The translations under genes and the position numbers were made by a program. Below the pieces are notes generated by a model. It did no database searches, was not told the origin of the DNA, and saw only the letters and a list, made by a program, of their open reading frames with translations. This document shows positions 1 to 18,501 of a stretch of DNA of 18,501 bases, in pieces. Source of the DNA: a candidate division WOR-3 bacterium (lineage in GTDB: Bacteria; Hydrothermota; Tepidihabitantia; Tepidihabitantales; Tepidihabitantaceae). The stretch spans positions 1 through 18,501 of the forward strand of contig JAUWNN010000029.1 in assembly GCA_030612625.1 (NCBI GenBank), in the 5' to 3' direction. The first letter of the stretch is position 1. The number at the start of each line of letters is the position of its first letter.

Positions 1-438
1 GACCGAGCAACGAATTGGCCACGAAATCACGAAAGGCACGAAACAGGAATGACAGCGGAAAACATCTTCGCGAAAACGACGATCTTGTACCTTTGTAGTA
101 CAGAGATGGAGCAGAAACCGAAAGTGCTGTTCGACAGCACAAGGCGCAGGTGCCATCCGATGGCTCAATAGCAACTTACAGTCTGAAGAGATTCGGGGCG
201 GCACGCGCCGCCGTCGGTAGGAGAACTCTTGTCCAAGCACCTGTGCCGGAAAACGGCCAGCGTTACCGTTACCTGAAGATTGACGGGAACAATGCTTCTG
301 GTAAACTTCCTGGAATGATGAAGAGCAGCCCCAGGCCGTGCAAAGGAATACGCGACATGAATGTCGCATATCAACGGGTTGGGTTGAGTTTCTTTATTAT
401 CTTTCAAGGATACGAATGGTCTGGATAATGAATCAAGA

Positions 439-1929
439 ATGAGAATACTCCTTATTTATCCTCAGTACCCAGACACCTTCTGGGGTTTCAAGCATGCCCT
501 GAAATTCGTCTTCAAGAAGGCAGCCAGCCCGCCCCTGGGGTTATTGACCGTCGCGGCGATGCTTCCGAAAGAGTGGGAGAAAAAACTGGTAGACATGAAT
601 GTAGCCACACTGACGGACAAGGACCTTGAATGGGCTGACTTCGCTTTTATCAGTGCTATGTCTGTCCAAAAGGCGTCGGTGAAAAAAGTGATCAGCAGGT
701 GCAAAAGGACCGGCGTCAAAATTGTGGCCGGCGGCCCCCTTTTCACGACCGGATATGACGAATTCAAAGGTGTGGACCATTTTGTGCTCAATGAAGCTGA
801 AATCACACTGCCCCCATTCCTGGAAGATTTGAGAAACGGTCATCCCAAGCATGTTTACACATCCGGCAAATGGGCTGATATAACGAGGACGCCGGTCCCA
901 CTCTGGGAACTTGCCGGCATGAAAAACTATGCTACGATGAGTATTCAGTATTCAAGGGGTTGTCCTTTCAATTGCGAATTCTGTGATATCGGGGTGCTTT
1001 ACGGTCATAAGGTGCGAACAAAGAACAAAGACCAAATATTAGTCGAACTTGAAAGCCTGTACCTCCAGGGTTGGAGAGATGGGGTATTCTTTGTCGATGA
1101 CAACTTCATAGGAAACAGGAGAAAGCTGAAAACGGAAATTCTGCCCGCCATAATCGAATGGTCGAAGAAGAAAAAATACCCGTTTTCCTTCAATACCGAG
1201 ACATCTATCGACCTCGCCGACGACGAGGAACTCATGCAGTTGATGACAAAGGCAGGGTTTGCTACGGTATTCGTCGGCATTGAAACCCCGAACGAAGACA
1301 GTCTGGCCGAATGCAATAAGCTCCAGAACAAGAACCGCGACCTGGCCGCTTCGGTCAGAAAGATACAAAAGTTCGGTTTGCAGGTGCAGGGAGGATTTAT
1401 TGTCGGGTTTGACAGCGACCCGGTCACCATTTTTGAAAGGCAGATCAGGTTCATCCAAAAGACCGGAATCGTTACTGCAATGGTTGGGCTTCTAAATGCT
1501 CCTCGGGGCACGAGGCTTCACCATCGTCTTGAAAAAGAGAATAGACTGCTGAAGGATATTTCTGGCGACAATACAGACTGCTCGATCAACTTCATTCCCA
1601 AAATGGACTACAACACGCTTATCAACGGCTACAAGAAAATTCTTTCTACGATTTATTCTCCCGGCTATTATTATGAACGGGTCAGGAAGTTTCTGAAGGG
1701 ATATAAGCCCCCCAAAAAGAGGGCGTCCCGATTCCATTTCAGCCAATTCGGCACATTTTCCAAAACTAACCTATATTTGGGCATAATCGGAAAGGAAAGG
1801 TTTCATTACTGGAAACTCTTTTTCTGGTCCTTGTTCAGGCGTCCGCGACTTCTCCCACTGGCAATAACCTTTGCAATATACGGATTCCATTTTCGGAAAA
1901 CCGTTGAGCAATACCTGCTGGATATCTAA
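439..1929 (+). CDS. B12-binding domain radical SAM protein (class B rSAM, DUF4070-type)
   Basis: 496-aa ORF. N-terminus MRILLIYPQYPDTFWGFK and LGLLTVAAMLP / VKIVAGGP resemble a cobalamin-binding domain. Canonical radical-SAM cluster motif CxxxCxxC (CPFNCEFC). GC about 46% versus about 60% for the rest of the window. Confidence 0.85.
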   Translation: MRILLIYPQYPDTFWGFKHALKFVFKKAASPPLGLLTVAAMLPKEWEKKLVDMNVATLTDKDLEWADFAFISAMSVQKASVKKVISRCKRTGVKIVAGGPLFTTGYDEFKGVDHFVLNEAEITLPPFLEDLRNGHPKHVYTSGKWADITRTPVPLWELAGMKNYATMSIQYSRGCPFNCEFCDIGVLYGHKVRTKNKDQILVELESLYLQGWRDGVFFVDDNFIGNRRKLKTEILPAIIEWSKKKKYPFSFNTETSIDLADDEELMQLMTKAGFATVFVGIETPNEDSLAECNKLQNKNRDLAASVRKIQKFGLQVQGGFIVGFDSDPVTIFERQIRFIQKTGIVTAMVGLLNAPRGTRLHHRLEKENRLLKDISGDNTDCSINFIPKMDYNTLINGYKKILSTIYSPGYYYERVRKFLKGYKPPKKRASRFHFSQFGTFSKTNLYLGIIGKERFHYWKLFFWSLFRRPRLLPLAITFAIYGFHFRKTVEQYLLDI

Positions 1930-2460
1930 GAAAAACCTAGTCCTGCTGCCCGACTATCGCCGGCCCGAGATGCAGGGCCGATACCCGTTCCTCGGGCCGG
2001 AATGCTCGGAGCCGGCGGCCAAGTAGCCATAAAGTCTCTGATGTGAATCGAGGGCGGCCGCAAGGCCGCCTTCGCTCTCGGGCAAGAGAGGGTGGGCGGT
2101 CAGCGGCAGGCGGTCAACTGAAGCGGCCTCGAGCCGGTGCCGGAGATGCCGGAGGCGATCAGCGGCTCCCGCCGTTCAGTCTTCAGGATTGCCCCGCTCG
2201 CGCTGTGAGCTGTTGACGGTGAACTGTCAGTGGATTGCGGCGCGCGGAGATAGGTATTGTGTCCCCCTATCTCTCAGGTTCTTCGACGGCCTGGCTGAGG
2301 TGTTCATCGGTTGCCGCATTCGCATCCTGCCCGGGCTGTGGGAAGGTAGGCAGGTGGCCCACCTTGAAGGCGGGCACAGCGGCTACATCAACCGGTCAGG
2401 AAAGATGGTCTGGGAGCCGAGGGAGTAGCAAACCCGGACAGAACCCAACTTGGCTTGCCC

Positions 2461-3351
2461 TCACTGGCCATCGAGTTCGGCACGCAGCGAATCAACGACT
2501 GCGCCGAAGCCTCCACGGTAGCCACCTGAAGTCGGGTGGCTGGCCTTGATGAAGGCTATCACATCTCCGTCCTCTTCGTGTCTGAAGTGGACGATTGAAC
2601 CGTCAAGCCTTGGCATGCTCTGCGGGTCAAAGTTGATGGTCCATTCGTCATTGGTCCAAGGGTGGATGTGTCTTCCGGGGACGCCGCGAGCGGCCCGGTA
2701 GATCCAGTTCGTCCAAGGCCAGCCGAAGCATACCACGGCTCTCGGTCTGAAAAGCGTTACCAGCTCAAAGGACTTGCGACCGCAGTTGTCCAGTTCAGCC
2801 GCGCTTGGCATACCGGTGCGAGGTGGCGTTTTGCAGTGAGAAGCGTTCAGCGCAACGACGCTGCCAAGGTAACCTTGCTCGCATGCGTGAGCGAACCCTG
2901 GATGATTCGGAACCACATGCACGTTATTTCCCAGAAGGTCTCGCCGGTCGCCTGCGGCCAGTAGGATGCCCAGAGCAGCTCCGGTGACGCTGTCTTCGTA
3001 CCAGCCAGCTTCTATCTTGTCGACTCCGGGTTCAGCTTCGTGGTCATACCAATGAAGGTGACGGTTTGCGTATGTTGCATCGTCTGGGTCCTCGCCAACG
3101 TGCCAGCAACCTGCGTCATGCAGACCCCCGAGACCTGGGTTGATGCCGACGAAGAATATATCCTTCCGGCCTCCCGCTGGCGAGTGTGGTTCGCCGTAGA
3201 TGGCCTCGGGAATGTACTCTGGCAGATCTAGTCTGAGGTGCTGTCGCTGGCGCATTAGCGCCCTGCACTCTCCGCCGACCCAGCAAGGGCACTCTCGTCG
3301 GAACCAGCGGTACAGGACCTTCTCTTCGTGCGTCAGGTCGTCCCAGTTCAC
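2461..3351 (-). CDS. uracil-DNA glycosylase superfamily protein, MUG/TDG-like (GINPGL motif), Cys-rich N-terminus
   Basis: 296-aa ORF with GTG start. Preceded by AGGAGG plus a 5-nt spacer (rc of 3353-3360). Motif A FFVGINPGLGG matches the family-2 UDG GINPGL signature. A later VVPNHPG resembles the motif-B HPS/NPSG region. Several Cys (CPCWVGGEC...) may form a metal or Fe-S site. Assignment rests on motifs only. Confidence 0.5.
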   Translation of the reverse strand: MNWDDLTHEEKVLYRWFRRECPCWVGGECRALMRQRQHLRLDLPEYIPEAIYGEPHSPAGGRKDIFFVGINPGLGGLHDAGCWHVGEDPDDATYANRHLHWYDHEAEPGVDKIEAGWYEDSVTGAALGILLAAGDRRDLLGNNVHVVPNHPGFAHACEQGYLGSVVALNASHCKTPPRTGMPSAAELDNCGRKSFELVTLFRPRAVVCFGWPWTNWIYRAARGVPGRHIHPWTNDEWTINFDPQSMPRLDGSIVHFRHEEDGDVIAFIKASHPTSGGYRGGFGAVVDSLRAELDGQ

Positions 3352-3441
3352 CGATACCTCCTTTGGTATAGATGCACGGCCGAGTATCGCTCAGGCAGGG
3401 GCGGAGTCAATAGGCTCAACGCGCTACGGGTTGTCCGTTGG

Positions 3442-4689
3442 TTACAGCGCGTGGGGACTGCCGTCTTCGAGCAGCACGGTCTGGCCGAACGCCTCGGCGA
3501 AGGCCTGGGGGTGCTCGGTGTGGATTGGGAATAGCTGGGCGGGTTTCAGCGTGCCGATGACCCGCTTGAGCAGGCCGAACGGCGCGTGGCCCGAGACGTG
3601 CCGGATTTCGAACTCGACGCTCTCACGCCCGCACCAGCCCTTCAAGCTCTTGAGATGGCGGTCGAGGTACCCGGGCCACATCGAGTAAATGAGCCGGGCG
3701 TCGTGCAACAGCCCGTGCTTCTTGATTTCGGCCTGCATGTTGGGCCGGAACAGCATTACCGATTTCCCTCGGCCCGTGCGCAGGGCTTCCTCGTAGATGC
3801 GTCGGCCGTAGTACGGGCCGGCGAGGGCAGCGTTGCCCGCATCACACAGCCTTGAGCGCATCCCCCAGGGAAGGTAGATGCGAAGGTCACTTCTCCTTGG
3901 GCTGGGCAGCTTCTTGCGGCCAGCCTGCCGGAGAGCCCGCAGTAGTTCCGCGGTATACAGGTCAATGACCATCGTTCGTCCGGCCCGCTTGGTCGCCTTG
4001 TAGAACGTCACGAACCGGTCGATGTTCTGGGCAGCGTAGAACGCGAGGACCAGCCCGGTTGCGCTGCGGATGCGCTCGACCAGCTCGTTCTCAAGCTGCT
4101 TCTCGGTCTTCGCGGGATGGTCGGCATCTGACCTGCCGGCGGTCGTGCCCTCGATGACCAGGGCTTCCAGCGGTCTCGGGCAGTCCCTGAGCAGGCGAGG
4201 CAGAGCTCCGGGCTTGCGGCCGTGGTCGCGCAGGTCGCCGGTATAGAGCAGGCGCTTGCCGCCGCATTCGACGAGCAGGGCGTGGGCGTCGTAGGCCGAG
4301 TGGTCGACGAGGAAGGGTGTGATGCGGAACGGGCCGACTTTGAAGAGCTGGTAGCTTTCGTAGGGCACGGCCTGCTTAGGCACGCGAACGGGCATGAACG
4401 GTTCGGCTGCCTTGAGCATCAGGAGTGACTCGCGGCCAAGGAAGACCGGGACGGTGTCGGCCAAGTGGTTCCACAGCCCGTAATGGTCAGCGTGGGAGTG
4501 GGAAACGACTACCCCGAGCAACTCACCGGCTTTCGGTGTCAGGTTGAGCGAGGCGGGGAGGTTCGGCTGCTCGCCCTTCCTCAGGTCCAACGGCGCACCA
4601 ATGTCGAGCAGGATGCGTTGATCGCCAGTGGCTAACTCAACGCAGTTGCCACCGACCTGCCGCGCGCCGCGGTGGATGGTGAGGCGCAT
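3442..4689 (-). CDS. beta-CASP family MBL-fold nuclease (RNase J / TTHA0252 / Artemis-like)
   Basis: HxHxDH motif SHSHADHYG. N-terminus MRLTIHRGARQVGGNCVELATGDQRILLDIG matches the beta-CASP N-terminal pattern (M.I...GGAREVGGS...LLDCG). The longest ORF starts at 4719 (MASRKGLGSR-), so the start could be 4719 or 4689. TAA stop at 3442-3444. Confidence 0.75.
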   Translation of the reverse strand: MRLTIHRGARQVGGNCVELATGDQRILLDIGAPLDLRKGEQPNLPASLNLTPKAGELLGVVVSHSHADHYGLWNHLADTVPVFLGRESLLMLKAAEPFMPVRVPKQAVPYESYQLFKVGPFRITPFLVDHSAYDAHALLVECGGKRLLYTGDLRDHGRKPGALPRLLRDCPRPLEALVIEGTTAGRSDADHPAKTEKQLENELVERIRSATGLVLAFYAAQNIDRFVTFYKATKRAGRTMVIDLYTAELLRALRQAGRKKLPSPRRSDLRIYLPWGMRSRLCDAGNAALAGPYYGRRIYEEALRTGRGKSVMLFRPNMQAEIKKHGLLHDARLIYSMWPGYLDRHLKSLKGWCGRESVEFEIRHVSGHAPFGLLKRVIGTLKPAQLFPIHTEHPQAFAEAFGQTVLLEDGSPHAL

Positions 4690-4697
4690 CCGGCTGC

Positions 4698-5612
4698 CTA
4701 AGCCCTTCCGCGAAGCCATTTGTCTCTGAGTGTGCTGGGTTTGATTCCTGCCGGGTCCTTTATCATCGGCGTCAGGCGGCCGGACATCTCGCTGCCGTAG
4801 CGGACCATCATCTCGTTGATGTGCCGCTTCACCTTCAGTTCGGCTCCTCTGCTACCGTACTCGAACACGAAGAGTCCGACGCGCCTGTCAATTGCTGTTG
4901 GTTCAGGGAGGCTTTGGCCAAACAGCGAGTTCATGGTGCGAACGTATTTGCCATACTGAGAGAGTATCCGACGGTAGTTCTTGTCGAGTTGGCTGTCATA
5001 GCGCTGCAACTGCCATATCACGCCGTGCGGTTTCGCATCGAATGCTCTCAGTCGTGGGTCATCCCAGCGCTTTGCCTCGAAGAAGGTCAGTCTCTGGTTT
5101 CGCTTGTCGAGAAGGACGAAGTCAATGGCGTCCCGTGAGGCAGCCCTGTCGCTGAAGGTCACCTCGATGTCCAGAACGACAACATCGCTCTCGATGTCGC
5201 TGGCGTGGGAGTATGTCCACATGGCCGAGAGACCGCCACGCTCGCGTGTTCTGTGGAGATCAACGTTACCCTTTATGGCCTCGTATCCATCAACGAAGCT
5301 CTCGAATGGCTCTATCGTGCCCATCTTCTTTTCTGTGACGTAGTCAGGGTCACGAGGTTGCCTCTTGGCTGCGAAAGCGAACTTCACGTTGGTCAGGAAT
5401 TCCCCGCTAGGCAGGTAGCCGAACAACTTCTGGCCAGCGTAGTAGAAACTCACCTGGGATCCTCTGCCTCTTATCGTTGGTAGCACAACGCCCCGCTTGA
5501 TGTCACCCAGCAGACGGTCTTCGAATAGCGGCTCCCTCTTCAGGGTTTCGACTTGCCCATCCGCCAACTCCCGGCTGAATGTCGGCGTCGATCTTCCCTT
5601 CGACGTACCCAC
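4698..5612 (-). CDS. PD-(D/E)xK-like nuclease-fold hypothetical protein
   Basis: 304 aa, from GTG at 5612-5610 to TAG at 4700-4698. The GTG overlaps the upstream TAG stop by 1 nt (TAGTG). Preceded by AAGGAG 7 nt upstream. Candidate catalytic core VLLD-x11-FFEAK (hhhD...ExK). The 597-aa ORF in the track (4698..6491) is this gene fused to an out-of-frame Arg-rich shadow of the upstream gene. Confidence 0.6.
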   Translation of the reverse strand: MGTSKGRSTPTFSRELADGQVETLKREPLFEDRLLGDIKRGVVLPTIRGRGSQVSFYYAGQKLFGYLPSGEFLTNVKFAFAAKRQPRDPDYVTEKKMGTIEPFESFVDGYEAIKGNVDLHRTRERGGLSAMWTYSHASDIESDVVVLDIEVTFSDRAASRDAIDFVLLDKRNQRLTFFEAKRWDDPRLRAFDAKPHGVIWQLQRYDSQLDKNYRRILSQYGKYVRTMNSLFGQSLPEPTAIDRRVGLFVFEYGSRGAELKVKRHINEMMVRYGSEMSGRLTPMIKDPAGIKPSTLRDKWLRGRA

Positions 5613-7027
5613 TAGCAACTCCTTTCGTCTACAACCCCGCCCAGCCATCCCATCACCGCCCAGGTGGCTTCGAGGTCTTCTCGGTTGTAGAGCATTATCT
5701 TGTCCATTGTCTCCTTCCTCAAGTCTTCGTCCTCGGTTTCGACCGCCTTGATGTACTCGGCCATTGACCATGCGCCGTTGGATTCGGGCAGGGTGCGCTG
5801 ATACCCTGCGCGCTTCTCGACCAGCTTGATGCTGTAGCTCGGGTCCGGCAGGACCACCGCTTTCTTTGTGATAGGCAGCAGGTCGCAGAGGTTCTTGAGT
5901 ACACGCACGCCGACGCCGGCCGGGTCGCCGAACCGCTCGATGTACTTCCTGACGTGGGTCTTCTCGTACGGCGCCCAGTGCACGAACGGGATGTCGCCGA
6001 GGCAGGCGAAGATCCCGGCCGCGTTGTCGAGGAACTGCATCCAACCGTTCCTGTCGCCATCCGCCCCGAAGTCCGCGACGGCCTGGAGGCAGGGCTTCGG
6101 GTTCACGCCAAAGACCTGCGTGCCCCAGAGGTATATCTTCTCGGTCTCGTTCAACTGCGGCGGGAGGCCTTCGAGGTCGAACATCACGTAGTTGTCGCTG
6201 GCCGGGATTCCGGGCCGCGACAGCACGATGACTTCGCCGGTCGTGAAGGCGCGGGCGTGGTTGAGTATCGAGGTCGCCTTTGACCCGACCCTCTGCATGC
6301 GCGTCCCAACCGGCCGCTTCAGTTCGCTCAGGGCGTCCTTCGTGAACCGTGATGGAAGGTCCCGGTAGCTCCCAATGCCCATCTCGCGGAATGCGCTTGC
6401 GGTTCCCTGGTCCACATCGGGCAGCACCGCCGGGTCCTCGGATGCTACGGCCTTGAGCCAGCAGTGGTCCCAGTAGGCGCAACCGCCGCACTTGGACCAG
6501 CCGACCGGGATGTAGTCGGACAGGCCGTTGTCGAGGACCGCCTGCATGCGTTCGAGGGTCGCCAGTGCCTGGCGACCCTGGTCGTAGGGCAGCGGTACGA
6601 TATCACCGGTTCCGGCCACTACTTCGATTCCGGCCGGCGGATGGCCGAAGGTGGATTCGTACAACCAGCCGTACAAGTCCAACTGCTCGAGGATCTCCTC
6701 GTGCTCGCTGACGCGCCGCGCCACCTTGCAGTCACGCACGCGGTAGCCGTCGCCGTAGCGTACAAGGAAATCGGGCACGCCGACGATGGTCACGTCCGGG
6801 GAAAACGGGGCATTTGCGGTCAGGAGCGGCTGGTACAGAACCGGCGTGCTACTACGCACTGCGTCCCGGGTTGCTTCGCTCCGTTCCTGGAACGGGACCC
6901 TGGAAAGGTCGGTTACGTCCGTGAGTGTCGCAAGGTAGGCGGCCTCGTGCCTGTTGCCGAGTGCCTTGAGTACCTGGTCAAATGCACCGGGCTCGGCTTC
7001 TGCGAGCCCCAGCCGTCTGCAGTCCAC
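5612..7027 (-). CDS. TM0106-family putative RecB/Cas4-like nuclease (PD-(D/E)xK + Fe-S Cys + C-terminal RNase H-like domain)
   Basis: 471 aa, GTG start. N-terminal Cys (MDC...) plus a C-x2-C-x5-C cluster (CGGCAYWDHC) as in Cas4. PDFL...RDCK...EQLDLY (D, DxK, QxxxY) RecB-family motifs. C-terminal VMFDLEG...YNREDLE consistent with an RNase H-like exonuclease fold. Overall architecture matches the TM0106 family (TIGR03491) from memory. Confidence 0.75.
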   Translation of the reverse strand: MDCRRLGLAEAEPGAFDQVLKALGNRHEAAYLATLTDVTDLSRVPFQERSEATRDAVRSSTPVLYQPLLTANAPFSPDVTIVGVPDFLVRYGDGYRVRDCKVARRVSEHEEILEQLDLYGWLYESTFGHPPAGIEVVAGTGDIVPLPYDQGRQALATLERMQAVLDNGLSDYIPVGWSKCGGCAYWDHCWLKAVASEDPAVLPDVDQGTASAFREMGIGSYRDLPSRFTKDALSELKRPVGTRMQRVGSKATSILNHARAFTTGEVIVLSRPGIPASDNYVMFDLEGLPPQLNETEKIYLWGTQVFGVNPKPCLQAVADFGADGDRNGWMQFLDNAAGIFACLGDIPFVHWAPYEKTHVRKYIERFGDPAGVGVRVLKNLCDLLPITKKAVVLPDPSYSIKLVEKRAGYQRTLPESNGAWSMAEYIKAVETEDEDLRKETMDKIMLYNREDLEATWAVMGWLGGVVDERSC

Positions 7028-7102
7028 CCGACGGATGCACTCGCTGGGGTTGTAGTAGAAGGCCAGGTCAGAGGCCGAAAGCTGTTTTATGCAGTTTTCC
7101 GT

Positions 7103-7153
7103 CTAGCGGTTCACGTTCAGCAGCGGGGTCAGCTTCTGGTCGAAGGGCATCAT
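7103..7153. repeat. R1: direct repeat copy of the SPFH gene 3-prime end (pseudo-terminus ending TAG)
   Basis: Minus-sense ATGATGCCCTTCGACCAGAAGCTGACCCCGCTGCTGAACGTGAACCGCTAG encodes MMPFDQKLTPLLNVNR*. One mismatch to R2 over the 45-nt core. 34/36 identity to the authentic gene end R3. Confidence 0.9.
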
Positions 7154-7252
7154 TGGCATCGGTAACGCTAACCGCTTTTCTCGGCATGGGTGCTTGGGCA
7201 ACACCAGTGGTTTTCCAACAGCCGAGGGCGGATTTTCCTTCACCATGCCTTA

Positions 7253-7280
7253 TTCCTACCCGAATCCGGGTGAGTGTCAA
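7253..7280 (-). promoter_or_regulatory. M1 promoter module: TTGACA-N16-TAGGAA(T), 6 nt upstream of a 47-aa ORF that ends in R1
   Basis: Minus-sense gcTTGACActcacccggattcgggTAGGAAtaaggcATG. The spacer carries CCCGG/CCGGG half-sites. Homologous to M2 and M3. Confidence 0.5.
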
Positions 7281-7316
7281 GCGGGGCAGCTTGAACCGGG
7301 AGTACGCCGTTGGCGG

Positions 7317-8981
7317 TCAGCGATGCGCGGCGTGGATTGAGTTGAACCTCGCAACGGCCCGTGTGACCTCCGGGCTCGCCCTGGTGAAGCGTTCACCGTG
7401 ACGTGCTCGTCTGACCAGTCCTCTGAATGTCCTTATTACGTGTTCCTTCTCTTCTGACGAGACCCAGAAGGGGTAAGGAAGTCGCTCGAAGTCCTTGCTT
7501 TGGATATTCTTGGTGTGGTTGATGACTTGCTTCAGGATTCTTGAGCACAAGGGTGTGAGCGTCCATCCCAGTATGAAGTACGACTCATCCTCGGCGATAC
7601 CCTCACGCAGGAAGGCACAGGGTGCTCCACTGTCCAGAACATAGCCTTCAGGTAGATACTTCACGTTCAGTCTTGGCGCGATCAACTGCCAGGTCAGCCC
7701 GCTACGCTTGAAGTAGCGCTGTCCTCCTACGCCGTGCAAGTACCAATTGCCATTCTTCTTGAAGGTCAATACTGCGTCGCCATCATCTTTCCAGTATATC
7801 GCATAGGATGGAGGAGCATATACGATGCCGTTCGTCGCCTTGTTGTAGTAGCTGTAATCCGGATGCGGGAGCTTGACGGTCTTCGGTGTCTTCCGAGCGA
7901 CTATCCTGACGTTGCGCTTGGTGGCGCCAACCGCTTCGAGCCGCCTTATTTCCATCGTCTTCCCGGGCGAGAGCTTTCCCAGTCTTGCTCTCGCCAGTTC
8001 TTTCTTCAGGGTGACGGGGTCCTCGTAGTACTCGAACCGGTAGGGTTCGCTGACTGCTTCGTTTTCGATGCGGCGGACGAAATACTCGTTCTTGCCGACC
8101 GTCATTCCACTTGTCGCAACCACATACTGGGCCAGGCGCGGGCCTTGGAAGTACCCGGTCAGTTCCGGCGTGATGCGCCAAGACAGGTTGTCGGTAAGCT
8201 CGATTGTATCTGAGCCAATCCGCTGTCCGTTTATCTCAACGGCAGCGGCTTTCCCATTCTTGCGGAAATCCAGGACAATCGTCGGCTGCTGGGTTTCCTC
8301 AGAGAATTCGGCGAGGTCTTTGATTGACGTCTCGCCATAGTCCATGAGCAGCCGCCGCAAGCCGCGCATGGTTCTTATTGTCAGGAACGTATCGGAGCAG
8401 ATAAACCGCAGCACACCGTTATCCCTCAGGAGGTCCAGGCACTTCACAATGAAGAACGAGTACGTTTCCTTCTTGATTTTCTCTCCGTTTCTGAACCCGT
8501 ACTTCCGGTCAAGCAAATCCTGGATGTCGGGGTCGAGAGTGCCGCCAAACGGAGGGTTGCCCACAATGTAACTGAAGCCAGGAGTCGGACCGCTCTGCCA
8601 GTCCAGTTGGCGTTCGACGGACGTCCCGCCGAGCGAGCTGCGGAAAAAATCGCCGAGCTCGAAGTTGTGATATTCCGGTATCGGTCCCCACCGAGATTCT
8701 ATTCTGGCCAGGCACTTCGCGTACAGTTGTCTGTCGATTTCAACCCCGAAGACATTCCTGCCGAGTACCTCAGCCAACCGTTGGTTTGTACTGCCGGTAT
8801 ACAGGGGCAGGAAGCTTTCAATCAGAGGAATCACGAACGAACCGTCGCCCATGCTGGGTTCCAGTACCCTGTCGGAGCGTCTGAAATGCAGGTCTGAAAG
8901 GAGCTGCCTGGCGAGAGGCTCAGGCGTCATGAACTGGCCAAGCTGGCGCTTCCGGGGTCTTCTGGTCTTGGTTTCGCTCAC
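7317..8981 (-). CDS. N6-adenine DNA methyltransferase, gamma-class (Eco57I/TaqI-like) with C-terminal target-recognition region
   Basis: 554 aa. Motif X QFMTPEP, motif I LEPSMGDGSF, GVEID, motif IV YIVGNPPFGG, in the gamma-class order. The GTG start overlaps the stop of the upstream ORF (GTGA). Confidence 0.85.
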   Translation of the reverse strand: MSETKTRRPRKRQLGQFMTPEPLARQLLSDLHFRRSDRVLEPSMGDGSFVIPLIESFLPLYTGSTNQRLAEVLGRNVFGVEIDRQLYAKCLARIESRWGPIPEYHNFELGDFFRSSLGGTSVERQLDWQSGPTPGFSYIVGNPPFGGTLDPDIQDLLDRKYGFRNGEKIKKETYSFFIVKCLDLLRDNGVLRFICSDTFLTIRTMRGLRRLLMDYGETSIKDLAEFSEETQQPTIVLDFRKNGKAAAVEINGQRIGSDTIELTDNLSWRITPELTGYFQGPRLAQYVVATSGMTVGKNEYFVRRIENEAVSEPYRFEYYEDPVTLKKELARARLGKLSPGKTMEIRRLEAVGATKRNVRIVARKTPKTVKLPHPDYSYYNKATNGIVYAPPSYAIYWKDDGDAVLTFKKNGNWYLHGVGGQRYFKRSGLTWQLIAPRLNVKYLPEGYVLDSGAPCAFLREGIAEDESYFILGWTLTPLCSRILKQVINHTKNIQSKDFERLPYPFWVSSEEKEHVIRTFRGLVRRARHGERFTRASPEVTRAVARFNSIHAAHR

Positions 8982-9685
8982 CTTAGATTCAGTGGGTTCT
9001 GCGTATCAGCAGTTACCTTGCGCCGGGAACTCTTGAGGTACCGGGAGATATCCTTATGGAATCGGGCAAGTGATTCCGCACGGTTGGCGGCCAGGCGTTT
9101 GTTTCCATCCTCCAGCATCGCGTAGAGTTGTTTTACCTTGCGCCTGATGGCTAGTGTTGGGGGTGATGTCCCTTTGGCCATCGCGTCATAGAAGGCGTTG
9201 GCTTTGAGCATTATCTGACCGGGACCGGAGTCAAACGTCATGTAGGAAAGGTAGTCCAGCAAGTCGAGAAAGTAGACCCTGCACGTGATTTCCCTGGTGA
9301 TGTCCATCTTGACCATCAGCAGGTAGTAGGAATCAATCTGGTAGCCTAGGAGTGCCCGCAGCAGCTTCTTCAAAGAGACCATGTTCGGCTGCCCACCTGT
9401 CGTGGTTACGCCCGCCTTGACGTTGACCGGATGGTAGATACCGCCGCACTCCAACCAGAGATCCCCCATGGAGCGCATCCGCCGCTGGCCCCTGCTATCG
9501 CACTGGTGTTTGGTTACATACTTCACGGTCAGCAAAGCAGTAGTTTTCTCGTCCACGAGGTCGGCGATTCGGTGTCCGATTTCCTTGCCTTGTGCGATCT
9601 CGCGGAAGTACCTTTTGCGTACTTCACTGTCCCAGTAGGCCTGGGTATCCCTGCGGATTCGCTTGGCGGTCCTGGCGTCTATCAT
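8978..9685 (-). CDS. putative restriction endonuclease partner (hypothetical 235-aa protein)
   Basis: Translationally coupled (GTGA overlap) immediately upstream of the MTase. Driven by the M2 promoter. No recognisable family motif, so the call rests on gene context only. Confidence 0.4.
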   Translation of the reverse strand: MIDARTAKRIRRDTQAYWDSEVRKRYFREIAQGKEIGHRIADLVDEKTTALLTVKYVTKHQCDSRGQRRMRSMGDLWLECGGIYHPVNVKAGVTTTGGQPNMVSLKKLLRALLGYQIDSYYLLMVKMDITREITCRVYFLDLLDYLSYMTFDSGPGQIMLKANAFYDAMAKGTSPPTLAIRRKVKQLYAMLEDGNKRLAANRAESLARFHKDISRYLKSSRRKVTADTQNPLNLR

Positions 9686-9694
9686 CTTGCTTTG

Positions 9695-9723
9695 TTTCTA
9701 CCCGATTCCCGGATAGGTGTCAA
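9695..9723 (-). promoter_or_regulatory. M2 promoter module: TTGACA-N17-TAGAAA, 9 nt upstream of the REase ATG
   Basis: Minus-sense ccgcTTGACAcctatccgggaatcgggTAGAAAcaaagcaagATG. Leaderless-like geometry. Confidence 0.55.
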
Positions 9724-9746
9724 GCGGAGCGGTCCGCGCAACGCGG

Positions 9747-9804
9747 TCAGCGGTTCACGTTCAGCAGCGGGGTCAGTTTCTGGTCGAAGGGCATTATCAC
9801 GAGG
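9747..9804. repeat. R2: direct repeat copy of the SPFH gene 3-prime end (pseudo-terminus ending TGA)
   Basis: Minus-sense GTGATAATGCCCTTCGACCAGAAACTGACCCCGCTGCTGAACGTGAACCGCTGA encodes VIMPFDQKLTPLLNVNR*. Homology to R3 extends through tatcacga. Confidence 0.9.
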
Positions 9805-9820
9805 AAAACCAGAGACGCTT

Positions 9821-9849
9821 TCCATATTCCTGAGTCCCGAGTCTGTCAA
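9821..9849 (-). promoter_or_regulatory. M3: degenerate third copy of the promoter module (TTGACA-N17-TATGGA) just upstream of R2
   Basis: Minus-sense caTTGACAgactcgggactcaggaaTATGGA. The spacer is similar to M1/M2 (cggga.tc.gg). Confidence 0.35.
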
Positions 9850-10068
9850 TGGTTGGCCGGACGCGAGATGGTGTCCGTGCCTTTCCTGCTGCATCAGGCA
9901 GTTGTAGCGGAGAAGGGGGTGGAAGTCAAGGAGAGAAGGAAAGGATTCAAGGGGTCGAGTGCGCAGAGGGCTGACGGCTCCAGGATGTACGGGACGGCCC
10001 TCCGGCATTCCCCGAGTTGACGAGGTGTGGAAGGTCCAGTGGTCAGGTGAGGGAAAGCGGCAGGCAGA

Positions 10069-11202
10069 CTAGCGGGACGGACGCGGGTCTGGAGGCAGGC
10101 CGGGTTTGATTTCGGAGTAGCGGGTGATGGCGAGGTCTGCGAGGCGGCGAATGAGCTCGGCGGGCTGGTGCCTTGCCACGAGCCGGCTGGCTTCGGCTTC
10201 AACCAGTGCCCGGCGTTCTGTCGAGTCTGGTGCTGAGTGGTCCACGATGTAGCAGGTTTGGCGGACAAGGCCAAGGTACAGCACCTGCTCGCCGGCCGGC
10301 ACCCCAGCCGCGACCGCTTCTCTCTGGACTTCTTCCCATACCTTGGCGATGGCCGCCTCGCGGGCGACCTGGTGCTCCTGGAGCTTTTCCAGCCATTCGC
10401 GGTGCAGCCGGTCTTCGGCCCGCTCAGGCTTGGGCTGCAGTTCGGCCACGGCCGGCAGTTCGTCGAGTTTGCCGGTCATCTCCAGCCGCCGGTGCAGTTC
10501 AATGACCGCGGCCGCTACTTTGTCGAGCGCGGTTTCGGATACGACATTCTCGGCCAGGAGCTTTGAGCGGGCCTGGCTGAGCAATTCCGGCTGTTTGTCC
10601 CGGTCCTTCTTGCGCGTGCGGTTGAGTATGCCCCAGAGTTTGCGGCCGAAGTCGGCAAGGTACTTGCGCTTTGTCCCTGAACCTTCGTCGCCCAGTTGCT
10701 TGATTGTGAAGAAGAGGACCTCTTCGAGCCGGCGGCGCTGAAGCAGCGAGGCGGCGAACTTCTGGGAGCGCCGGATTCTCTTGTCCGGCTCTTCGACCGG
10801 CCGGGCATCGAACCGGCCGGCAACGGTCGTCTTCACGTCGTAGCGGTTCACCTTGTCGGCTATCGGCTTGGGCAGGTTCCTGGTCATGCGTTCGACCACC
10901 TGTCTGGCGGCCTCTTCGATGACCGGCTTGCGGCTGGTGTACGATGCAAGCACGTCAACGACTTCCTCGATTCCGGCCCGGCAGGAGCGGAGGTAGTCGA
11001 GCAGGAAGCAGAGCCTGGGGTTCGGGTTCTTGCCGGCTTCGAGCCGGGCAATCTGCACCCGGGTCGTTTCCGGCCTGCGGCCCATGAGCCGGGCAATCTC
11101 TTTCTGGGTCAGGCCGGCTCGTTTGCGCAGGCCACGCAGGCGCTCGCCAAGCTGACGCCGGAACAGCTTGTCAATCTCACTGGAAGATGCGTCAGAGACC
11201 AT
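10069..11202 (-). CDS. XRE-family helix-turn-helix protein with large charged, coiled-coil-like C-terminal region of unknown function
   Basis: N-terminal LGERLRGLRKRAGLTQKEIARLMGRRPETTRVQIARLEAG is a Cro/C1-type HTH. Start taken at ATG 11202 (MVSDASSSEIDKLF); the longest ORF extends to 11265. C-terminal roughly 280 aa is Arg/Glu-rich with no recognisable domain. Confidence 0.65.
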   Translation of the reverse strand: MVSDASSSEIDKLFRRQLGERLRGLRKRAGLTQKEIARLMGRRPETTRVQIARLEAGKNPNPRLCFLLDYLRSCRAGIEEVVDVLASYTSRKPVIEEAARQVVERMTRNLPKPIADKVNRYDVKTTVAGRFDARPVEEPDKRIRRSQKFAASLLQRRRLEEVLFFTIKQLGDEGSGTKRKYLADFGRKLWGILNRTRKKDRDKQPELLSQARSKLLAENVVSETALDKVAAAVIELHRRLEMTGKLDELPAVAELQPKPERAEDRLHREWLEKLQEHQVAREAAIAKVWEEVQREAVAAGVPAGEQVLYLGLVRQTCYIVDHSAPDSTERRALVEAEASRLVARHQPAELIRRLADLAITRYSEIKPGLPPDPRPSR

Positions 11203-11323
11203 GGCCTGGGTAATTCTAGAGTTACATTGGACTGATGGCAACAGTCGGGGATAACAGCCGGACATTCAGGCGGTTGTGCGAAACCGGGCCGAAATACCTC
11301 TCCAGCCCCCTGGGTGGCTTCCG

Positions 11324-11546
11324 AGATGAAATCCGATTGGACTTCGAAATGGACTTCGAGGCAGAATTCGAGAAGGAGTTTGAAACAGACATCGCACTGC
11401 ACTTTTCCTGACACCTTGAGATGGACGTGGAAACGGACAATGTCCTGGGCAGCGCAGGACACGATTGAAGGCACGTTGTTCTACACAGGAAGAAAGACAG
11501 CGAACGCCAGTTCGAAAGACAGTCCTGAAGGCAGTTCGAAGCAGAC
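11324..11546. repeat. degenerate 12-nt periodic repeats with TTCGAR cores (GANTTCGANNNN x5, plus two 15-nt CAGTTCGAARCAGAC copies)
   Basis: ggacttcgaaat / ggacttcgaggc / agaattcgagaa / ggagtttgaaac / agacatcgcact at 11339-11398. cagttcgaaagacag and cagttcgaagcagac at about 11508-11546. Lower GC than surroundings. Sits in the 560-nt gap between the SPFH gene end and the HTH gene. Confidence 0.6.
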
Positions 11547-11765
11547 CTTGCGCCTGAATTTGAACTAGAGCTTCCAAAGGATGTTGAGCGTGACTTCAGA
11601 CGAAGTGTGAGCGAACTTGGGACACGAGAGAAGAGGGAGAAAGGAACAGGGAGGCTTGGGACACAATCCCAAAGGGAACTGTTTCGAGCGTAGCACCCGA
11701 GCGGAATCAGGCTATGTCCCGGGTCCAGGCCGGTCCGCGGCGATGCCAGAGTAACGAGGCTGGGA

Positions 11766-12674
11766 TTACCTCACATTCAGCAGCGGTGTCAGCTTCTGGT
11801 CGAAGGGCATTATCACGAAAGTGCTGTTCTGGCTGTCCGCGACATTTCTGAGCGCCTTGACATAGAACCAGGTCAGGTAGTTCCGGGTTAAAGAGACAGC
11901 GATGAGCCGGTTTGCGTCCGCAATACCCCGGGCTTCAATCCGCTTTCTCTCGGCTTCTTTTGTTTCCTTGGCCAGGGTGAACTCCATCTTCTGGGCATTC
12001 TGGTCCTCGGCCAGCTTCGACTCGATGGCGTTCATCACGACGTCAGGCAGTTTGACCCGGCGCAGGAGCATCCGCTCCCGGATGACGCCCTTGCCGGTAA
12101 ACGCGACATCCATCATCGAATCGACGACTGTGGTGTAGGCGGCCCGGCCGTCGGATGAGTAAAGTTCGCTTGCGGTGAACCGCGAAGCGGCGTCGCGGAG
12201 CGCGGTCCGGATTGATGGCCGGACAATCTTCTCAACATAGTTGGGCCCGATGTTCTTGTACACCCAGCTTGCCATCTGCTCGTCGAGCCGGTACCAGACG
12301 GTGACGTCGAGGGTCACGGTGAGTCCGTTCGACGCGAGCGCATCGATCGCGTCGTCACCCCTGATTTGTCCTTCTTCGCGCATGCTCGACATGGTGTAGG
12401 CGTTGGTGCGGACGTCCATGAGCACGACGTTGACAATCGGGACTACGATGTTGAGTCCGCTCTGCATCTGGTTCTGGACTTTACCCAGAAGCACCGGGAC
12501 CCCGGCATGGCCGGGCGGGACGATCCGGAAGAACGAAATCCCGAACAGGATTGCCAGGACGACAATTGCGATGATGCCGGCACGCTTGGCATAAAGCCGG
12601 CCTTTGCCGCTTTGCCTGACTGCGACATAAGCGATTATCGCGATAATGGTCAGGATGACTATCAGTCCAAACAT
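11766..12674 (-). CDS. SPFH/band-7 (prohibitin/HflK-like) membrane protein
   Basis: 302 aa. Two N-terminal hydrophobic segments, then an SPFH core (FFRIVPPGHAGVPVLLGKV...). Strong SD aaaaGGAGGtaagATG. The C-terminus ...IMPFDQKLTPLLNVR* (R3, 11766..11824) is the sequence duplicated at R1 and R2. Confidence 0.85.
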   Translation of the reverse strand: MFGLIVILTIIAIIAYVAVRQSGKGRLYAKRAGIIAIVVLAILFGISFFRIVPPGHAGVPVLLGKVQNQMQSGLNIVVPIVNVVLMDVRTNAYTMSSMREEGQIRGDDAIDALASNGLTVTLDVTVWYRLDEQMASWVYKNIGPNYVEKIVRPSIRTALRDAASRFTASELYSSDGRAAYTTVVDSMMDVAFTGKGVIRERMLLRRVKLPDVVMNAIESKLAEDQNAQKMEFTLAKETKEAERKRIEARGIADANRLIAVSLTRNYLTWFYVKALRNVADSQNSTFVIMPFDQKLTPLLNVR

Positions 12675-12741
12675 CTTACCTCCTTTTGGCGGTCATTTGA
12701 ACGCTCTACGCACGACGCATAACGCTTGACGCTAGCCTCCG

Positions 12742-12778
12742 GCGTAGTGCGTAATGCATAAAGCGTAGTGCGTAATGC
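12742..12778. promoter_or_regulatory. two 16-bp direct repeats (GCGTAGTGCGTAATGC) 21 bp apart, between a TTGACA -35 (rc of 12785-12790) and the SPFH start
   Basis: Exact 16-mer at 12742-12757 and 12763-12778. Positioned where the -10 and operator of the SPFH promoter would lie. Confidence 0.4.
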
Positions 12779-12822
12779 GTCTTGTGTCAACTGTCAGGAG
12801 AAAAGCCTGGGATGACCACCGG

Positions 12823-13659
12823 CTACCACACCTTGCCTGTTGAGTGTATCTGCCAGGTGTTGTTCCGGCGTTCAAGGTAGAATCGGATGCCGCGACGGCG
12901 GCCGATTGGGTCCGGGTGGCGCGGGTCGACCGGTTCCAGGTCGATGACGCAGATAGCGAACTCACCCAACACCCGCACCAGTCCGAATCGGAAAAAGAAC
13001 CGGACATCGGGTCTCAGGCTGTCGCTACGCAACTCGGACAGAGTGAGCATAGTGATAGTGTGGTTCCCGAGGCGGAAGGTTCCTTTGTGACTCAGTTCCT
13101 TGCCTACTACCGTAATTGTATCGGGCAATGTGAGACGGCGATGGATTCGTGCGAGACCGGCTGGCGTAATAACGTGGCCGAGTGCGGCTTCAGCCACCGC
13201 TTCGAGTTCAACCATATCGGCACGGCCATATTGGAAGGACTGGTTGAAGATGTTGGAAAGCCACATCAACTGCCAGCCGTCGTCGGTATGGAGCCAGCTC
13301 TGGTACACATAGGCATAGTCGAACTTATTCTCGAAAACGACCCAGGTTGATACATTGCCGCCCATTCCGCGAATGTCCACAACTCTACTGCGTGCCTGGG
13401 TGATGCGGCGGTCCGTGTACCAGGCTGAAAGCGCCGAGTCGAACCGGCTGAATCGTATCTCAGACCGGAATGCAGGCACAAACATCCGGTAGAGTTCCCT
13501 GGTCCTGCCGGCTACCAGTGCTTCAGTGAATTCCTGGGAGCACCGGTCGAGCTGATAATAGGTTTTGGGTTTGGCCGCGCCAGCCGCTAGCGGCCAACAG
13601 CCAATTACCAACAGCCAGCGACCGACCGCCAGCGGCCCACGGCTATAACCATTCAGCAC
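12823..13659 (-). CDS. hypothetical lipoprotein-like or secreted protein
   Basis: 278-aa ORF with lipobox-like LLVIGC near the N-terminus. The annotated GTG start at 13659 lies only 4 nt from the tRNA-Asp 3-prime end, so the true start is probably internal (TTG at codon 17 or ATG at codon 59). Confidence 0.45.
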   Translation of the reverse strand: MLNGYSRGPLAVGRWLLVIGCWPLAAGAAKPKTYYQLDRCSQEFTEALVAGRTRELYRMFVPAFRSEIRFSRFDSALSAWYTDRRITQARSRVVDIRGMGGNVSTWVVFENKFDYAYVYQSWLHTDDGWQLMWLSNIFNQSFQYGRADMVELEAVAEAALGHVITPAGLARIHRRLTLPDTITVVGKELSHKGTFRLGNHTITMLTLSELRSDSLRPDVRFFFRFGLVRVLGEFAICVIDLEPVDPRHPDPIGRRRGIRFYLERRNNTWQIHSTGKVW

Positions 13660-13663
13660 TCAG

Positions 13664-13739
13664 CGGGCCCGACCAGATTTGAACTGGCGATCTTCTGCGT
13701 GACAGGCAGATGTGTTAAACCAAGCTACACTACAGGCCC
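13664..13739 (-). tRNA. tRNA-Asp (anticodon GTC)
   Basis: 76-nt cloverleaf folded by hand. Acceptor GGGCCTG/CGGGCCC. D-stem GTGT/ACAC. Anticodon stem TCTGC/GCAGA with loop CTGTCAC (U33, GTC, A37). 5-nt variable loop. T-stem GCCAG/CTGGT with loop TTCAAAT. Discriminator G. No encoded CCA. Confidence 0.85.
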
Positions 13740-13747
13740 AATATGCA

Positions 13748-13775
13748 ATGATATTTGGGTGTCACCGAATGTCAA
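13748..13775 (-). promoter_or_regulatory. tRNA-Asp promoter, TTGACA-N16-TATCAT, about 8 nt before the tRNA 5-prime end
   Basis: Minus-sense TTGACAttcggtgacacccaaaTATCATtgcatatt then GGGCC... Confidence 0.6.
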
Positions 13776-13808
13776 CCGGCGCGTGGCTTGCATCTTGCCA
13801 GCCGGGCG

Positions 13809-13837
13809 TTGACATCCGCTTTATCGCCTTCTAGAAT
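13809..13837 (+). promoter_or_regulatory. promoter TTGACA-N17-TAGAAT, 6 nt upstream of the SBBP gene ATG (leaderless-like)
   Basis: gTTGACAtccgctttatcgccttcTAGAATcggccgATG. Divergent from the tRNA promoter. Confidence 0.6.
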
Positions 13838-13843
13838 CGGCCG

Positions 13844-15241
13844 ATGTCCCTGATTTGCCTGATGTTGTGTTTAATCGGAGGCGGGCCGGAGCTGGTGCAC
13901 TCTGTTACTTACGACGGACCGGAAAGCCTTGAGGACAAATGCACCGGTATGGTTGTTGGCAAGGACGGCTCGGTTTATCTGACCGGTTACAGCATGGGCA
14001 GAGAAACCGATTTCGATTTCGCCACAGTTAAAGTGGATACGTCAGGCGGAATTGTGTGGGTGAGGCGCTATGGAGCGCCGCTCGGATGCGAGGACCGGCC
14101 GTGGTGCCTGGCGATGGATTCGGCCGGCCGAGTAATTGCCGCCGGCGGTTCGATTGCTGACTACAAACAAGGCTGGGACTATCTTGTGGTAAAGCATCAT
14201 CCCAACGGCGATACAGCCTGGCTGCGTCGGCTGGACTTCCCACACCATGCTGATGATAAGCCGGCTGGAGTTGCGATTGGTCCGGGCGATTACATTCTTG
14301 TGACCGGCCGGAGCCGCCGGCAGGATGACACCTTGCGCGGCCCAAGGGTGTCACCCTTGCGGCACTGGGACATTGCTACGGTCAAGTACACGCCGGAGGG
14401 CGAGACGGCTTGGACCCGGAGATTTGACAGCCCGGTACACAAGGATGATTTCGGCACCGGGGTCGCGGTTGACGCTCGCGGCAACTGCTATGTTGCGGGC
14501 CGGACAACAGTGAAGCCGGTCGGTACACACATTCTGCTATTGAAATACAGCCCTGAGGGTGAGCTCGTCTGGCAGCGCACACTGAGCGGTGAAGGTCCGG
14601 GTAACAGCATTGCCAATGGAGTCCTGCTCGATTGTGCCTTACGGCACTCTTCGCTACGCTCTGATACGGCTGGCCGCGCTTATCTGTTCGGTGCGGTCTA
14701 TAACAAAGGTTCGTCGTTTGATTACATCGCCGCCTGTTTCAGTTCAAGCGGCGAGAAAGTGTGGTCACACACCCATGACGGCGCGGGCAGCGTTGATATG
14801 GCCCAGGCCGCCTGCTTCGATTCGGAAGGCAACAGCGTAGTCACCGGCCAGTCAACAGGCAAGGGTTCGTCATTTGATATCCTGACCATCAAGTACTCAC
14901 CGCAGGGCGAAACAGTCTGGACACGGCGGTACAACGGGCCGGCGAATTCAGCAGACCGGGGCTGGTGCATCACTACCGACCTTGAGGGCAATATCATTAT
15001 CGGCGGCACTTCGACAGGTGTGACCGGATTTCCCGACCTGATTATGGTCTGCTACTCGAAGGCGGGTGAGACGCTCTGGACCTACACTTACTCGGGCGGG
15101 GGCTCGGGCGAAACAAGGCCGGTGGCCCTAAGATGGGATGAAAGGCCGGGAAAGCCTGGAAGGCTCCTGGTTGGCGGATTCGCTAAGACCCTCGAGACCG
15201 GCTTCGATTTTCTTCTGCTCTGGCTCGAGCCGGGCAACTGA
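13844..15241 (+). CDS. SBBP-type beta-propeller repeat protein (secreted, hypothetical)
   Basis: 465 aa with seven or eight tandem repeats of about 45-50 aa, pattern G.hYhTG...DhhThKY.P.G..hW.R.Y.G, as in the SBBP repeat (PF06739). Hydrophobic N-terminus. Confidence 0.7.
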   Translation: MSLICLMLCLIGGGPELVHSVTYDGPESLEDKCTGMVVGKDGSVYLTGYSMGRETDFDFATVKVDTSGGIVWVRRYGAPLGCEDRPWCLAMDSAGRVIAAGGSIADYKQGWDYLVVKHHPNGDTAWLRRLDFPHHADDKPAGVAIGPGDYILVTGRSRRQDDTLRGPRVSPLRHWDIATVKYTPEGETAWTRRFDSPVHKDDFGTGVAVDARGNCYVAGRTTVKPVGTHILLLKYSPEGELVWQRTLSGEGPGNSIANGVLLDCALRHSSLRSDTAGRAYLFGAVYNKGSSFDYIAACFSSSGEKVWSHTHDGAGSVDMAQAACFDSEGNSVVTGQSTGKGSSFDILTIKYSPQGETVWTRRYNGPANSADRGWCITTDLEGNIIIGGTSTGVTGFPDLIMVCYSKAGETLWTYTYSGGGSGETRPVALRWDERPGKPGRLLVGGFAKTLETGFDFLLLWLEPGN

Positions 15242-16041
15242 CTGCTGCGGCCCATAACCGTGTCGTGCTTCACATAGACTTTCACCGAGCACATAACTGC
15301 TGACCCGAACACCCCAATCCCGCCGGTCACGGTTGACGAACTGCCGCCGGATTGCATCCCGCTTCCCGGGCCGAATCCTCCGAAACCCACCCAGTCGAAG
15401 TAGTTGGTGTCCAGGGCCGCCAGGCGGAGAGTGTATTCACCTTCGGGCTGCTGGCCGAGAAAGAACAGGGGTAACCATGCCTCGAGGGAATCCCAGGGTA
15501 TACCCGGAATTGATTCGTTCGGGATGAGGATGGCGATGGAGAACGTGTCCCTTGGGGTTTCCCGTCTGACCGAAGTGTAGTAGCCTTTGCAGCCCTGACT
15601 TCTGGTCCAGACAAGCGAGTCGTCCATGGCCACCGTGTCACCGGGGTGCGGGGACAGGATTGAGAAAGTGTCGGGCACGACCGTGTGACCGTATACGGTG
15701 TCGAATCCGTCTTTCGCAACCCGCATGTAAAAGGTGTCAAACGGAGCGATGTCCAGCGAGTCCGGGCCCGAGTACCAATCGTCACTGACATAGGACAGAA
15801 TACAGGAATCCTGAGCCTGCCACAGGGACGCCTCGGCATCCGGGAAAGTGAAGCTGGATGGCTCGTCGATGGCGTATGTCCGGTTGATATGCGCTTCGGG
15901 TGTTTTGCGGCCGGTGAAGAGCAGGCAGTGGACGCAGATCTCGGGCTCGAACTGCTCAGACGGCGTCAATTCACACCGAGTGGTCGCAAGGAGCAGCAGC
16001 GCAAGTCCGGTGCAGACAAGTATTGCGGTGCGTTGAATCAG
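15088..16041 (-). CDS. hypothetical secreted protein (start uncertain)
   Basis: Signal-peptide-like LIQRTAILVCTGLALLLLATT begins right at the upstream gene's TGA. No ATG/GTG/TTG is available there (CTG/ATT only). The longest ORF (from 16209) overlaps the TonB-receptor gene by 170 nt. The 3-prime 154 nt overlap the convergent SBBP gene. Confidence 0.4.
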   Translation of the reverse strand: MIQRTAILVCTGLALLLLATTRCELTPSEQFEPEICVHCLLFTGRKTPEAHINRTYAIDEPSSFTFPDAEASLWQAQDSCILSYVSDDWYSGPDSLDIAPFDTFYMRVAKDGFDTVYGHTVVPDTFSILSPHPGDTVAMDDSLVWTRSQGCKGYYTSVRRETPRDTFSIAILIPNESIPGIPWDSLEAWLPLFFLGQQPEGEYTLRLAALDTNYFDWVGFGGFGPGSGMQSGGSSSTVTGGIGVFGSAVMCSVKVYVKHDTVMGRSSQLPGSSQSRRKSKPVSRVLANPPTRSLPGFPGLSSHLRATGLVSPEPPPE

Positions 16042-18272
16042 AACTTCACTTTCAGCCCGATTGAGGGCAGTATCGGCATCATCGGGATTTCCTCGCGTTC
16101 GGGGACGTCGCCTTCTTCGGTATCCCAGTAGTAGAGCAGGACGTTCCTGGCGTAGTAAAGGTTGGTCACGTCGAGGAATGCCGAGATTTCGCCCCAACTC
16201 AGGGTCCATGTTCTGCTCAGACCGGCGTCGAGCCGGTGGTAGAGCGGGTAGCGGAATGCGTCGCGCGGGCCTTGAATGAATCTCCAGGAGTACCGGGTTT
16301 CGTTTTCGCCCGGGATGTACTCGTATCTGGGGTAGTAGCCGATGTTGCCGGCATAGGGCAGGCCGGTCCCGAGCGTGAAGTTGGCCGAGAGGTCCATTCC
16401 CCAGAAAAGGCCGGGGAAGTTCGCGACCACGTTCAGGTTGTGCCGGCGGTCATAGTGGGGATGGTAAATCTCATCGCCGATGCTGCGGCGGGTCCACATA
16501 TACGAGTACCCGACCCAGCCGGTGACCCAGCCTTCGGTCTTGCGCAGCATCAGGTCACAACCGTACGAGTAGCCATCCGCGACAAGCAGGGAATCGGGCG
16601 CGGTGGCGAAATCGCCGTACCGGGCTTCGAGTAGGTTGGAGTAGTCCTTGTACCAAGCTTCGACCTCGATGATGGCATCATTACGCAGCCAGTGTTCGAC
16701 TCCGGCGATGCAATGGAGCGCGCTCGGAGTGCTGCGGCTGTCCGGCACCGGCACCCACATGTCGTAGATTGAGAATATCGCGTCGGTTGAGTTCAGGGTA
16801 ACCATTGGCTGAGTGTAGCGGCCGGCCGAAGCGTTGAACGCAGTATTCTTTCCTGGCTTGAACTTCAGTCCGAGTCTGGGTTCCAGTTCGTGTCGATTGC
16901 CGTTCGAATAGAAGCTGTAGCGCAGTCCGGGTTTGACAAAGAACCGGTCCGGGATGATTTCCCACTTGTCATCAACATAAGCGGCCAGGGGCCAGAGCGT
17001 ATCCTGTTCGGTGAGTGAGATGGTGTCGAACCTGGCGGTCATCTCTGTGCCGGTCATTTTCAGGTCCGCGCCCAGGGCCAGCGTGTGGCGGTCAGCAAGA
17101 TACCAGGTCAGGTCCGTTTTCAGGGTGAAGTCGGTAAGGTCGGTCGTCATCCGGGCGGTGTCGGTTTCGTTGAAGGCTACCCGGAAGTTCGAATAGAAGT
17201 TGCTCCAGGCACCGGTTGCTTCGCAGTAGAGAACCGGGGAGAGAATCAGGTTGGTCTGACCCGATACTCCGCGATTGCCCCAGACAAGCCGGGCATCGAG
17301 AGCATCGGGGTCGTCCGGGTCCCAGAATGTCAGCACATCCGCGGCCCCGAGCCCGGCGATGGTAATCCGGAAGTCATGGTTCACTTCGTAGTTCGTTTTG
17401 CCCATCAGGTCGTAGAAGTAGTAGCCCAGGCCTTCGGCTCCGAATGCGTTGAGGAGCGCGTCAGGCAGCCAGGTCCGGCGACCGGCTACCAGGAAAGAGC
17501 CGTGCGGGAGAGGGCCTTCGGCCAGGACTTCGCCCGCGAGCATCGACAGCGAGCCGTGGCCGGTATAGGTTTTGGAATTACCTTCCTTTGTGGTGATGTC
17601 CAGCACCGAGCTCAAGCGGCCGCCGTACTGAACCGGAAACCCGCCGGCCATGAGGGTCGCGTCCGCGATTGCCTCGGAGATGAAGGGGGAGTACATGCCG
17701 AACAGGTGGGACGGGTTGTAGACCGTGATGCCGTCCAGCAGTATCAGGTTCTGGTCCGGGCTGCCGCCGCGGATGTAGAGCCTGTTCGAGAAGTCGGAAG
17801 TGGCGATTACCCCGGGCAGGAGCTGGATTGCGCGGAACAGGTCCATTTCGCCGCCGACTTTGGGAATGGACAGGAGTTGCCTTGTGTCCAGCCGGGTGGT
17901 GGAAAGCTCCACTTCGCGCTCGAACCGGGCACGCTCCGCGCTGATAATAACCTCATCTACTTTGACTGAACCGGGGTCCAGGTTGATGTCAATGGTTGTG
18001 GTCGAATTGGTATTGACCCTGAGGTGGCGCCGCTCGGTTTGATACCCGACGTAGGACCCTACCAGTTCGTACTCGCCGGCCGGCACGCTGCTGAGGTAAT
18101 AGTATCCCCGGTCGTTTGACGCCGCGCCGTGGCTGGTGCCTTCGAGGTAGACATTGGCATAGGCCAGCGGCTCGCCGTTTGACGCATCGCGGACATAGCC
18201 GTTGATTGCACCGACTTGCGCCGGCGCAATACCGGCCAGGACAAGCGTCAGCAGGGCCGTTTTGTACAGCAT
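16038..18272 (-). CDS. TonB-dependent outer-membrane receptor with N-terminal carboxypeptidase-regulatory-like domain and plug domain
   Basis: 744 aa. Signal peptide MLYKTALLTLVLAGIAPAQVGA. GYVRDASNGEPLAYANVYLEGT (CarboxypepD_reg-like). Plug motifs (RLYIRGGSPDQNLILLDGITVYNP). C-terminal beta-barrel ending in aromatic ...KVKF. Confidence 0.85.
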   Translation of the reverse strand: MLYKTALLTLVLAGIAPAQVGAINGYVRDASNGEPLAYANVYLEGTSHGAASNDRGYYYLSSVPAGEYELVGSYVGYQTERRHLRVNTNSTTTIDINLDPGSVKVDEVIISAERARFEREVELSTTRLDTRQLLSIPKVGGEMDLFRAIQLLPGVIATSDFSNRLYIRGGSPDQNLILLDGITVYNPSHLFGMYSPFISEAIADATLMAGGFPVQYGGRLSSVLDITTKEGNSKTYTGHGSLSMLAGEVLAEGPLPHGSFLVAGRRTWLPDALLNAFGAEGLGYYFYDLMGKTNYEVNHDFRITIAGLGAADVLTFWDPDDPDALDARLVWGNRGVSGQTNLILSPVLYCEATGAWSNFYSNFRVAFNETDTARMTTDLTDFTLKTDLTWYLADRHTLALGADLKMTGTEMTARFDTISLTEQDTLWPLAAYVDDKWEIIPDRFFVKPGLRYSFYSNGNRHELEPRLGLKFKPGKNTAFNASAGRYTQPMVTLNSTDAIFSIYDMWVPVPDSRSTPSALHCIAGVEHWLRNDAIIEVEAWYKDYSNLLEARYGDFATAPDSLLVADGYSYGCDLMLRKTEGWVTGWVGYSYMWTRRSIGDEIYHPHYDRRHNLNVVANFPGLFWGMDLSANFTLGTGLPYAGNIGYYPRYEYIPGENETRYSWRFIQGPRDAFRYPLYHRLDAGLSRTWTLSWGEISAFLDVTNLYYARNVLLYYWDTEEGDVPEREEIPMMPILPSIGLKVKF

Positions 18273-18423
18273 CGAGAACTAAGTCTAGCGGTTCGGCACT
18301 GGAGTGCAATTCCTTCTGTGCGATAGAACACCAAGGCAGAAGAAGGAAACTCAAGTCAAAAGGCATAATGCAAAGTGCAAAAGGCAAAACCGCAGACCGA
18401 GCCACGAAGACAGGAAACGGCTG

Positions 18424-18496
18424 AACCGCAGATTACGCAGATTGCACAGATAGGGTCCGGAAAGGAATCTGCGTTCATCGGTATTCATCTGCGGTT
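18424..18496. promoter_or_regulatory. nested inverted repeats AACCGCAGAT ... ATCTGCGGTT with inner ACGCAGATTG / GAATCTGCGT, upstream of the TonB-dependent receptor gene
   Basis: 10-bp perfect inverted repeat at 18424-18433 / 18487-18496, with an inner pair around 18435-18444 / about 18460-18468. A further AACCGCAGA copy at about 18389. Confidence 0.4.
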
Positions 18497-18501
18497 ACTT
18501 C

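Follow-up and report, generated by a model that had tools for sequence, protein, structure and literature searches.

Modular effector swapping is a feature of the Lamassu, CBASS and Avs defence systems. Experiments have established three further kinds of protein as components of defence: nucleases with the MBL fold (PMC12799240), nucleases of the Cas4 family (PMC12094033) and UDG-like proteins of divergent sequence (PMC11078745; bioRxiv 10.1101/2025.10.29.685425). In Hachiman, AVAST, Lamassu and DRT, trypsin-like proteases are the partners of MBL-fold pro-nucleases (HamM/Avs; PMC12799240). Cas4-family enzymes aid other immune effectors, as CRISPR Cas4 does and as ACE1 does with long-A Argonautes (PMC12094033), and Brig1 and Brig2 are UDG-superfamily antiviral glycosylases that act alone (PMC11078745; bioRxiv 10.1101/2025.10.29.685425). 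In the 18,501-nt window of a candidate division WOR-3 contig analysed here, the first-pass annotation described a tightly coupled operon of three nucleases and a UDG-like protein. All four minus-strand ORFs (g1 to g4) are present where it placed them. Our analysis suggests that g1-g3 are a variant of a widespread, unnamed nuclease module from mobile, defence-rich genome regions, and that g4 is most likely an independently acquired glycosylase-like gene. We tentatively interpret the locus as an undescribed, mobile, modular nuclease defence module with this gene added, a reading to which we give a little less than an even chance.

The region 2461-7246 forms the third cassette of a tandem insertion hotspot, which is recognisable by a 49-nt repeat, R1. 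Repeat searching and alignment revealed three copies of R1 in the window (7105-7153, 9749-9797 and 11765-11813; 84-100% identical), of which the last is the genuine C-terminus of an SPFH/Band_7 gene. The minus-strand copy at 7105-7153, duplicated from the 3' end of this gene, forms the upstream boundary of the cassette. The adjoining cassette holds a methylase and a putative endonuclease, confirming the mobile setting beside an R-M cassette. A putative upstream ORF of 47 codons (minus strand, 7103-7246; ATG 7246 to TAG 7103) has R1 as its final 16 codons, is in frame with g1 and stops four codons before the g1 start. Further upstream, a promoter-like repeat, M1 (TTGACAC..GGGTAG, minus strand, 7258-7287), was identified as direct repeat D8 and by alignment. 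M1 had been proposed as the promoter and, though an M1-like copy at 9700-9730 lies directly upstream of the R-M cassette, it does not meet the sigma-70 consensus in a scan of the region, so that a promoter role is inferred only. The composition of the cassette is mosaic, with GC3 values of 0.82-0.83 for g1 and g3, 0.70 for g2 and 0.64 for g4.

The assignment of g1 (minus strand, 5612-7090; 492 aa) to the TM0106 family was upheld by a score of 130 bits against TIGR03491 (curated cutoff 97.45) and by matches to PDDEXK_1 and RNase_H_2. At its N-terminus the protein carries a Cas4/RecB-like PD-(D/E)xK domain with four cysteines, and at its C-terminus an RNase H-like exonuclease domain of the DEDD type. 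In an alignment with 62 relatives, none of the positions that are conserved in 93% or more of them has changed in g1; these include C18, D107, D120-x-K122, Q136/Y140, C201/C204/C210 and D305-x-E307. The start previously assigned, GTG 7027, is placed too far into the gene: the sequences of four homologues (59-70% identical) begin at the position aligned with 7090, and a GTG 7027 start would lose Cys18, one of the four cysteines conserved at this level. The codon at 7090 is ATA, where the four homologues have ATG or GTG. ATA is listed among the translation table 11 start codons, and the in-frame upstream ORF could allow reinitiation there. We found no biochemical study of TM0106 in the literature.

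The TAGTG stop-start overlap reported between g1 and g2 is present at 5612, with AAGGAG upstream. g2 (minus strand, 4698-5612; 304 aa) combines a beta-rich domain at the N-terminus with a PD-(D/E)xK-like nuclease domain at the C-terminus. The PD-(D/E)xK-like call holds; the D..ExK site is invariant, and g2 keeps the catalytic residues. Its fold matches the repair nucleases NucS and Bax1, among others. g3 (minus strand, 3442-4689; 415 aa) is above cutoff for Lactamase_B, Lactamase_B_2 and RMMBL, and HxHxDH, H140, D162, H378 and H400 are invariant across a 31-sequence alignment. Of the proteins with solved structures, EF2904 (2AZ4, 3e-31) and RNase J are its closest relatives; g3 aligns with both, the SGHA and PIHT motifs included, in agreement with its annotation as a beta-CASP metallo-beta-lactamase (MBL)-fold nuclease. 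Translation probably starts at ATG 4689 rather than at the alternative ATG 4719, because homologues begin at Met11. This start lies 8 nt past the g2 stop, and the 10-22-nt g2/g3 overlap suggested earlier therefore disappears. The His at beta-CASP motif C and the RMMBL match are RNA-type features, which favour RNA over DNA as the likely substrate, and an Artemis-like DNA role is for this reason not established.

Homologues of g3 number at least 1946 in the protein collection. Of 185,579 species genomes, at least 565 (~0.3%) carry a g3-type locus; they span many bacterial phyla and an archaeon. The module is also found on 23 plasmids and in only 12 matches among 2.9 million viral contigs. The distribution is sporadic and clearly horizontal. 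A g2-family ORF directly adjoins the MBL gene at 30 of 81 MBL loci, mostly overlapping it or lying 3-19 nt away, and an adjoining co-directional ORF of 190-460 aa is present at 49 of the 61 loci with both flanks visible. The D..ExK motif was detected in 38 of 61 adjoining ORFs compared to 31 of 624 control ORFs, and D..E-x-K is also kept in two further partner families (c1 and p84). MBLs 48-60% identical to g3 pair with at least five unrelated partner families. Because hhalign between different partner families gave a probability of 0.3%, so that homology is not demonstrable, and because g2 is the sole partner modelled, the description of the partner as a swappable PD-(D/E)xK protein rests on motif and position. 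Collectively, these comparisons show a conserved core of the beta-CASP MBL and an adjoining ~300-aa partner exchanged among unrelated families, with g3 as the core gene and g2 as the swappable component.

The genes directly flanking the pair are of many kinds, among them housekeeping genes (trehalose synthase, LpxB and penicillin-binding protein). Recurrent neighbours of the 81 MBL loci include, as raw counts, integrases (7), resolvases (4) and WYL/WCX regulators (9). The neighbours also comprise type I/II R-M, Gabija, DRT, toxin-antitoxin and relaxase genes, RNase T and metallophosphatase genes, McrBC-like genes (by sequence reading), Eco57I-type methylases accompanied by a GIY-YIG nuclease and, on an Ochrobactrum plasmid, an AddAB-like pair adjoining the module. 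A DUF2779 protein, which has the same Cas4 plus RNase H-like architecture as g1 (PMC3985635; PMC13621843), is encoded near seven other MBL loci. Four further, independent loci (L084/L085, L088, L089 and L171) likewise have a TM0106 gene, a ~300-aa partner and a beta-CASP MBL in that order; their TM0106 proteins are 59-70% identical to g1, and their MBLs belong to the clade closest to g3 (48-60% identity). What follows the MBL in this clade is an AAA ATPase in all six loci with visible downstream DNA and a UDG in none; the window cassette lacks this ATPase, and g4 stands in its place. TM0106 relatives no more than 52% identical to g1 have no MBL nearby and none of the 81 MBL-family loci has a TM0106 gene, so the g1 link is confined to one clade. 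The earlier question whether TM0106 homologues recur with beta-CASP and UDG-like partners is answered in the positive for the former, within this clade, and in the negative for the latter.

We propose that the module would act in innate defence against invaders, with DNA or RNA as a possible substrate. Target recognition and the first cut would fall to the variable PD-(D/E)xK partner, and the beta-CASP enzyme and a bidirectional TM0106 exonuclease would degrade the cut product. In this clade, the TM0106 Cas4-plus-DEDD exonuclease (g1) precedes the pair and the AAA ATPase normally follows it, its place in the window being taken by the separately initiated, weakly UDG-like orphan g4. If active, g4 would work in base excision as a Brig1/Brig2-type effector, alone or in an auxiliary role, rather than as the module's sensor. 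The copy in the window could be impaired, having no AAA ATPase and ATA at the g1 start.

An unlikely but credible alternative is a DNA-repair or damage-tolerance module, in which an SNM1-like beta-CASP enzyme, a structure-specific PD-(D/E)xK enzyme and a Cas4-DEDD end resector would process damaged ends or crosslinks and, in this window, the UDG-like protein would add base excision, resembling the glycosylase-plus-nuclease self-resistance clusters against genotoxins. The WYL regulators, RNase T, metallophosphatase and DUF2779 Cas4-exonuclease neighbours fit such a role equally well, and the AddAB-like pair, the fold match of g2 to NucS and Bax1 and the proposal of repair or defence roles for solo Cas4 proteins (PMC5704561) are consistent with it. 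However, the module has spread sporadically and horizontally, is carried by plasmids, has integrases, R-M and toxin-antitoxin genes for neighbours, and has undergone whole-partner replacement by unrelated families among close MBLs, which would be unusual for a repair pathway. The RNA-type features of g3 and the occurrence of a glycosylase with the module nowhere else also argue against repair.

The UDG-superfamily assignment of g4 (minus strand, 2461-3351; 296 aa) stood in part. The motifs GINPGL, LNASHCKTPP and SHPTSGG (HPTSGG) and Cys21/23/29/171/189 can be recognised by eye, whereas the PF03167 match (E 0.0031, 18.0 bits) is under the gathering cutoff of 24.3, that to the family-4 UDG profile TIGR00758 is very weak (E 0.059), and the structure model (pLDDT 33.6) is unusable for fold. 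No homologue was detected in 5.8 billion proteins, and none of 2761 ORFs neighbouring related loci has a UDG motif. The strong ribosome-binding site ascribed to g4 is present (AAGGAGG, 3357-3363). The gene is not tightly coupled to g3, as had been thought, but separated from it by a 90-nt gap holding a putative promoter-like site (TTGACT-16-GATACT, minus strand, 3383-3410) identified by a sigma-70 consensus scan, which returned 3 sites in the region against 0.9 expected.

These features make improbable the integrated four-gene system originally envisaged, in which the UDG-like glycosylase would detect uracil or modified bases in invader DNA and the nucleases would destroy it. All genes lie on one strand, nothing terminator-like was found in the g3-g4 gap, g4 carries the GINPG and HPTSG motifs, and UDG-superfamily proteins do serve in defence against phages with modified bases (PMC11078745; bioRxiv 10.1101/2025.10.29.685425). 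At this locus, g4 may work in combination with g1-g3. In contrast, g4 has its own initiation signals and a codon composition unlike that of g1 and g3, and Brig1 and Brig2 are single-gene systems. Since g4 is an orphan, no UDG motif occurs among the neighbouring ORFs of related loci and, in the closest relatives, an AAA ATPase holds the corresponding position, the four genes do not form a single conserved unit, and recognition of uracil or modified DNA is not the conserved logic of the module but a local add-on at most.

We likewise give a low probability to a decaying copy, that is, a degenerate TM0106-partner-MBL-AAA remnant that has lost its ATPase and g1 start codon and sits passively in the hotspot. 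The missing ATPase, the ATA codon and the mosaic composition would fit decay, but the three reading frames are uninterrupted, the conserved residues of g1 and the catalytic residues of g2 and g3 are all kept, and the translational coupling signals are intact. Moreover, most MBL-partner pairs have no ATPase, and ATA may itself serve as a start codon. A function for the mobile carrier rather than the host (competitor exclusion, addiction, or recombination or processing in transfer) is similarly doubtful, for although the hotspot is repeat-bounded, the module occurs both on plasmids and near integrases, resolvases and relaxases, and mobile elements have often taken up Cas4 genes (PMC5704561), viral matches are few, the conserved set has no recombinase, the absence of R1 from 172 other module loci searched shows no tie to a single element type, and such a function overlaps with defence in practice.

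Returning to the defence module that we favour, its proteins resemble several known systems in part. g1 has the D..DxK, QxxxY and four-Cys signature of the Cas4 family and, like DUF2779 Cas4-exonuclease fusions, joins a Cas4-type part to an RNase H-like exonuclease domain. It differs from Cas4 proper in being a TIGR03491/COG2251 member that scores only 27 bits against TIGR00372 (cutoff 65), and no CRISPR array, cas1/cas2 or Argonaute lies near it. g3 shares the MBL plus beta-CASP architecture and the His at motifs B and C with the RNase J, CPSF73 and Cas14 ribonucleases and with the uncharacterised protein EF2904 (PDB 2AZ4). Compared to RNase J, however, it is shorter (~415 aa), lacks the C-terminal domain and is far under the family cutoffs (39.5 bits versus 400), and the genomic partner of g3 is a nuclease-like gene and not one of RNA metabolism. 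g2 has no significant Foldseek match to the single PD-(D/E)xK defence nucleases Shedu (SduA, DUF4263), Upx, HamA of Hachiman and Can2/Card1, no Pfam DUF4263 match and no Shedu, Hachiman or Upx match in PADLOC; it is always alongside a beta-CASP MBL gene, which those systems lack. No module protein matches a system-specific PADLOC model, g3 having no match and g1 only a domain-level Cas4/DruK one.

The module shares with HamM/Avs an MBL-fold nuclease beside a variable defence-associated partner, acquired repeatedly and exchangeable between contexts (PMC12799240). The HamM/Avs nucleases, in contrast, are described as similar to those of DNA-uptake pathways and are activated by an adjacent protease (PMC12799240), whereas g3 is a beta-CASP relative of RNase J and EF2904 and no protease gene was found among the window ORFs scanned. 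Brig1 and Brig2 are highly divergent UDG-like 'hypothetical' proteins in mobile cassettes or defence islands, which g4 resembles by its motifs and cassette-hotspot setting only, its UDG assignment being sub-threshold and its fold unconfirmed. As the Brig proteins act alone, this likeness argues that g4 is independent of g1-g3. Finally, although its core is itself a nuclease and it has no obvious sensor or signalling enzyme, the module is like Lamassu, CBASS and Avs in combining a conserved core gene with interchangeable nuclease-type partners at the same position.

All four minus-strand ORFs that the first-pass annotation had described as an operon of three nucleases and a glycosylase are present in the window, which is the 18.5-kb contig in full. 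They comprise a TM0106-family gene, g1 (5612-7090), a gene for a partner of about 300 aa, g2 (4698-5612), a beta-CASP MBL gene, g3 (3442-4689), and a weakly UDG-like orphan, g4 (2461-3351). The stop of g1 and the start of g2 share TAGTG, with AAGGAG upstream, and the ATG at 4689 lies 8 nt past the g2 stop. This ATG is most likely the start of g3 because its homologues begin at g3 Met11. The tight coupling proposed for all four genes is limited to g1, g2 and g3, because g4 follows only after 90 nt, a gap that contains a promoter-like TTGACT-16-GATACT site, and is preceded by an AAGGAGG ribosome-binding site. GC3 was 0.82 for g1 and 0.83 for g3 compared to 0.70 for g2 and 0.64 for g4, supporting a mosaic origin of the operon.

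The protein encoded by g3 scored above the cutoff for Lactamase_B, Lactamase_B_2 and RMMBL (25.1 vs 21.6 for the last). Its MBL motifs, H74-x-H76-x-D78-H79, H140 and D162, were invariant in 31 sequences, as was E190, which is assigned to motif A from its position only. H378 (SGHA) and H400 (PIHT) were also invariant and aligned with the same motifs in RNase J and EF2904 (PDB 2AZ4). Judged by these motifs, g3 belongs to the beta-CASP group of MBL-fold nucleases. The score against TIGR00649 was 39.5 bits compared to a cutoff of 400, making g3 a relative of RNase J proper rather than a member. Motif C of beta-CASP enzymes carries a His in those with RNA substrates and a Val in the Artemis/SNM1 DNA nucleases; by this rule, the motif C His of g3 looks RNA-type.

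The product of g2 matched no family in Pfam, NCBIfam, PADLOC or PHROG at E<=0.01, and none in NCBIfam at E<=10. Three relatives emerged from 5.8 billion proteins in a word-indexed search and 1149 from 1.84 billion cluster representatives in a profile search, so the family is sizeable and unannotated. Across 182 aligned members, E124, D148, E150, D164, E179 and K181 were conserved at 96-100%, with D164 and E179-A-K181 as the catalytic motif and Q201 and Y205 following the D..ExK residues. On this alignment, the conserved residues are a PD-(D/E)xK signature. Foldseek found no significant match between the g2 model and the PDB. By motif, and probably also by fold, g2 is compatible with the PD-(D/E)xK superfamily, but it lies outside every curated family.

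The g3 family comprises at least 1946 clusters in the protein collection and occurs in at least 565 of 185,579 species genomes, spanning many bacterial phyla and one archaeon. A g2-family ORF was found directly beside the MBL gene in 30 of 81 MBL-family loci, usually downstream and either overlapping it or 3-19 nt away. A second partner family, c1, with the conserved motif D142..E156-L-K158, was found in 11 of the 81 by blastp at 1e-4 (12 in a stricter clustering), and further loci carried partners of 200-380 aa without a Pfam match. Relatives of g1 and of g4 were each found in none of the 81. Where both flanks were visible, 49 of 61 loci had an adjacent co-directional partner-type ORF, and the D..ExK pattern was present in 38 of 61 adjacent ORFs compared to 31 of 624 control ORFs. 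Because partners are adjacent and co-directional and D..ExK is frequent in them, the conserved unit is a beta-CASP MBL with a neighbouring PD-(D/E)xK-like protein whose family changes between loci. The hhalign comparison of c1 with g2 gave a probability of 0.3% and aligned only the D..ExK region, which does not support shared ancestry of the partners; their motif and position suggest a common fold. On plasmids and chromosomes that have the partner downstream, the MBL start is often overlapped by, or coincides with the end of, a small ORF (130-160 aa), as in three of the numbered related loci from other genomes (L167, 5576-5971; L168, 5516-5992; L010, 9561-9992). It could be a third component.

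The pair was found on 23 plasmids, including a Rhizobium plasmid on which it adjoins methylases and a GIY-YIG nuclease. Only 12 matches were found among 2.9 million viral contigs (IMG/VR), and a phage-borne function was rejected on this count. Neighbours of the pair include WYL/WCX regulators (9 loci), integrases (7), AAA ATPases and metallophosphatases (5 each), and resolvases, RNase T and ADP-ribosylglycohydrolases (4 each), with toxin-antitoxin genes nearby in some loci. Among 133 flanking ORFs searched against Pfam and PADLOC were Gabija, DRT, type I/II methylases and PDC-S48, along with plain housekeeping genes; since it has no baseline, this survey is suggestive only. In loci from Bradyrhizobium and from a related proteobacterial MAG (L055, 8729-14389; L064, 8592-14501; L047, 1961-5522), the pair sits within a longer same-strand string in the order ADP-ribosylglycohydrolase, MBL, g2-family gene, small ORF, metallophosphatase and DUF2779. 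L055 and L064 have DUF2779 in such a string. Loci of Brig1, a single-gene UDG-superfamily defence, have also been reported beside an ADP-ribosylglycohydrolase (PMC11078745).

The first-pass annotation had left open whether the genes serve defence or repair. A modular innate-immunity system appears to fit better than a repair pathway because of the sporadic horizontal spread of the pair, its mobile, defence-rich neighbourhoods, the R-M neighbour in the window and the swapping of partners at a fixed position. In such a system, the variable PD-(D/E)xK protein would provide specificity and the first cut, and the beta-CASP enzyme and the TM0106 exonuclease would act as degraders. The WYL regulators and the end-processing neighbours agree with a mobile repair module, which we regard as rather unlikely.

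The product of g1 scored 130 bits (E 1.2e-37) against TIGR03491 (TM0106, COG2251), above the curated NCBIfam cutoff of 97.45, and by this profile is a member of the family, upholding the original assignment. It also matches PDDEXK_1, and a C-terminal RNase_H_2 domain (PF13482) scored 38.6 bits compared to a cutoff of 22, with D305-x-E307 conserved. Cas4/RecB-type motifs (D107, D120-x-K122, Q136/Y140) and four cysteines (C18, C201, C204 and C210) were each conserved in at least 93% of 62 relatives, and the cysteines suggest an Fe-S cluster. The GTG at 7027, initially taken as the start, makes g1 too short: homologues 59-70% identical to g1 begin at a site aligning with window position 7090, and a start at 7027 would drop Cys18 and leave the four-cysteine set incomplete. 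When read from 7090, g1 retains all positions conserved in at least 93% of the 62 relatives. The start triplet is ATG or GTG in four homologues and ATA (7088-7090) in the window, which could reflect a decayed start codon, read-through or reinitiation. Upstream and in the frame of g1 is a 47-codon ORF (7103-7246) with the 49-nt repeat R1 at its end, and its stop (TAG) lies only four codons before the ATA.

The nearest clade was defined as loci whose MBLs are 48-60% identical to g3. Four of its loci (L084/L085, L088, L089 and L171) have the gene order TM0106 (59-70% identical to g1), partner, MBL, and the clade's partners belong to at least four families besides that of g2. TM0106 relatives at 52% identity or below had no MBL nearby, so the link to g1 is specific to one clade. 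DUF2779, which shares with g1 a Cas4 plus RNase H-like exonuclease architecture (PMC3985635, PMC13621843), was found near the MBL in seven other loci, and a Cas4-exonuclease accessory was thus recruited more than once. In all six nearest-clade loci in which the DNA after the MBL is visible (L083, L084/85, L086, L088, L169/170 and L172), the next gene encodes an AAA ATPase (PF00004), in some cases with a winged-helix domain. No remnant of the AAA gene was found in the window. The missing ATPase and the ATA at the g1 start agree with a window copy in decay, an explanation that we consider improbable; the window copy of the module is in any case atypical. The recurrence of TM0106 with beta-CASP and UDG-like partners, raised as a question in the first-pass annotation, was observed for beta-CASP in the nearest clade, whereas an ORF with UDG motifs was found in no other locus.

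Two further arrangements of TM0106 genes were observed. In L087 (5679-13913), a TM0106 gene with 60% identity to g1 is flanked by a module-type AAA ATPase on one side and a 1114-aa type IIG-like methylase-containing protein on the other, with no MBL gene within 8 kb. The TM0106 relatives in L090-L166, about 50% identical and mostly from peat or soil metagenomes, are without an MBL, and in eight of these loci the next ORF downstream is a conserved one of about 373 aa (e.g. L147, 1151-2272), either overlapping by 4 nt or separated by 45-64 nt.

The best profile match of g4 was to PF03167, at 18.0 bits (E 0.0031), spanning residues 79-222 of the protein and 7-103 of the model and falling below the gathering threshold of 24.3; the match to TIGR00758 (UDG family 4) was very weak (13.1 bits, E 0.059). 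Read by eye against the motif definitions, motif A (FFVGINPGL) lies at residues 76-84, at the start of the Pfam match, and a motif B-type FIKASHPTSGG at 267-277, near the C-terminus. An LNASHCKTPP stretch with flanking cysteines, also identified by eye, resembles Fe-S UDGs. The UDG-superfamily assignment proposed for g4 is favoured by the GINPGL and HPTSGG motifs and weakened by a score under the PF03167 threshold, and g4 quite probably has a UDG fold. The single-sequence AF2 model (pLDDT 33.6) was unusable. A homologue search of the protein collection returned the query alone, and nothing was found among PDB sequences at E<=10, among viral contigs, plasmids and phages, or by tblastn in 172 related loci at E<=0.1. 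Independent acquisition best accounts for g4, which by analogy could possibly be a stand-alone effector of the kind of Brig1 and Brig2, single-gene defences that are barely detected by sequence search (PMC11078745; bioRxiv 10.1101/2025.10.29.685425). The first-pass annotation stands largely as observation and about half as interpretation: its system of four integrated genes with a glycosylase has no comparative support and is possible, though unlikely, as a local arrangement.

The operon lies in a region of repeats. R1 occurs at 7105-7153, 9749-9797 and 11765-11813, repeating the last 16 codons of an SPFH/Band_7 gene (11766-12674), and the copies before the two downstream cassettes are 96% identical to each other. 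It separates three minus-strand cassettes: an HTH gene, a putative endonuclease gene with an Eco57I-type methylase gene, and the operon g1-g4. The arrangement suggests that R1 is an attachment site in a hotspot of tandem insertions. The window contains no recombinase, and R1 was found neither in the other loci nor in viral contigs. The distal cassette end is probably within 1930-2460, because GC drops from about 0.60 to about 0.47 across this unannotated interval of about 530 nt between g4 and a convergent B12-binding radical SAM gene (439-1929). The operon adjoins the gene for an Eco57I/PglX-like N6-adenine methylase (7317-8981), whose start overlaps (ATGA) a 235-aa ORF (8978-9685) that has no match in any library and presumably supplies the endonuclease to a type II R-M cassette; the setting beside an R-M cassette in a mobile hotspot is thus as first described. 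A second repeat, M1 (TTGACAC..GGGTAG), lies upstream of the operon (7258-7287) and of the putative endonuclease gene (9700-9730), about 15 nt from the ATG of the latter. M1 did not pass a sigma-70 consensus scan; it could act as a promoter of a different type or belong to the cassette boundary. We give little credence to a function that serves the mobile element itself.

A more far-reaching and less probable reading is that a beta-CASP MBL and a family-swappable, position-conserved PD-(D/E)xK partner form a widespread, unnamed prokaryotic immune system in which the partner would set target specificity. An optional TM0106/DUF2779 Cas4-DEDD exonuclease, AAA ATPase, metallophosphatase or RNase T would tune processing. 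The window would then hold a derivative found nowhere else, with a new lineage of Fe-S UDG-like glycosylase, directed against modified-base invaders, in place of the ATPase. Under either reading, defence or repair, the evidence for the role of the module is computational, and all functional statements on it are predictions.

If the module is a defence system, current detection tools have missed a broadly distributed family that reaches archaea and plasmids and counts some 2000 clusters of MBL proteins, over 1100 of partners and 565 or more species genomes. It would also be a natural experiment in specificity, in which close relatives combine the same conserved nuclease with five or more unrelated PD-(D/E)xK partners, and would give a first functional context to the TM0106/COG2251 and DUF2779 Cas4-exonuclease fusions and to EF2904-like beta-CASP enzymes. 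g4 would join a growing number of UDG-like proteins so divergent that sequence searches miss them. If the module instead serves repair, its horizontal mobility would be unusual for such a device.

Searches of PADLOC-DB v2.0.0 returned no matches for g2, g3 or g4, and g1 gave only domain-level matches to Cas4/DruK (E 1.6e-7 or weaker). Membership of Shedu, Hachiman, Upx or Avs was rejected, as no model matched. MBL pro-nuclease pairs (HamM/Avs type) are defined by an adjacent protease (PMC12799240), and no trypsin-like or caspase-like protease gene is present among the annotated window ORFs or in the nearest-clade loci. The literature covered, which is incomplete, held no account of what TM0106 proteins do or of these genes in combination, and the part of it on beta-CASP and defence islands or on the MBL fold and phage defence, also incomplete, does not describe the module. 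The set g1-g4 thus corresponds to no PADLOC system, and what is new is an unannotated, widespread module of a beta-CASP enzyme and a swappable PD-(D/E)xK partner, with clade-specific TM0106 and AAA additions.

Follow-up and report, generated by a model that had tools for sequence, protein, structure and literature searches.

Two families of bacterial loci are known in which a full-length gene is followed by dissociated 3′ fragments of itself in the same orientation. In rhs arrays this "C-terminal displacement" is described as proceeding via circular intermediates (Jackson et al. 2009, PMC2935791), while the "sequential displacement" of T6SS effector-immunity genes in V. cholerae is ascribed to homology-facilitated illegitimate recombination (Kirchberger et al. 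2017, PMC5361080). The fragments keep a partial conserved piece of varying length and then lead into different downstream genes, with the newest arrivals nearest the gene and no integrase. The proposed mechanism is homologous recombination via the conserved part, proceeding either by circular intermediates or by an anchor combined with an illegitimate join. A different arrangement, "insertion with long target duplication", has been described for restriction-modification (R-M) units (Nobusato 2000; Furuta et al. 2010, PMC2853133). Here an R-M unit without mobility genes lies between 46-47-bp duplications at gene 3′ ends (including 46-bp repeats overlapping the end of the gene), and the repeat is single-copy in the empty genome. 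In integron cassette arrays, small cassettes are added in order at one site and older ones are pushed distally. Integrative elements may also accrete in tandem at a gene 3′ end, for example at the fda site used by streptococcal ICEs, and integrase-less cis-mobilizable elements (CIMEs) are known. These terms are found in PMC6323972 and PMC7563491.

The 3′ side of an SPFH membrane-scaffold gene in an uncultivated candidate-division WOR-3 bacterium is a genuine serial-insertion hotspot, to which gene blocks have been added one after another. It shares the geometry of the rhs and T6SS arrays and, if our preferred reading is right, their mechanism. It differs from them in that the anchor is a housekeeping-type gene rather than a polymorphic toxin, only very short pieces of the core (11-63 nt) have been kept, and the payload consists of unrelated downstream genes (R-M, nucleases, a HTH regulator) instead of a toxin tip and an immunity gene. 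The exchanged "tip" comprises the last 0-2 codons only, so the SPFH protein is left essentially unchanged.

Organisation of the locus

The window, the whole 18,501-nt stretch of DNA that was analysed, contains a 9.7-kb island (2075-11765) between the SPFH gene and a terminator hairpin. The genes of interest all lie on the minus strand, and the features of the locus, from the SPFH gene outwards, are:

11766-12674, minus: intact SPFH/Band-7 (prohibitin-family) gene, 302 aa (Pfam Band_7, E = 6e-26)
11766-11818, minus: R3, functional SPFH 3′ end, of which 11771-11818 (48 nt) recurs in R2
9803-11765, minus: block 3 (HTH block), comprising a leader, an XRE-type HTH gene and a tail
9747-9802, minus: R2, displaced SPFH end, stop TGA, left edge 8 nt ahead of ATGCCC
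9682-9730, minus: P, promoter-like box (TTGACA-17-TAGAAA, CCGG..CGGG spacer) reaching the ORF235 ATG
7317-9685, minus: R-M cargo, ORF235 and methyltransferase
8978-9685, minus: ORF235, putative restriction enzyme (598 homologues across phyla)
7317-8981, minus: type II gamma-class N6-adenine methyltransferase, 554 aa (Pfam Eco57I and N6_Mtase; PADLOC MTase_II)
7309-7322, minus: Rm, short candidate remnant CGCTGACCGCCAAC, reading as SPFH stop plus the beginning of native spacer B and overlapping the methyltransferase stop
7240-7287, minus: P′, second promoter-box copy, native promoter of the LVIVD-repeat gene, 77.5% identical to P
7154-7246, minus: L5′, first ~31 codons of a truncated LVIVD-repeat lipoprotein-like gene, homologous to the 5′ end of the LVIVD gene of relative L002
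7103-7153, minus: R1, displaced SPFH end, stop TAG, left edge 0-3 nt ahead of ATGCCC
2461-7027, minus: block 1 cargo, a four-gene nuclease or repair-like operon
5612-7027, minus: TM0106-family RecB-like nuclease (block 1)
4698-5627, minus: 309-aa ORF with a weak SduA_C match (block 1)
3442-4719, minus: beta-CASP/MBL protein (block 1)
2461-3351, minus: UDG-like protein (block 1)
2096-2106, minus: R0, candidate remnant, the 11-mer CCGCTGACCGC, identical to the R2 end and its post-stop bases
2051-2095, minus: native right flank, in which spacer B leads into the terminator hairpin GGCGGCC-TTGC-GGCCGCC, homologous to L002 16020-16075
1943-2026, plus: convergent FAD-flavoprotein gene remnant, last 27 codons LLPDYRRPEMQGRYPFLGPECSEPAAK and stop

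The nearest of 1641 SPFH homologues are from candidate-division WOR-3 (303 aa, C-terminus NVNR), and the intact gene serves as the homology anchor. Over the whole window, the top match of the repeat finder is a single direct-repeat family of three copies (7105-7153; 9749-9797, 96%; 11765-11813, 84%), in which R1 has 96% identity to R2 and 84% to R3. Self-BLAST of the window recovers the R1/R2/R3 pairs (n = 3) at E = 1e-14 to 1e-10. Each copy is in frame and closed by its own stop codon: R3 translates as ...VIMPFDQKLTPLLNVR with TAA, R2 as ...VIMPFDQKLTPLLNVNR with TGA and R1 as ...MMPFDQKLTPLLNVNR with TAG. In the 45-nt core, 1 nt separates R1 from R2, while R3 differs at 2-3 positions and is one codon shorter. 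As translated, all three copies agree exactly with the initial annotation. The maximal ungapped pairs measure 48 nt for R3/R2 (11771-11818 / 9755-9802) and 46 nt for R2/R1 (9749-9794 / 7105-7150). At its 5′ edge R2 agrees with R3, and at its 3′ edge with R1. The left edge differs among the displaced copies; relative to ATGCCC it lies at -18 in L002 copy 2, -8 in R2, -3 to 0 in R1 and ~+40 in Rm and R0.

Rm and R0 are shorter stop-region remnants that had been overlooked earlier. The methyltransferase ORF terminates within the CGC-TGA of Rm, which matches R0 of the window and R0 of L002 at 13/14 positions each. R0 opens the native right flank, adjoining the terminator hairpin. Its L002 counterpart, CCGCTGACCAC, is found at both copy 2 and the right flank of that genome, so that the A/G position covaries within each genome. 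Since both are short, we assign them as putative SPFH remnants with moderate confidence from their sequence.

Retention of frame and stop codon in every copy, together with the 47-aa ORF that R1 closes behind a promoter-like box and an ATG, could indicate that the displaced ends are functional, for instance as small C-terminal-tail peptides that modulate SPFH assembly and are kept by selection. We regard this as highly improbable. The only in-frame start codon in R2 is the M of MPFDQ, the N-terminus of the 47-aa ORF is a mere stub of the LVIVD gene, and L002 copy 2 lies directly behind a stop codon; the substitutions among the copies are too few for a test of selection.

The arrangement is no chimera of the assembly. 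An independent Logan assembly of the same sequencing run (SRR12623518) contains two contigs that are 100% identical to the window: L001 extends to position 9833, and L072, covering 9862 to 8146, runs through the last part of the HTH block, R2, P and ORF235. As a metagenome-assembled contig, and with L001 breaking ~30 nt before R2, the window might be suspected of chaining strain variants of the SPFH downstream region via their common 45-nt sequence. This is nevertheless hardly credible, given that L072 carries the non-SPFH to R2 junctions, that the 30-nt overlap between L001 and L072 is normal for adjacent unitigs, and that a graph walk cannot make a junction missing from the reads. Further, the two-copy arrangement of L002 is present in two assemblies, an ENA contig and a Logan contig.

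Content of the inserted blocks

Block 3 opens with a 563-nt leader (11203-11765) containing CT-rich motifs and an operator-like palindrome. The HTH gene (10069-11202, within an ORF open from 11265) is followed by a 266-nt tail. Alignment with two homologue clusters places the true start of its product at M22. The protein matches HTH_31 (E = 1e-9), its all-helical AF2 model shows neither a recombinase fold nor a fold match, and its homologues occur elsewhere, in contexts that lack SPFH.

The R and M genes are exactly bracketed by a second direct repeat, P/P′ (9682-9730 / 7240-7287; 77.5% identity, E = 4e-4). P was recognised by eye and was not called by the consensus scan, which did find a promoter-like box just upstream of the HTH gene. 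Homologues of P precede ORF235 in L066 and L067 and the LVIVD gene (Pfam LVIVD) in L002. P′ falls inside a 108-nt alignment with L002 12070-12176 (z = 32). The R-M block terminates in P′ and the 5′ stub of a chromosomal gene, one that in L002 follows a displaced SPFH end; this stub is fused in frame to R1, giving the chimeric 47-aa ORF (7103-7246). In L068, too, ORF235 is accompanied by this methyltransferase.

With an R-M unit that lacks mobility genes, set inside direct repeats of ~46-49 bp that overlap a gene 3′ end and occur once in the empty genome, the locus resembles the known cases of long target duplication. Under this explanation, break and fill-in would duplicate a ~46-49-bp target in situ with no donor SPFH end. 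The similar pair lengths (48 nt, 46 nt and ~40-49 nt for P/P′) fit, as does the exact flanking of the R and M genes by P/P′. Among the options offered in the initial annotation this one comes nearest, but we consider it improbable. The copies are diverged (77-96% identical), as is the 65-90-nt pair of L002, and the site has taken cargo other than R-M systems (the HTH block and the 325-aa cargo of L002) in several stacked events. The upstream copy is also a distinct natural gene-end allele, not an arbitrary insert: the tail of R3 behind the repeat, AATGTGAGGTAA (GGTAA, giving the ending NVR and stop), recurs in L023 (AATGTGAGGTAG).

An integron-like array, also proposed earlier, is not borne out. 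The repeats do not fold into hairpins (z-scores -1.9 to +1.1) and are thus not attC-like, no intI is present, the R-M and HTH blocks bring their own promoter-like boxes, immediately ahead of the genes, and the repeated sequence is a gene's coding end.

Arrangements in related genomes

The informative arrangements come from only one window, one second genome and two contigs of ~1 kb. In the empty-site relatives (L004-L007), SPFH converges on a FAD-flavoprotein gene across the terminator hairpin, with 3 nt between the SPFH and FAD stops. In the window, the FAD-gene remnant begins 13 nt past the radical SAM stop codon and, together with the same hairpin, spans 1943-2072. The hairpin has homologues in L066, L067 and L070, and FAD-gene 3′ remnants are also found in L066 and L067. 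An empty site had been predicted in which SPFH would be followed directly by the four-gene operon; this operon is missing from every related SPFH locus and is thus island cargo, not a native neighbour.

A relative with other cargo, as had been anticipated, is also found. In L002/L003, whose SPFH gene is 90% identical, a 325-aa protein is encoded between two SPFH-end copies; their homology extends ~28 nt beyond the stop codon, which is what alleles of a single locus should show. In L067, the live SPFH end is 96% identical to R2 and likewise stops with TGA. It is followed, further along, by the same P box and ORF235 (89% nucleotide identity) and the same R-M genes with no HTH block, which fits the earlier proposal that the HTH block arrived last.

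Search for a recombinase

When every gene of the window was scanned with Pfam, NCBIfam and PADLOC, no recombinase was detected, and no integrase, transposase or IS ends were detectable, in line with the initial annotation. Searches with tblastn using XerD and resolvase queries found nothing in any of the fetched loci. No recombinase was found within 10 kb at ~25 WOR-3 SPFH loci, and neither there nor in viral contigs did an integrase-bearing version turn up. Among 2.9 million viral contigs the motif had zero matches, and the SPFH profile found distant jumbo-phage homologues only.

These results bear on serial site-specific integration, in which the 45-nt SPFH end would be an attB used by a tyrosine recombinase acting in trans from elsewhere in the genome or from a helper element. 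The cassettes would then be small integrase-less elements (cis-mobilizable or satellite-like), each bringing a replacement gene end and accreted in tandem. As in CIMEs and tandem accretion, direct repeats of a gene 3′ end surround recombinase-less cargo in a tandem array at one site, with the end and its in-frame stop restored every time. The hybrid edges of R2, the starts of three displaced copies no more than 18 nt apart, and two independent lineages with different cargo beside one empty site likewise suit this classic geometry. We nonetheless judge it unlikely, if clearly less so than target duplication. In addition to the missing recombinase and viral matches, no cognate integrase-bearing element was detected at the site in any relative, the cassette right ends have no arm-like sequence in common, and the blocks, only 2-2.6 kb long, have variable boundaries and contain chromosomal-gene stubs. 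An R-M "element" of this sort would need a promoter and a chromosomal 5′ stub as its end, and would need to occur elsewhere with different left flanks, as it does in L066 and L067. Moreover, Rm and R0 begin ~40 nt into the core and so barely overlap the R2/R3 identity block, and the nested P/P′ repeat would require a separate explanation. Classical att-site integration, as originally envisaged, is thereby weakened; the serial hotspot with no detectable integrase, and with an empty site and other cargo in relatives, stands.

Proposed mechanism

Our preferred explanation, to which we give about an even chance, is that the repeats are scars of successive 3′-end displacement by homology-anchored recombination, as in the rhs and T6SS arrays. 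The hotspot would lie between two convergent core genes, SPFH and the FAD-flavoprotein gene, with the terminator hairpin between them. DNA from a related WOR-3 strain would bring the conserved 3′ part of SPFH and the donor's SPFH-downstream region. By pairing with the resident gene, the conserved sequence would provide the homologous anchor, and the far end would join a few to ~60 nt ahead of the resident stop codon. SPFH would thus retain a working, donor-supplied end, while the resident end and its downstream genes would shift one step away. The pathway may be a RecA-type anchor plus end-joining, or circle integration. The probable order, in which the oldest steps are the more conjectural, would begin with R0 and the native flank, followed by R1 and the nuclease operon, then by R2 together with P, the R-M genes, P′ and the stub of the LVIVD gene, and finally by R3 and the HTH block.

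In support of this, every copy of the SPFH end stands at the head of a block of its own, which looks like an alternative SPFH downstream region; the live end of L067 corresponds to R2, and the R3 tail is the natural L023 allele. The blocks hold broken pieces of chromosomal neighbours (the LVIVD stub and FAD-gene remnants), and their variable left edges match the partial cores "of varying lengths" in rhs arrays (PMC2935791). The unlike right ends of the cassettes, the independent event with unrelated cargo in L002/L003, the empty site in L004-L007, and the lack of a recombinase in window genes and fetched loci and of the motif in viral contigs also argue for displacement.

Several observations count against it, as does the small number of informative arrangements noted above. 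R1, R2 and L002 copy 2 begin within 18 nt of a 900-nt gene, a closer clustering than would follow from random illegitimate joins, though the start positions are subject to survivorship bias, because long duplications would be unstable and joins behind the stop leave no repeat. The similar pair lengths might point to some fixed-length mechanism. Finally, the SPFH gene body contains no demonstrable donor mosaic tract, its divergence pattern being inseparable from variable constraint along the protein.

The blocks inserted beside this WOR-3 SPFH gene carry mostly defence-type genes, and the ~50-base copies of its end mark their insertion points. The hotspot looks like an instance of recombinational "gene-end displacement", which is already known, and not like a new type of mobile element.

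Displaced ends of the SPFH gene

Every gene in the interval behind SPFH lies on the minus strand. The landmarks, in window coordinates, are as follows.

1943-2026: FAD-gene remnant, the last 27 codons (LLPDYRRPEMQGRYPFLGPECSEPAAK, then stop)
2051-2072: terminator hairpin, the same as that of relatives
2096-2106, minus: R0, a short (11-nt) remnant of the SPFH stop region
2461-7027, minus: four-gene operon
7309-7322, minus: Rm, a short (14-nt) remnant of the SPFH stop region
11203-11765: leader of the HTH gene, with CT-rich motifs of the CTGTCTTTCG type
11766-12674, minus: intact SPFH/Band-7 gene (302 aa; Pfam E = 6e-26), ending in R3

The top repeat family that a repeat finder returned for the whole window is a three-copy direct repeat at 7105-7153 (R1), 9749-9797 (R2; 96% identical) and 11765-11813 (R3; 84%), and self-BLAST of the window pairs the copies with E = 1e-14 to 1e-10. 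Re-reading of the sequence confirmed the translations and stop codons given to all three in the initial annotation. R3 is the live gene end; R2 and R1 are orphan ends. The longest ungapped matches are 48 nt (R3/R2) and 46 nt (R2/R1); R2 has its 5' edge (TCGTGATA) in common with R3 and its 3' edge (AACCGCT) in common with R1. The length of gene kept by the displaced copies varies, being 53, 48, 14 and 11 nt in the window and at least 63 nt in the related locus L002.

The structure is not an assembler chimera. Run SRR12623518 was assembled independently by Logan, and two of the resulting contigs are 100% identical to the window; one of these, L072 (window 9862 to 8146), crosses R2 as it runs from the HTH-block tail through the promoter box into ORF235. 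We give very little weight to an assembly artefact or to an explanation by functional peptides.

Rm and R0 are short, and remnants of 10-11 nt call for caution, as CGCTGACC-type words are frequent in such GC-rich DNA. The heptamer TGACCGC, which is the SPFH stop codon plus CCGC, occurs at 10 sites in the window against 3.7 expected, a count that 0 of 200 shuffles reach. Its sites include 2096-2102, 2110-2116, 7313-7319 and 9743-9749, and four are at block junctions, where the enrichment may reflect microhomology used in the joins. Two unrelated cargo genes borrow the SPFH stop, both ending in the CGC-TGA of a stop-region remnant: the methyltransferase gene (window 7317-7322) and a BrnA antitoxin gene (L002 16019-16024). 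The window methyltransferase (554 aa) can be aligned to residues 1-556 only of a 601-aa homologue.

The island and its cargo

Since the native hairpin and FAD-gene remnant stand at 2051-2072 and 1943-2026, the variable island spans 9.7 kb, from 11765 down to about 2075. Its order from SPFH is R3, the HTH block, R2, promoter-like box P, ORF235, the methyltransferase gene, Rm, a second box P', the LVIVD-gene stub L5', R1, the four-gene operon and, after about 360 nt of unassigned sequence, R0. Beyond R0 are spacer B, the hairpin, the FAD remnant and a radical SAM gene at 47% G+C.

In the HTH block, the gene for a 377-aa XRE-type HTH protein stands between a 563-nt leader and a 266-nt tail. In a homologous locus (L062, 640-1030) the CT-rich leader motifs show a clear 12-nt periodicity. 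An operator-like palindrome lies over the HTH-gene promoter; the window has TGTAACTCTAGAATTAC, and in L062 the palindrome is perfect over 20 nt, ATGTAATTCTAGAATTACAT. Motifs and palindrome could be binding sites of the HTH protein or iteron-like repeats.

The R-M block measures 2.6 kb and has no mobility genes. Downstream of P it encodes ORF235, probably a restriction enzyme judging from its conserved pairing with a methyltransferase, and a confirmed type II N6-adenine methyltransferase. P and P' (49 nt, 77.5% identical) bracket the two genes, and L5', the first ~31 codons of an LVIVD-repeat gene, lies between P' and R1. In L002 an LVIVD gene follows the displaced SPFH end, and its promoter box and 5' end are strongly homologous (z = 32) to P' and the start of the 47-aa ORF closed by R1. 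The R-M block therefore terminates in a piece of a broken chromosomal gene rather than in an element terminus. An ORF235-methyltransferase pair 63% identical to that of the window is present in another organism of the same sample (L068 8001-14130 / L069; SRR12623518), followed by a further methyltransferase gene and a XamI-type R-M pair; no flanking direct repeats were found around the L068 pair. Horizontal spread of this R-M family is wide: its 598 homologues come from Chloroflexi, Planctomycetota, Gammaproteobacteria and other groups.

The four-gene operon, regarded initially as the native neighbour of SPFH, is itself island cargo, its genes lying near SPFH in none of the related loci. Its products are a TM0106-family RecB/Cas4-like nuclease that has an RNase_H_2 domain, a beta-CASP metallo-beta-lactamase protein, a UDG-superfamily protein and, from its second gene, that of a 309-aa ORF with a weak match to Shedu SduA_C (E = 0.023). 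No PADLOC system corresponds to this operon, a candidate defence or DNA-repair module. The listed 597-aa ORF (4698-6491) is over-extended and overlaps the nuclease gene.

The native flank is recognisable from relatives. In L070 and L067 a 23-nt spacer separates the SPFH stop from the perfect terminator hairpin AGGGCGGCC-TTGC-GGCCGCCCT. The window's FAD remnant looks like the outcome of a mirror-image event in which a 3' end was displaced on the FAD side. It starts 13 nt past the stop of a B12-binding radical SAM gene (DUF4070; 439-1929), which lies in a segment of 47-49% G+C versus 56-65% elsewhere, and the contig ends before any intact FAD gene. On the other side of SPFH, relatives have three extra genes (Big_7/beta-helix, PDZ and a 343-aa methyltransferase) between SPFH and the homologue of the 278-aa gene that precedes it in the window, so the upstream side is rearranged as well. 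Within 12675-13739, a tRNA-Asp gene (13663-13739, minus) lies directly upstream of this 278-aa gene. The tRNA is the only candidate for a tRNA or other RNA target and falls outside the interval.

Related ARRANGEMENTS

Candidate-division WOR-3 MAGs supply the nearest SPFH homologues (81-90% identity), which mostly have 303 aa and the ending LLNVNR. The window protein ends in LLNVR, which is natural in other WOR-3 lineages. An empty site was predicted to have SPFH followed directly by the four-gene operon. An empty site does exist (L004-L007, JGI_Cruoil_03_51_56), but the neighbour is a convergent FAD-flavoprotein gene, with 3 nt between the two stops and Fe-S and fumarase genes next. The SPFH end is single-copy in L004-L007, L008, L070 and L071; of 48 species-representative loci, none but the window and L002 has extra copies.

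L002 and L009 (SPFH 90% identical) carry a 5.2-kb island between SPFH and the same hairpin with an intact FAD gene. L002 and L003, two independent assemblies of one arrangement, read SPFH, copy 1, a gene for a 325-aa protein, copy 2 (MPFDQKLIPMLDVNR, then stop), a P box and the LVIVD gene, followed by further genes, some of them toxin-antitoxin genes, and then by an 11-mer remnant, spacer B, the hairpin and FAD. The expectation of different cargo between copies of the motif is thus borne out by the 325-aa protein of L002. Homology between the two L002 copies runs from ~18 nt before ATGCCC, the reference point in the SPFH end, to ~28 nt beyond the stop codon. The 325-aa protein (L002 11007-11984) has no match in Pfam, NCBIfam or PADLOC; a D...(I)YEFK motif, seen by eye, suggests a PD-(D/E)XK nuclease. 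The stop codon of this cargo gene is in frame with the displaced SPFH end, and nothing separates the two.

A live SPFH end that closes with TGA and is 96% identical to R2 occurs in L067, a 1.1-kb contig of the study that also yielded L002; elsewhere the TGA stop is confined to L070 and to displaced copies (R2, L002 copy 2). After the SPFH gene of L067 come the hairpin, a 35-codon FAD remnant, a P box and ORF235 (89% nucleotide identity). Thus the R-M genes can stand behind SPFH when the HTH block is absent. In L066 this same leader and these R-M genes are preceded by a different sequence. In other close relatives the first gene after SPFH encodes peptidase M14, peptidase S8 or an ABC transporter; loci with other neighbours include L056, L071, L070 and L008. 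In L055 (WOR-3, SZTDM bin 15.1), an orphan 81-codon ORF at 9902-10147 resembles the SPFH C-terminus over its last 48 codons (67% identity) and ends in PMLNVR and a stop, with no intact SPFH gene within 10 kb upstream. It may be a decayed gene, or else a displaced end behind a far larger insertion. Few relatives are informative, and two of these are contigs of ~1 kb.

Candidate recombinases and alternative mechanisms

As originally described, the cassettes lack an integrase or transposase: Pfam, NCBIfam and PADLOC reveal no integrase, resolvase or transposase among the window genes. An integrase could still act in trans on an attB site inside the 45-nt core, with CIME-like accretion of blocks. 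Consistent with this, the gene end is restored every time, and direct att-like repeats derived from the end of the target gene flank the blocks (R1-R3; L002 copies 1 and 2). The three long copies also start within 18 nt of one another; relative to ATGCCC, the left edges of the long displaced copies lie at -18, -8 and -3/0, which, for these few events, fits a single site between 0 and +40. The left edges of Rm and R0, also few, lie at about +40 and scarcely overlap the R2/R3 identity block (-8 to +40). Against an integrase in trans, neither the window genes nor ~25 related loci include a tyrosine or serine recombinase, and the motif has no viral-contig matches. The survey of related loci used precomputed Pfam annotation, inspection and tblastn with XerD and gamma-delta resolvase, the last a weak negative. 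We consider this, the main alternative, rather unlikely.

Several possible mobile origins were rejected. For the HTH protein, the idea of a concealed recombinase or a plasmid Rep was dropped: its only domain is an XRE-type HTH, and its all-helical AF2 model (pLDDT 64.6) has no significant PDB match. It has no homologues in plasmid or phage collections, and its homologues form two clusters only, both outside SPFH contexts. A phage origin of the motif finds 0 matches in IMG/VR. Searching viral sequences with an SPFH profile returned only jumbo-phage genes (37% identical), and a metagenome scan found the motif on five contigs, every one a single-copy end. The 170 nt before R1, R2 and L002 copy 2 are mutually unrelated, so these copies have no arm-type sites in common.

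The suggestion of an integron-like array does not hold. No intI is present in the window, and the array adjoins SPFH. Folded as DNA on both strands, R1, R2 and R3 give -2.9 to -6.9 kcal/mol (z -1.9 to +1.1 versus shuffles); because the repeats do not fold as single strands, an attC reading fails.

Insertion with long target duplication, also proposed initially, is a class for which 46-47-bp repeats at gene 3' ends, without mobility genes, have been reported (PMC2853133). By the criteria of Furuta 2010, the R-M block contains R and M genes, is smaller than 20 kb (2.6 kb) and has no mobility genes; its repeats exceed 30 bp and are single-copy without the insert (R2/R1 46 nt, P/P' ~40-49 nt). The R-M pair within P/P' fits the class. 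The copies are 77-96% identical; the R3 tail is a different natural allele, suggesting that the SPFH end in the HTH event came from a donor. We judge a purely in-situ duplication mechanism improbable. A fixed-length duplication "ruler" (48, 46 and ~45 nt) is not relied on, the L002 pair being 65-90 nt. A mosaic or breakpoint signal in the SPFH body was likewise set aside as proof of a donor tract, being inseparable from a region that is variable in all comparisons.

Proposed successive displacement of the SPFH 3' end

The arrays of V. cholerae T6SS loci have been explained by a homologous anchor combined with an illegitimate join (PMC5361080). As in rhs/T6SS loci, an intact gene is followed here by same-orientation 3' fragments of variable length (R2, R1, Rm and R0; L002 copy 2 and R0), and simpler or alternative states occur (empty in L004, SPFH then R-M genes in L067, 325-aa cargo in L002). 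Unlike in those systems, the tips are nearly identical 15-16-residue tails rather than toxin domains with immunity genes, and the cargo of R-M, nuclease and HTH genes is unrelated to SPFH. The locus therefore works like this displacement family without being a member of the polymorphic-toxin systems.

Each SPFH-end copy leads a block that resembles the region downstream of SPFH in some related strain: R2 and the R-M genes resemble L067, the Rm/P'/LVIVD piece resembles L002, and R0, spacer B, the hairpin and FAD constitute the native flank. The R3 tail is a natural NVR allele, as in L023. Because each copy heads such a block, and the varying retained lengths match the rhs/T6SS signature, successive 3'-end displacement at SPFH is our favoured explanation, with about an even chance of being correct. 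Incoming DNA would pair via the conserved 3' region of SPFH, and its far end would join just before the resident stop codon. The donor-supplied end would leave SPFH intact, with older blocks shifted distally.

The repeats and their nesting, the chromosomal stubs, and the empty, intermediate and alternative states are all directly observed, and no recombinase is detectable. What we infer is the pathway, either a RecA-type anchor with end-joining or integration of a circle, and the order of the early events. Displacement and long target duplication may be views of one process.

Significance of the locus

Within its uncultivated phylum, the locus is a genuine hotspot that has filled with defence-type cargo. 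Many defence islands occupy hotspots that lack recognisable mobility genes, and little is understood of how such sites acquire their content. This one is an unusually legible record of the process: one gene end has left as many as five nested copies or fragments, a neighbouring gene survives as a stub and the flanking gene on the opposite side as remnants, alongside relatives in empty, intermediate and alternative states.

It is a doubtful idea that the conserved SPFH 3' end, straddling the stop codon, is the dedicated attachment site of a cassette-capture system. If so, an unrecognised recombinase elsewhere in WOR-3 genomes would stack small, self-promoted defence cassettes behind a core gene, a functional analogue of the integron in which a coding gene end replaces both attI and attC. 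Discovery of a recombinase acting in trans would establish both a new attachment site and a family of tiny defence cassettes that carry no integrase.

Under the favoured displacement explanation, the logic has clear precedents; the anchor here is an ordinary core gene, the "tip" is trivial and the cargo is unrelated. The locus suggests that the short, highly conserved end of a core gene can serve as a homology anchor at which related strains stack accessory and defence genes without an integrase, which would extend displacement from polymorphic-toxin loci to ordinary core genes and to WOR-3.

Follow-up and report, generated by a model that had tools for sequence, protein, structure and literature searches.

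Insertion with long target duplication is a known route by which restriction-modification (R-M) units enter genomes (Nobusato et al. 2000, Gene 259:99; Furuta, Abe and Kobayashi 2010, NAR 38:2428, PMC2853133). The criteria used to recognize such events are homologues of both the M (methylase) and the R (restriction) gene, an insert of less than 20 kb without linked mobility genes, flanking direct repeats longer than 30 bp, and a related genome that carries the repeated sequence once at an empty site (Furuta et al. 2010, PMC2853133). In many cases the repeats run across a start or stop codon belonging to a flanking gene (Furuta et al. 2010, PMC2853133).

Here, we analyzed an 18,501-nt stretch of DNA (the window) from an uncultured candidate division WOR-3 bacterium, in which acquired genes lie among copies of the 3′ end of an SPFH gene (R1, R2 and R3) and of a promoter module (M1 and M2). 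We estimate at about 60% the probability that the module is a resident promoter next to the SPFH gene, that this region is an insertion hot spot, and that target duplication of the R-M type left the R and M copies at the cassette boundaries.

Organization of the SPFH locus

The features of the locus are listed in Table 1. Homologues of the SPFH gene are from candidate division WOR-3. Its 3′ end occurs in three copies, R1 (7105-7153), R2 (9749-9797) and R3 (11765-11813). R3 consists of the last 15 codons of the SPFH gene, in frame at its 3′ end, and is the working end of that gene. R1 and R2, which are identical at 47 of 49 nt (96%), encode ...NVNR*, the exact C-terminus of the nearest homologues (P0002, P0003, P0004 and P0006). 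The working end instead reads NVR*, resulting in a protein of 302 aa compared with 303 aa in the closest relatives, and resembles the more distant L023 and L021. R2 is a hybrid, its left part resembling R3 and its right part being identical to R1. The left edges of the three orphan copies (R1, R2 and Rb of the related locus L002) fall -10 to 0 nt from the Met288 codon, while their right edges vary (+43, +47 and +82). Orphan copies were seen in only two genomes and in none of about 40 other SPFH loci. The R units contain no inverted repeats, and R DNA is no more conserved than the rest of the SPFH gene, either at all positions or at third codon positions. A Xer/dif-like core at the R left edge was considered and rejected by eye (XerC arm matching at 5 of 11 positions, no XerD arm).

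Table 1 Features of the SPFH locus and neighboring promoters (window coordinates).
Feature	Position	Strand	Description
TM0106-family RecB-like nuclease gene	5612..7090	-	NCBIfam TIGR03491, E = 1e-37; right-hand array flank
ORF47	7103..7246	-	First 28 codons are a 5′ remnant of an LVIVD-repeat gene, fused in frame to R1
Intergenic copy 1	7247..7316	-	M1: -35 at 7280-7275, -10 TAGGAA at 7258-7253, 6 nt before ATG 7246
N6-adenine DNA methyltransferase gene (MTase; Eco57I/N6_Mtase type), 554 aa	7317..8981	-	Pfam; PADLOC MTase_II
Putative restriction endonuclease gene (REase), 235 aa	8978..9685	-	Label from context only: 4-nt overlap with methylase gene
Intergenic copy 2	9686..9746	-	M2: -35 at 9723-9718, -10 TAGAAA at 9700-9695, 9 nt before putative REase ATG
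R2	9747..9804	-	Orphan SPFH 3′ end, CGTGATA + ATG...CGC TGA; encodes MPFDQKLTPLLNVNR*, with which the proteins of the closest relatives end
M3	9821..9849	-	TTGACA without properly spaced -10; on a 30-nt overlap (9833-9862) where two Logan contigs end
Cassette 2 (inserted)	9805..11765	-	HTH_31 regulator gene with own promoter; ~500 nt non-coding upstream of gene
HTH_31 regulator gene	10069-11265	-	Start more likely ATG 11202; Pfam HTH_31, E = 1e-9; PHROGs transcriptional repressor families
SPFH/Band 7 (prohibitin-family) gene, 302 aa	11766..12674	-	Pfam PF01145, E = 6e-26; ends ...MPFDQKLTPLLNVR*
SBBP promoter	13809..13837	+	TTGACA-17-TAGAAT, 6 nt before ATG 13844; ordinary WOR-3 promoter, unrelated to M

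The HTH_31 gene of cassette 2, called as 377 aa in L001, is preceded in a promoter scan by TTGCCA-17-TAGAAT (11241-11213), which ends 10 nt before the ATG at 11202. The R-M insert measures 2369 nt from the ATG at 9685 to the stop codon ending at 7317, and 2595 nt separate R2 from R1. The 235-aa ORF had no match in Pfam, NCBIfam, PADLOC, PHROGs, PDB or plasmids, and its single-sequence AlphaFold model, with a pLDDT of 36, is too low in confidence for use. Homologues of the methyltransferase show at most 64% identity, are scattered over many phyla and vary in their C-terminal tails; next to one of these relatives lies a gene unrelated to the 235-aa ORF. The methyltransferase stop codon sits in CGC TGA CCGC, identical to the end of R2. 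A search for the donor of the R-M pair via methylase homologues identified none, and their tails were too variable to show whether the methyltransferase gene originally ended in CGC-TGA or acquired this end by fusion. The N-terminus of ORF47 matches that of the LVIVD-repeat protein of L002 at 14 of 28 residues (E = 2e-6). The TM0106-family nuclease gene starts 12 nt after the R1 stop codon, with ATA at the expected start codon. Integrase, transposase or recombinase domains were absent from the 20 ORFs of the window, and the cassettes share no common end sequences. Rfam returned tRNA-Asp only, and the R-spacer-M units contained no structured RNA or terminator and folded no better than shuffled sequences (z = -0.23, 0.38 and 0.23).

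Given that the window is a metagenome-assembled contig with three repeat copies, its tandem arrangement could reflect a chimera of strains whose sequences were merged at the 49-nt repeat. We compared all junctions with Logan contigs of run SRR12623518, obtained from the same sample. These contigs do break at 9833-9862 and near 8146-8149; however, being independent of the window, they tile 14816-5887 at 100% identity (14816-9833, 9862-8146 and 8149-5887) and span the orphan-repeat junctions from the M3 region through R2 and M2 to the REase gene and from the MTase gene through M1, ORF47 and R1 to the nuclease gene. The junctions of ORF47 are present in Logan contig L174. The same architecture is also found in an unrelated assembly (L002/L003/L009). 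With contigs running across the junctions, a chimera was rejected, and we regard it as next to inconceivable.

Two homologous promoter modules

M1 (TTGACA-16-TAGGAA, 7280 to 7253) and M2 (TTGACA-17-TAGAAA, 9723 to 9695), both on the minus strand, fit TTGACA-N15-18-TAGRAW exactly. This pattern has three matches in the window compared with 0.01 expected by chance, the third being the SBBP promoter. Across the whole window, M1 is the top local match of the M2 unit, with about 77% identity over 43 nt and a score of 39 that none of 500 shuffles reached (mean 23.8, sd 2.3, max 33). M1, M2 and the corresponding module of L002 are significantly similar to one another (0/500 shuffles as good), with M1 nearer to its L002 counterpart (27 of 30 positions) than to M2. 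In addition, CGCTGACCGC is identical at the R2 stop codon and the MTase stop codon, with a 13-nt indel between it and the 43-nt core, so the resemblance that had been proposed between the sequences following these two stop codons is confirmed. The original prediction of three homologous modules holds for M1 and M2, which are real and homologous, but not for M3. Here, AGGAAT lies only 12 nt from TTGACA, a 17-nt spacing gives TATGGA rather than TAGRAW, and similarity is not significant (46/500 shuffles as good against M1, 317/500 against M2), placing M3 outside the family.

The -10 hexamers of M1 and M2 carry A instead of T at position 6, and a standard sigma-70 scan misses both. As the original prediction stated, the -10 ends 6 nt (M1, ATG 7246) and 9 nt (M2, REase ATG 9685) before an ATG, and the SBBP promoter shares this geometry. 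Promoters of leaderless mRNAs in Deinococcus and Actinobacteria are of the sigma-70 type, and the start codon follows their -10 by about 7 nt. The modules resemble them in their TTGACA, their spacing of 16-18 nt and an ATG or GTG 5-10 nt further on; the -10 is only in part TAnnnT-like, its last position in M1 and M2 being A and not T. The orthologue of M in L002 carries the -10 TAGGGT. Among 41 promoter hits from 18 WOR-3 loci, 28 have a start codon 5-10 nt after the -10, and the short gap is thus a clade-wide WOR-3 property. Judged by this usual WOR-3 geometry, mRNA transcribed from M is probably leaderless. Further, CGGG directly precedes the -10 in 10 of 30 unrelated WOR-3 promoters. Because both features are common in WOR-3 promoters, neither would mark a special operator or recombinase site, contrary to what had been proposed for the CCGGG spacers. 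As a by-product, these data offer a first view of WOR-3 promoters, in which TTGACA and a TAGAAT-like -10 are separated by 16-18 nt and the start codon follows after 5-10 nt.

Probable native gene order next to SPFH

The L002 locus encodes an SPFH protein 90% identical to that of the window. Here, the SPFH end is separated from the orphan copy Rb (12003-12050) by a 325-aa gene. Rb is followed by CCGCTTGACACCCGCCCGGGTTCGGGTAGGGT and then by an intact LVIVD-repeat gene. The order orphan R, spacer, M, LVIVD gene is therefore found in this one comparison genome with no R-M pair between promoter and gene. It should be noted that this empty site applies to the stop-spacer-promoter copies; there is none for the R2/R1 pair. 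The duplication in L002 does not extend significantly past about 34 nt beyond the stop codon. Among the genes called within 10 kb on either side of the L002 SPFH gene, no integrase or recombinase was found. The LVIVD gene has no other close homologues, the next-best being 31% identical, and the M module was absent from 41 SPFH loci of other genomes. A metagenome scan with the loose pattern GCTTGACAC-N12-16-CGGGTAG gave 120 loci, none of which aligned to the unit beyond the pattern; these were set aside as chance matches.

Because M heads an intact LVIVD gene in L002 and M1 heads the first 28 codons of this gene in the window, M appears to be the resident sigma-70-type promoter of an LVIVD gene natively adjacent to SPFH, an assignment based on a single comparison genome. 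In the duplicated unit, the SPFH stop codon is linked through 56-61 nt of intergenic spacer to the LVIVD-gene promoter. By this gene order, the unit of R and M would lie on the target side of the insertion, as part of the resident chromosome and not as a mobile site.

Origin of the R and M copies

The original prediction had interpreted R and M together as a mobile boundary unit, a recombination site with an outward promoter whose CCGGG-rich spacer would be recognized either by a recombinase or by the HTH protein encoded in cassette 2. A gene-end/promoter unit of about 100 nt does recur at one boundary in the window (R2-M2) and one in L002 (Rb-M), and M2 is predicted to be positioned to express cargo genes. 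To this extent the module travels with repeat boundaries, but no significant M-like sequence follows R3 or R1 (shuffle test) and M3 is not homologous. Each of the two genomes has one M copy attached to the same chromosomal gene or its remnant, the module was found nowhere else in the SPFH loci and metagenome hits described above, and L002 shows it as resident chromosome carrying the LVIVD-gene promoter. The spacers described as near-palindromic have inverted arms of 5 bp in M1 (ACCCG/CGGGT), 3 bp in M2 and 4 bp in L002, a weak and unconserved symmetry in units that fold no better than shuffles. Together with the frequency of CGGG in unrelated WOR-3 promoters and the lack of a recombinase among the 20 window ORFs, these findings already disfavour a mobile boundary unit, which we consider very improbable.

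A site-specific mechanism could also act at R itself. The last 15-17 codons of SPFH would then be an attB site at which small integrative elements, their integrase located elsewhere or lost, inserted successively. Each element would have supplied a new gene end (R3, ...NVR*), pushing R2 and then the original R1 rightward, and M would still be the resident promoter, carried as flank. The sharp left edge and variable right edges of the orphan copies resemble an attP identity block that restores the 3′ end, and both the deviating end of R3 and the hybrid nature of R2 agree with such a history. The att-type direct repeats from the SPFH 3′ end are present and R3 is atypical in the window, yet in L002 the foreign-looking copy is the orphan (IPMLD). 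Other findings speak against such integration: neither the window ORFs nor the surroundings of the L002 SPFH gene encode a candidate enzyme, the cassettes lack common ends, the R units lack inverted repeats and stable folds, R is conserved like the rest of SPFH, and the other SPFH loci lack orphan copies. A degenerate R pattern had 0 hits in 2.9 million viral contigs, so no viral attP form was detected, and the duplication around the R-M pair, running from stop codon to promoter, has other boundaries that do not fit the same site. We therefore consider integration at an attB site possible but rather unlikely. If any specific recombination site exists, it would be expected at the R left edge (SPFH codons ~286-288) and not in the promoter spacer. 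A more far-reaching proposal, which strikes us as a long shot, is that the SPFH 3′ end, with a crossover near codons 286-288, serves as the attachment site of an undescribed WOR-3 cassette-capture system without an in-cassette integrase. Cassettes of one or two genes with defence or regulatory functions would be inserted successively through a trans-acting recombinase or a site-specific break; each event would restore the gene end and supply promoterless cargo with a duplicate of the leaderless promoter that lies downstream. Such a system would be functionally integron-like, its boundary unit being a host gene end plus promoter.

We favour insertion with long target duplication at a resident promoter. 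Since each lineage examined has a different gene downstream of SPFH, about 130 nt comprising the SPFH 3′ end and the intergenic promoter would constitute an insertion hot spot. Horizontally acquired genes without mobility genes of their own may have entered with long, variable target duplications (49-82 nt), and R and M copies would stand at cassette boundaries because the target was duplicated at insertion. The REase-MTase pair lies between two copies of SPFH stop, spacer and promoter, starting no more than 12 nt ahead of the REase ATG and ending at the MTase stop codon. M2 probably now drives this promoterless pair as a leaderless transcript, maybe weakly given its -10 of TAGAAA, and M1/ORF47 and the 15-codon ORF of R2 may be non-functional scars. 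The duplications could have arisen from a staggered break with fill-in or from DNA of a related lineage that was circularised and inserted in a Campbell-type event. Retro-insertion of leaderless transcripts, by which boundaries at the ATG could be accounted for, was also considered and rejected, there being no suitably spaced promoter upstream of the SPFH internal ATG and the right edges being unlike transcript ends.

Some observations sit less easily with long target duplication. Identity is only about 77% between M1 and M2, which also differ by the 13-nt indel, but 96% between R1 and R2; this contrast suggests two duplications of different age or an origin of M2 in another lineage. The closer similarity of M1 to the L002 module than to M2 is contrary to a recent duplication within this genome. 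Finally, random target duplication would not predict that the left edges of three independent orphan copies all lie within about 10 nt of one SPFH codon, and this shared left start is the reason to keep a site-specific mechanism in consideration.

Comparison with known insertion systems

Like an integron cassette array, the locus has small cassettes of one or two genes beside a fixed chromosomal point, with defence-type genes among the cargo. Unlike integrons, it has no IntI integrase and no attC hairpins (fold z ~0), its boundaries are copies of a host gene end, and duplicated or own promoters take the place of a single Pc. Islands and integrative elements that target gene 3′ ends offer another parallel: direct repeats correspond to the 3′ end of the target gene and stand in tandem, the working copy differs from the displaced copies, and the left boundary is sharp. 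Here, however, no integrase, no conserved element ends and, among viral contigs, no free attP were found, and the elements measure only 1-2.6 kb with one or two genes.

The likeness to R-M units inserted with long target duplication is closer. The insert is small (2.4-2.6 kb) and the 20 window ORFs include no mobility genes. Its gene content comprises a clear methylase gene and, for the restriction gene, only the putative 235-aa ORF, adjacent with a 4-nt overlap and without a family match. Direct repeats exceed 30 bp, both for R2/R1 (49 nt) and for the stop-spacer-promoter copies (10-nt identity plus the 43-nt core of ~77%), and L002, the single comparison genome, has the latter sequence once at its empty site. 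These repeats span the flanking stop codon and the start of the next gene, leaving both neighbors with their signals. In contrast to described cases, the same ~130-nt target has been reused, with at least 3 duplications in the window and 1 in L002 giving a nested array, the cargo includes non-R-M genes (the HTH regulator and the 325-aa protein), the repeat copies have diverged unequally (96% vs 77%), and the host is an uncultured WOR-3 bacterium. The duplicated target also holds a whole promoter, gained by a promoterless R-M pair, which would thus arrive wired for expression while its neighbors keep their signals. We conclude that the feature is probably a known kind of insertion scar and not a new mobile promoter or recombination device. 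As such, it singles out the stretch that follows SPFH as a variable hot spot in WOR-3 genomes and would extend a poorly understood form of gene acquisition, by long target duplication without mobility genes, to an uncultured phylum.

Organization of the array downstream of the SPFH gene

All features of the array lie on the minus strand. The SPFH/Band 7 (prohibitin-family) gene, whose homologues assign the contig to candidate division WOR-3, terminates in R3, one of three copies in the window of a repeat (R) corresponding to the last 15 codons of this gene. R1 and R2 are orphan copies detached from it. Both orphans encode MPFDQKLTPLLNVNR followed by a stop, which is exactly how the nearest homologues end (P0002, P0003, P0004 and P0006, 303 aa each), and the working copy R3 ends in ...NVR and a stop, like more distant 302-aa lineages. 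After R3 follow an inserted segment of about 1.97 kb, then R2, a spacer and promoter module M2, a putative restriction-modification (R-M) pair sharing 4 nt, CGCTGA with a spacer and module M1, a remnant of an LVIVD-repeat gene fused to R1 and, 12 nt past this ORF, a TM0106-family nuclease gene. The R3/R2 repeat pair spans about 53 nt and the R2/R1 pair 49 nt (47/49 identical).

Features of the window and of the related contig L002
Feature	Position	Strand	Description
B12-binding radical SAM/DUF4070 gene	439-1929	+	GC 0.45-0.50
Long ORF	4698-6491	-	
TM0106-family nuclease frame	5612-7027	-	
R1	7105-7153	-	orphan, fused to LVIVD remnant
M1	7280->7253	-	TTGACA-16 nt-TAGGAA, then TAAGGC, ATG at 7246
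Methylase (MTase)		-	554 aa, Eco57I/N6_Mtase
REase		-	235 aa, putative restriction enzyme
M2	9723->9695	-	TTGACA-17 nt-TAGAAA, then CAAAGCAAG, ATG at 9685
R2	9749-9797	-	orphan
M3	9849->9821	-	AGGAAT only 12 nt past TTGACA; TATGGA at the proper 17 nt
HTH_31 regulator	ATG 11202	-	in inserted segment; own promoter TTGCCA-17-TAGAAT, 10 nt ahead of ATG
R3	11765-11813	-	in-frame 3' end of SPFH gene
SPFH gene	11766-12674	-	302 aa, Pfam E = 6e-26
tRNA-Asp(GTC)	13663-13739	-	own promoter TTGACA-16-TATCAT at 13775-13748
SBBP gene promoter	13809-13837	+	TAGAAT 6 nt ahead of ATG 13844
L002 325-aa gene	11007-11984		
L002 orphan R (Rb)	12003-12050		

The foreign R-M DNA begins no more than 12 nt ahead of the REase ATG, ends at the methylase stop codon and is flanked by two copies of the whole stretch from SPFH stop to LVIVD start (stop-to-promoter parts, 10 + 43 nt). 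The pair thus lacks its own promoter, and M2 lies immediately ahead of it. For the HTH regulator, ATG 11202 (377 aa) is a more likely start than 11265 (398 aa), supported by the promoter end 10 nt before it and by an independent gene call.

An ATA (7090-7088) is found at the expected start of the TM0106 nuclease gene (IKQLSASDL...), and the first canonical start, GTG 7027, falls 21 codons into the conserved N-terminus. A mutated start, a non-canonical start codon or a sequencing error could each account for the ATA. The nuclease frame is continuous with the R1 ORF except for the TAG stop of the latter (7027-7102 region). Domain matches cover the full length of the nuclease frame, which overlaps the other long ORF by about 880 nt in a different frame; of the latter ORF, probably only the part downstream of about 5612 is real (304 aa, no family match).

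Independently assembled Logan contigs from run SRR12623518 cover 14816-9833, 9862-8146 and 8149-5887 at 100% identity and span every junction between orphan repeat and non-SPFH sequence. The same architecture is found in L002/L003/L009, from a different assembly and a different sample (SRR22302353 for L002). Two of the Logan contigs stop at 9833-9862, on M3, with an exact 30-nt overlap (k-1), which suggests that this 30-mer (CCGGCCAACCATTGACAGACTCGGGACTCA, minus strand) has at least two sequence contexts in the sample, through strain variation or a second copy.

Promoter modules M1 and M2

TTGACA-N15-18-TAGRAW has three matches in the window against a chance expectation of 0.01, the third being the SBBP promoter. 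M1 and M2 go unreported in a standard sigma-70 scan because it demands T at -10 position 6, which is A in both. Across the entire window, the best local match of the 67-nt unit following R2 is M1, with about 77% identity over 43 nt, extending from GC(T/C)CCGCTTGACAC to just short of the ATG (score 39; shuffle mean 23.8, sd 2.3, maximum 33). CGCTGACCGC is identical at the R2 stop and the methylase stop, with a 13-nt indel between it and the core. M1 and M2 are, on this sequence match, homologous. The similarity of M3 to M1 or to M2 is not significant (equalled by 46/500 and 317/500 shuffles, respectively), and the same shuffle comparison showed nothing M-like after R3 or R1. The homology and the consensus TTGACA-N16/17-TAGRAW that the original prediction gave for three modules thus hold for M1 and M2 but not for M3, and its distances from -10 to ATG for M1, M2 and SBBP are correct. 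The spacers, described there as near-palindromic, are not true palindromes, with inverted arms of 5 bp in M1 and 3 bp in M2, and the units fold no better than shuffles (z = -0.23, 0.38, 0.23).

M as the probable promoter of the native downstream gene

L002 is a 46-kb contig encoding an SPFH protein 90% identical to that of the window. There, the SPFH gene is followed by a 325-aa gene, an orphan R, a 19-nt spacer, CCGCTTGACACCCGCCCGGGTTCGGGTAGGGT and, beginning 5 nt on, an intact LVIVD-repeat gene of 370 aa. The Ra/Rb pair of L002 extends over R plus about 34 nt (1/500 shuffles as good). Both M1 and M2 resemble the L002 module significantly (0/500 shuffles as good), M1 being the closer of the two (27/30 positions). 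In ORF47, the 47-codon ORF behind M1, 14 of the first 28 residues agree with the LVIVD N-terminus (E = 2e-6), after which the ORF passes in frame into R1. As the module heads an intact LVIVD gene in L002 and M1 heads an LVIVD remnant, M is, by this comparison, the resident promoter of the gene natively next after SPFH, and R - spacer - M is the native junction of SPFH stop, short intergenic region and next promoter. Gene-end plus promoter was thus an apt description of the boundary unit, but the idea that it is a mobile recombination site bearing an outward promoter is unsupported: M is resident chromosome under target-duplication and site-specific-integration models alike.

The 325-aa L002 protein has no family match. 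It contains a D...E-F-K stretch (ADLACLIWNEDLQKYELWIYEFKPS) that recalls the PD-(D/E)XK nuclease motif and could therefore be a defence gene product.

Promoter architecture in WOR-3

Across 18 WOR-3 loci (window, L002, L004, L008 and L010-L025), TTGACN-N16-18-TANNNT was found at 71 sites, and an ORF of 80 aa or more starts within 60 nt of 41 of them; in 28 of these 41 the start lies 5-10 nt past the -10. Among the 30 matches with a start no more than 12 nt from the -10, half (15/30) have -10 hexamers beginning with TAG (TAGAAT, TAGACT, TAGGAT) and 10/30 carry CGGG(C/T) directly ahead of the -10. Leaderless-like spacing, TAG-type -10 hexamers and spacer CGGG are thus general promoter features of this clade, and operator-like spacers as a special mark are unsupported. 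The short distance from -10 to start codon in 28 of 41 cases suggests that leaderless mRNAs are common in WOR-3. A full-text literature search returned no paper naming both WOR-3 and leaderless. Other WOR-3 genes have a classical Shine-Dalgarno sequence, among them the SPFH gene (AAAGGAGGTAAGATG at 12674). The tRNA-Asp promoter stands back-to-back with the SBBP promoter (13663-13837); in L002 as well, tRNA-Asp is paired with a gene for a protein of about 270 aa.

A variable position downstream of SPFH

Orphan R copies were found only in the window's genome (two) and the L002 genome (one) and at none of about 44 other SPFH loci; module M was likewise found only in these two genomes. The gene downstream of SPFH is a different one in each lineage compared (fumarate reductase flavoprotein, ABC transporter, M14 peptidase, S8 peptidase, DUF488 or LVIVD), and none of the window's downstream genes is near SPFH in any other genome compared. 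This variability marks the position as a hot spot. Toxin-antitoxin pairs are abundant around the L002 SPFH gene (2192-3983, 15129-16024: HicA/HicB, two MNT/HepT pairs and a BrnA-like antitoxin), which fits a variable, island-like region on either side of it. In the window, GC rises to 0.60-0.65 over a block of UDG-like, beta-CASP MBL, unknown and TM0106 nuclease genes, a sharp change in composition between 1-2000 and 2000-7000. This block, without synteny to any other SPFH locus, may itself be acquired DNA.

Origin of the array

We consider R-M insertion with long target duplication the best description of the array (probability about 0.6). In line with published criteria for such events (PMC2853133), the insert is small, combines an M gene with a putative R gene, has no mobility genes and lies between direct repeats of more than 30 bp, and the flanking repeat is present once at the empty site of the relative L002. 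According to the same paper, repeats of this type frequently cover a neighbouring gene's start or stop codon and thereby keep that gene intact (PMC2853133). Two observations fit poorly with a simple target duplication. The first is that M1 and M2 (77% identity plus an indel) have diverged far more than R1 and R2 (96%) and that M1 resembles the L002 copy more than it does M2, which implies copies of different age or lineage of origin. The second is that three independent orphan R copies have their left ends within about 10 nt of one SPFH codon but vary at their right ends, the pattern of an integrase att site restoring a gene's 3' end.

Site-specific integration at the SPFH 3' end nevertheless appears unlikely. 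No recombinase was found among the ORFs of the window or the genes around SPFH in L002, the cassettes share no ends, no viral contig bears R, and R has neither inverted repeats nor secondary structure nor unusual DNA conservation. The common left boundary is the sole feature that could conceal something more specific.

The likeliest functional consequence would be promoter capture: the R-M pair, itself promoterless, would be transcribed from M2 as a leaderless mRNA, perhaps only weakly given the missing terminal T in the -10 of M2. Scars are the best reading of M1/ORF47 and of the 15-codon R2 ORF. On this account, the array adds a case from an uncultured phylum to a type of hot-spot insertion scar that is already known.
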